Origin: Amphiscolops sp. MND2022
Taxonomy: Eukaryota
Assembly (NCBI GenBank): GCA_964187785.1
Contig: OZ076412.1
Coordinates: 56,420,001-56,484,000, forward strand
Length of the DNA: 64,000 nt
Direction: 5' to 3'
Shown here: one piece after another, positions 1 through 64,000 of the stretch
Position numbering within the stretch: the stretch's first letter is position 1
Layout: every line of letters starts with the position of its first letter
Translations under genes and position numbers: made by a program
Notes under the pieces: model-generated
Seen by the model: the letters and a program-made list of their open reading frames with translations, nothing else
Told to the model about the DNA's origin: nothing
Database searches by the model: none

Positions 1-2
1 CC

Positions 3-209
3 GAATCGGAAGATGAAGACGATGATGATGATGACGAAGGAGAAATGCCGGAAAAAGCCGGAAAAACATATGACACATCGGAGAGAGGGGGACGATACGC
101 CCCAATACAAAAAGACCCTGAAAATGACGCAATACAAATCCACACAGATGGAGAAATGCCTCACAGTGAGAATACCGAAAATAATCATAGACGGTCAAAA
201 TACCAATAG
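3..209 (+). pseudogene. 3' end of an acidic low-complexity reading frame, probably the post-integrase tail of another retroelement
   Basis: Frame 3 is open from the window edge to TAG 207-209 (ESEDEDDDDDDEGEMPEK...RRSKYQ*) and abuts the truncated LTR at 212. No diagnostic domain. Confidence 0.3.
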
Positions 210-211
210 AC

Positions 212-752
212 ATCGAAAAATCGTAAGCCTATGCGCTGATTCCCACAGTGCCGATCGAAAATCAGACGGAACCAGCATGTCCGAGTGATTGCAGCGCCCG
301 GGCCCAGGGTTGTGTCAAACCCAAGAACCAGTGCCATGCCACCCAGAGTAATTTTAGACTTGCCAAACTGGATTTTCGTGCCCTTTTGATGTATTAGGTA
401 ATTGTTTGATGAATTCATTACTCGAGAGCTACCTCTGTTAATGTTAATGTCATTTATGATGAATTTCCATCTGGACCATTTAATTCAATTCAATGCAGCT
501 TAACCCAGGCTATTTTTACAGGCTACTTACACAGTGGGTACGAGGAAAAAAGCGTATTTCATGTGACTAGTAGCAGTTACAGACCGGAACCGGTCAGAAA
601 GCATCCTTAGAGACGGTTCCCTTTTCTCGGGACCGGCACTCCCTAGGAGGACGAAATGAACTGGAATCATGGCGATCAGTCCCGGATCATTACCTATGGC
701 TTCAGTTCCTCCGCCCTGCGTAGCGAATAAACGCTAAGCGCTTTTCGTTACA
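212..752 (+). repeat. 5' LTR, 5'-truncated (lacks the first ~197 bp)
   Basis: Matches 18218-18753 with about 17 substitutions and 2 small indels by hand count. Ends CGTTACA, with AATAAA at 726-731. Confidence 0.93.
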
Positions 753-777
753 TAGGAACATTTAACATGTAATTTTT

Positions 778-794
778 TGGCGACCACAGAGGGA
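778..794 (+). promoter_or_regulatory. Primer-binding site, tRNA-Arg(TCG)-type
   Basis: TGGCGACCACAGAGGGA versus TGGCGACCACGAAGGGA, the complement of the 3' end of vertebrate-type tRNA-Arg(TCG) as recalled (15/17). Confidence 0.75.
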
Positions 795-3287
795 TCGTCT
801 TTGGGAAGCTTTCCTGCATGGTTTTAAAACATCTGACCCTCCGGTGTCCAGCGCCAAGACAGTTTCGACTCTGAAAGAGAAGCCAGAGTTTTGCTCCTAT
901 TTCAACCGATTGCATGTGTTCCTGGTCGCTAGAACGAAGGAGACCGAGAAAACCCGAAGAAAATGCGTTTTCAAGTTCGAAAATGGCATCTTGAGGTTGA
1001 AAAAAAAACCGTAAATGCATGTGTTCGAATGTCATGATATGTCAGCCCATCAGCGGGTATTTGTTTTACAGGTAATGGCCTTCATAGCACGTGGCCACGT
1101 GTGTTAACAGGTATTTGCAGCTGTTTTTAGCTTTTTGAGCCATGTAAGACAGGTACCAATGAGCGACAATCCATACTCCACCAGGGCGAAGGGGATGCGA
1201 AATGGAGTGTCTGGGTTCGTCGATTCCCATTTCTCGTGGAGACGTCTGCGAGGGGTGAAATTTGGTGGACAGAGAGAACAACTCCTAACAAAGCTAATGG
1301 TCCAAGCCGCAGATCTCTAGCTGGTCTGGGCATGGAGAAATTGCGTGGCGAAGATGCACCCCCTGGGGCCAGCAATGTCGCCCAGATGGATCATGGTTCG
1401 TGGAAATTTTGAGTTTGCCCCTTTTTTCATGGGGAATCGTTGGTGCAGGTCAGTGACTCTTTTTTGCAATGTTCCCAGTGGAACGCTTTTGAGCGAAGAG
1501 AACGGCGATTTTTGTAAAAAAAGACGAATTTTCGTGTTTTTCGAGCATTTTTTGGTTGGAGTCCAGGCACTCCGTAATTCCAAGTTAGCATTGTCAGTAT
1601 GGTGGCAAAAGTAGCCTCGGAACTTGAGGGAACTGAGAAAAATAATACTCAAAGGTTCTCGTAACCCTTTTAGGCGAAAGAGTGGAAATTTGCAGTAAAA
1701 AGCGCGAAAATTGGGGAAAAGGGTGGCAAACACCCTAAAATCACTATGGCACCTAGGTGTAGAAGCCTGGGGCACTGTTGTAAAGGAGTTTCTCGGGTGA
1801 ATCACAACCCCAGGGCACTGGAGATAGCTTCTGCTGATCGATTTACGGGTATAAAGACCAGAAAAAGTTGAAATTCTCGCAATTTCGACTGTTTTTGACC
1901 CTTGTAGAGTATAGTGTGAAAAACCCTATTAACCAAACCTTAAATCAACCTTAAGAGCCTAGGCGCTCTAATTTTCTGTTTGTGTAATAAAAAAAACGCA
2001 TTGTGGTGAAAACCGCGTGCGAAAATTCCTGTTCAGTGCTGAGAAAAGTGAAAAAACGCACTGAATTTGATCGAAATTCCACAAAACCGGACTGCCTGAT
2101 TGCCAGGGTTGGGACATAAATTTCCAAACCCTAGCTAAAGCGTGATTACATTTTCGTAACCACCACTAAAATAAACACTCGTACCAAAAAATTGGTGGGT
2201 ATAGCTCTCACCAAAGTTGAGAAAAACTCTCTAACGTTTCCACTTAAAATAGTACCGAAATAAACCCAAAAAAGGCCGAAATTGTAGAGCCGACGGTGTC
2301 CTACACAGAACGGGTACTGCCAATCGGGGGTTAGTAATACTGTTACGACCCGTGGGGCAACGCGTTAACCCCACTTACCCTGCCGTAACATTTGTGGTGT
2401 CGAACTTCTTTGCCGATTTGTGAAAAAAGTGTCAAAAAAGTCTGTTTTTTCAAAAGTAGTGTCCAGATCTACCCGAAGTCCTCTGCAAGCCCAAGCGCTG
2501 CAATAAGACTATCCCAACGGCATTGTAGGTACCTACTGGCAGCGTATGCCAAGTTTTGTGTCGATCGATACGATGGTCATCGATAAATAGACGGAAACGC
2601 ACTGCACAAAAACAGGTACAAAAAGCCGTTTTTTCCAAGTTTTTTGGGAAGACCCGAATGCCCTAGCCAAAGAGTGAGATCGGTTTATTGCTCACCAACG
2701 TAACAGATACTAGTTGGCACACTGCTAGCGGAAAAACCAGACCGCTGACTGCAACCAGTGCTCAGAATTGTGTGATTAGAGTGCATTTTGACCTCTATTG
2801 ATACATAGGAGTACCGCACGTCTGTACCAAGGCGAAACAGTGTACAAGCATCAGAGCCCGTATTAGTGCTCAATTCCTTGTACCTACGTGTGTGCAGGAC
2901 TTTTTGGTCAATTTTGAGCCAAATCCGACCCTTGAGTGACGAATACGTGCCACTCGTGTCATTTTGTGAAAAACTATTACGTGTGTGATTTTGAGCCCGC
3001 TACGGCACTTGAAAGCAAGTTTGACCTTCGCGAGGCGTTCTGTAATTGAAAATTGCTTAAGTCCACGTCGAGAGGACAGGAGGCCTAACATAGTCTGATA
3101 ACTTTCCGTGTCCCCTGGGAACGGATTGGGTGACCTCAAGACACCTCGTAGTCAGGTTGGACGCTTGTCACACCGGCAACGATTCGAGAAGTAGGTATGG
3201 ACGAACGGCAGTACGGCCCAGTGAGTCGAAACGGGAGATACTGGTGCATCATCTTGTGACGTATCTTAGATCAAATGGTGAGGCATC

Positions 3288-5992
3288 ATGTTTTGGGCGG
3301 GCGTAGCAACCGTAGTCCGACTGTTCACGCATAGCACGGAAGAAGGTAGCGAACCCAATGCGTCTGACGCTACCGATTGGAGCGAACTGCAAGAGATAAG
3401 CTCGACCCAACGCGAAAGTTCAGACACCATAAGTCAGGTGAGTCTGAGAGAATGGCCACCTAAGAAGTCATTATTGACTGGTTCCTCCTTTTCAGAAGCA
3501 ATGAGTGACTGTGTTACTGCCGATCAACAACGGCGAGAAGGGCAAAATGCTATGGCCATGAACTCACCCCTATCGGAAGAACTTATCCTCACAGGACAAT
3601 GGATCCAAGACAACAGAGGTGAGTTAACATCGCCTCAAACGGCTGGATTGTGGCCCAACTCCAACCAAACGGCCGCGGAAGTAACCCTTGTGCGCACTGG
3701 GTGTTCTGGAACACCCAAAGACAACGAAAGCCCAGCTAGTAAAGATACCGATGCTATCTTGGAGGGCATGACTTATGTCGGTGGGATGAACTATGCTAAG
3801 TATCGCCTGGAGGCTTGTCGAGCGAAAATCTCTGCCAAGCAAAAAACGCGTCCTCCAACACTGTCTGCAGGACGAGTTAGCTCGCGATGATGCCACGTCC
3901 ACTACCTCATCACGAAGGTCTTCGGCCTATCGGGCTGTCGAGGAAGCCGCTGCCGCAGGGACTGCAATGTTGCAAGCGGAAACTGAAGCCCAACGAGCCT
4001 TAGCACGTCTGGCCGATACCCGTGCCTAATGCAATGAACAGCACAAGGTCATGAATGCAGAATTGGAAGCCTTGCAGGACTCCGTGAAAGGTAGCCTGAG
4101 GAGCGCGACCCAGCAGACCACAGTGCAAGCTGCGAAAATAGACGCCATGTGCTATCGATTGGAGGAAATGAAGGACTTATTTCTCCAGCGCGAACTCCGC
4201 GTGCAAGCACGACTGGATGAACTCAGTGATCAGAAACGCACTCAACGTGGAGCTGCATCTCACACAAGGACCCTTGAGACAGAGCACGCTGAAACTGCCG
4301 AATCTATTGCATCCACGAGTAAGATGATGCCCCCCAACCCGTCAAAAACGCTGAAGACAAGCCCCAAAACGCAGCCCAAAGTAGTCATACCACCACCAAT
4401 AAACAAGAGAACCACAAAAGTGCACGTATGCACGCCCAACCCACTTAGTGACACCTCAATGCCACCGGCGACGTCGCTGACCCGAACCCGGGATCAGGGA
4501 GCAGACGCAATGCCGATCACATCGTCGACTTTTGACTTGACCGACACCAGGGCAACTGCTGGTTCACACTCTAGCAGCACAGAGGACGAAGCCTACGCTA
4601 CCGCCAGGATGAGAACTGGATCTAATTCACTGTTCTTGACTGCGAGCGAAGGAATGCTCACCGGCAAGCCTTGTGCCAGCAGTACTCGCCAGAAAGATAA
4701 CGCGAATGGTGAATTTTCCGTGCAGGCATCTAGAGGCAGTCAAGACAATTCTCCAGCCCCTAGCGAGGGAGAGGAAGTAATATCCCCAGAGCAGCTGCGA
4801 TTTACAGCCGCCATTTCAAAGGCAAGGTCCAAAGAACTGGCCCCTTTGCTGGCTGGACGTGACCAAACGCAAGCTAAGCCTAGCGTCTACAGGGGATCCA
4901 AGGAAGGATCCATTGATGGTTGGATCCTCGTGATGCGGCGTTATTTACAGCGCACGCAAGCCGAAGCAACCCCTGACGATAAAACTTGGAGCCTTATCGG
5001 ACAGCTGGAAGGTGAGGCTCGCTGCCGAGTCTGAAAGGGATACCCCTGAAAAAGTATTCGAATTGTTAGCTAGTCGATTTGGGACTGGAGGCAACCGCAT
5101 GCAGGTGCGCCAGGCCTTCACCACCCGGCAGCAATCCGACAGGGAAGACTGGATGCAGTATTTGGACGCCCTGGAAGGACTTCGAAGCCAAGGCTTTCCT
5201 GAAGAGCCCGTCACAACCAAACGTTACGAAATCGTCCAGCGCTTTGTTGAGGGTATTCGTGATCCCGTCCTACGAAGGGAACTGTCCATCATCTATGCGT
5301 CTGAGACCACTGTTAGCGAACCTCCTACGGTAGAATCCTTGCGATTCACGACCCGACAATTGCAACGTACTAGACCCAAGTCTGTACCGTATGATCCCAG
5401 ATATGCCATGAGATCAAGTCCTCATCCCTTTGCACCGTTACCACCGAACAAGATGGTGTTTCCTCAAGGGGTTCTAACACCCCCTCCTGTAAACCCTGTA
5501 AACAACGCCCTAGCAAACGCGGCGGCAGCACCACCTGTAGCACGCCTTCCAATAGGCGCTTGTTTCAACTGTGGTCAGACTGGCCACTTCGCTCGAGATT
5601 GCCCCAATCGCTACCAAGCTCGCAAACCTGCAGCTGTGCCAGAACCAGAAGAAGTAAAAATATCTGCTGAGGACGTGACTGATGGGATTCTGGACAACTA
5701 TCCTGGAATTCGCCAATGCGCTCACTGTGGCATATTCGGCCACATGGACTCACCGTGCACTGGAAATCTTGTAATTCCAAACGAAGAACTCGCTCACAAT
5801 CGATGGGCAGAGGTAGAGTTGGCCGGTGTTGCTGCCCAAACGGTGCCATTAGAGGACGACCGCGTGCTAATGCTACACCCAGCGGAACCACCTGCGTTCT
5901 ACACTCCACTGACTATCACCTGCGGCGCAAAGCAAGTCCAAACTTGTCTAGAGCCAACCACGTTCGACGACCCCCCCAGGGACGAACGTTGA
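3288..5992 (+). pseudogene. gag: gag, frameshifted (pieces 3288-3890, 3793-4029, 4051-5034, 5012-5992)
   Basis: Capsid-like segment (KPSVYRG...DGWILVMRRYLQ...FELLASRFG...QRFVEGIRDP) and two CX2CX4HX4C knuckles, CFNCGQTGHFARDC and CAHCGIFGHMDSPC. Confidence 0.88.
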
Positions 5993-6087
5993 TCTCTACT
6001 CACCTAATGTTAGCTGCAGAAGAACTGCGTCGGCCAACATTAACGTTAGCCAAATTGTAGGTTGAACTACAAACCTTAAACAAACGC

Positions 6088-6936
6088 GTGGAAAGACCCC
6101 GTCCCAAGGAATGGTACGCCCCAGGGGACTCTGACACACTCACAACTTATTCTCCTGTGCCCATCTGCGCCACGATGGATGGAGTAGATGTGATGTTTGA
6201 AGTCTGTGTAGTGGTGGACGTCTTTCCTCCTGGAATCTGTTTGGGTGCGCCGGAACTCAAGTGCTACAACATTATTCATCAAGAACCTACTGGTGAGGCA
6301 CGGATAGACGAGCGCGCCTCACTTGTAGTCTCCTTCGTTGTGCCCCAGGCGGCACCAATCCCTTTGCGAGGCCTTGTTGACACAGGCTCAGGCGTGTCTA
6401 TCCTAACCTTTTCAGCTTTCAACCGTATAGGCGCTCAAACAGGCACTGTACTGAAACCTTACCAAATCGATTTGTATGCCGCCAACGGCAAAACAATCGA
6501 GACCTTTGGATTGGCAGAGCAGATCCGCTTCCAGCTAGGAGGCTACCAACTTGAAACCAATTTTGTCGTAGTGGATGATGCCATGGGCGTGGAGGACTTC
6601 CTACTAGGTCGTAACTTCCTCCGAACCTACCAGGTGCTCGTGGATCTGACCTCCATGAAGATTTTGGTACGCGCGCAAGTGAAACTTGTCTGGCATCATG
6701 CACATACACAGGTAGGCGATCCTTCCGTAGCCACTTCCGTCGCTTTAGACAGCGAGTTGGTTCTGCAGCCATGCGAACGAACGGTGGTCAAAGCGAAAGT
6801 GGTCACTGACGACCTTGAACCGTTGATATTCCAAAATGTGATGTTGAATGCGGCAATAGCCGACACATCGCTGCAAAACATTGTGTTTTTAGAGGACAGC
6901 GTTGCCACTGTGGCCATGTTTTTGTCAGCGTGCTAA
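6088..6936 (+). pseudogene. pol: Aspartic protease region of pol
   Basis: LVDTGSGVSIL (Asp near 6379), YAANGKTI flap and FLLGRNFL. Followed by the beta-rich linker typical of Gypsy pol. Confidence 0.9.
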
Positions 6937-7369
6937 ACCTGACCAGCAACCCACAACGGATACGAAGGGGATTTCAGCTGGGTAACGTGGTTCCTGTGTC
7001 ATTGGTCTATCGAGCCATTCCACAACAGTCTGCACCCAAACCAGCTCTACGAACTCAGGTCGATAATGACCAATTTGCGTTTGTTAACAAAATTTATGAA
7101 GAGATGAATTACGATACTGATTCACAATTAACTTCTTCTTCTGAAGTTGAGCTTTTGTCCTCAACAGACCCTACTGAGGAAAGTCTCTCAGAACGCGAGG
7201 TACGTGGGCGTACGGATCCCGAACTCATGGCTCCAGTACAGGGACCTGAGTCACAGCTTAAAGAGGTCCAGAACCTATGGTGTCCCAAGGCCTGCGCCTC
7301 ATTAGAAAACATTTTGACCGAATTTGACGATTTGTTCATGAAACACAAGGCTGACATTGGTGCACCATA

Positions 7370-8700
7370 GCCAAACACCCCGTTGAACTAGAACCAGGCG
7401 CAGTACCCCACCGTGAGGGAGCAAGACGTATGTCCCCTGAAAAGGCAGAACGCGCTAATCAGGAGGTACGTAATTTGCTCGTATTGGGTATGATTCAACC
7501 CTCCCTGTCACCTTGGGCAAGTGGGATAGTCATGGTCAAGAAAAAGAATGGCGAGTTACGCTTTTGTTGTGACTTCCGTCCTTTGAATGAAGTCACCGTC
7601 AAAGACGCGTATCCATTGCCTCGGATAGATGAAAGCCTCGCCAGGCCGGGCAAAGCTAAAATCTACACCAATATAGACCTAGCTTGGGCTTTCTGGCAAA
7701 TTCCTGTCCGAAAAGCCGACCGTCAAAAAACTGCCTTCGCCTGCGAGCTAGGACTGTTTGAATGGCGACGCAAGCCCTTCGGGATGTGCAATGCCTCTGC
7801 TACCTTCCAAAGAGCAATAGAACGGGCCCTACGTAGGATCGTGAATCGTGAAGGTAGCATGGTGATGGCCTACATCGATGACATCGTTAACGCCACAGAA
7901 ACAGTGTAGGATCACATGGTACGGCTTCGTGAGGTTTTTGAATGCATGCGAGAAGCTGGCTTCAAAATGAGAGTTGCCAAATGCGACTTTATGAAGTCCG
8001 AGATCAAGTAACTTGGTCGCGTAGTGTCAGCAGAAGGAATAAAGCCGGATCCCAAGGCTGTGTCGAAGCTACGTGACTAGGAAATCCCGCGTAACAAAAC
8101 AGAGATGCAAAGCTTTCTAGGCTTCGCCAACTATTACCGTGAGTTTATTCCTTGGCACGCCAAATTGGTGGCTCCCCTGCATGCGATCACCGGCATCAAA
8201 GCCACTTTTTCTTGGGTAACGGAACAACAATTGGTTTTCAACGAAATAAAAAAAGCACTCATCGATGCCACCGCTCTGGCGCAACCGGATTCCGAAGGAG
8301 AATTTGTGCTGGATGCTGATGCCAGTGCTGTTGCAATTCCAGGCATTCTCCATCAGTGACAAGGCCCACCAGGAGAAAGGCGCCTACGCCCCATCGTATA
8401 TGGCAGCAAGAAGCTTACTGCCACCCAAGCCAAATACGGAGCACCGAAACTAGAAATGTACGCGGCATATCATTTCATCATGTCAAAAACCACAGCTACT
8501 TGTGTCCCCGAAAGTTCACGCTGAGAGTGGTTAATCAAGCGCTTTCAGGCTAAAAACGTATTCCACGGATCAAGCTCTTATTGGCAGATGGATCATGGCA
8601 TCGGAAAAATACCATTTCTGTGTCGAACATCGACCACGAACGCAACATCGCAATGCCGATGTTTTGTCCAAACGCACCAATGATTGCCGATGGAGAGAAC
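7370..8700 (+). pseudogene. pol: Reverse transcriptase and RNase H of pol, disrupted
   Basis: SPWASGIVMVKKKNGELRFCCDFRPLN, YPLPRIDE, PFGMCNASATFQR, YIDD (7871), QSFLGFANYYREFI, FVLDADAS and HRNADVLSK. Several stops and frameshifts. Confidence 0.95.
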
Positions 8701-9478
8701 GACAGCTTGAAAAACAACACCAGTTGCAGAGCGTTGGAATTTCCTATCCCAGGACGAATACGAACGGCTCCCCACCGCACCTTGGTTTGATCAGCAAGGA
8801 CGGGTAATTCCCAATCATCCTGAGTTACCAATACACCTGAAGAATCTACAACCAAATCCCCCTGATCTGGTTCAACGAGTGATTCGTCGCTCAAAACGAG
8901 CAAAGAGGCGGGCTAAGCGGACCGAAGCCTTACACAGTCCACTACCCTCACCGCCCCCTCCCTTCCTACACGCCCACGAAGACTTCTATCCTGAGTACCC
9001 AGAAGACTGGATAGAAGTCACTGAAGAAGCCCGACATGATTATTTACTGCCCACGCATGCAACTAACATTGCCTCACGTACTACCTATGACGTGGCTAAC
9101 ATCGAAGGCGCAACACTGCACAATGCGCCTACCCACATCAAGCAGGCAGTAATGGCCATTCGCAGTGTGAAAACTGAGCTTCACGAACATACCCACACTG
9201 TCCATGGGATCAAGGACCTGGTATTGGCCCAGAACCGGGACGTTCATGTCCTAGCGATCAAAAGGCTAGTCCACGGAGAAGACATAAATCAAGACATCTT
9301 TCCGGAAGATGTTCGTACTTTTGCCCGCAACTACTTTGAACAAAAGAAGGAGTTACTGGTCTTGAACTCTAATGGTGTTCTCTGTGTGAAATACCCGGCT
9401 TCACAGCGTCCACTGCATGAGCGACCCTACATGATTGTGATGCCTCAGTTGTACCAACACGAGATCCTTTTTCGTGCA

Positions 9479-10500
9479 CATGATGCCATGGGACACCAAG
9501 ACATTAGCAAGGTTGTGGCTCGCATACAAGAACGCCATACCTGGCCTGGGATACGCCGCACAGTGTGTGAATACTTCAGCCAATGTCTCACGTGCCAACA
9601 GGTCAGAGACAAGCCTGGAGACGTACGCTTCCACCTCAAAAACATTCAAAGTGGATATTTTAATGAGTTGGTGCAATATGATCATATGAAAATCTGTCCC
9701 ACTGATGACGGTAATACCGGGATCTTGGTCATAATTGACCATTTCTCGAAATTCGCCGAAGCCATCCCTTGTAGTCATGACGAATATAACGCCATCACCA
9801 CTTCCCGATTATTGCTTCAGATGTGGTTCGCTCGCCATAGTACACCCACTCGGATGCAATCGGACAATGCTCCGAATCTTACGGCGGAAGTTTCCAATGA
9901 ATTCATGAAGGCCTCTCAGGTCACAAAGGTAACCTCCACAGCTGGCCATCCACGTACGCAAGGCTTAGTGGAACGCCAAAACCGTACTTTGCTCACATTA
10001 TTACGCATTTCTGTTCGCCTCGAATGCGCGACTGGGACCAGCACCTGGATGAGGTCCTTGGCGCGTATAACTCTACACGCCATGCAACCACAGGGTTTTC
10101 ACCCTATATGTTAACCCGAGGTACAGAAAAGGCAATACCTCTTACATATTTGTACCCTGAGTTTGCCACTCAGTCTTTTCCTACACATGATGCGTATGTA
10201 GACCATGTGTTGGCGCGCCAACAGGAAATTCATGACCTGGTGCGTAGAAACACACACCAAGCTCAGCTGCGACAATGCTTAAATACGATCACGCAATAAG
10301 GGCCAAAGCCTACGCGAAAGGCAATTTAATATGGGTTTTGTGTCGGTATGTTCCCCAAAAAGGTTCTCCCAAATTAATGCGCGCTTAGCGTGGCCCACAC
10401 CGTGTGGTGCACACCTTACAAGATGGACGTGTTTACATCCTTGACACAGGTCAAAAGGTCCATTTTGAACGTCTCAAACCGCACATTAGTGGCCCCCTTG
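9479..10500 (+). pseudogene. pol: Integrase (HHCC, DDE core, GPY/F-like tail)
   Basis: HDAMGH...CLTC, YDH, IIDHFSKFAEAIP, MQSDNAPN, HPRTQGLVERQNRTL, AYNSTRHATTGFSPY, RGPHRV. Confidence 0.95.
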
Positions 10501-11165
10501 AATTTGTCGCCACTCCTCTTGATACCGGCGACGTAGCCGTGGCCATGGACCTGGAGTCCGAACACTCCATAGAACCCACCAATGATGACTGTTCTAAACT
10601 CTCCTATAAATCTGAGCACCTGCTTTCAGAGACTTCGAATGCTTCTTTACCTTCTAGTCAGCGTCACTGGATGGACACGCGATTGCGCACAAAGCTGCGC
10701 GCGGGAGGAACCCGACAGCATTACCAGCAGTTCGACTACTCCACTTCCGACACAGACGAAGAGACGCATGACGAGATGCTTCCCATCCCTACCTACTCCC
10801 CACAACAAGTTCACACCCAACACCATCCTGAAGCAATCACCGACCCATCGGCACCTGACCTTTTATCAGATGTATCGTTGCTCAGCGGTCTCCCGCAACT
10901 GTTTTCCGATCATGAGCCAATGCGCTCACCTTCACCATACATTTCACGGTAAAGTAAAACAACGGAGCTATCCCCAATGGGCACCTCTGCTCCGTTGCTG
11001 ACTCAACCTTCCTTAACCGGCTACCTCAGCAACTATCCTCTTTGGCCGGATCGCGGTAAAGATTCTACTGTGCCATCTTCCCGTCCATCTTCACCCTCAG
11101 GATCTATACCCTCGGTCACCATAACGGTTAAGTCACCACAACCTCCACCCACCGCTCCTTCTATC

Positions 11166-11198
11166 AAAAGGGGGAGGGGGAGGGGGAGACCTCGGAAG
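11166..11198 (+). other. AT-hook-like motif in the post-integrase extension
   Basis: KRGRGRGRPRK contains the GRP core flanked by basic residues. Confidence 0.65.
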
Positions 11199-11636
11199 AT
11201 AACTCATCAGCAAAAAGTCAAGGGCAAAACAGTGCCCAAAGTACGAAAATTAAAACCGAGCACCCAAACGGAACCGATCTCAGAACCGATACCAACTGAG
11301 ACACAGACGACAGCCCAGATACAAATGTGGCACATGTGCCCTACGCGATTGAGTATGCGTGCTGGCAATGAACGAAAAGCGAGATGTTCCCACTGGAGCC
11401 CGGGGAGTCCCCCAGCAGGGACGGCAGCATACCGAACTAGTTCACCGCATCATTGTACGAGCAGAAAAGACCTTCTCTGGGGTGGAACGGACTGAAAAAT
11501 ATCCAGTCGAGACAATTTTGCAACAAATGGCGACACCAGGCGTTGCAAAAGCACCATGTCCTAGATCAAAGAATGGACTAGTGATGGCAAGGGCTTAGAG
11601 TTTACGCTAGCCACTGTGGTACCCCCGGTACCTCCC

Positions 11637-11981
11637 AGCATTGTGTTCGGACCATTTAATTTTGAAAGAGAACAGGTGCAAATGGCCAAGTGCATCACTG
11701 CTGACCTGTTACTTGATCGGCATGGAGTGGAAGTGCAACCAGCCGGTATCTACAGCCCAGTCCCATACTGGTGGCTCATGGTAACCGCATCCCGCGTCGA
11801 CGCGTTAGTAGATCCTCAACATTTGCTATTATGCTTAGAGAGTCTCAGGACATCCACGACAGAAAACCTGATTCTTTGTTTCCACTTGATAGATTTGTAT
11901 CGAGGCAAGGTGAAATTCCGTTGGTGGTTAGAGTTAATCATCACGTGTTTCACTGACTATCCGCGAATCCGTTTGCTGGAT
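11637..11981 (+). pseudogene. Macrodomain-like repeat 1 (TARG1/OARD1/Poa1p type), degenerate
   Basis: GPFNF...MAKCITADL...YWWLMVT...LLLCLESL...LCFHLID...WWLELIITCFTDYPRIRLL follows the OARD1 pattern GDLF..LAHCISED..IYYLITK..LQKSLEAM..LSMPRIG..VSAMIEEVF..IKITV. By-eye alignment. Confidence 0.55.
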
Positions 11982-12194
11982 GAATGGATCCATACTTTTG
12001 AGGAACCCCTACAAGTCAAAGCAGCCATAAGCACGCTGGACATCTGGGTTCGAGCAAACGTAGACAACCAAGCACTACCACGCTCTGTATGGCAGGATCT
12101 GGCCAGCATACAAGGTCGTACACCACGTGTGTGTAGACCTGCGGACAACGGACCTGGTCGAGAAATAGTATATCCAGGTAATCTGTGTCCCGAC

Positions 12195-12620
12195 ACAGTA
12201 GAATATATCTCATACGATGCTACTGATTTCCTACAAGCTGAAGGACACATTGCCTTGACATGTCCAGCGGACTTGGAAACAATTTCGGCAGCGCTACGCT
12301 ACATCTTGCGGGAATGCGGCAAAGAGCAAGTGATTTCATTACGCCCGCAAGTCGGAGAAATACTTACTCTGACCCCCACGATTACCAATAAACTCACCCA
12401 AACTATACATCTACTGATCACACGCGCGAATCAACGCGCGCCATTGATAGCTGATGATTTTCTACTATGCTTGAGGAAGTTAGTGGCATAGCTAGAGGAC
12501 AGGGGAATTCCTCAGATCCATTTTCCCATACTGGATCCTGAAAGACCCGTATACTCACTAACTAACTTGTATCGGGTGATGATGGACATATTCGTAGACA
12601 CGAGCATACACGTAGTACTG
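12195..12620 (+). pseudogene. Macrodomain-like repeat 2 (TARG1/OARD1/Poa1p type), one in-frame stop at 12489
   Basis: VEYISYD...HIALTCPADL...RPQVGEILTL...IHLLITR...DFLLCLRKLVA*LEDRGIPQIHFPIL...LYRVMMDIFVDTSIHVVL. The frame ends TGA at 12693-12695. Confidence 0.7.
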
Positions 12621-12934
12621 CAAAATCGCGTGTACGTGTCTATTTTAGGCATTGAAGTGGGTGTTAGACCACCTTGTTGCCATCTCCCAAACTGAAGGTA
12701 GCCGTGAACCACGGTTATTCTAGATAATTTTACTGTGCTGTACACTCTATTTAAACATTAGTTGCTCACTTAAACCCTAAAAAGTATGCCTTCAGCATTC
12801 CTGTATTTAGTTTATCATTGACTTTAGTGATGTTTTCCATTGACGAGTTCCTTTATGGAACTGGTTTTAACAAGGCATCAATCAGCATCCGTATAATGGC
12901 TTTAACAAGTATCTCTTTTTAGACCCATGATAAG

Positions 12935-15900
12935 ATGGCATACCATCACACGGCCTCTGCAGCAATGTCTGCCCACCCCAACCCAATCAAAACGCTGCGC
13001 GAACTCGGCGAGTTAATCAGGTGCAGTGTATTGAGGAGAGACTGCGCAACGGCATTTCGCCGGCAGCTGTGGCTGGAATCACTGCTCTCCTAGCACAGTT
13101 GGAGACACAGCCTACTCTACCCAGTCTCGCCGTGTCTATAGTAGCAGATGTGGCAGGTTACAAACGTACCATGACCTGTAGAAATGGAGTATGGGATGGC
13201 TATGACCTAACCCACCCTTTTCTAGATGACAGATCCACTACAGTGAGAGGCCCCAGTGTACAAACGACTGTCGAACAAGAGGTTACCCTGCGTATTCCAC
13301 TTGCAAATGTGCCCATGCTTTAACCTTTGAACCCGGGACATCTGGTTATTCAGCCTCAATCACAGATACACCCGCAGTCGGGAACTCAACCGCTGATGTA
13401 TTTGCCAAGTGCCTAACCAACAACACCATCCGCAGCACAAGTAGCGCCATATGCCAGTGCTCCCGCAGCCCATGCGCCGCATATGGTTCTAAGCGCCACT
13501 CCACGATTAGAACCAGAAGCAGGCACTTCCAGTCCACTGTCCAGCGCCAGAGTGCAATCAGTGCAGTCTTCCGCACCACCTTCCATGCGGTCAGGCGTAA
13601 CTGCACCTGACATGTCGCACAGGCCTCCCAGTGAACAAGCTGTAATCCAAGCATTACAGGCAGTGGCAAATTACCCTGAGTCCAGGGATTTCGTGGAGAC
13701 AGTCTCGAGACAAACGCCAGAATAGCAGAATCTTTTAGGAAGCAGAGGACAACCAGAGGGTTGTCTGACCACGAGAGAAGGTCAAGGTCCAAGCACCGAC
13801 CCACTCACTCCTAGTACCAGCGCGACCAGAAATCGAGCGCCCTCGCCAATACCTGGATTGTCGCCCGTATCTGATGAAGAACTTGGCCGCAAAAGGGCAT
13901 CGCCACATGAGCTGGCTCAATCGGTTGGCAACAAGGATAGCCCAACGAGCCGTCCTCCGCCGGACAAGCAAAAATATGTACTTCGATCTGTGGTGATACA
14001 GGAACCACCAAAAGTAGGCTACCATGGCATCTCCGAACCCCAGATGACGATGAAAGAAGTGATGGAACGATATGTTCCGAGCATCTGTGCCAGAGAGCAC
14101 CGACAATTCAATGCACTCGAGCTCCTCGACAGCAAAATCTGGGAAGAAATTCACGGGCTCACCGTATTTCCCACAATCGGACAATGTATCAGGACCCGTG
14201 GTAACGAGAGATGCTAAACGCATTTGGCAATTCGCCCCCAAGTTAAACGATTGACAATATCGTGACCGCCAAAGAGTACCGCCGACTAACACCCACCAGG
14301 CACAACTGCGAAAGCTATCGGTAATCGTCCATGTGACACGAACTTTGCGCCCCTTCGACGCCGATACAGGGGAGGCAGCGTGGGAACAACGAATAATCAG
14401 ACGACTCACAACGACTCATGACAATTATCTTCGTCCTTTGCAAAACTACTTACATGAACAATGCAAGGCCAGATATTCGCTGCGACCAGGTGAAACCTGG
14501 GAAACACACAGCCAATGCCCTAGAAACCTGAAAAGAATGAAACCAATGTCGAAAGAGGCAATTCAACGCACACGTTACTGCGTGATGGTTGATTCAACGG
14601 TCCCATGCGACCTCCCTCTCGACAACGTTATTCCGGATGAATTGGTTGTGACTATGCCTCTATCGCGACTGCCCGAAATGGCAGAGGTGGCTATAGCCTT
14701 ATTCTCTGCCGAAGGTCACCAGAGCGAACTTCCACCAAGTCGCACTATTTTTGCCAATTTGATGGACCACATGGCCTGCGAAGGTCTATTGGAAAATCTA
14801 CCCCATTTGCTGCGTGAGATGTCAAACAACGAAACGGCCAAAAATGTTGTAATCAAGGTATTACATCGAGTGGCGACTGCAATAGAGCGTACGGCAGAGT
14901 TGCTCCGCACACACCTAAAAGTGCCGGCGATGTTCATCTCTCCCCCTGGAAAGTTGTATTGGGGAGGAATGTTCCAGCAGTTTATCTACATGCTAACAGA
15001 AATTTGCAGTGCTCGCAATATCGAATTCTACCTATGCGCACCTAACTTACGCGTCGGAAAAGACTACTTACGTCCTGCTGCAGTCTCAGTACACGCATAC
15101 TTGGCAGTAATATCACGCTTAATGTAACCAATGGAACGTGGTGGCAATGCCCAACTAACGTGGGACGATGCAATATACTTCGACCATGGAATGCGTCTAG
15201 GCACGCTAACCTTCGATGAAACAGGAAAGCGAATTGGCTCAGAAGCAACCATTGCAGAACGCGAGAACATGCGCAGATACAACTGGCTGGTGCGCGAAGC
15301 ACATCCCAACACCATCAAGGCAGACCTTGCAGCAGTCTGGGATCAACTGAATCGATGGCCACTTAACCGTGAGGTCGAAAGGACCATTCCCCAAATTCAA
15401 TTCGCCGACAACACAGAAATCATCAAAATGCCACTGAGCATTAGGCACATTGTAGCCCATGAGGCCGTGACCCTTAGCAATTTGGTCCAAGCCAAAGAGG
15501 CCACTTACGGGGATTGGTACAACGATCGCCTAGCCACAGTTACTCTAGAAATGACCGCACGAACCCTGTCTGTCTCTTTCCAAGCATTGCTGACAAGTTT
15601 TGGATTGGGTTGGCATATGGACGTCATTGCAGACGAGTTCAACCTGACTGATGGACAGCTGCGAAGACTCACTGAAACTCAAAGAAACTTCGGTAAATGA
15701 GGTGTTAGCCCTTGGGCCTACCAAATTCGTAGCTGGACCGCTAGCCATCGTTGTAGACTTGGTCACATCCGGTGGAGTGTTGGAGTTCTACACTTACCTA
15801 GTCTTGGCTCAAGGAAAACTACCCAGCTTGCTTGGGTGTTAAGAAATTCTCTTCACACAAAACGGGCACAACTACACCGAGCATTTGTTCCGGATGAGAG

Positions 15901-17173
15901 CTTCCGTGCAACACTGGCTCTATTCCACACTGATCTATGCATCAGGATTATTAGTAGGAGTGGACCAAGCTCAACCCCTACACGATCCGGACGCGCAGTT
16001 GCCTCGTGAAAACCCGGGCTTTCCGATGCCGCAACAATTGGCTGACCTGACGCTAGCCTAAGTAGAGGACTTAGTTCCAGGGGTAGCTCCCGTTTTAATT
16101 CCAATCTTTGGAGCTCTTGGATTACTACGCTATCCAACCAAGCCAGTATCCCTAGCAGTGCATGTTGCAACGGTATCCATCTTCACGTACCTTCAAGGAA
16201 GCCCGCCTATGAGCTATGCACAAACGATACGAGAAACCTACAGTGGCGAAGTACCCCAAGCGTATACCACTGTCAAGACTGAGCAACAACGGAAAAAAAT
16301 ATGATGGGTGTTGTCCGTGCCTTGTCGCGCAAAGCCGCCGTCTTACCAAGGGAATACGGTCCCATCAATTGGTATAATGCTCCTGTTGACTTAAATGAAC
16401 AACCATTCCGGTTTCCTTGGTCGTCAGACTTTATCAAGAAAGTGATAAATCCCTGCCTGCAGCTTAGCCCGCATGTCCGTTCGGACTACAAGTTTAAATT
16501 CATCCAGGTACCCAATCGCTACTGGAAAGAGCCAGTAGGCTACCCTCGCGCACGCCCAATTGGACGCGGGAAGGAATTGCTGGATCACCAATTACGCCAC
16601 TTAGACGTGGCCAATGTACCCAAATGGATTCACGTGGCGGCACTAGTGCGTGATCGCAACCTGTCACGTAGAATGGCCCCCTTACAATACGAGCCTGCCT
16701 GGCGCCCACAAGGACGCATGACCATGTCCGGAGATATGCCGTTGTCGTTATTGGACATACTGAACCAGATGTTAGGCGCAGAAATGCGCGCCGAATGGGA
16801 CGATGAATGCCTCAATCTTGAAGTCAGCAGTTTCGACATATGGAAACAAGCTTGCGCACTCTGGAAGCAAGCTGGCTGGGTATCAAAGCGTGTAGCCCTG
16901 GCAGCCAACCACCGTGCTGAAGAAGAACGCATTGCTCGATATGCGCCACAACAGTCACAGCCTCCTACTATGGCGATGTCATTGGAGCAACCAATGACGG
17001 TGGAAGCTAATACAAATGAATCAGAAGTTACAGCAGATAACACAGCTATGCCTGTAACTCCTATTTCTTCTGGAGAACATGCAGCAGAGCTGACCCCAAA
17101 TGTAGAGCTGGCAGAACTATTGATACCGATGTCGAAACTGTTGTTCCTTCGCCAGTCCGACGAGAGTCAGTGA
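12935..17173 (+). pseudogene. Second long ORF (~1400 codons) in the env position, disrupted by about 5 frameshifts and several stops
   Basis: ATG 12935. Track ORFs 13021, 13483, 13858, 14333, 15131, 15651 and 16301 join by single stop read-throughs (mostly TAA/TAG where CAA/CAG is expected) or 1-nt shifts. Confidence 0.7.
14573..15124 (+). pseudogene. SGNH/GDSL hydrolase-like domain within ORF2
   Basis: Block-like motifs in the correct order and spacing: YCVMVDS (I), TMPLSRLPEM (II), IFANLMDH (III), AMFISPP, NIEFY and KDYLRP..SVHAYLAVI (V, with His replaced by Arg). Confidence 0.55.
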
Positions 17174-18010
17174 GCGATGCCTCACCTCCAAGAGAAGTCT
17201 CTCCTCGAAGCAGGAACAAATCTGCTATTCAATGAACTGTCGACGTTTTAACGAACCTGAAGCTTTATCAATCAATCAAAGGAAGCTAGGCCTTCCGCAA
17301 TGAAAACTCCAAAAAACTTCATAGCCTTATTACGGTGCTGCATTCGATTGGTGCAATTTTAGTTAACTGTTGTTAGTTAGACATTTTGATTTAGATATAT
17401 GCCTCGGGTGTAATGGCCAAAGAGTGGGCCTGCCCCCTGTGCTAGCATTACGTTAACAAAACTGTTGAAAAAAGAAATGATCAAGCTAACTATGTTTCCT
17501 TTCAACAAACGCCTTTGGCGTTGTCAAAAATAAGGAAAACCAGGTGCGAGGGCATAGTCGCCAAAAAATCTTTTAAACTCTAATCAAAACCCTTTAGCTG
17601 AGTCTTGTACACTCTATTGACTGTCTGTTGTTAACGGAGCTTATACGCTCCTGAGAAAAGATGTTTTAAACGAAAACTGCAAAAAAAAAGATATCTACAA
17701 AAAATGAGACAAAGACATTTTAGCAGGCACTTGCCGCAAAAGACATTTTAGTCGTCACCAGTGCTAAAAATGGCTTAAGCCACCTTGGAAGCTCAAGCTC
17801 TCGAGCTGGTGCTACGAACGTCTCGATTTTTTTTGTAAAAAATATTAGGTCTTGTAGTAAAGTTGCGATAAGATCCGAAAAGGCAATGTTTCAAAAGTGG
17901 CTGTTCTATGCAACGGCACATCAACTTCAAGATGTATCCACAGCATGGGCAATGTCCTGCCTTAAGACGAAAACCCCCGATGCTTGCCAGGGACGACAAG
18001 CCAGGAGCCC

Positions 18011-18020
18011 AGGGAGTGGA
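18011..18020 (+). promoter_or_regulatory. Polypurine tract
   Basis: AGGGAGTGGA immediately precedes TGTAACG. Confidence 0.8.
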
Positions 18021-18753
18021 TGTAACGGCACCCTGTGACCAACGAAATTTTCGAAGTTTGACGATTTTCTGAAATTTTCGTTCAAAAGTGACGTGGCCCT
18101 CGAACATGTGTTCACGAAGTACCAGTCCCGCAAAATTATAGAGAGCGTGGATCAGCAAGGCCCGCGAAGCGGAAAAAAGTGACACGACAATAAGAGAAGC
18201 GCGTACAACGTCACGAAATCGAAAAATCGTAAGCCTATGCGCTGATTCCCACAGTGCCGATCGAAAATCAGACGGAACCAGCATGTCCGAGTGATTGCAG
18301 CGCCCGGACACAGGGTTGTGTCAAACCCAAGAACCAGTGCCATGCCACCCAGAGTAATTTTAGACTTGCCAAACTGGATTTTCGTGCCCTTTTGATGTGT
18401 TAATTAATTGTTTGATGAATTCTTTACTCGGGAGCAACCTCTGTTAATGTTAATGTCATTTATGATGAATTTCCATCTGGACCATTTAATTCAGTTCTAT
18501 GCAGCTTAACCCAATTTTTACAGGATATTTACACAGTGGATACGAGAAAAAAGCGTATTTCATGTGACTAGTAGCAGTTACAGACCGGAACCGGTCAGAA
18601 AGCATCCTTAGAGACGGTTCCCCCTTCTCGGGACCGGCACTCCCTAGGAGGACAAAATGAACTGGAATCATGGCGATCAGTCCCGGATCATTACCTATGG
18701 CTTCAGTTCCTCCACCCTGCGTAGCGAATAAACGCTAAGCGCTTTTCGTTACA
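18021..18753 (+). repeat. 3' LTR, 733 bp
   Basis: Perfect 7-bp inverted termini TGTAACG/CGTTACA, AATAAA near the 3' end, direct repeat of 212-752. Confidence 0.95.
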
Positions 18754-19696
18754 AAAATATCTTCAACTACTTGTAACAGTCCGCGCCCGGACTGGTTCGC
18801 AGCTGTAAACGTGTTCGCGGCTGTAAATCTGTGTCTTGTCAAAATTCAAAAGATCTGAAGTGAAAATGATTTCAAAAATGACCAGATTAAAATGATTACA
18901 CACATTTCTGCCAACGGACGTAGGACCTGTGATAACCCTCTTCCTCAATGTTCTCAATTAATTAAATTTGGTGCAAGGTTTGGCTAGTTGTCTCAAATCT
19001 CTCATTTCTGAGGCCTTAAGAGGATAATCATTGTCTTCTGTCTCTAAATTTCTGTTATCTGATGCATGAACTCCGATAGATTCAATATTCTTGAATACCG
19101 TAGGTTGGATACTCCGAGTTTCATTTGATTCGGATCTGATACTTGTTGTTGTAGAAACGTTTTTTATTTATCTAGTTTCACGTGTTTGGTGTCCTAACTT
19201 GCTTATCACTTGTTTTTCTTTCTGAGGAAGATGTTTCTAACTTCCTAGATTGTCTATTTTGTCTTTTTCCCATATGCTTACAAGGTTTTTAGTGCAAGGA
19301 TAGAGCTGCATTTCTCTGCAGTTATGTTGTGGTAACAAATGTCAATTGGAGAGGAAAAGTAATGATGAAAGTTTTACAAACTGGATGGAAGTTCTTTTCA
19401 GAGAGGTAATTCTTGGATGAAGGATTTTTAAGCTGCACTGCCGGTCTCAAAATATAAAAGTATGACACTCCTTTTCACAAGCATCCTAAAAAAGATATAA
19501 AAAGTCAGGATGTCATCACTCTATTTACATCCCACCAGTACATTTTGCATGACAATCAAACTACAATTATAGGGTCTGAAGGAATCTGGAAAATAACAAA
19601 ACCTAACGTATATTGATATCACCGTTGTTACCTCGCAACATATGAAATTCGAACTTCAAGTCAAAAATCAGTTGATTCATGTAAAATCGTTAAGTA

Positions 19697-19863
19697 TAGT
19701 GACGTATACTCGTTAAGTATCAAACGGAACAATGACGTATAATAAAACTAATGCCGAAAACATATGGTGACGTATAGTCGTCGCACTTCGAACCGCTTAG
19801 TAACGTATAGTTGTCACACCTCGAAACGCATAGTGACGTATAGTCGTCACACCTCTTTCCGCA
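19697..19863. repeat. 33-bp minisatellite, 3 good and 2 degenerate copies
   Basis: The T(G/A)ACGTAT core recurs at 19700, 19733, 19768, 19801 and 19834. Unit TAGTGACGTATAGTCGTCACACCTCGAAACGCA contains the hairpin GTGACG-N6-CGTCAC. Confidence 0.85.
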
Positions 19864-21003
19864 TAAGGCAGCATAATTCACGAAAGTTCCACAAAACAGC
19901 ATAGAACTAGCTCCCGAAAGTTGGAAGCTGGTGGATTAGTTTTTATTTATTCCTGGTTGAGCATCCAAAATTCATAATCTTCCGGAAATTGGGTTCGACA
20001 GTTCTAGTTTTCTTAAGAATTTCCCACTGGCACCAACACAACAGTGGGGTTGTGACAAGATCATTGTTCCTCCTTAAAAGTCTTACTGAAATATAAATTT
20101 CAAATATGATCATAGCCAAACTTAGAAAAGTATTGAATCAAAAAGCAGACAATAAATAATTACGCCTTTCTAAGAAAGGCAGCTAACTTTCAGTTTAAAA
20201 AGCGATTAGTGCGATTTCGATTAGAACGATGAAACGTCGTTAAAAAACTGAGTCCGCGCTGTCTGGAATTACTATTTGCGTGAAGCTACATACGCGTAGA
20301 ATTCAGAGAACATACATGTGACGTCACAGTCACGTCAAAGTGCAGCTAGATTTTTCCAGTTTTTCATCAATGCTACGTGGAACATTTGGCCGCTAACTGA
20401 GGTCAATTCTGAATTTACGTCAACACTAACTCAACAGCGGCAGCTTGCTAAGCCTGGTATAATTTTTTTGTCAACACTACGTCTCAAATTTTTGTAATGA
20501 AGCGTTTAGCAAGTATTCATTTTTACGGCAATTGAAGAAACTGGTCAAAGTTTATACAAATTCACATCGTGACTACGTCAATTACTAATAGAAACAATAA
20601 AAAGTCATATTTTTGCGTCTACCTTACGTCAACTAAGAACAGGAACTACTCGAAAAAATATTCAAGTTCCATTTGTGAAGCTTCGTAATTGTTGATGTTG
20701 TTAATACGGGATGCAATTGACCATGGAGGTTAGTTGATTTGATCAACTAACACTTACAACACGATCGTAAATTTCTCTTCTCCTAGCATCAACCGAATGT
20801 ATTTTTTTGGAAAAAAAGGTAAAAATACGTATTTGTTGTTCACGCCAGCGTTGGCTCCCCGTCACTTTTCTCCACTATTTCAAGCAAAAATCCGTATAAC
20901 TCGATGAAAAATTGAGGAAAGTACCCAGTTTGCTAAGTTAAATAACAATCTTTTCCCAAAGTTTGAGGAAACGAAAAGACGCCGGAATGAAATGATATGA
21001 TCA

Positions 21004-21692
21004 TGTCATGGGTGATAACTAGCGTAATAAGACAAGTGTTATGAAAGTGGACTACATATCAATGCAACTCGGTTGTGAAAATAGTTTCTTGTCGTGAAAA
21101 TTGTGAGATGACTAGTATTTTGAAGTAAACTTAGGGACGCCGGTATAAGGAGGGTATTCAAACCTAGGTCTTTGTAAACTCAATAAAACAGTCATAGTTC
21201 CTTCGCCTTGCCAATAACAATCTTGTTTACTCGAATTTTCAACTTTAAATCTCGAATAACAAGTCTTTTTCCTAAATTGTCAACAAGAAGCCAAAAAAGA
21301 AAGAACAATCAACAGGAGAGGACCGAAAACGTAGGTGAGATTGGAGTTTCCCCAATTTTGGGGTAAAACGTAAATCTAGTTGGGTGAGACGTCATCGTAG
21401 CGGGCTCGTCATATGCCAAATCGCCCAGAGTTGAAAATAGTGTATTGGAAAACTTGAAGGCGTCTTTACGGGATGACATTAGGTCTGAAATAAGGGAATT
21501 TTCAATAGAATCGCAACAAGAACTGCTCAAATACTGTTCAAGAACTTCAAAACTGTTCGAAGTGAAATCGAAGAAAATGGACGAAGAAAAAAGACGAAGA
21601 GAACGAATCTAACAGTTATAATACACCCACCCCACTAGATATGTTAGGATCAGCAATTCTCAAAAAAATCGACACGATTATAAGTCGTAACA
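21004..21692 (+). mobile_element. Probable solo LTR or 5' fragment of another Gypsy family
   Basis: TG start candidate, TATA-like GTATAAG near 21143, AATAAA near 21182, decayed coiled-coil frame (KSPRVENSVLENLKASLRDDIRSEIRE), ends GTCGTAACA. No TSD found. Confidence 0.35.
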
Positions 21693-21935
21693 CCACAAGG
21701 GCTGCAAAAATTGTTTTTTGTCAATTTTTCTTCTTTTTGTAGATTGGACGTTAGATCCGTTCCTAATTCTCTTGTTAGGTAGGTCTCGTCAGGTTCGTGT
21801 CCTGAAAGTTTTGGGTCTTAAAATTTTTCTCAGCTGTTGTGTATTTAGAATGGAGAGAGTTAGCTTCGCTAATATTTTTATTTCTGTATCTCATAAAACA
21901 AAACAGTGTTTCATGCAATGAGTGACTGGCGGCAA

Positions 21936-22066
21936 GTGGATTTCAGGTGGGCTTGACATTACCCGGTAATGTCAAGCCCACCAGAAATCCACTCGACCAT
22001 CTTGTCTGGGCTCGACCATCTTGTCTGGCTCGACCATCTTGTCTGGGCCAGACAAGATGGTCGAGT
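21936..22066. repeat. Double palindrome: 28-bp inverted repeat plus a triplicated 18-mer with an inverted copy
   Basis: Arms 21936-21963 and 21965-21992 (1 mismatch). CTCGACCATCTTGTCTGG at 21992, 22011 and 22029, and its reverse complement at 22048-22065. Confidence 0.9.
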
Positions 22067-22987
22067 CCTTGAAAACATTGCAGCGGGAAATATGGTTGAG
22101 CGGGCAAAGATGGAAGGTTTAATGGAGCTGGTAGGATCAGTGGTTGAAGTGACTGAAGTTCCGAGTGTGTTCGAAAAATATGAAGATTGTCGTACTTTTG
22201 GCAGCTGATGCTCGAACAGACGCCCAGGCGTTCGGGCTACAGCACTAAAATTGATTCGATATGAAGTGAACTTTGAGTTAATGCGCGGGGTGGATGATAC
22301 ATATTCGAGATTTTGTTGTGGTTGAATTAACTGAGGTTGTGAGTGCGAGCAGTGAAAGGATTTGGATGAACAGTGGAGTTTGAAGTAATGCCCGATGTGG
22401 ATGTGTTATAGTACAACTTGAATGACCTATGAAATCCGATTTCATGAGTTTTTTCGATTTTTGAGTCAAGAGGATGCAATGTTGAATTGAGGTGGTACGT
22501 GTTTTCTGCAATTGAGTCCACTATCCTGACAACTGTTTCTACTGAGATTTCTCAACTACATTTTCCCTTTCAATGATACGGGCCAACCAATATCGAGTTC
22601 TTCAATAACCATTGTTCATGTAAACACAAACTGTAAAAGTATAACAGTAAACACAATTTACAATGATTATTCTATGTAATGTTATTGTAGTTTATGAAGC
22701 AAAAGTTTCATTTAAACGTTTTCATTCAGTGAATTTCAGGTACACTATCCACTTGCATCACATTGATGCCTGCCACAGACTTCCTGGCCAATACTCTCGT
22801 TGGCATTTTCCATGCATTTTGTCCAGTTTGCTTATGAGCGGGGATTGCTGTTTCCGAAGCGACTTTGCGATTTCTCTACTTTAGCTGCTGTCTCACTATC
22901 AGAGAGATCAAAAATACGAAAGATTGCGTCCTGTTCAAGAGTTTTGCTGAAAATTTTTTGTCAAGGCTTAGTGGACATTTTTCTAAG

Positions 22988-23062
22988 TTTTTCCATGATG
23001 CAGGAAAGTTTTTCAAGATTTTCCAAGATGCAGGGAAGTTTTACAAAATTTTCCATGCAGGG
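22988..23062. repeat. 30-bp tandem repeat, about 2.5 copies
   Basis: TTTTCCATGATGCAGGAAAGTTTTTCAAGA / TTTTCCAAGATGCAGGGAAGTTTTACAAAA / TTTTCCATGCAGGG. Confidence 0.75.
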
Positions 23063-23848
23063 TCCCTAATTTTTCTATGTTTTATCAAATGTTTTTATCA
23101 ATTCATGTGCTTACAATATTTTACGGCATTCTCAGCTAGGGTATTTACACAGCTAGGCGCAAAATCAATCACACGTAGTGTCTTCTACAAAATCCATTGA
23201 CTTTCTGGCATTTGATTAAATCTCTTTCATTTTCCACTTGGGCCGACTTCCACTGACTGCTCCGAAATTGACGATTCGTTGACAACTCTACTTTTTCATT
23301 TTCTGGTATCTTTAAACGCGCTGCTTTGTTCGCTGAATGACTTCGCCACGTCTCTTTTCGCATATAATTTCCGTTTGCCCTCTGTCTCTGTCAAAACTGT
23401 TACTAAACTGTAAGACTCAATTCGTCTATCACCTTCGCCGCCTTGGTGTCAAAACTGCCCTCGAGTTTCGATACTTTGACTCTATCACGGACCACAAAAC
23501 CCTGCTGATCACACGCACCTCTCTGTGAGTTGTGCTGTGGTTGTAACTCCAAGTTGTGGTGGCGTAATTGGATGGAATCAATAAAAAGGAGTCACTTATT
23601 GCGGTGAATGCAACATCATCTATCATATGTACATTAACTGATCTAGCATATTAGGTATGTTAATCAAGTATTCTAGTTCTGAATGGAACTGAAGCTTCGT
23701 TTGGTTAATAGAGGGAGCGGTCACGAAAAGTATTCATCAGTTGGATTAGTGAACTTACTCAACCGACTTGTTCAGACTCTGAACTTAGTGACAGGCGTCA
23801 CAGATGCCTTTCTGTCGAATTAGACCTAGCCACGCTTGAAAGTGGGTA

Positions 23849-24810
23849 TATCTGATTGATCTCGTCAGACGCATACGCTTAGCTAAAAGATTAAGCCATG
23901 CTTTTGGAAGTCCTCTTGGAATTAGTGAGACCGCGAAAAGCTCCCTAAATCAGTTACACTCTACTTGCTTAATCTCATTTTTACAAGTATAACCTTGGTA
24001 ACTCTAAGGCTAATGCTTGAAGAGAGCGGAACGAGACCCTGGGCGCTTTTTCAAACTTTTACCGACTACCGACTAGGTCGTACCTGAGGGACTAGTAAGC
24101 CGCCGTGCATAGCATAGTTTGGTAACTGTATAACCCCATAAAGTGTTAAGTACAAATGCTACACTTGGGGATGGAGCTTTCGAGTTTCTGAGCCATCAAC
24201 CTAAGATGGTAGTGAAACGGACTACCATGGTTGTGACGGCTAACGGGGAATCTGGGTTCGATTCCGGAGAGGGAGCCTGAGAGACGGCTACCACATTCAA
24301 GAAAGGCATTAGGCACGGAAATTACCCACTTCTAGCGCGGAAAGGTAGTCACTAGTAATAACAAGATGAGCCCTTCGGGGTGAACCCTGGACTGGTGAGG
24401 AGGTATATATACCTCAGTAATTCTAGCTCAGGGCAAGTCTGGTGCCAGCCGCCGCAGTAGCAAAAGCCTGAGCAAGCGTATGCTTTAATTGCTGCGTTTA
24501 AAAAGCTGATTGTTGGATCTCATGAGAACTGTACTGAACGAAGGATAGACATGTGATACCGAGTATTGTCGCTCATCGCCCTTTGGTAGGCACTTTGCAC
24601 TTGTGTACAGCTGAACGACGAGAGGAATACACCTTGAGAAAATTATTGTGCTCAAGGCGAGTTTTGGCATTGAATTTAAGAGCATGGTATAATGGAGAGG
24701 GCCAGTAATCTGAGCGTGAGTCCAGGCGGTAATGATTCAAAGTAACAGGTGGGGGCATTTGTATTGTTTTAGTCCAGGGAGTTTAGTCCAGATCATTCTG
24801 GAAGTCTAAT
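23849..24810 (+). rRNA. 18S rRNA: 18S (SSU) rRNA, 5' half only, highly divergent; probably a dispersed pseudogene
   Basis: Colinear SSU landmarks: TATCTGATTGATC, AAAGATTAAGCCATGC, TAACGGGGAATCTGGGTTCGATTCCGGAGAGGGAGCCTGAGAGACGGCTACCAC, GGGCAAGTCTGGTGCCAGC, AAAAAGCT..GTTGGATCT and GGGGGCATTTGTATT. The 3' half is absent. Confidence 0.9.
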
Positions 24811-24849
24811 GGCAGATGTTCTATGCTGTGATCACTCTCTGAATCATCC

Positions 24850-27480
24850 AACATTTTATATAAGGGTCGGATTTCACAGTATTTGGCTCATTTTCCAGCT
24901 GTATTTCAAAGGCGACTTTCCATCCTTCTTCAGGTTTATTCGTAACGCGTACAAAATTCTGATGACCCTAAAATACTTTGTTAGTTCTATTTGTTTTTCG
25001 CGCGTAAGCGTTTTTCGACCGTGCGTATCAGTTGCTGGCATTACGGGTTCCTTTGATCGCGAACTGGACGAAATATCTAACTTACTCAAAAATGCTTATC
25101 AAATTGTGAAAGTGCCGAACTCACCAATACTGTGTTTGGATCTGTTGAGCGATTAACCAGAAAAATATCTATTTTAAAAAGCACATAGTTTCTCCCTTAT
25201 TTGATTTTCTGTAGAGAAACTGCTAAATCTAATGATATTTCGTTGTTTTCAGTTACTTTTCCTAATTGGCTCTGTCTTGAAATACTTTTCATACTTTTAC
25301 CTATTTGTAAGCAGTGTTCGCCCTGTCTTGCTTGAGCGATCTCCTTGCGGTGAATTCGTCGCCACCAGATATCCGAAACCATGTCTAGCATGGCATCCCT
25401 TTTGGGCGTGTAAATGTAAAGAGCACAAGATCAAAGCCCGCAATGACACTGGAATAACGTTCCAAGCAACGATCCAAGTAAAGATTTTCTCTCCCGTCTA
25501 GAGAAATCGATTGAACTTTTTCTCGCTGAGTAGAACGGAGCGAGATTACAGGTGCTCTTTGTAAAATTATAGGATCGCAGTGAGCGTTTGAATTAACTTG
25601 TTGCCTACACAACAACCTGGAAACAGGTTTTCAATGAGCGTCCGTATCAAAGGGCTCTGTTACATTTTTTTACTTGGTGTTGGTAGTGCTACAACTAATC
25701 TCACTAAGTCACCGCGAATTGCGTTCTTCACGCGATCGTATACACGCGTCTCATTCTATGAGAGTATTTCTTTAAATTTGTGCCGTCTTGCGTCGGTTGT
25801 GTGTCTTAGCGATGTTATCCAAACCACTCTTAGTGCTAAGTTTACTATCGACCGTGTACATCACTCCTCCCACAGCATTTTTGCTTTTGTAGCTGCTCCC
25901 TCAATTTGTCAAGAGTGCCTTGATAACTAACCCAAAAATAATCCACATTCCCAGGGTTCTTCTTGCGGCGTGTTTCACCTCAAAAACGAAGGTCAGTAGT
26001 CCATCCACCTATCTGGGCAACTGGCTTGAAAACGATTTACTTCGATTGTAATTCAGACAAAATTGCCTTCTGGTCAGAAATTACTTCCAACGTTATTTCA
26101 TACCAGTCTTTTTCTAACATTTCAATTGCAAATACTATCGTTGGAGCTCTAATGCAATAATAGAAAGTTTCATTTCAGACGGATGAAAATCTTGAAGCGA
26201 AGCTAATCGGTTCCCGATTCTCATTATTTTGATTTTTTGTAAAGCGTCCTCTGTTTCCTGTTTGCTTGCTTCCCAAATTAGTCTAGTGTCTAGGTTTCTT
26301 TCAAAATGTGACAACTGGCTACTTTCTTCGTTAATAAACGATTTTTCATGTTCTGCATTCTAATTATACTCTGCTTCTACTTTAAGGTAGTTCAAAAATA
26401 CCTTGAATTACAGCTACGTTGAATGAATTCCTTATAATGGATGATCGGCCCCAAAGTTGAGCGCATTTGTTTGATGTTCAGCTTTTCTATTTTCAAATAC
26501 TACGCATTTTCCCGTTACAAGCTGCAGTTTCGCACCATTCAGTACTTCCATGATTTCCCTTACTTTTCCAATTGTTCACTCTTGGTTCCTTTTGTTACAG
26601 TTAAAATGTCGTCTATGTGCACAAATACTGCTTTTACATTTTGAAGTTTGAGGACCAGCAACTTCTGGGTTTCTTGTGGCATTACTTCAAGGACGTAGTG
26701 TCCAATTTTAAAGCAAAACTTTCCATTGCGTTTTCCGGCGACTATTTAAAAATTGCAAAGCCTCTTTGAACGCTCATGAAATGGTGCTTGTCCGTAAGCG
26801 TAGGCCATATCAACAGACGAATTCCGCGCCTCCATTTCTTCTCTGTGTAGATTTTCAGCCATGATTCCTGATAATATCATTAGCTTCGGCGTTTGGAGAT
26901 TGTCTTCTGATTTATTTAAAGCTCGCACCGTCAAACACGCAAACTAATATTCCAACTTTCTTCTATGATGGCTTTTAGCTGAATGTTGTTCGTCTACAAT
27001 CATCTCTCTGCTGACCACGTGTCCTTCGGAAATGGTCTGCTGCAAACGTATTTGGTGAATATTGATACGGGAAAGCCTGTGTCAATGATTTGCTTGAGTT
27101 GTCTTCGACGGATTGACCCTACAATGATGCATGGTTTGTGTCATGCTAGTGAGGTAGTCCTTTTGAACTGTTCCACATGGTACCTCTAACAATTAGGAAG
27201 TGTTGTTAGCCTTTTCAAACTTTATCTCAAAACATTTCCAAGTTAAATGCTACAGTATCTATCAAGATTTTTATCGCGTTGTTATCGTCTTCTGTTCCAC
27301 TGTCCGTTCTTTTCTGAATTTGGACGACTGTAAGTTTCCCGCTGATTATGACTCGGATTATTTCGTCCTACACTTCATACTTGTCGTATAGACTCTGTAG
27401 GCAAAGACTATTCTTCGGTTCTGCTATTCCGTTTGTATCCCGTGGCGTCTGTCGTTTGGCATTGCATGAGACCTATTTTC
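24850..27480 (-). mobile_element. Degenerate Gypsy relic A (protease-RT-RNaseH-integrase)
   Basis: Minus strand: IIDTGFPVSIF (~27090), FVHIDDILTVTKGTK (~26620), EPISFASRF (~26210), integrase H/C remnant (MLDMVSDIWWRRIHR..HCLQIGK) and TDPNTVLVS (~25140). Confidence 0.75.
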
Positions 27481-28199
27481 ATTCGCCTCACAACTGTATT
27501 TAAAATCTCAAATTCTCCAAAAATTTTTTACACTGGCCCCTAGTGTATTCTTTTTTGTAATAATTGTACCTGTTTATATGTTTTAAAATTTCTAAAAACT
27601 TGAGCTTTTAAAATATTTGATGAAAAAGGAGTAGTTTGTTTGCATGTTATCAATAAACCCAATACGTCGTACAAGAAATTTACTCAGATAAAAACACAAA
27701 AAATAGGGTTTTTTTATACTGTAATAACTATTAGTTTCATTACTTCCGCGAAAAACATATACACAAATAATAATTCCTATACTGAAAAAAATTTTGTTAC
27801 ACAAACAGGATCTCTTATACAAATCCATAAAATCCTTGTAAAAGCGCATGATGTTGTGATTATGATGAAATTAAATTTGCAGTCGCTAGCTGCTTTTCGT
27901 CGAATCTCACTATCTTCAAACGACTATTTTCAATTTACTATTAATTATACGGTGCTTTCCAAAATTCAAAAAGTTATACTATGACCTTTAAAATTGTTTT
28001 TTTTTTGCTTTCATTTTTCACTCCTGACAAACTAACGATTTCTCGTCAGAAGTAGTTCAAATATTTCAACGATATTAAGCAGATCCAGACATGACTAACT
28101 CTTCATACTAAAAACTAGTTATAAATAACAAAGTAATTCTAACAGGATTACAGCATAAAACGGAAATAAGTTGTTCAATATGATTCAGATATTAGGCTG

Positions 28200-31100
28200 C
28201 GAAAAGAACTTTGTGATTTTTAAGGTTAACTCTCGATAATCCTCTTTGTCCTCGTAGTTTCCTCGGTGTCCTTGAACTTGAATTTCGAGGGCTTCGAAGG
28301 TGAGACTGGTGTTCACTTTGAATCGCAACCAGAAACGACATGGTTCAAAAACTTCTAAGCATTCGGTCTGGATTTGAGGAGATCCCATTCTCGTCAAGAT
28401 ACTCGCCAATGCTCTAAAAACAATGCCCGTACAATGTTTGAATAAAAAATTGATCAAGAGTTCCTCTTAACGATTTAGGATTCGCGCCATATTTAGTAGG
28501 ATATTAGCACATTTATGATACAATGGTTGTTTCGTTGAAACAAATGCAATGTCATTGGCTGGGTTATTATCGAAACAAAATCACAATGGATGCGATAATT
28601 GAAATCACGAGTTCTAAAAATATTCACAAGATGTATGAGGAAGCCTACTTTTAACATTTTTCAAACGTGTTAAGTTTAATAATACAAGTGTCTAGTAGTA
28701 ATAAAAATCATGTGGGGAAGCGTTTCAAGTCCTTCGTATACGGTTTATAAGGATTCCCAATAACAATGCTCCTACTTCAAGGCAAATTGGCCTATAAGGA
28801 AGCATGGAAATTTCTTATGAAGTTTTTTTTTCTCGTGATCCTCCGTTCTGATTCTTTTGAACGAACTTAATTCGATAACTAACTAAATTTTTTCGATGAC
28901 TTCGGGGTTTCGACCGGTTTGTGGTTTTTCTCGGTCATCGTTCGGACCATCTTGAAGTGATTTGTGATGTGGACTTCACTTTACACATTGATTGCAATTT
29001 GAGGCACATTAGTTGCTAAAATTTAAATGTAGGGCTTATCAAAAAGTATGTCTCTTCGTCATTAACAAATTTCTCTGCTTCGGTTGTTGGTTGTCTACAG
29101 TGATGGAGCGCGATTGGTGTTCTTTCAGTCCACTGGACTACAGTTAATGGCATCAACCGCTATGCTCGTTTCACACTTGCAGTAAAGTTTTTTCCGTTTA
29201 CCATGTTTGCTATTATTAGGTTTTTCAAAGTATGTATACTGGGTTGACAGTCTTTGATCTTCAAGCTATAATTTTTGCGTAACTCTTTTGAGATTAAAGT
29301 TATCGAACTTTATATTTTTTTTGGTATCCAGTATAAATTGGAAATCTGCAGCAAAAAGTTCATTACCACCTTGGTTTCCATTCACTGTAAACCATTTGCT
29401 AAATCAATCAATGCAATTATTCGTTGTACTTCTTTTTGTGCTACTTTATGTACCATATTTTTGTTATGTACTTTTCCTGTCACTTCGATTTGAATTTTTT
29501 GTCCGGAAATAGTTGTTTTTTTTCAGTTTTCCGTAAGGTTTCTTCGGTAGCTCGATTTTGAGTCTTTTACCAGGAGTGAGGCTTGACTGCACCTTCCTTT
29601 CGATATATTGTTTCATGTCTGGCTGCCACGATATCTTTGCCTCCGCTGTCATTTTAATTGTGTCGGATTGACCAGAAAGAAGTATATCGAGCATCTTTTG
29701 TCGAATGTCACCACTTTATGGTTGTCGACAAAGAGCAGGCTCCATCGTATTGGCAGCTTAAAGATAATCGGTTCGTAGCCTTCCAAAGCTGTCTATTCGT
29801 ACTTTCGGTGAATGTTCTTCAAGACCCGATTTCATTCCGGGTCATTTGCCGTTTTTAAGATTAAGCAAATCGAGTCAATAATGAACTCGCAATCGGTCTC
29901 TTTGATGTAATAATCTTTGAAGCAGACTTTCCCGTTGAAGTTAATTCTATCGATGTATTGCGCCTCTTAGCTTTCTGTGAAGCATTTGCTCGAGTCTCGG
30001 GTTCCTCATCTCCTTCTGAAATATTTTGTGTCTCCTGGTGCTTCTATTAATATCTGCTTCTCACTTTGTCGGAGCGTCCTAGTAGCTCTGCGTCAATCTC
30101 AGCAACCTCTACGCTACATCTCTAAAATCGAAAGTGACCGTGCGAATGCAGTTCGTTGTGATTGAGGTTTATATTGTTTCATTGTTCCCTGCCGGGATAA
30201 CGCATTGCTTTGCACCGTTATCATTCGGTTTTCCGGACTGTTGTTATATAATAACAAACACTCCTGGGGTTGCTCCGATCGGTAGAAATTTGGTCTGGTA
30301 GAAGTCTGGTTTAATTCCGCGGTTTCGGTGTTTAAGGTAATTACTTTTTCCTCCTCTCCCACTCTCTTTCCTCCCCTACCGGATTTCCACCGACATAAAT
30401 GGTAAACTTCAGGTTACTGACAATAATGTGTTGTACTGAATTATCGAAATCGTTATTTCTTTCGATTTACGTTTGATTCATTTTTCGGAAAACTTTTTAG
30501 TTTGCCTCCCGATTTTCATTTTTTTCATAAAACAGTGTTCGGAGTCAATCTGGATGTTCGGAAAACTTCGGCAATAAAAATGCAATGTCATTAATGGCTT
30601 CGAAGTTTGACTCTAAATCTTTTATACTTCCTGGTGATTTCAGTTTTAAGATTGCTTCCACTTTTCCTTCGTTCGGTTTTCTCAATCCTTCTCATCTATT
30701 CCATGTCCCAGACTTTGTTTGATTCTCGAAGAATTGAAATTTCTTGTTTGTTTTACGGAATAGCGTCCTGATTTGAAATAAATGTTAATCTCGGTGATTT
30801 TGTTGTTCAGTTGTTCTCTCATAGGTCCGTCAAAATTTTGATTACCTACACTTTCTCTGATTGGTTATTCTAAAACGAACAGATTCTTCAGACTGTCAAC
30901 TCTTCCTGTCCATTTTCTTCCCGTCCACTTCGCGTAGCGTTGATGTCCATTCTTTCGTGTCTTAAGATCCCAATTTTTGTTTGTCGTTTTTTTATATTAT
31001 GTATTTACCGGATTGTCAACCTGAAACTTTACTTCATTTTTGTTTACGTCTTGGGAGTTGTTTGATACCTTCTGCAAATCGTATGATTTCAATATTGTTT

Positions 31101-31650
31101 CGTCCAGTGGCTTCCTTGATACGGAATCAAACAAAGGTTTTTCGTATAGATTCGTTCTGCTCATCTATTTCTTTGTCGAATAGTTCCGTCATAGCTTGAT
31201 TAATGTATGTCTTTTCGTTGCTTCTCGTCCGGCGTGTGTTACAGTTTGAATCTAGAGGGAATATTTGTTAATGGGTGACAAATTTGGCGTGTTGCTGATT
31301 CGACATGATCGGTTTTCCAGCTCTTTGATTTTTCGTTCTTCCGATTTTTTCCGTCATTCGTATCGGTTCCCTACCCTGCCTATTTTTTTGCAGAAATCCT
31401 CGCTTGCGGTATTTTGTCCTTTAGTTCTTTTTTTTTCGAATGGTTTCTTTGCAGATATTTCAATAATTGTTTTCATTCAATTGTAGCGTTTTTTTCTTTG
31501 ATCATTTAGTCCTTTGAATTTTTGTCGTTACTCGTTATGTATTTTGATATCAAAAGCTCTTCTGTCGAGATTTTATTTAGTTTCATCTCGATTTCAATTG
31601 ATCATCTCGGCGAAATTCTTCTTGTGTTCATTCTTGTTTTGTCCAGAAGT
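28200..31650 (-). mobile_element. Degenerate Gypsy relic B (gag/pro to integrase)
   Basis: Minus strand: integrase zinc-finger remnant SGQSDTIKMTAEAKISWQPDMKQYIERKV...LPKKPYGKL (29464-29694) and a protease-like remnant near 31100. Heavily decayed. Confidence 0.55.
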
Positions 31651-31711
31651 TTTGTCCTGAAGTTTCTTCAGTTGCGGTAGGTATCGCGTGAAAACACAGG
31701 ACTGGGTCTTT

Positions 31712-31850
31712 AGTTAGAGACCGATGAAGTTCAACCTACTCAGACTATACAGTCAAAACAAAATATTGACAGTTATCAATCTCCAATAATCCGACAACCC
31801 AGCCACGATCAGAAGGAGTTCAGGTCCAAACAGGTTATGTACCACCCAGC
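31712..31850 (+). repeat. Copia 5' LTR (31712-31832) and degenerate PBS (31833-31850)
   Basis: Shares AGAGACCG, CAACC(T/A)ACTCAGACTATAC and GGAGTTCAGG with 35797-36024. Followed by GGTTATGTACCACCCAGC, which resembles the Copia half-tRNA-iMet PBS GGTTATGGGCCCAG. Confidence 0.7.
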
Positions 31851-34800
31851 AATTTGGTGAGTTTGTTTTTCAACCGTTTTCCTGCTCACTCTCACGATGC
31901 TTGTCTAATCTTTTTTTCTCGTTCTCAATTTTGTGCTTTTTTGCGTCTCGGGTATTCACAATTTTTGCTATTTTAGCCGTCTGTTACCGCCATGTTGCTT
32001 CCGTTAACTTTGTAGAATATTTTCGTGGTAATTCCTGTTTTGCTGCCCCGATTTTGTTTCAGTTACTTCCTTTTGCCTGATTCTGGCTTTTGTTTGGAAT
32101 TTGTGAGGGATGGATCGACCATGACAGTATCTCCAGTTCTCTGGCAGGGAAGAAGACTTTGCTGTGTGGCAGGAGCAATTCAAGGGGTTCTGTTTCACAA
32201 AAAAGCTGCTGAACGTGTTGAATGGAACCGATGCTGGTACGAATGACAAGAAGTACGGAATTTGGGCGTACTTGGTACAGTGTCTCGACAACCGCAATAT
32301 CCTGATGCTGACGAACTACTGCAAGGGTGATGGTCCGAAGCCATGGCAACTACTGTGGGACCACTTCAACAGCACCGAAACACCGCGGTTGATGAGCATT
32401 TTGGAGAAGTTCACAACACCGCGATTGGAAACCTTGTAGAGTTTTGGCCATGAAAAGAATAAACTTTGCAAAAAAGCCCCTTTTGAACCCTAGGTCAAGT
32501 GCCGAGACAGGAGAGTCAAACTTAGCCGAGGGCTTACTTTTCTTTTGCGATGGCAGTGAGACTGCTTTCACTAGCCAAACTGTCAGCTGAAGGAGCACAC
32601 TTTAGTCATCGACTCTGGTGCTTCCTTGCATATGTTTTTTGGCCGTTCTCTGTTCTTCGACTTTAGGGAAGGAACGCATTGCAAAGTGAAATTGCGAATG
32701 GGACTTTTTCGCAAGTTGAGGGTTTTGGAGAAGATTCTCTTTTACTGTTGGACCATGATGGGATTGAACGTTGTGTGACAATATCCGACTGTCTTTTTTT
32801 TCTTGATCATTCTCATAGCTTGATCAGCATTGGTAAGTTGATACAAAACGGGGCTTAAGTGAATTTTGGAATAATCTCTGAGAAGTTTTGTCAATGGAAA
32901 AGCAACTATTCTTTTTGAAAGAGCACGCTAAATGTTACGTTTTGAGAGGAAACACATTTGGTCTTTGTTCTTTATCCAGCGAGAACGAAGAAGCGGTGCT
33001 ATGGCCACACCGCTTTGGTCACAACCATTTCAAAAATGTGAAAAATTTGGCTAATCATGTTTCGGGAATGAGCTTGAAAAAATGGCTTTTGATAAACTTT
33101 GTTGTTGTGAAATTAGCAAAACTTCTAAGTCACGATGGCAAGCAGTATCGTGAAAAAATGGAGAGAAGAATTACTTCGAAACATGATTCCGTTTTCATTG
33201 AACTTTTGGGATCGATGCCAACTACTTCGCTTGGTGGCAATCGACGTGCAACTTTCTTTACGGATAGCTACAGCAGGTACTCAGCGGTAGATTTCCTCAA
33301 AGCGAAAGAGGAGTGCCTATATAAACTCAAAGTGTTTTGTGCGCAAGTGGGAACGCCAAGAGCAATCCGTTCTGATAATGGGAAATACTGCATTTCAAAG
33401 TTGTCTCGAAATTTTTGTATATCAAACAGAATCAAACGTGAGCATACTGCCCCCTTTTCGCCGCATAAAACTGGTGTGAGTCAACGTCGCTAGCGAACAA
33501 CAGTTGAAATGGCTCCCTACATGCTAAAAACAGCCAAATTCAGCAGTGAGTTCGGGTTCGGACCTAACACCCTGTTTTTTACATTTCAAACTGTTGCCCC
33601 CATGTAGTTTACCAGGTAAAACGCCCGTTCTTTGGTGAAAAACCAGATCTTTCCGGTTTGATTGTTTTTGGGTGTACTGCTTTCTTCCACATTGAAACGC
33701 ATCAAGACAAACTTTGCGATAAAGCCACCAAGGAAGTTTTTGTTGGTTAGTCTGAGGATTCCGAAGCTTACATTTTGTACAATCCTTACACTAGAAAAAC
33801 TCGTTTGATGAGACTTCTTTTGATTCTCTTGCTGCTGACCCAAGTCAAAACATCCGAGAACTGAGAAGCCGACACCGAAAAAAGTTTTGCCTGGAAAAGT
33901 GAAATATTTTTGCAAAAAGTCTTCAGTTCCTGTTTTACCGACTGAAACATTGAATGATTTCGAAACTGAAACAACCCTTACCCCATTGAATTTTTTTCAT
34001 CTGAAACATTGGTGCCATTGAAAGTTGTGTTTTTCCTCAGTCTCGAAATGGGATAGGTATTAAACTTCCTGGGTATCTCGACGACTATGTTCTTTTATCA
34101 GATGACAGAGAAGAGAATCTGAGATATGGTTAAGCAATGAAGTCATCGCTCGAATGCCAATGGACTGAAACTACTCGAAACGAGTACAATGCGCTGATTG
34201 AGAACAAGTACTGGGTGCTCCCTCGGCTTCCCCTAGGCCGAAAAACCATTGGTAGCCGGAGGGTGTTGAAAATTCAGCGACACAACGAAGGAACTTTTGA
34301 GAAATTTAAGGCTTGTTTCGTAGTCCAAGTGACTTCAAAAATTTTAGGAGCGATTACGATGCAAAATTTGCGCCTACTGCCAAACTTTGTATCTTGAGGA
34401 TTTGTTTTGCGCTCGCTGCTTCTCGGTCGACTTTTGGTTTTCAGTTAGACGTCCGTTCAGCCTTCCTCAATGCTCACTTAGGTGATGAAATTTACATAGA
34501 ACAACCAAAAGGCTTCGCGCAAGCGCGTGCTAATGGTGAAACACTTTTTTGCAAGTTTCAAAAATGCCTTTATGGTTTAAAGCAAGCAGAGAGGGAACGG
34601 AACAAAACCCTTATCCAGTGGTTTTTGAAGATCAAACTTTACAGTCTGCCGAGGATCATTTTTTTCGTTGCAGTGGGACCACGAATAAATTAGGATGACT
34701 GGACTAGGATTGATAGGACAACAATCCGCTGCAATTTGTACTAGTTTGGGTCGACAGTAATTTGTATTTGTACTCGTCCTTGTAAAGGGACTTGTACTTT

Positions 34801-35787
34801 TCAACCAACAACAAAATGCTGCATGATTTCAAGGCGAAACTCAGCGATGCCTTCGGAATCGATCATCGTGAGAAAGTCACTTGCTTTTTGGGATGCAAAG
34901 TTGAAAACTCACGCGGTCGCATTTCTCTGAGCCAGCGGTCATATAGAAAAGACATTTAGCGCGAAAACCATATATCTGATTGTAAATCAGTCAGTACGCC
35001 AGCTATACCCCAGAAGAAACAGTCTAAATTGGTCTGCCCCAACGAAGGTAGTGAAAACTCACTTGAATTTTGCGAACAGAAACTATATGGTAGCTTTGTT
35101 GGATGTCTGTTTTTAGTCAACCCGATAGTTGTTGTCTATAATTTAGCGCAATTCCTATCAAATCCCTGTGGAGCCCATTGGTGTCGTTTCGGTAGTTTTG
35201 TCTCTTGGGCGTCTAAAAAGCAAGTGTGTGTGGCACTTAGCTCTTGTGAATCCGAGTATGTTTCGTTGACTTTGGCTGCAGTGGCAGCAATCTATTTGCA
35301 AGACTTGCTGACATTCTTCTGCTTGATGATGGTGGACATGCCTGTTCTGTTCTGTGTTGACAACCAAGGGGCACTCGCACAGGCCAGCAACCCTGTCGCC
35401 CACAAACAAGCTAAACACATAAAACCCCTACGCCCCTCCATCCGTCAACTGGTTGAGGACAAACGCATTCAATTGTCTTATGTCTCCACAAAGAACAACC
35501 TGGCTGATATCTTCACCAAGAACCAACCCAAGCCTGCCTTCAATCAGCTCTCATCGCAACTCTTTATCATTCACTCATCTCAATCATCATTTTCACCCTT
35601 GCCTCCCCCACAACTCAATTATTTTACTTTACACACTAATATGTTTATGTTATAACTAGGACTTTGACGACCTCCTGCTTCTCTTCAACAGTTGCATTGA
35701 GCCCTCTCAATTGCTGCCTCGACACGACAGATGGTCAAGCAGTGGTTCGCCATCATCAACCAACAACAACCCTTGGAGAGTCTCATC

Positions 35788-36024
35788 GAGCGAGGGTGTC
35801 AGAGACCGTTGAAAGTCAAAGGACCATTGAAGGTCAACCAACTCAGACTATACCAGATCTAACTAATTTAATTTATTTTTGTTGTTTGTAAACATTTACC
35901 TGTCATTTTTATCTCAGTTGACTGAATCTTTCTCTCAACACATCTAGAAGTAAAGTATTAACCATAATCAATCTTCAATACTTCAACAACCCGGCCACAA
36001 TCAGCAGGAGTTCAGGCCCTAACG
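35788..36024 (+). repeat. Copia PPT (35788-35796) and 3' LTR (35797-36024)
   Basis: GAGCGAGGG then TGTCAGAGACC, ending CCCTAACG. Confidence 0.7.
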
Positions 36025-36289
36025 CCTTTCGTTTTGATGCTGTCGGGTCCTGTTTTGTAAAGTGCTTCGGATATTAAACCTCATATAAAATCCTGTTTTA
36101 TTGCTTATCTTTTGCCGGTCTCTCTGGTTTCTGTTACAACTTCTTCCAAAATGTATTTATTTGGTCTCGGTGCTGTCGGGTTCCGTTTTGTGCTCGTCTT
36201 TCGTTATCTGGTAGAGTGTTTCAGGTTTTAAACCTCAAATAAAATACTGTTTTATCGTTTCACTTCTTAAAAATTTACGGATCTCCCTA

Positions 36290-38110
36290 GCTGAAAACTT
36301 GATACCCAAACTTAATGATATTTGTGAAACCTTGCGTCAAGCATTGCCTTGTAAGGCTTATTGCTCTCTTCTAGAAGCATGTTTTTGGAAAAACCACCTC
36401 GAGGAGGTAAACTTCGGAAGTCATCAATCAGTACAATTACCAACAAGCGTAATCGGGACTGTGTCATTGAGAAAAAACCGAAACTCGACAGAAAACTGCA
36501 GCAGAAAAGCGAGTTAGATCGGTGACAGCGTTCCATTTGCACCTGATTAAACGAAGGTAATGTTAAGGTCGGGATCACAATGGCAGTAGACGGCGACAAG
36601 ATTGCAGATTTCACGGTCGACAACTGTTTCACGGTGAAAAATGTTTTTCAACCTCGGAGTTTTTCGTCCACCAGGCTCTCATGTCCTTCCCCAACGGCTC
36701 TGGTGCAGGCTTGGATGGCATTTCGGTCAAAGTTTTGAAAGATTTGACTGCCAAACCGAACGGGCAAACTGGATTGAATCTTCTCAGAGCCTTAACAAAT
36801 CTTGTGAATGTGATTTTCGAAGGAAAAGTGCCTTTCGAACTTCGGCTTTACTTCTTTTGTGCGAAACTAATTGTGCTAAAAAAGACCTATAGAGGACTTC
36901 GTCCTATCGCTGTAGGCAATTCGTTCTGGCCGATTGTCCGCAAATGGTACTGGATACCATCTCTTCGAATCACGTCAAGTAAGACACGAAAGTCGACAAG
37001 TAGGTGTAGGCACCAAAAGAGGCGCTGAATCGGCCTCACATGTTTTTCGTTGTTTGATAAAAAAACCTCAGCCCAAAGAAAACGTAAATTTGGAAATTGA
37101 CTTCAAAAACGTTTTCAATTCGATAAACCAACAATTCATGCTAGAGAAATTTTTGAAATACAACTTGAAATTTAAAAGTATTCACATTCGGGGTACAGTC
37201 AGCCAAGTTTCTTTTTTTACAGTTATTCTGTAATCAAACCTTGTGAAGGGACCCAGCAAGGAAAGCCTGAGTCTCCAGATTTTTTTTCGGATTCCATTCA
37301 GGATCTGATTGACAGTTTGGAGTCGAAAATGAACTTATGGTACCTTGACGATGGAAGTTTAAATGATGATTACAGAACCGTTTTGAAAGCTCTGAAAAAA
37401 TTGCTGATGCGGAAAAAACGCTGGGACTCAAAATTAAACCTACGAAATGCGAAATTTTTTTCCTTAGTGACGTCACTGAAAATGACGATCACCAATCGTT
37501 CCGAAAACATTGCTCGGGATCAAAACGCCAAAAAAAGATGAACCTATCAATTGTGGTTCACCGCGCGGCCCAAAATCACAGGCAGACGTGTTGGAAAAGT
37601 ACATTTGTGAACTGGAAGAAATTAATGGAATTGATGGAAAACTAGATGCGCAGTATAGTCTTTTTCATGTTGAAAAATTGCTTCAGTCTGCCAAAGCTGT
37701 TGTACTTCCTGAGAACCAGTAGATGTTTTAATCATCCTTGGAAAAGTATGACAAAACCTTACGCTCTCCAAAGTGTGTAACGTAAACAACGACGATATTT
37801 CAGCTGGCTCTGCTGGCTGAACTGGGTGGTCTTGTGGTTTCATCCACATCTTTTTTAGCACTTCTCGCCTTTTTCGCTTCAGCTTTTGGTGCTAGTGATT
37901 TTTTCACGACGGTTTTCTCGGAAACATTCGAAGATGTTTCGTTTACAAAAGCGCTCGAGAAATTGTTGAGTTTGACGAATGAACAGGAAGGTTCTCTCGA
38001 TGGAACCCAGAAAAATTGGATACAACTTGTCTACGTCAAAACCGTCCAATGTTTGATTTCTAGAATGTATGACAAACGTTTGAAAGTTTTTAACGCTCAT
38101 CAAGGCTAAT
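36290..38110 (+). mobile_element. CRE-clade-like non-LTR retrotransposon RT fragment
   Basis: SGAGLDGISVKVLKDL, LKKTYRGLRPIAVG, VGVGTKRGAESASH, IDFKNVFNSI, NLWYLDDGSL, LALLAFFASAFGA. Frameshifted. Confidence 0.85.
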
Positions 38111-38699
38111 TCGGGTCTCAATTTTACTGTTTTGCATAATAAATGCTGCGCACCAATACCACGTCAACAACCGCTGAATATGAATACAATCGTCTGGGAA
38201 AGTTATTTTTTAGCTGATTTCTCGAACAAAGCTGGCTTAGGACGAGTATTATATTATTCCGTTTCTATAAATGTTTGCTCCTGCGAGTGCTGATCCTGAG
38301 ACTTCCCTATGGGAGTCTAACAAAAAACCCACAAATCGATTGGCTCCCGGGAGCTAATCGCGGAATGTTTTTGTAAACAAGAATGTGCATTGGTTGCAGT
38401 AATTGACATGATGATGTTCCTTACGTCTTCGATGTACTTTTTTTTCGTTTTTTACGACATGATTACTGATTGTACACTGAATGTAAGGAGTCTGTAGTTT
38501 TATACATAATCTAATTGTTTTCAGCAAGTCCCGCAGCTTGAAGTAGGGTAGTTTATCGTTAGACTGTAATATCATAACTAAAATACACATATTTGACGTA
38601 TGTTTCCATATAATAACGTACTTAGTTGACTTAATTTGCTCAGATAAAATCCGATCTGGATTTTCGCAATGTGAATTGCATCTTAAATCAGACATCTAT

Positions 38700-39110
38700 A
38701 GAAAATCTATATAAGGATTTTTAGAAAAATTAAAAATGATTAAACGTCAAACGTTCAGATATATTTATGATGAGAAGCAAAATATTGTTATCAAACATAT
38801 CAAAACAAGGGTTGTCGAAGTTCGAGAATCTTAGGTTAACCGACTGTCGGGGTTCGGCAGTAAGATATCCGTAGTAAGAAAGCAACTATCGGGTTTCGAC
38901 GGATCGCATTGGGAAAATAAAGACTTACAGAAAATGGCGGGCTTCGCCAAACTATGACAAATGTAAAGGGTATATAAGCGATATGAGCCATTTGCTTTTC
39001 GCCTTTGTCAAATTCACTGAGTTATTTCTCACACTGAATTCTATCACAAATTAAAATAAACACAACTTCCAAACATTGAATAAACTCTTTTCATATCTAC
39101 GTTTTCATTA
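38700..39110 (+). mobile_element. Probable L1/Tx1-type LINE 3' remnant (duplicated at ~42115-42525)
   Basis: RIGKIKTYRKWRASPNYDKCK..SDMSHLLFAFVKF resembles a decayed C-terminal CCHC (zf-RVT) motif. Confidence 0.4.
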
Positions 39111-39116
39111 AGAGGA

Positions 39117-39452
39117 TGTAACAGTCGTGGCAGGGGAGGTAAAATCCATAAATTGCAAAATCTCAAAAATCATAAACTGAAAAATTTTCGCTGAAATTCT
39201 TTGCTCTCTTCAACAATACTCTTCAACGACTTAGGCATTGCAAACAGTGCCTGACCCGAGACTACGATCCAGACAACAAAAGCTTGAAATTATTGGACTC
39301 TACGTAGTAGAATTATCGTAAGTCTCAGAGTCGACTAAAGAGTATAGAAAAATTGGCGTTCATTTCTTTCTCGAAGGTATTTCAGTTAAACTCTTTCAAA
39401 AACAAAACCAAAAAACAACCAGTCAAATTAAACTACAATTGGTAACGCCACC
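39117..39452 (+). repeat. Gypsy C LTR copy 1 (39117-39437) with PBS-like TGGTAACGCCACC
   Basis: TGTAAC...ACTACA, 321 bp, followed 2 nt later by TGG and then by the leader and gag. Confidence 0.7.
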
Positions 39453-39909
39453 AATTATTAAGACCGGCTACAATCAGAAGTCACGAAGTAAAAGAAACAG
39501 AAGTATTGGATACACTTGAATAAAAAATCAATCCAATAATTGAAGAAAACCATAGTTTTTCATCCTTCAGTTTGTTATATATACTTATTCAGTGAGCACC
39601 ACTGCTAAGATACGACTACACACTGGGAGTCAGGCAAAGTGAAACTACAAACTGGGTGAGGAAACAAAAAGTAAGAACAGAGATTATTAAAACTCTATCT
39701 CGAAAAAGGAATTAGTGGGTTTCTTTGATTCCATAAAAAGCAGCTAGCTTTTGTTACTTGGTCTCTTTCGTGGAGCTAGTTGAAAGCGAAAAGCTCAAAA
39801 AAAGTAACACAACGAATTAACTAAAGCGTCGGGTTGATAGCAGAGCAATGACTACGGGTAGTTCCTAGATGGCATTGAAAGCTACATAACTAATTTCGAG
39901 CTGTTGGCT

Positions 39910-40811
39910 CATCTCCAAAAATGGAGACGAACCGAGATGCGGGACGGAAACGAAATTGAATTAGGTGAACGGCCGCACTATTTTGAACTTAGGCTCCAAA
40001 AATCAGCACTTGATTTCTATTGTACGTTAACAGACGCCCAAAAAGGTAGCTATGATGAAATTGTGAAGGCTTCAAGAATTTAGAAACCAGTGGTGTTCCA
40101 GGGACGGCTAGCAAGACTAATACAGTACCCGGAGAACAACTAACTGATTTTTCGGGGGATTTGCAAAGTTTAGTTATAAAAGAATACCCAGTGGAGTCGA
40201 ATGAGATACGGGACCACCTAGTTTTGCGTGGCTTTTCGGAAGGGATCCACAACAGGCAAGTTAGGCTTGATTTGAGAAAAAACCTAGTTGACGCGGAACT
40301 AAATATTGAGCGGGTTTTAGAGAAAGCGCTGCATCTTGAAGCTGTCAGGAATAATGATGAAGACGAAAAGAAACCCATAGTTACTGTGCTACAACCTGAC
40401 AACACAGAGAGACTTATTCGTTCTGTGAATCAACCAGTTGAGTCTTTGTCCCTCTCGCGGTATTCGCGAAATGACAATCTCAAAAGAAATTCAGAGAGGA
40501 AGAATTTCGGAAGATGTAGCTCCAAGGATAGTTATGCAAGGAGAGGTTATGGGGATCAGGGAAGATAGAGAAGAGGTAGCGAGATGAATATTAGCACAAG
40601 AGTCAGAACCCCAACTGCAGGAAGATCCCCGCAAAGACAGGGAAGATCTCTGTCACGAAAGAGGTTTCCAGAAACTGATCGAGAAGTGGGATTCCGAGAT
40701 GGATGTTGTCGTATCTGCGGGCACAATGGACACTGGGCGAGAGGTTGCAAAAACTGTTTCAAGTGTGGTAGTTCACAGCATTTTAAAAAAGATTGTCCGT
40801 TTTTAAACTAA
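39910..40811 (+). pseudogene. gag: Gypsy C gag, duplicate copy
   Basis: Same as 43323-44230, with knuckles CRICGHNGHWARGC and CFKCGSSQHFKKDC. Confidence 0.85.
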
Positions 40812-40960
40812 GACAGGCTAATGTGGAAATGGCCTCACATTTGCCTAACTGTAACATGGCCATAATGGAAGTAACAGCCAACGAGACAACAGAGCAAACT
40901 CAAGCTTCGTATATGACATTCCTCATACAAGAAAAAACGACAAAGGCACAAGTTGAAAGG

Positions 40961-41560
40961 AATGCCAAAGAAATATGAACCTATCAATCGTGGTTCACCG
41001 CTCGGCTCAAAATCACAGGCAGACTTTTTGGAAATGTAAATTAGTGAACTGGAAGAGATTAGTGGAATTGTTGGAAAACTAGACGCGCAGTATGGTTTTT
41101 TCATGTTGAAAAATTGCTTCAGTCTGATAAAGCTGTTGTACTTCCTGTGAACCAGTAGATGTTTTAATCATCCAGCTCTCTTGGTCAAGTATGACAAAAC
41201 CGTACGCTCTCCAAAGTGTGTAACGTAAACAACGACGATATTTCGAGTACTCAGCTGGCTCTGCCGGCTGAACTGGGTGGTCTTGGGGTTTCATCCACAT
41301 CATTATTAGCACTTCCCGCCTTTTTGGCTTCAGCTTTTGGTGCTAGTGATTTTTTCACGACAATTTTCTCGGAAACATTCGAAGATGTTTTGTTTACAAA
41401 AGCGCTCGAGATATCGTTGAGTTTGACGAATGAACAGGAAGGTTCTCTCGATGGAACCCAGAAAAATTGGATACAATCTGTCTACGTCAAAACCGCCCAA
41501 TATTTGATTTCTAGAACGTATGACAAACGTTTGAAAGTTTTTACCGCTCATCAAGGCTAA
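40961..41560 (+). mobile_element. Duplicated CRE-like RT fragment
   Basis: TQLALPAELGGLGVSSTSLLALPAFLASAFGA; a copy of 37524-38110. Confidence 0.85.
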
Positions 41561-42531
41561 TTCGGGTCTCAATTTTACGGTTTTGCATCTTAAATGCTGC
41601 GCACCAATACCACGTCAACAACCGCTGAATATGAATATAATCCTCTGGGAATGATATCTTTTAGCTGATTTCTCAAACGAAGCCGGCTTAGGACGAGTAT
41701 TATAGAATTCTGTTTCTATAAATGTTTAAATCTGCGATTGCTGATCCTGAGAGACTTCCCTATGGGAGTCTAACAAAAAACCTACAAGTCGATTGACTCC
41801 CGGATGTGCATTGTTTGCAGTAATTGACATGATGATGTTCTTTACGTCTCCGATGTCCTTTCGTTTTTTACGATATGGTTACTGATTCTACACTGAATGT
41901 AAGGAGTCTGGAGTTTTATACATAATCCAATAGTTTTCAGCAAGTCCCGCAGCTAGAAGTAGGGTAGTTTACCGTTAGACTGTAAAATCATAACTGAAAT
42001 ACACATATTTGACGTATGTTTCCATATAATGACGTATTTACTTGACTTAATTTGCTCAGATAAAAACCGATCTGGATTTTCGCAATGTGAATTACATCTT
42101 AAATCAGACATGTATAGAAACCCTATATAAGGAATTTTAGAAAAATTAAAAATGATTAAACGTCAAACGTTCAGACATATTTATGATGAGAAGCAAAATA
42201 TTGTTATCAAACATATCAAAGCAAGGGTTGTCGGGGTTCGACAATCTTATGTTAACCGACTGTCGGGGTTCGGCAGTAAAATATCCGTAGTAAATAAGCA
42301 ACTGTCGGGTTTCAACGGATCGCATTGGGAAAATAAAAACTTACAGAAAATGGCGGGCTTCGCCAAACTATGACAAATGTAAAGGGTATATAAGCGATAT
42401 GAGCCATTTGCTTTTGGCTTTTTCAAATTCACTGAGTTTTTTCTCACACTGAATACTATCACAAATTAAAATAAACACAACTTCCAAACATTGAATAAAC
42501 TCTTTTCATATTTACGTTTTCATTAAGAGGA

Positions 42532-42867
42532 TGTAACAGTCGTGGCAGGGGAGCTAAAATCCATAAATTGCAAAATCTCAAAAATCATAAACTGAAAAAT
42601 TTTCGCCGAAATTCTTTGCTCTCTTCAACAAAACTCTTCAACGACTGAGGCATTGCAAACAGTGCCTGACCCGAGAATACGATCCAGACAACAAACGCCT
42701 GTAATTAGTGGACTCTACGTAGTAGAATTACCGTAAGTCTCAGAGTCGACTAAAGATTATAGAAAATTTGGCGTTCTTATTTTTCTCAAAGGTATTTCAT
42801 TTAAACTCTTACAAAAACAACATCAAAAAACAACCAGTCAAATTAAACTACAATTGGTAACGCCACC
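42532..42867 (+). repeat. Gypsy C LTR copy 2 (42532-42852) with PBS-like site
   Basis: 321-bp copy of 39117-39437. Confidence 0.7.
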
Positions 42868-43322
42868 AATTATTGAGACCGGCTACAATCAGAAGTCACG
42901 AAGTAAGAGCAACAGAATTATAGGATACAGTTAAAAAAAAAACAAATCCAATAATTGAAGAAAACCATAGTTCCTCATCCTTCAGTTTGTTATATATACT
43001 TATTCAGTGAGCACCACTGCTAAAATACGACTGAACAGTGGGAGTCAGGCAAAGTGAAACTACAAACTGGGTGAGGAAACAAAAAGTAAGAACAGAGATA
43101 ATTAAAATTCTATCTCGAAAAAGGAATCAGTGGGTTTCTTTGATTCCATAAAAAGCAGCTAGCTTTTGTTACTTGGTCTCTTTCGTGGAGCTAGTTGAAA
43201 GCGAAAAGCCTAAAAAAGTAACACAACGAATTAACTAAAGCGTCGGGTTGATAGCAGAGCAATGACTACGGGTAGTTCCCAGATGGCATTGAAAGCTACA
43301 TAACTAATTTCATTTCGAGCTG

Positions 43323-44230
43323 TTGGCTCATCTCCAAAAATGGAGACGAACAGAGATGCGGGACGGAAACGAAATTGAATTAGGTGAACGGCCGCACTAC
43401 TTTGAACTTAGGCTCCAAAAATCAGCAATTGATTTCTATCGTACATTAACAGACGCCCAAAAAGGTAGCTATGATGAAACTTTGAAGGCTTCAAGAACTA
43501 AGAAACCTCTGGTGTTCTGGGGACAGCTAGCAAGACTAATACAGTACCCGGAGAACAAATAACTAATTTTTTGTGGGATTTGCAAAGTTTAGCTCTGAAA
43601 GAAAACCCAGTGGAGTCGAATGAGATACAGGACCACCTAGTTTTGCGTGGCTTATTGGAAGGGATCCACAACTGTCAAATTAGGCTTGATTTGAGAAAAA
43701 ACCTAGTTGACGCGGAACTAACTATTGAGCGGGTACTAGAGAAAACGCTGTATCTTGAAGCTGTCACGAGAATTGAGGATGACGGGAAGGAACCCAGAGT
43801 TGCTGTGCTACAACCTGACAACACAGAGAGACTTATTCGTTCAGTGAATCAACTAGCTGAGTCTTTGTCACTTTGGCCGGAATCGCGAAATGTCAATCTC
43901 AAAGGAAATTCAGAGAGGAAGATTTTCGGAAAATGTAGCTCCATGGATAGTTATGCAAGGAGAGGTTATGGGGATCAGGGAAGACAGGAAAGAGGTAGCG
44001 AGATGAATATTAGCACAAGAGTCAGAACCCCAACTGCAGGAAGATCCCTGCAAAGACAAGGAAGATCTCTGTCACGAAAGAGGTTTCCAGAAACTGATCG
44101 AGAAGTGGGATTCCGAGATGGATGTTGTCGTATCTGCGGGCCTAATGGACACTGGGCGAGAGATTGCAAAAACTGTTTCAAGTGTGGTAGTTCACAGCAT
44201 TTTAAAAAAGATTGTCCGTTTTTAAACTAA
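43323..44230 (+). pseudogene. gag: Gypsy C gag
   Basis: DHLVLRGLLEGIHN capsid-like segment and two CCHC knuckles; one frameshift. Confidence 0.88.
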
Positions 44231-44369
44231 GACAGGCTAATGTGGAAAATGCCTCACATTTGCCTAACTGTAACATGGCCATAATGGAAGTAACAGCCAT
44301 CGAGAAAACAGAGAAAACTCAAGCTTTGTATATGACATTCCTCATACAAGAGAAAATGACAAAGGCACA

Positions 44370-47300
44370 AGTAGACAGTTGAAGTAGCGTCTCATTAATC
44401 AGTTGGTCTCGCCTAAACACACTAGGAAGAGCTACAACGGAAAAATTTTAACAGCAAATAAAACACAGCTAACAGTGAAAGGAAAACCATAGCTAATTGT
44501 GCTGTTAGAAAAGTTTTCACCCGAGTTTCGGGTTGAGTTTCTGAATCATCAGTGGACATTTTCGATTGCCTTTTAGGACACAATTTTCTCACAGAACTTG
44601 ATTGTATTTTGTATATCAAACCAAAACATCTCTTCTGCGGGAAGACTAATAAGTCATTGGAATTAAAGTCAAGCGTGCAAAACACTGGTACCTTGTTTTT
44701 AATTGTCCGCTCAACACAAATAATACCTTCAAGAAGCAAAAATTTGCTCCAATGTGAACTACGGGACGAGCAAGGAACACGTGTAAAAGGTTTCCATGGA
44801 TGATGAATCCTTTAGAATCATACCAGGAGGCAACAGGGTTTAGGTAGCACAGTCACTGGTAAAAGACAGTGACGAAAATTGTTGGGAACGATTTTTGAAT
44901 ATCCACGACCAGGATAATGTAACGTAGACAATGTCCCGTGTCGGGAACTTGGAAGAAGCGGATATTGAGCATCAAGTTTTTTCACTTCAAGCAAAAAAAT
45001 CTGCTAGAATTTTTACTGGAAGCTTCAACTTTGAAAAACACGTAAACATTAACAGTGTTCATCTGACAAAAGATCAACCGGACGCGGTAAAAGTCTGTGC
45101 CAAATGTACGCGAAAAATTTTCCGAAAAACTCCCACAATTGAGGATTTAATATTCAAATAGAACGTCCAATCAAGCTCAAATCAAACGCTGGGCCGTTTC
45201 GTACAGCGTATGGAAACATGAGTTTTGACAAACGCAAAACCATGAAAAAAAATTGGAAGGATTAGCGGAAGCTGATCTAATAACACCAACCATTTCGGAC
45301 TGGGCAACACCCAGTATTTTATTTCCAAAGAAAGACGGACAGCACCGTCTTGTCGTAGACTACCGTGGACTCAACAAACAAATAGAGAAGACATGCTAGC
45401 CGCTGCCTAGAATCAACGACGTGATCGATTCCCTTGAAGCGAACATGTTTTTCAAGAGCATTGACTTGACATCGGGACTTTTTCAGATGGCTCTGAAAGA
45501 GGACAGTCTGAATCTGAATAGAGTCTAAATCTGAATCTGAATCAGTGAATAGAGTACTGCCTTCATCCCGCCTATGGGCTTCTACAAATGGAAGCGATTA
45601 CCCATGGGACTCGCTTTTTCGCTAGGGGTTTTTCAAAACTTGATGGAGCTGATTTTCAGTAGTTTATCATACGAAGTAGCGCTTGTTTGCCTAGATGATA
45701 TTTTCGTGTAGGTAAAAACTTTGAGGAGCACCTAGAAAGACTGGAGCTTGTTTTCGGAAGACTGGAGAAAAGTGGACTGGAAATCAAAGGATCAAAATGC
45801 ATTTTGTTTTCAAAAAAGAATATGTTTTTTGGGCCACGTCATCTCAGGGAAAGGAGTTGAAGTGGACCAAGAGAAAATGAAAGCAGTAAAAAATGAAAGC
45901 AACCATTTAAAGGAAGTGAGGGCAAATCTTGGAATAATAGGGTTTTATAGGACGTTTATTCCGGTTTTTGAAAAAACTTCAGAACCCCTCTGTAACCATT
46001 TGAAAAAAAAAAGAGGAGAAGTTCGTCTGGACCAACGAATGTGAGAGTGTTCTGAAAGAATTGAAAAACAAACTGTTCACCGCGCCTATAGTGGGTTACC
46101 CCAACAACCGAGATGATTTTACGCTAACTACAGACTCCTCTTTGACAGGAATTGGTGGCATTTTGACACCGAGACAAAACGGGGTGGATAGAGTAATTGC
46201 ACATGCCAGCAAAACACCCAACAAAAGCCAAAGAAATTACTCAGCATTAAAAAGGGAATGGTTCACGGTTGTGTCTTTCACAAATCATTTCGGAACGTAT
46301 CTGTTGGGGCGGAAAATTGTTATTGTAATCGGCCATCGGGATTTGGTTTAGTTGTATACTTCCAAGAACCATTAAGGCATGATAGCAAGATGTTTGGAGA
46401 AATTGGGACAATTTGACTTCAACATAAAACACAACGCAGGAAAGGACATCCCACATGCGGACTGTTTATCAAGAATTCAACCTTAACAAGAGGACACAAC
46501 AGCTTTTATCGCTGTGCTTTAATATTTGAAGCAATTATTCATGAACAACCAGACAACCATTGGATGGTACTCCAGAACACGGACAGCAGAAAGCTTCAGA
46601 GGAAGCAGCAAGAGCATAAAAATCTGGCAAAAGTTTTCTCATGGCTCAAAAATAGTTAGCACCCTGACAGTCGGGCATGCCCGGGCGTCTAAAGTGTTAT
46701 GGAAGTATTGGGTCAATTTTAAGAATTCTTGCTGTTTTGCTGCAACTAGCTGTTGCTGAGTCTCAGATTCCACATATTTTACCTTTACTGTACGAGTCTA
46801 CGAGTCTCCGTGTACGGGCCACCTGGGAATCGAGAAAACCTATCACAGAGCGCAAGAACCATTTTTTAGCCAGTTATGTAAAGGGACGTGAGCGAATGGG
46901 TTAACTGTTGTAGAGAGTGTCTTAAAAGGAAAGGAACACCGCAAAAGCATCGCCACAGTCTCACTACATGGAAGGCCAGTCATTCTTATTGGCAAGTATC
47001 AATGGACGTCATGTGACCTCATCCTGACTCTCAAGGTTGTAGACACATTCTCCTAATTGGCAATCAATTCAGTAAGTGAGCTGATGCCGTGGAAATGCCG
47101 AATCAAGAAACAAAAACAGTTGCCGAAGCTCTAATTGAAAAATGGATCACACGTTTTAGGTGCACTCTCAATTTTCATAGTGATAAACGAACGAACTTCG
47201 CGTCAGAGTTATTTCGAGAACTTTGTCGTATCTTGGGTATACAAAGAACGTCAACAACATCGTTTCATCCGGAAGGAAATGCAATGATTGAGTGAACCAA

Positions 47301-47900
47301 CAGGACATTGGAGGAAAGCATTTCTAAACATGTGATTGAACATCAGCATGACTGGAGAAACTACCTGCAATTGATAATAATGGTCTACCGTTCTTCGGTA
47401 CATGCAGTAACAAAGTACAGTCCTGCATACGTCATATTTGAGACACCTCTAAAACTGCCAGTTGATTGTATGTAGGGGACGCGTCTTTCAGAGTCATACC
47501 CAACACCTAGTGATTTCATATTTAAAACAAGGGGTGAGCTACAGAAAGCACATCATTGGATCAGGATTCAGATGGAAGTAGAACAACTAGACAAAAAACC
47601 TATTACGACTACCACGCATATGGGCCCACATACCGAGAAGGACAGCAAGTTCTTGTCTTTATCCCAACAGTAAAAAAAGGAGGAACAAAAAAGTTAACAT
47701 CTTACAACAAAGGACTTTACAAAATTGTTGAAAATTTTAACTTCCCAATTTTCGGGTTTGTCATGATGAGACAAAACAATTATAAAGGTGCCTTACGATA
47801 GATTGAAACAATATAGGTTTAGGGAGCATCTGTCATTATAATTGAATTTAGGAGACAAAGAGTGTTGGAGGAAAAATCATTAGGCGAAGAAGTTGACGAT
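44370..47900 (+). pseudogene. pol: Gypsy C pol (protease, RT, RNase H, integrase), decayed
   Basis: VDS*SSVSLI, LVVDYRGLN, PLPRIND, SIDLTSGLFQM, CLDDIF, FTLTTDSS, IAHASKT, IPHADCLSR, HPEGNAMIE, YRSSVHAVT. Confidence 0.9.
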
Positions 47901-50900
47901 GACTTCATTGAAACTGAAGTCGAACAAACAAACGAAGCAGAAAGGAACGAACAGAGAGAAAATTTTCAAAAGGAAAACCCTGAGACAGCTGATCCACACA
48001 ATGATGCCATAACCGTTTAAGAAGATACTAACGAGAGACCGTATAGCGAGTGTTCAATAAGGACGGAAGTAGCAATCAAATAGATAACTTGTCGACCGAA
48101 ATAATTAAACCAAAAAATCAAAACAAAAAATGAAAAACATTCCACCTCATAGAGAAGAAAGCACGCGTATCCGAACCGTACCGTAACGCTTTGCTGACTA
48201 CTTTGTGGATAACCCTGATAACGACAATTTCAATACGTTTTTACTTCGACAAACAAGTAAAGCACAATGGCAAATGAAAGCAAACCTAACAAAGAGAGTA
48301 AGCAGGCACTAAAGTTCTGCGCGTTCATGGCAATCTGTTGGAATGTCACAATGAGCGAAGAAATAAGAACAGTGGGATATGATTTGGCCCAGATTTTGAC
48401 AACATCAGTGTTTTCGCTTTCTGAACAACAAGCTGGATGTTCGCGAGATTCGAGAGCAAGAAGGAACGTAATGAAGGCTACGATTCTTTCTCATGAAATC
48501 AATACGGAATTAGAGTTGAGGTTTTGTCATTATCAAGCGTCATATACAATACAACAAACAGAGCAATTCAAGGTTTCCGATAACGGATTATACTTACACC
48601 AAGAATTGAAAGCTCTACAAACGTTTTACCTCTTGTGGGTAGATTTATGTCAGTCTGTATGGACTGGAGAGGTTTTCAAGATACCGAATTTTGGTTACCA
48701 AGAATTCAACCTTAGCATTGCTGAATGAAATAAGATACTAGTCACAAAACAGAAATCACGGATACGTTTGTTGACTACTCAGCGATGTTTATGAAGAGGA
48801 AAGGGCGTGGAATTGGCTATGCACATCCTGTGGAGTGGACCACACGTCTAGGAGAAACAATTGTTGGTTCTGTGATGATCAAAGAACGTCTAGCGTTAGG
48901 TAAAAATTACGCCAATAAAAGAATGCAAATGGACAAGTTTCTAATCACTTGGACACACTTTTGGTAAAGAACATTCAAGGATTGACATTGTGGCGGATTT
49001 TGAACATGATTTTGTGGTTTACCTGACGAAACTACAACGGAATAATCTGGTCAAAATTGGTTACCATATCGGAGGTGAATCAAAAGGTCGAATTCTGTGT
49101 GCCGAAGAGTACTTAAGTGGCGGATTTCATTAACACTGACAAACAGAAACAATTTGCACTTGAAATGGATAATTCGCCCACGATAATATGCAAAAAAAAT
49201 CTGTGAATCCTACAAAAATACAAAACATTTACGTCATACCTGAAAACTGGAATTCAGAAATTCAGGAATTGGATATGGCGATATCAAAAAATGAATCGTT
49301 GGAGGTACAACTCCAATCAGGGAAGAAGCATATCAACACGGGAACGTTTCTCAGTTGTGTATTTCACAAATCATTTCGGAACGTATCTGTTGGGGCGGAA
49401 AATTGTTATTGTAACCGGCCATCGGGATTTGGTTTGGTTGTACAGTTTCAAGGACCCGGAAGGCATGATAGCAAGGTGTTTGGAGAAAGGGGACAATTTG
49501 ACTTCGAAATAAAACACAACGCAGGAAAAGACATCCCACATGCGGACTGTTTATTAAGAGTTCAACCTGAACTAGAGGATACAACAGTTTTTATCGCTGC
49601 ATTAACATTTGAAGAAAACGTTCATGAACAAGCAGACAACCCTTGGATGTTACTCCAGAACACGGACAACAGAAATCTTCAGAGGAAGCAGCAAGAGCAT
49701 CTGGCGAAAGTCTTCTCATGGCTCAAAAATAAACAGCGCCGTGACAGTCGGGCATGTCCGGGCGTCTAAAGAGTTATGGAAGTATTGGGTCAATTTTAAG
49801 AGTTCTTGCTGTTGTGCTGCAACTAGCTGTTGCTGAGTCCCAGATTCCACACATTTTACCGTTACTGCACGAGTCTCCGTGTACGGGCCACCTGGGAATC
49901 GAGCAAACCTATCACAGAGCGCAAGAACAGTTTTTTGGCCAGGTATGTGAAGGGACGTGAGCGAATGGGTTAACTGTTGTAGTGAGTGTCTTAAAAGGAA
50001 AAGAACACCACAAAACCATCGCCACAGTCTCACTATATGGAAGGCCAGTCACCCTTATTGGCAAGTATCAATGGACGTCATGTTACCTCATCCTGACTCT
50101 CAAGGTTGTAGACACATTCTCCTAATTGGCGTTCAATTCAGTAAGTGAGCTGATGCCATGGGAATGCCGAATCAAGAAGCAAAAACAGTTGCCGAAGCTC
50201 TAGGTGAAAATGGATCACAGGTTTTAGGTGCACTCTCAATCTTCATAGTGATAAACGAACGAACTTCGTGTCAGAAATATTTCGAGAACTTTGTCGTATC
50301 TTGGGTATACAAAGAACGTCAACAACATCGTTTCATCCGGAAGGAAATGCAATGATTGAGCGAACCAACAGGACATTGGAGGAAAGCATTTCTAAATATG
50401 TGATTGAACATCTGCATGACTGGAGAAACTACCTGCAATTGATAATAATGGCCTACCGTTCTTCGGTACATGCAGTAACAAAGTATAGTCCTGCATACGT
50501 CATATTTGAGACACCTCTAAAACTGCCAGTTGATTGTATGTAGGGGACGCGTCATTCAGAGTCATACCCAACACCTAGTGATTTCATATTTAAAACAAGG
50601 GGTGAGCTACAGAAAGCACATCATTGGATCAGGATTCAGATGGAAGTAGAACAACTAGACAAAAAACCTATTACGACTACCACGCATATGGGCCCACATA
50701 CCGAGAAGGACAGCAAGTTCTTGTCTTTATCCCAATAGTAAAAAAAGGAGGAACAAAGAAGTTAACATCTTACTACAAAGGACTTTACAAAATTGTTGAA
50801 AATTTTAACGACCCAATTTTCGGGTTTGTCATGATGAGACAAAAAAATTATAAAGGTGCATTACGATAGATTGAAACAAAATAGGTTTAGGGAGCATCTG

Positions 50901-52125
50901 TCAGAATTATTGAATTTAGGAGACAAAGAGAGTTGGAGGAAAAATCATTAGGCGAAGAAGTTGACGATGACTTCATTGAAACTGAAGTCGAACAAACAAA
51001 CGAAGCAGAAAGGAACGAACAGAGAGAAAATTTTCAAGAGGAAAACCCTGAGACAGCTGATCCACACAATGATGCCATAATCGTTTAAGAAAATACTAAC
51101 GAGAGACCGTATAGCGAGTGTTCAATAAGGACGTAAGTAGCAATCAAAGAGATAACTTGTCGACCGAAACAATTAAACCAAAAAATCAAAACAAATAATG
51201 AAAAACATTCCACCTCATAGAGAAGAAAGCACGCGTATCCGAACCGTACCATAACGCTTTGCTGACTACTTTGTGGATAACCCTGATAACGACAATTTCG
51301 ATACGTTTTTACTTCGGCAAACAAGTAAAGCACAATGGCAAAAGGAAGCAAACCTAACAAAGAGAGTAAGCAGGCACTAAAGTTCTGCGCGTTCATGGCA
51401 ATCTGTTGGAATGTCACAATGAGCGAAGAAATAAGAACAGTGGGATATGACTTGGCCCAGATTTTGACAACATCAGTGTTTTCGCTTTCTGAACAACAAG
51501 CTGGATGTCCTCGAGATTCGAGAGCAAGAAGGAACGTAACGAAGGCTACGATTTTTTCTCATGAAATCAATAAGGAATTAGAGCGATGTTTATGAAGAGG
51601 AAAGGGCGTGGAATTGGCTATGCACTTCCCACGTCTTGGAGAAACAATGGTTGTTTGTGTTATGGTCAACGAACGTCTAGCAATAGGTAAGGTTTACGCC
51701 AATAAAAGAATTCATATGGACAAGTTGCTAATCACTTGGGAAAATCTTTGGTAAAGAACATTCAAGGATTGACATTTTGGAGGTTTTTGAATATGATTTT
51801 GTTGTTTACCTGACGGAAAAACAACGGAATGTAATGGTCAAAACTGGTTACCATATTGGAGGCGAATGAAAAAGTCGAGTTCTGTGGGCTGAAGAGTACT
51901 TAATTGGCGGATTTCATTAACACTGACAAACAGAAAAGATTCGCACTTGAAATGGATAATTCGCCCACGATAATATGCAACAAAACTGTGTATCCTACAA
52001 AAATACAAAACATTTACGTCATACTTGAAAACTGGGATTCAGCAATTCAGGAATTGGATAAGGCTATATCAAAAAATGAATCCTTGGAGGAACAACTCCA
52101 GTCAGGGGAGAAGCATATCAACACT
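46254..52125. repeat. Tandem duplication 2 (46254-49339 and 49340-52125)
   Basis: RNaseH end, integrase and the 3' accessory region are repeated. GGGA microhomology at 46254, 49340 and 52126. Copy 2 has a ~265-bp internal deletion near 51585. Confidence 0.93.
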
Positions 52126-52535
52126 GGGAGCGAGAAGAGCAGCGGGAGAAAATTCTCGAACTTGCGCGAGAAAAAATACGAAGGCTAGGGAAAGATCTCG
52201 AGCGCCAAAAGATACTTGTGAAGAGTGAGAGACACAATGCCAGAGTAACGGAAAAGTTTATTTGGGAGCTGAAACACGAAAACTTCATACAACGTCCGTT
52301 CACACCCTGATAATTTGTTTGTAAAGGATGACGCAGATGTGGAGGATAACAAGCGTAACTACAAAAAATAGCTGCTTTAACTCATCCTGACAATGATGAA
52401 TGTGAGGAACACTTCAAAACAATCCATAAGGCCTATCATGTTCTGAGGAACCAGAATGCAAAAAACATCTACGACACATTCGGGTTAGACAGGGCAGAAG
52501 AAGAGTTAACCCGGAAGGCTGATTGGAGTGAATAG
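51335..52535 (+). pseudogene. Accessory ORF 3' of integrase ending in a coiled coil plus DnaJ J-domain with HPD (J-domain 52300-52495)
   Basis: After two compensating 1-nt indels: DNLFVKDDADVEDNKRNYKK-LAALTHPDNDECEEHFKTIHKAYHVLRNQNAKNIYDTFG, HPD at 52383-52391, stop at 52533-52535. The upstream part is also present at 48267-49339. Confidence 0.75.
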
Positions 52536-52892
52536 CTGAAATGAACTGCTAACTTTATAATTTTCCTTGTACTTTTGGTTTGTGAAATAAAAAAATTGTA
52601 AAAAGTATGCAGACATAGTTGTCTATGTGGGAATCACCTAGGAAGGGGGTAATTACTGTGTGATCACGTGAAAAAAAGACAAGGTAAGAGTCAACTGTTG
52701 ATTGATAATAAACATGTCAAGTTTGACAAATTCTAGAACTAGCGGGTATCTGTAGGCACCGTTTCAATTTTTTACGGTGCAGAAATTATGTGTTTATAGA
52801 CAATTGTGGTGCTGATTTTGGAGTTTAAGCATGCATTCGTCAATTGGGACATCATCTCTTACCTGCCTGAGGTTTTTGTTGTGAAGTCTCAG

Positions 52893-53646
52893 ATGCCTTC
52901 TGGAGTATTCCGGGTGGAAGGCCTAGTCAGCAAAACTCGGAAAGTTACGGCAGCTGACATCCGCTATCCAGTGACGCTGTTTAGGAGAGCTGAGATTGAC
53001 GAGGCAGGGCTGCCAGTACTGCGAAACAAAAATGCTGAACCGATGACGGAACAACAATCTCTTGTTTTTCAGCTGGATGCTCTAAAAGCTGAGATCCTCA
53101 GTTGGCAGAAGAAAGCAGACATCATTGGCTGGCAACTAGAGCTCTGGAAGGAAGCAGCAAACGAGAGGCAACAAGCCTTGACTGAGTACAAGGAAACTTC
53201 GAAGAAATTGAGGCGACAAGTGGACAGCATTGAGGTCAACTATGTTGCAGTGATAAGAGACTTAGAGGAGAGTCGCAGTCGAGAGCAAAATTTAGTGGAG
53301 GAGCTGCAGTTGCAAGGCGAAGCTATCAATGGTCTCAAGCGGGACCTGGAAGCCGGAGAAACCTTCAAAATGGGCGAGAAGCTGACGCTGTACGACCAAC
53401 TTATGGTGTCGTCCAGTGTTTCAGTCGAAGTCATCGCAAAACGATTAAAAAAAACTAAGCCTGCTCTGCGACCCAGATCATGGAGGCTCCCACGACGTGT
53501 TTGTTTGGCTTCAGAGGGTCCACTGGATACTAAGTGATCCCGAAGCAAGACTCCACAAATCCAGCATTTACGCAATCCCTGATCTGGTTTCACAAAAAGA
53601 TGGCACTTTTTTGATGCACAAGTCATCATCTCATGAATATGTTTAA
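52893..53646 (+). pseudogene. Coiled-coil protein with a C-terminal J-domain-like region (HPD changed to DPD); one extra A in the A8 run at 53447-53454
   Basis: ATG 52893 and a heptad-rich coiled coil, then LYDQLMVSSSVSVEVIAKRLKK/LSLLCDPDHGGSHDVFVWLQRVHWILSDPEAR after a +1 shift; stop at 53644-53646. Confidence 0.65.
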
Positions 53647-53700
53647 CTTTTCTACGGCATTGCTATATTTATACCTTTTTTGGACAATGTTTTCCATCTC

Positions 53701-54202
53701 GGGTGGTTGTAAAAAGGTCGAACTTTTCTGGTCGAAAGGACAGAGGTCGAACCTTTTGATCGATTAGCAGGGATCGAAGGGAACGCGGTTGAATTTGATC
53801 GAAACCTTCTTGTCGAAAACGTCATTTATTTGCCTCAACTCGATTGACTATCACAATGTGGGGCATATGCTGTGTATGCACGCTCGCCCTCACTGTCGCA
53901 AAGACCAGCCCTCGCTACGATCGCTTCGCGATCTCCGTTCCCGCTAGGTCTTTGCTCTTGTTCGACCTCGCTTAGCAAGATGGGAACATAAGAGGCCACA
54001 AAGGGCACTAGAGGAAATGGGGACATATCCGAGACACGTTTTATACTTTTCTAGAAAATTCTATCTGCGGCAATTCGATTTGTTTCCCAAAATTCAAAAT
54101 TTCGATCCGAGTTGTTTCGATCACATTCAAAAATTTGGTATGTCGACCCGAGGACTAACTCTGATTTTCGATCCCGTTCCTTCGACTTATTTCTGCCCAC
54201 CC
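53701..54202. repeat. Composite short interspersed repeat (modules A 53701-53812, B 53870-54035, C 54095-54202)
   Basis: Each module has an inverted copy: B' 55765-55937, C' 56150-56258, A' 56405-56500. Confidence 0.8.
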
Positions 54203-54319
54203 TTCCACCTCTACTTTTTTGATGACAGGAATAATTCGAACTGACTCTTCTATGTAAATATGGTAAATAGCCACTTGGCCTGATAACATTTGACTGAAAA
54301 ACACTAAGTTGAAAAACCC

Positions 54320-55470
54320 AATTTACTCTACCCGAACTACTGTACTTTCTTCGCACCAGCCCTTGCTTTGAAGAGTTGGATCTCTTACAGCAATATGATT
54401 CCATTATCCGCGAATCCTTGTCCAAAATCGGCTGTCAATTTCAATGAAAGCAGCTACACTCAGGCGATTCTCCCTGTCTCCAAAGGGGCATAGGCATTGC
54501 ATCGGCTTCCCAGATTGCTCTTCCTGCTTTTTTAGCTTCAGCAACGGGCGCCAAATGTGCTCTGTCTTGTATCCTTCCGGAAGACTATGTTGATGCATCG
54601 TTTGAAATGGCATTAAAATTGTGGCTGACGAAGGAAAACCTATCAGAAGCACCGTCGGACTTAACCAAAAAACATTTGGACGTCTCCTTTGAGTGATGCT
54701 ACTTTTGATCAACTTATAACAGACCTTGATGTGGAAAATGTCAAAAGATTGAACGCTTACCAAGACCCCTCTGGTTCCGCTTGGCTGAATGGTGTACCAA
54801 GCAAAGATCTCGGTCTGAAGTTAACAGATTAGCAACTGCGCATCTCGTTATCCCTTCGCCTCGGCGCGAAAATTTGCGAGACGCACTTGCCGCTGTGGTA
54901 AACTTGTCGAAGAAAACGGACAACAAGGTCTTTCCTGTGCCAGAAGCGCGGGACGTTTCTCAAGGCACCACAACCTTAATATTCTAGTGAAACAGGCGCT
55001 GAGTTCCATCAAAGTTCCCTCAATTCTGGAAGCAAATGGACTGACCCGAACTGACGGAAAGCGCCCAGACGGAAATACCCTTGCGCCCTGGGAGGAAGGC
55101 AAGCAATTAGTTTGGGATGTTACTTGTGTCGAGCTTCTTGCCCTCGGCAGAATAGAGAACGGATCTGTTGCCAACCCAGGCACAGCCGCTGAGGATGCAG
55201 AGGAATTGAAAACAGCTAAGTACGTTTGTTTGACTGACAAAAGGATACATCTTCCAACCCTTAGCGTTTGAAATTCAAAGAGGAGTCGGACCTTCCGCGT
55301 CCACGTTCTTGAAGAACCTGTGTAAAATTTGTGCGTGTTCAACCAGGAAAATAGGACCGGGTGGTTTTTCAGGCAGAGACTTTCTCTCGCAATCCAGGCA
55401 GGCAATGCGGCCAGTGTAGTTGGAACGGTTCGGGACGAAGACCACTTAAGCGAACTTTACTACTTGTGAA
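54320..55470 (+). mobile_element. CRE-clade non-LTR 3' part with restriction-like endonuclease
   Basis: LLYFLRTSPC, ALPAFLAS, SAWLNGVPS, RHHNLN, GKRPDG..PWEEGKQLVWDVTC, AIQAGNAASVVGT. Confidence 0.88.
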
Positions 55471-55542
55471 TCTGTGTTCAATGACCGTTTTGTTTAATCA
55501 AGAAAATTATGTGTTCTTTGCATCATAATCGTTACGAGCCAT

Positions 55543-55690
55543 GTAAATCCGCTAGGTGACTAGGTGAGCTAGGTACTGGGTAACTAGGTAAAATTTGACT
55601 AGTTGACTGGGTATTTTATTTTTGAAATACTGGGTAACTAGGTAAAATTTGACTAGTTGACTGGGTATTTTATTTTCTAAAACTGGGTAA
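55543..55690. repeat. CTAGGT/ACTGGGT-rich array with a 51-bp unit x2; inverted motifs at ~56095-56150
   Basis: TACTGGGTAACTAGGTAAAATTTGACTAGTTGACTGGGTATTTTATTTT occurs twice. Confidence 0.75.
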
Positions 55691-55764
55691 ATCTTTTCGA
55701 AATACTTTTGTCGAAGTAATTGCGTCGATGCCATCGCAAATGTAAAATGGTCAAACAATGTTTT

Positions 55765-56930
55765 GGCTGTCGGATATGCCCCATTTCCTCTAGTGCCCCG
55801 CGGCCCCTTGGGGCCGCTTTTGATTCCATCTTGCTAAGCGAGGTCGAACAGGAGCAAAGACCTAGCGGGAACGGAGATCGCGAAGCGATCGTAGTGGGAG
55901 CTGGTCTTTGCGACAGTGAGGGCGAGCGTGCATACACCCTATATGACCCCATATTTATTTATATGACCCCATATATTAATTTATAAGGTCCAAGTTTCGT
56001 CTAAAACCAGATAGTTTTGATCTATGTCGTCGTTAATTGTCTCAATTTACAATTTTCTGACCATTAGTTTCGCTAAGTGTCTCAGAATTTAATTCACCTA
56101 GTCGATTTTCTTGAAAAACCTAGTAAATTTTCCACCCAGTAACGATTTACCGGGTGGGCGGATGTAGGTCGAAGGAACGGGATCGAAAATCAGAGTTAAT
56201 CCTCAGGTCGACATACCAATTTTTTGAATGGGATCGAAACAACTCGGGTCGAAATTTTTATAACGTAGTCAGATATGTTCACATACCTCTAGTGCCCTGA
56301 ATGCAGGAGCGAAGCGACGCGGAGCGACGTGCCATATGGCCATGCCTCAATGTTGCTACTTGGCGAAGGGAGCGAAGCGACCGAGCCATTCAACAAATAC
56401 GATAAAATTCGACCGCATTCCATTCGATCCCTGCAATTCGATCAAAAGGTTCGACCTCTGTCCTTTCGACCAGAAAAATTGGACCTATTTACAGCCACCC
56501 CGATTTACCTAGTCAACTAGTTGATTTCTCACACTCAATCCTTACCTTGTCACGAGCCTCATTGAGTTTCTGAATTGAAATGTTCTCGATCCATTGAACT
56601 CTCAGGTTGCATGATCTCGTTTCTCAATTCTTTTTGTTTCCTATCTTGGTTGGAGTTTTCGTCTGTCGCCCGCGCTGGGGGCACATAATGAATAAAGAAG
56701 CGTTTTTTTAAAACGCTGATTGATGACGATCCAATTCTGATATACCGTAGTTGAAAACGCGTGGCATATTTTGTCGAAATTATTATTATGACACAGCTAT
56801 GTTCACATACCCCCTAGTGCCCTAAATCCAGAAGCGTAGCGGAGTAACGTGCCTGACAAATGACCATGTTTAAAATTTGCTACTTGGCCAGGGAAGCGAA
56901 GCGACCAATCCATACAACGAATATGCTAAG
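55765..56930. repeat. Inverted copies of modules B, C and A, plus two related CTAGTGCCC...GCGAAGCGAC repeats (56270-56400, 56795-56930)
   Basis: Direct reverse-complement matches to 53701-54202; shared CCTCTAGTGCCC start motif. Confidence 0.7.
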
Positions 56931-57339
56931 CATTCCGTAACATTTTTCGTTTTTAAAACTTTTTGTTGGAAATTCCATTCATTTTCGGTCTTTAATAAGT
57001 TGTTTTTAGCCATTGCTTGAGTTAGAATGGACCTGGCTTAATTTTGTGGTCATTTGGCCTAAAAATATTCAGCAAAATGACTCGAGAAAAAAATCAGCCG
57101 AATGACTTTAAGCCAAGTGACTTGTAACCGTAAATATTGCATTTAGACGTTGTTCCCGCGCCCCGTTTCTACCGAGTAACTTGAGATCGGTTCTCAGGCA
57201 ATTGATAAGGTTTCTGCCAATAATTTCAAGCAGAACCTCACCGTTGCCAATGGGCCTCACTTCCTGGTGTTTGCTATGAAGGTCATGTGCTATTTTCAGT
57301 TCAGCTGGATAAAATTCTCATATTTGTCTGAACAGCTGT

Positions 57340-57571
57340 TTTCACGCGTGTTTTTTAGCCGGCGCTTTTCGTAGAAAACACAGACTATAGCAGTGACTTT
57401 TTGCACATGACGAAGTCAATGTGCATTGCAGTCCAGCTAAGGAAGTTTTTTTTCCACTATAGTCAACTTCATAATGAGCGCCTTTTAGAAAAAAGCCAAA
57501 ACCCCAGAGAGATTCGAACCTGCAGCCTCCCGATTGCACGGCATAAGTGTTGACCACTGTGCCATGGGGAC
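57340..57571 (-). mobile_element. tRNA-derived SINE-like element (head 57500-57571)
   Basis: Minus strand A-box TGGCACAGTGG and B-box GGTTCGAATC at tRNA spacing; acceptor and anticodon stems imperfect. Confidence 0.55.
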
Positions 57572-57636
57572 GTTATTGAACAAAGTTGAACTGTTGAATA
57601 TATACGCATGCAATTAAAATAATATATATACGCATA

Positions 57637-58779
57637 CAGGGACTGCGATACATATCGATAGTATCGAACGATAGTATCGATATATCGATACTCGATACCG
57701 ATACTTTTGAGAGCGACGATACTTCGATACCGATACCGATACCAATTTCCCAAAATTTTTCCTGATAATAATGATTAATTCATAATAATATTCAACTATT
57801 CAAATACACCTAAACATTTGTCATCTATTTCAGATAACCGAATGGAATCAGATTTGAGCTCTGATGATGAGGTAACAACAATCGGTGCAGGTGATTCAGA
57901 TGTGGAACAAATAAACTCTGGCGGTGATTGGCGGCTACCGATAAAAGAAACCGATGTTAACAAAATATACAGGGTAATACGCCACTGAAGTTAGTTGCTG
58001 AGAATGCAACAAGATGGAACAGTCTCTTTGACATGCTTGAACGTTTCGTGTCTTTGAGAAATTCAGTCGAGCTCATTGTTGACTTGCATGATTTTGATTG
58101 GGCCAAGGTCTCTGAGTTGATCAATCTGTTAAAGCCTCTTAAGGAATGTACCATGGATCTACAAGATTCGAAGGCTAATGTAAAAACAGCAGTTAGTATC
58201 CTTAAATTCCTAAGACAGAAATCTTTGAGTAATGATTTGCTGGGAAAAGCGATTAAGACAGTTTGGGACAAGTGGATCCGCCCAAATCAAGTGGCTGATG
58301 CGCTGTTACACGGTGATGGCACCTTCTACGACTACATAAGACGTAAGAAAATGCCAGTTGTTGAGGACACAGAGCACTCATATGGAGCTGATGCCAGTTC
58401 AAGTTATAAAACTTTTAAGGACCAATGTCAAAATTCCAGTGAATTTGATATAATAGACGCGCTCGATGGGTTTATTCCTGCAAATGTCGACGCAGAGCGT
58501 CTTTTTTCTTGGGGACGGCTCTCCAAGAACTATTTGCAATGCCAAATGAGCCCTGATAACCACTCACGAAACGTGTTTTTGAATAAATGCCAACACTTGA
58601 TATGATGTAAGACGTGATGTTAATTTAAATGTTTCCGATACTTTTTCTCCGTTTTTTGATAAAACGATACTTTTTTTCGATACCGATACCGAATTTCAGA
58701 TTGAAACGATTCCGATACCGATACTTCAAAAAAACGGACCGATACCGATACCAGAAATAGGGTGGTATCGTACTCCCTG
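57637..58779 (+). mobile_element. Internally deleted hAT DNA transposon, 1143 bp
   Basis: 15-bp TIRs CAGGGACTGCGATAC / GTATCGTACTCCCTG (2 mismatches), perfect 8-bp TSD TACGCATA (57629-57636 and 58780-58787), many subterminal CGATAC motifs. Confidence 0.95.
57970..58605 (+). pseudogene. hAT transposase C-terminal remnant
   Basis: ENATRWNSLFDMLERF and the dimerisation-domain motif PANVDAERLFS. Confidence 0.9.
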
Positions 58780-58914
58780 TACGCATATTAAAATAATCGA
58801 TGTCTTCGTCATGTGTTGCGAAGCACCGCTTCGCCTCTGTGTTTTAAAGACCAACGAACTGACAGATATTATAAGCTTTATAAGCTGACTTGCGTTAACA
58901 CTAAACTGTGCCAC

Positions 58915-59370
58915 ACTACTACTGGCACTTGGCATAGAGGTTATTTAGGTTTTTTGAGGTTTGCCAAACAGAAAGGACGTGGGTTCGAGTCCCGCCCTTG
59001 ACCAATTTTTTTTGTGCAGGTTATTTCGGCTTTGTGAGACTTTTCGCAATTTTTTTAATGTCTCAAAAGGGTCTCCCTTCAATTTTTTCTATTTTGCAAA
59101 AGAATGGATGTTCAAAAACTCTCAAAGGGCCCCTTTTACATTTTTCGGCACTATGCGATTTACCGGAGACCAAAAAAATTCGACAAATTTCGAAAAAAAA
59201 TCGGAATTTTTTTTCAATTTTTTCCTAATGCGGGTACTGTAGAAGAGAATACTTTTTTCATTTTTTTTCATAAAAGGGTCTCTAATTCACCAATATTTTG
59301 ACATTTTGAAGTCCTTTCGCCATTTTTGACCCTTAGATATGGCGACGACTTTGGCCGTTCCCGGCTTGTT
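58915..59370 (+). mobile_element. Short interspersed repeat with tRNA-like head and hairpin-like 3' end
   Basis: A-box-like TGGCATAGAGG, B-box GGGTTCGAGTCCC, T-rich body, ends GCCGTTCCCGGCTTGTT. Confidence 0.45.
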
Positions 59371-59809
59371 CTTACATGCTATTTCTCCAAATTTTGTTAA
59401 CAAGAGGCTGCTCTATCATTATTCTTTTGAGTAAGTCTTGAATGAGGTTGAAACCTCGGAATGGGAAACTTAGTATCCGGTTTCTATCTGATCTCTCCAC
59501 GTTTGAGGCAGATCCGGAAGTTTCATGGATGCAGTTGGAAACAAAATTGATCTAAATTGCAAGTTTTTTCCTATGGGCAATTTTTCAATGTCGCAATTTT
59601 TGTCGTAATTTTTGTGTTATTTAAGTCTTGACTACTCATTTGCGCGAGTAACGTCTGAGGATTTTAACATGTAGAGAAATGACGTCTAAAATGCAACGTA
59701 TGAAGATGATGAATGAGCATGACTTGGCATTAGACGTTATTCCAGTTGTCCATTTAGGCATTGTTTCATTGTGTTTCCTGCTCACCTTCACTACCACGTT
59801 TTTTCAGAG

Positions 59810-60122
59810 ATGAGTGCGGTTCGAAAATTTTGGCTGAGTCTAGCTCGTCATGACAGCAGCAACCGACTGTTAGCATCCATGGCCTCCTCTGTTGTAGTCA
59901 GACAGACTCGATCATCCGGAAATTTGCCCCGTAGGTTTTGGGAAGGACGCAGAAAATTGTTTTCCTTGCCTGCATTAGGTAGTTTTGCAGTTGGGTGTGC
60001 TATGTTGGTTGCATATGCTTACAGAAAAGAAACACAGAGAGCGGAGAAAAAACAACAGAAGGAAAAGTTTAATGAAAAAAATAGAAACAAGCTTGGATTT
60101 TTCCAAGCAACGGACACTAAAG
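59810..60122 (+). CDS. SCO1: SCO1/SCO2-family cytochrome c oxidase copper chaperone, coding exon 1
   Basis: ATG 59810, Arg/Ser-rich presequence-like N-terminus, single TM segment (LPALGSFAVGCAMLVAYAY), donor AG|GTGAGT at 60123. Confidence 0.85.
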
Positions 60123-60226
60123 GTGAGTGGACTGCTAGTTGATACCTACACCAAAATCGTTGATGTGCACTTTGCCTCTATGCTATACAGTTTGGCCTGT
60201 AATTTCACAATGTTAATTTTGCACAG

Positions 60227-60720
60227 GTCACAGCGTTACTGACAAAAACTTCAAAAATCAATGGCTGTTGGTGTACTTCGGTTTCACTAATTGTCCGGAT
60301 ATCTGCCCCGAAGTATTGGATAATTTGTCCGCCATGATTGATCGATGCCAAGATGCTTCTATTGAATTGCAACCCATTTTCGTCACAGTTGACGCTTACC
60401 GCGATGACTGGAAGCGCATTAAACGATACCTCCAAGATTTCCACCCTAAGTTCATTGGACTAACAGGGTCGCAAAAAGAACTGAACAGATTGTATTCCAC
60501 TTTCGGAGTTTATGCTCGATCTAACCCCAGTGATGATGATGGTGATTATATCGTTGATCATACCATAATCACTTACCTGGTCAGTCCAGACGGCCGAGTG
60601 CTCGAATTGTTCACAAAAAGTCAAGATCAGGATCAAGTTTTTAACCTCATTTGTAAACATCATAAAAGTTACAAACCAATTGATACTGCAGCAAAGCCTT
60701 ACAGCGCTGATTTTCTATAA
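60227..60720 (+). CDS. SCO1: SCO1/SCO2-family protein, coding exon 2
   Basis: Acceptor TTTTGCACAG. QWLLVYFGFTNCPDICPE (CxxxC), PIFVTVD, FHPKFIGLTGS, DYIVDHTIITYLVSPDG (Cu-ligand His). Joined CDS is 807 nt, 268 aa. Confidence 0.95.
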
Positions 60721-60945
60721 TATTCTTATTTCACCAGTGAATCTTATTAATTAACAGAGTTTTTGAAATTGACGAATCTGTTTTTGTCATGTTCGCTTTT
60801 CGGTAATGGCATGATTTGGAAGAGAGAGCCATGGTGACAGGTACTTTCGTATTGTATGATGAGATCTTTTTGTCTGATGGATACTCGATCGAAAGACCAC
60901 TGTATTGGCTTTCAAATCCACAATTTATCGCTTAGTTAAGTCTTG

Positions 60946-60999
60946 TAGAATTTATATTTCCAATAGAATTTATATTTCCAATAGAATTTATATTTCCAA
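60946..60999. repeat. 18-bp tandem repeat x3
   Basis: TAGAATTTATATTTCCAA x3. Confidence 0.9.
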
Positions 61000-61617
61000 A
61001 GATTAAGATTGACTTCTTTTCGGCCGTTTTTTTAAGTTTTCCGTCAGCTGGAATATTGTAACGTTGTCAACCTCAATTTTTCTTACAAATATACCGTGAC
61101 AGTTTTTTTCATAGCTTCTAGTCTAACTCTCAGCAAAAAGGGGAACATAGAGGGCTGTGAAAAAGAAATAGGGCATAGGAAGCGTTCTAGTGACCTTCCA
61201 GTGCAACTTGTTCAAAAACAACTCAGAATAGCCTGTTTTTTTTTGTAGAAATGAAACTTTCTTAGAACTTAGATCTAGTTTTAAAAGATTTTTGTTTGAA
61301 CTGCTGAAAGAGCGGGCTCTACTCGGCCGACCAGTTTGTATTTTGATGAAGACTGAATCATAAACCAATGATCTGACAACGGCCACCCTGGTAAAATGAC
61401 TATGTGGTATTTTGACATGTAACCAGCAAATTCATTTCTGTAATAGAACAAACGTTCAGGTTAATTTTCAGATCAATTTTGTATGTAGGAAGCATCTTGT
61501 CTAGAAAGGGTTTTCTCAAAGGGTCTAAATTTTCAGATTAATCATTGTAAATACGAATGAGTCCCTGGAGACGCGGCGGAGCTTAGACTGCTTGGCGTGC
61601 GTGCCTTCAACGTGAGA

Positions 61618-61760
61618 ATGAGCAACGGCGAGTCAGCGAGAAGGCCTCGCAAGGTCAATGCCCGGTCACAGCTGCTGAGTGAACATGAGAATGAGTTGCT
61701 ATTCACTCTAGTCGGTCCCAATGGCGTCGCGCAGGCAACTGCTGTCGTTCGTGCTTACAG
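61618..61760 (+). CDS. WASP: WASP/N-WASP-family protein, coding exon 1
   Basis: MSNGESARRPRKVNARSQLLSEHENELLFTLVGPNGVAQATAVVRAY matches the N-WASP pre-WH1 segment (NVGSLLLTPQENESLFTFLG...SAVVQLY). GT donor at 61761. Confidence 0.85.
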
Positions 61761-62299
61761 GTCGGTCATTTTTATGCCTAGTAGTCGTCTTGGATCAATA
61801 TTTTGCTTCCGAAGTTGTTTTTGATTTCGATTATTTAAAGACAGCAGACTATTTTAGAGCTTTTTAGAAACCTCGTACTGAGTAGCCCACGTTTGTACAG
61901 AAATATTACTTTCAACCAAACATACTACCCAGAGACCGATTAAAATAGACCAAAGGAGACCCTTTGCATTTTTTGTCCTTTGAAACTTTTTGGATACTTT
62001 TTCAAATACCGTTTCTCAGCTGGCGTAAGCACCATATAAAACTTTCTTTCCAAGTCAACATTTTGAGCTCTCAAATCTATGTCAAAAATATCTGAAATTG
62101 TCACAGTAAGTAAGTAAAGAAAGTAAAAGAACGCTGAATTCCATAATTTTATTATAAAAGTTATGAAAGATGACAGTGTACAAAAATGAAGTAAAAAGTT
62201 CAAATTTTGTGCTAGGCAATGCAGACTTCTTCCTATAAGGTGACTAGAATCTAAAATCCACCCAATTCAAGTCGTAATTAAGACCTGGGTCCGTCCTCC

Positions 62300-63620
62300 T
62301 TTGAAGTGATACACCTCTTTTTGATTTGAATTGTCGAGGTTTTGATTCAAGTCTCCTTAGATTCTTGGGTAGCGAGTTCCAAACGGAAATAATGCGCTTG
62401 AAAACGACAACTATTATAGTTTTTGAAACGGCGAAAAAGTTGAAAGACAAAAGGTTCGATCTGGGAGACTCTTTTATGAAGTTCATTGGAGAGAAGATCG
62501 GATTGTCACCTAGAGCAGGCAACTCAATCATTTTACATTCTCGTAGATTGTTAATGTCAAGAAAATTTCGAACAGTGAACATATCGTGCTTTAATTTTCA
62601 ATCAGACTATCTTTGGAATTTTATTCTGTAAACACAGATTTTCATCGCCCAGCTGAGTTGGTTCTCCAGCGAAGGTATGATTTTTTTTCTGGACTCCATC
62701 CAATAAAGCAGATGGATATTGCAAATTGCTCATGATTAGAGTTTCGAAAACAAGGAGTCTTTTTCTAGAGAGGAGCGGAGAGTGTGTAGAGATTGTATAG
62801 ATTGTAGCCATTTGAGCTAACACTTTTTTGATTTCAAATTCGTAGGTTAAACATTGATCAATCAAGTATTCCACATATTCGGAATTTTCGATTGTTTCGT
62901 TATTCAATTTAATTTTCTTTGTACTTTTGTTTTGTTACTAGGTTTGCAAAAAACAATGAAGTTTGTTTTCTGATCATTCATCATTAGTTCGTTTTTTTTC
63001 TGGATTGTCTCAATTCCTTCTATCCAGTCTTTGTGTTACGCCATTATCACAGTGTCATCTGTGTATTGAATTCTTTGACAATCTTAATGTATTGATCAAT
63101 GTCGTTAACATATAGATTGAATAACAAGTGACCCAAGATTGTTCCCGGGGGACACCTTGATTGAGGTTAATCCAATCGGAAAACTGACCATGTAAGGAAA
63201 CTTTGTTTTCTGTCTTTCAAAAAACTTTTAACCATTCGGCAGGAGAGTTCGTCGAAGCCTACGGAAGAATGTTTTTTCAGCACCGTATCGTTGTTGATTA
63301 AATTGAATGCTTTCGATGAATCATGGTATTGGTATTTAGAAACCTTGGTCATTTTTCATTCTGACAAATTCAGTGAAAACAACTAATGCATCTGTCGTGG
63401 ATGTCTTTCTTCGGAATCCAAATTAAATTTTCGAGATTGGTTTTCCTCCACAAAACGGATCATTGCATGTTGATAAAGTTTTTAACTTTTGAGATTGCTG
63501 GAGTGATAGATATAGGTCGGTAGCTTTTCGGGATTTCATGGTCACGGGACTTCAATACATGTGTATTGTCGGCCATTTCATTTCGGATGGAAGGCGGTTT
63601 TCGTTTAGAAAACAATTAAA
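62300..63620 (-). mobile_element. CR1/L2-type LINE RT relic inside the WASP intron
   Basis: Minus strand: SKAFNLINNDTVLKK..SFLKDRKQ, GVPPGTILG, QYTDDTVI, thumb region and RIISVWNSLP. Confidence 0.75.
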
Positions 63621-63844
63621 TTCGAAAAGCAAAATTGGTCAGCTAGAACCGAGGCACCGTCTTTCAATGCACACGCGGTTATATTGGACGGACCCAGAGG
63701 TTTGTTTCTGTTTAGGTTCCTCAAGGCTTCAAAATTTTCCTTATCAGTTATGTAACCGAAAGAAAAGACTTTTCTAATACTTTTGACTAGAGATTTCTCT
63801 GGTATCAGCAGACAGCATATGAAAACTGAAGCTGGTTTGTTTAG

Positions 63845-64000
63845 GTCCTCGCCCGGTGATGAAAGCTACTGTAATCAATGGGTCAAAGTCGGCACAGGAG
63901 TGGCTGTTTTTGTGAAGGACAGCAAGTTCCGTTCATTTTACATCCGCATCTACAATCTGAGCACCAAGGCCAAGTTTTTCGACGAAGAGGTTCACAATGA
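63845..64000 (+). CDS. WASP: WASP exon 2 (WH1/EVH1 domain), runs off the window
   Basis: Acceptor GTTTAG in a phase matching exon 1. QWVKVGTGVAVFVKDSKFRSFYIRIYNL matches WH1 (W..KCSGVACLVKDNPQRSYFLRIFD). Confidence 0.88.

Follow-up and report, generated by a model that had tools for sequence, protein, structure and literature searches.

Introduction

Human TARG1 (OARD1, C6orf130; PDB 4J5Q, 4J5R, 4J5S and 2LGR) is the closest described relative of the domains reported here. The G123E substitution in this protein abolishes both ADP-ribose binding and hydrolysis and leaves RNA binding intact (PMC5928194). SCO6735 is a hydrolase although it is without both TARG1 catalytic residues, and DarG retains only the Lys (PMC7050489). 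Because SCO6735 hydrolyzes without the Lys and the Asp, their absence alone is no proof of catalytic death.

In a viral polyprotein, sarbecovirus nsp3 contains SUD (SUD-N/SUD-M, Mac2/Mac3), a tandem of macrodomains without ADP-ribose binding (PMC2674928); their catalytic loss is also covered in PMC10221186. The latter documents that macrodomain activity was lost repeatedly in PARP14 and in RNA viruses, and its accessible text does not mention transposons. Among reverse-transcribing elements, fish epsilon-like endogenous retroviruses carry macro domains (Basta et al., 2009, as cited in PMC4977317), but these belong to the Retroviridae and not to Gypsy. Our literature search turned up no account of TARG1-type domains in Gypsy elements; Repbase reports, subscription papers and supplements lay outside its scope, so an earlier description may exist. 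Some Gypsy polyproteins of insects appear in public annotations with TARG1-like domains. The chromodomain of chromoviruses, which differs in fold, has a role in targeting. It provides a precedent for a host-derived domain at the C-terminus of Gypsy pol (PMC12440569).

The window analyzed here is a 64,000-nucleotide stretch of the genome of Amphiscolops sp. MND2022. In a prediction made from its sequence (the original prediction), two segments of a retroelement were proposed to be tandem TARG1/OARD1-like macrodomains at the C-terminus of the integrase polyprotein, acting as catalytically degenerate readers or decoys of ADP-ribose. Both segments, named macro1 and macro2 below, have TARG1 as their top structural match, macro2 also by profile, and they share its order of fold elements. 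They differ from TARG1 in sequence (12-14% identity), in the residue at Lys84 (Arg in macro2, Ala/Ser in macro1), in the replaced G121-D125 loop with Glu or Tyr at Gly123, and in standing in tandem in a retroelement polyprotein. The likeness to SUD lies in the tandem arrangement and in the lack of ADP-ribose binding, which here is deduced from sequence. However, the origins differ, as the Gypsy tandem would descend from TARG1-type domains, and SUD follows an active Mac1, whereas no active macrodomain was detected in the tandem-macro element.

Structure of the element and its polyprotein

Positions 1-18752 of the window hold a single LTR retrotransposon of ~18 kb with features of the Metaviridae (Ty3/Gypsy): LTRs with TG..CA ends, a gag CCHC knuckle and the order PR-RT-RH-IN. 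All features given below are on the forward strand. Of the 5' LTR, the 3' part is at 209-751, and the first 190 nt (L039:8066-8255) precede the window by ~1.95 kb. The 5' LTR is split by a ~1.95 kb piece of another integrase-coding element (L039:8256-10000 to window position 208). The 3' LTR, with TG...CA ends, is at 18020-18752. Against the 3' LTR, the 543-nt and the 190-nt stretch of the 5' LTR each give 95.8% identity, and the element stands between a 3-bp duplication (AAA).

The gag-PR-RT-RNaseH-integrase-linker frame spans 3817-11571, as recognized by Pfam (zf-CCHC, gag-asp_proteas, RVT_1, Integrase_H2C2, rve) and by tblastn with a natural copy, and is disrupted by stops and frameshifts. 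Basic motifs precede the macrodomains at 11166-11337: an AT-hook-like KRGRGRGRPRK (11166), RYQLR (11287) and the start of a CxxC-x4-CxC motif (11320). The first is a lead, with E-values of 0.2-0.64 to Pfam AT_hook; the YxLR and Cys motifs are present in 12/12 aligned copies. We take the YxLR motif to resemble the chromatin-binding motif of foamy-virus Gag. For that protein, PMC6042332 supports only the conserved Y537 and R540.

Both macro segments lie inside the frame 11565-12692. Macro1 (about 11637-11987, 117 aa) is followed by a conserved inter-domain segment (11988-12197) with one predicted helix of low pLDDT, and then by macro2 (about 12198-12632, 145 aa). An in-frame TAG interrupts macro2 at 12489-12491. 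This codon is a sense codon in 28 of the 30 closest copies compared and a stop in the window copy and L004, in agreement with the proposal that the second segment continues past it. Because of its stops and frameshifts, the window copy does not itself reveal that the segments end the integrase polyprotein. Their C-terminal placement is borne out by the unbroken copies, where a single open frame of 3,049-3,220 aa encodes gag-PR-RT-RH-IN-linker-macro1-macro2.

A second ORF (12934-17173), ~1,430 aa long in unbroken copies, is broken in the window copy. It gave no Pfam or PDB match (window 12934-17173; L036:1309-5622), and the ESM Atlas returned nothing for the part of it that was searched. By eye, part of ORF2 looks SGNH-like, a tentative lead, and its match to P0388, a related element with Pfam PF13472, has an E-value of 0.06. 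Elsewhere in the window, 32882-33493, 37524-43611, 45247-52127 and 60217-60720 carry an SCO1/SenC-coding ORF and pieces of further elements, among them blocks of ~3.4 kb and ~3.1 kb that are duplicated, a second RT/integrase relic and an integrase that has a gag_pre-integrase domain.

Family size, activity and target-site duplication

The frame with the macro segments was searched against the 1.07-Gb genome. A total of 137 of 4,038 candidates were scored, and 137/137 were at 70-100%. A frame of 3,193 aa is listed for 27 of 121 rows, and some copies have identical LTRs. The tandem-macro Gypsy family is therefore large and recently active.

Target-site duplications were scored at loci that include L132-L161. 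In a single young subfamily, 13 LTR pairs gave 11 duplications of 3 bp; the other two pairs have none. Five further 3-bp cases come from three other subfamilies, one solo LTR and the window copy, and there is one non-match (L066+L067). The family thus departs from the 4-6 bp usual for LTR elements; in a canonical-macro family, the one copy scored is flanked by 5 bp. The combination of a 3-bp duplication and TG..CA ends would probably escape LTR finders requiring 4-6 bp.

In its duplication the family resembles Troyka, the only group for which 3 bp is described in the accessible text of PMC12440569. Membership in Troyka or the Kuafuorterviruses was considered and rejected because the LTR ends, the knuckle and the RT motif differ. 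In the tandem-macro element, of ~18 kb, the LTRs are ~720 nt long with TG..CA ends, the knuckle is CX2CX4HX4C and the RT motif is YIDD, whereas in Troyka the LTRs are 100-400 nt long with CG..CG ends, the knuckle is CX2CX8-10HX4C and the RT motif is [ILV]ADD (PMC12440569). Ends, knuckle and RT motif in the accessible part of the Kuafuortervirus paper likewise differ from ours. The word ‘macro’ has 0 occurrences in the main text of the Troyka paper.

The predicted TARG1-type fold of the two domains

Single-sequence searches found no Pfam family in the window segments, no Macro family among 62 family members and no relevant PDB match. A profile of these 62 relatives (the unbroken copy L015 and 61 of the 120 listed proteins) was searched against 177,635 PDB sequences. 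Its sole match was human TARG1/C6orf130, with an E-value of 0.006 over 78 ungapped residues of macro2. An AlphaFold2 model of L015, made with the 62-relative alignment, shows two confident α/β domains joined by a low-confidence link. The top structural match of this model is TARG1 (Foldseek E-value 2.7e-8; VIA-align Z 16.3, rmsd 2.3 over 136 residues), and the match falls entirely in macro2. Macro1 of the window was modelled alone (pLDDT 85.6), and TARG1 is again at the top (Foldseek E-value 2.4e-5; Z 12.6, rmsd 2.9 over 117 residues). The runners-up for macro1, DarG, Poa1p and a Bacteroides protein, are close behind TARG1, with the next ALC1-like matches within ~1 Z unit of it; Foldseek ranks 1-8 are all TARG1. 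The profile and structure comparison with TARG1 that the original prediction had called for thus came out in its favor, by structure for both segments and by profile for macro2. The models predict a TARG1/OARD1-type macro fold (the ALC1/TARG1-like class), one that Pfam does not see. Since Pfam is blind to them, similar domains are likely unannotated elsewhere.

The sequence-profile link to TARG1-type domains is direct for macro2, with hhalign probabilities of 94-97%; against the single domains of other Gypsy families it is 97% (E-value 8.5e-11). Macro1 is linked through macro2 only (95.5%, E-value 1.5e-8), its direct comparison with the single Gypsy domains giving 11% (E-value 0.003). The fold similarity of the domains to SUD is weak (Z 7.3-8.1). 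For macro2, the ESM Atlas gave a score of 0.90 and a cluster with 22% Macro members, which is a lead only.

The ADP-ribose pocket

TARG1 numbering was taken from the PDB chain and anchored on literature residues 84, 123 and 125; residue 125 is Glu in a review and Asp in the PDB chain. The pocket was assessed by alignments, and the counts are of related rows, decayed copies included. Macro2 has the full fold. At Lys84, in the motif LLITRA (12411), it has Arg in 124/131 rows and Lys in 1. Its motif FPILDPERP (12522) places Asp-Pro-Glu-Arg over Gly121-Cys122-Gly123-Leu124, with Asp at Gly121 in 103/107 rows, Glu at Gly123 in 94/107 (Gly in 3), and Pro or Ser at position 125 in 96/105. The equivalent of TARG1 Asp20, which we take to be the adenine contact, is retained in 136/154 rows. 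Macro1 is a shortened version of the fold without loop 1 and its helix, and no Asp20 equivalent is clear. It has Ala/Ser at Lys84 (148/156 rows; LMVTAS at 11775), Tyr/Phe at Gly123 (155/162) and Gly at position 125 (152/160), so that D-x-Y-R-G stands where TARG1 has GCGLD. GCGLD itself is absent from the window frame. The replacement of the Lys84 and Asp125 equivalents, part of the original prediction, is seen in this frame and in the family rows.

The domains belong to the TARG1-like fold class and, judged by these alignments, lack the residues of a TARG1 hydrolase at Lys84, residue 125 and Gly123. Ancestral-type removal of ADP-ribose has likely been lost from both, and so has ancestral-type binding. 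Catalytic degeneracy, as originally claimed, agrees with the loss of the catalytic residues but does not follow from the Lys and Asp alone, as SCO6735 illustrates. Around the old cleft, macro2 has a conserved C-P-A-D and a set of Arg residues, which together with the Asp20 equivalent could mean a remodelled nucleotide site. Among representatives with <70% identity, surface Arg residues of macro2 are conserved in 20/20 (R255), 17/20 (R266), 17/20 (R293) and 16/18 (R333). Both domains are net acidic, with K+R against D+E of 10/15 in macro1 and 12/17 in macro2.

Selection on the domains

Four pairs of unbroken copies, none overlapping another, supplied the pooled dN/dS values (Nei-Gojobori). Two very young pairs, overlapping or with nearly no differences, and the dS-saturated pairs between the deepest subfamilies were left out of the pool. 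The values are 0.063 for macro1 (95% bootstrap 0.03-0.11), 0.105 for macro2 (0.07-0.16) and 0.073 for the inter-domain segment, compared with 0.017 for RT, 0.015 for the IN core, 0.046 for gag CA and 0.17 for the linker. Neutral decay of the macrodomains, which the original prediction had named as an outcome against it, is ruled out. The two domains are under purifying selection and are therefore needed by replicating lineages.

Relatives with a single TARG1 domain

A Pfam Macro search of the genome placed 3 of 6 matches in long element frames, and these are other Gypsy families. Their single domains match human TARG1 (profile E-value 1.6e-38). The canonical single-domain families (L044, L089, L092, L096, L127, L130, L131) retain the Lys and G-[CS]-G-x-D. 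The single domain occupies three sites in the polyprotein: behind the integrase, between RNase H and integrase (L130), and behind the protease (L131). The scored genome candidates, a list filled by element copies, did not include a TARG1 gene of the host itself. A host macroH2A-like gene (L042) and MacroD-like exons (L040, L041) were recognized by eye from translations and fit an animal host.

In the list of 120 long RT relatives, both domains are present in 53 of the 62 nearest to the family. Farther relatives have one C-terminal domain, which is canonical in P0395-P0397, retains the Lys in P0400, P0413 and P0414, and is degenerate in P0399, P0402, P0404, P0407 and P0408 (by eye only in P0403, P0406 and P0410). 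In P0386, the loop of a macro2-like domain reads D-W-D-R, and another macro-like stretch, recognized by eye, lies ahead of this domain. Two other RT relatives, P0409 and P0411, are polyproteins with the helicase-type Pfam domains PF13086 and PF13087.

An RT tree was built from 37 chosen rows, copies of this genome and database relatives, in a quick run with SH-aLRT support only. Canonical (P0395-P0397) and Lys-keeping forms (P0400, P0413, P0414) share a 25-row group with degenerate forms (SH-aLRT 80). Within the tree, one group of degenerate forms includes the tandem family (95), and another (98) is nested among Lys-keeping lineages (97). A third loss is found in a distant Gypsy clade of the same genome with 22-25% RT identity and long open frames (L125, L129). 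The canonical site thus appears, from alignments and tree, to have been lost in at least three lineages with the domain retained. In L084, L088, L125 and L129 the Lys is lost and the phosphate loop reads G-[LC]-E-H-[ND]; Gly123 is changed to Glu or deleted, an ambiguity of a one-residue gap. The dN/dS of this lineage is ~0.2, with dS near saturation.

Macro1 is far closer to macro2 than to the single domains, and both have D-x-x-R in loop 2. The tandem therefore likely arose by duplication of an already remodelled domain.

Discussion

The reading we favor, at about an even chance, is that the tandem domains give the integrase tail a binding module with a blocked pocket, whose most likely partner is a chromatin-associated protein of the host. 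On this view, one active TARG1 domain would have stood behind the integrase in an ancestor of the clade. Lys84 would then have been replaced by Arg and the Gly-rich phosphate loop by D-x-E-R, closing the pocket. Duplication of the remodelled domain would have followed, with loss of loop 1 from the front copy. The pair may now tether or shield the pre-integration complex, together with the AT-hook-like, YxLR and Cys motifs that precede it. Given the net acidic charge of the two domains, a protein partner is more likely than a nucleic acid. By analogy, the module may work most like SUD. Targeting to PARylated chromatin, as suggested in the original prediction, fares worse. The flanks of 13 young insertions have no shared feature beyond common scattered repeats, with G+C of 0.33-0.41, and no tRNA gene lies within 1.5 kb of 30 LTRs. 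Therefore, the flanks and LTR surroundings give no support for insertion-site targeting.

The ligand of the module could be of another kind. Macro2 might still be a non-catalytic reader or decoy of ADP-ribose or PAR, in which Arg side chains replace the amides of the Gly loop. The retained Asp20 equivalent and the near-invariant Arg at the Lys84 and Leu124 positions fit such a role, and the fact that many Gypsy families of the genome have TARG1 domains that look active suggests that ADP-ribosylation matters to these elements. However, Glu at Gly123, the change that abolishes binding in TARG1, together with Asp and Pro in the phosphate loop and the missing loop 1 of macro1, weakens the claim for the tandem pair, and we consider this less likely reading an unlikely one. 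That RNA binding survives in TARG1 G123E (PMC5928194), outside the pocket, would instead fit nucleic acid as the ligand, be it element RNA, cDNA or structured host DNA or RNA. SUD, with its binding of G-quadruplexes, is a precedent (PMC2674928), and R255, R266, R293 and R333 would offer a conserved surface on macro2. The net acidic charge of both domains and the location of the basic motifs upstream of them make nucleic acid binding, in our judgment, less probable still.

Macro2 could also remain a hydrolase that uses Asp, Glu and Arg at the old site on a substrate related to ADP-ribose. The examples of SCO6735 and DarG leave room for such chemistry (PMC7050489), Asp330, Glu332, Arg333 and Arg293 are conserved, and one distant row (P0162) retains the Lys. 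It is nevertheless improbable, since the diphosphate-binding loop itself is replaced, and the loops of the other degenerate lineages differ and are not conserved. Lastly, the pair may have no specific ligand and serve as a folded cap that stabilizes the polyprotein or the integrase. The low-complexity linker is also constrained, so the selection is partly generic. Against this stands the conservation of the polar loop residues DxER, RxFxLRPxVG and HDRVYVSI to ~37% identity, and we regard an inert cap as very improbable.

Returning to the pocket-blocked binding module, a wider scenario can be drawn, which we offer as a tentative and rather doubtful one. A Gypsy clade would have captured TARG1 as an enzyme against ADP-ribosylation and, more than once, converted it into a pseudo-enzyme with a blocked pocket. 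In the present family, the duplicated pseudo-macrodomain would be a novel kind of integrase tether that parallels, with a macro fold, the chromodomain of chromoviruses, alongside an integrase that cuts with an unusual 3-bp stagger. The genome itself provides a natural series, with Gypsy families whose TARG1 domains are apparently active at one end and families with the domain retained and the pocket closed at the other. With this series, one can test whether ADP-ribosylation acts as a restriction on animal retrotransposons, and what role macro folds play once ADP-ribose binding is gone.
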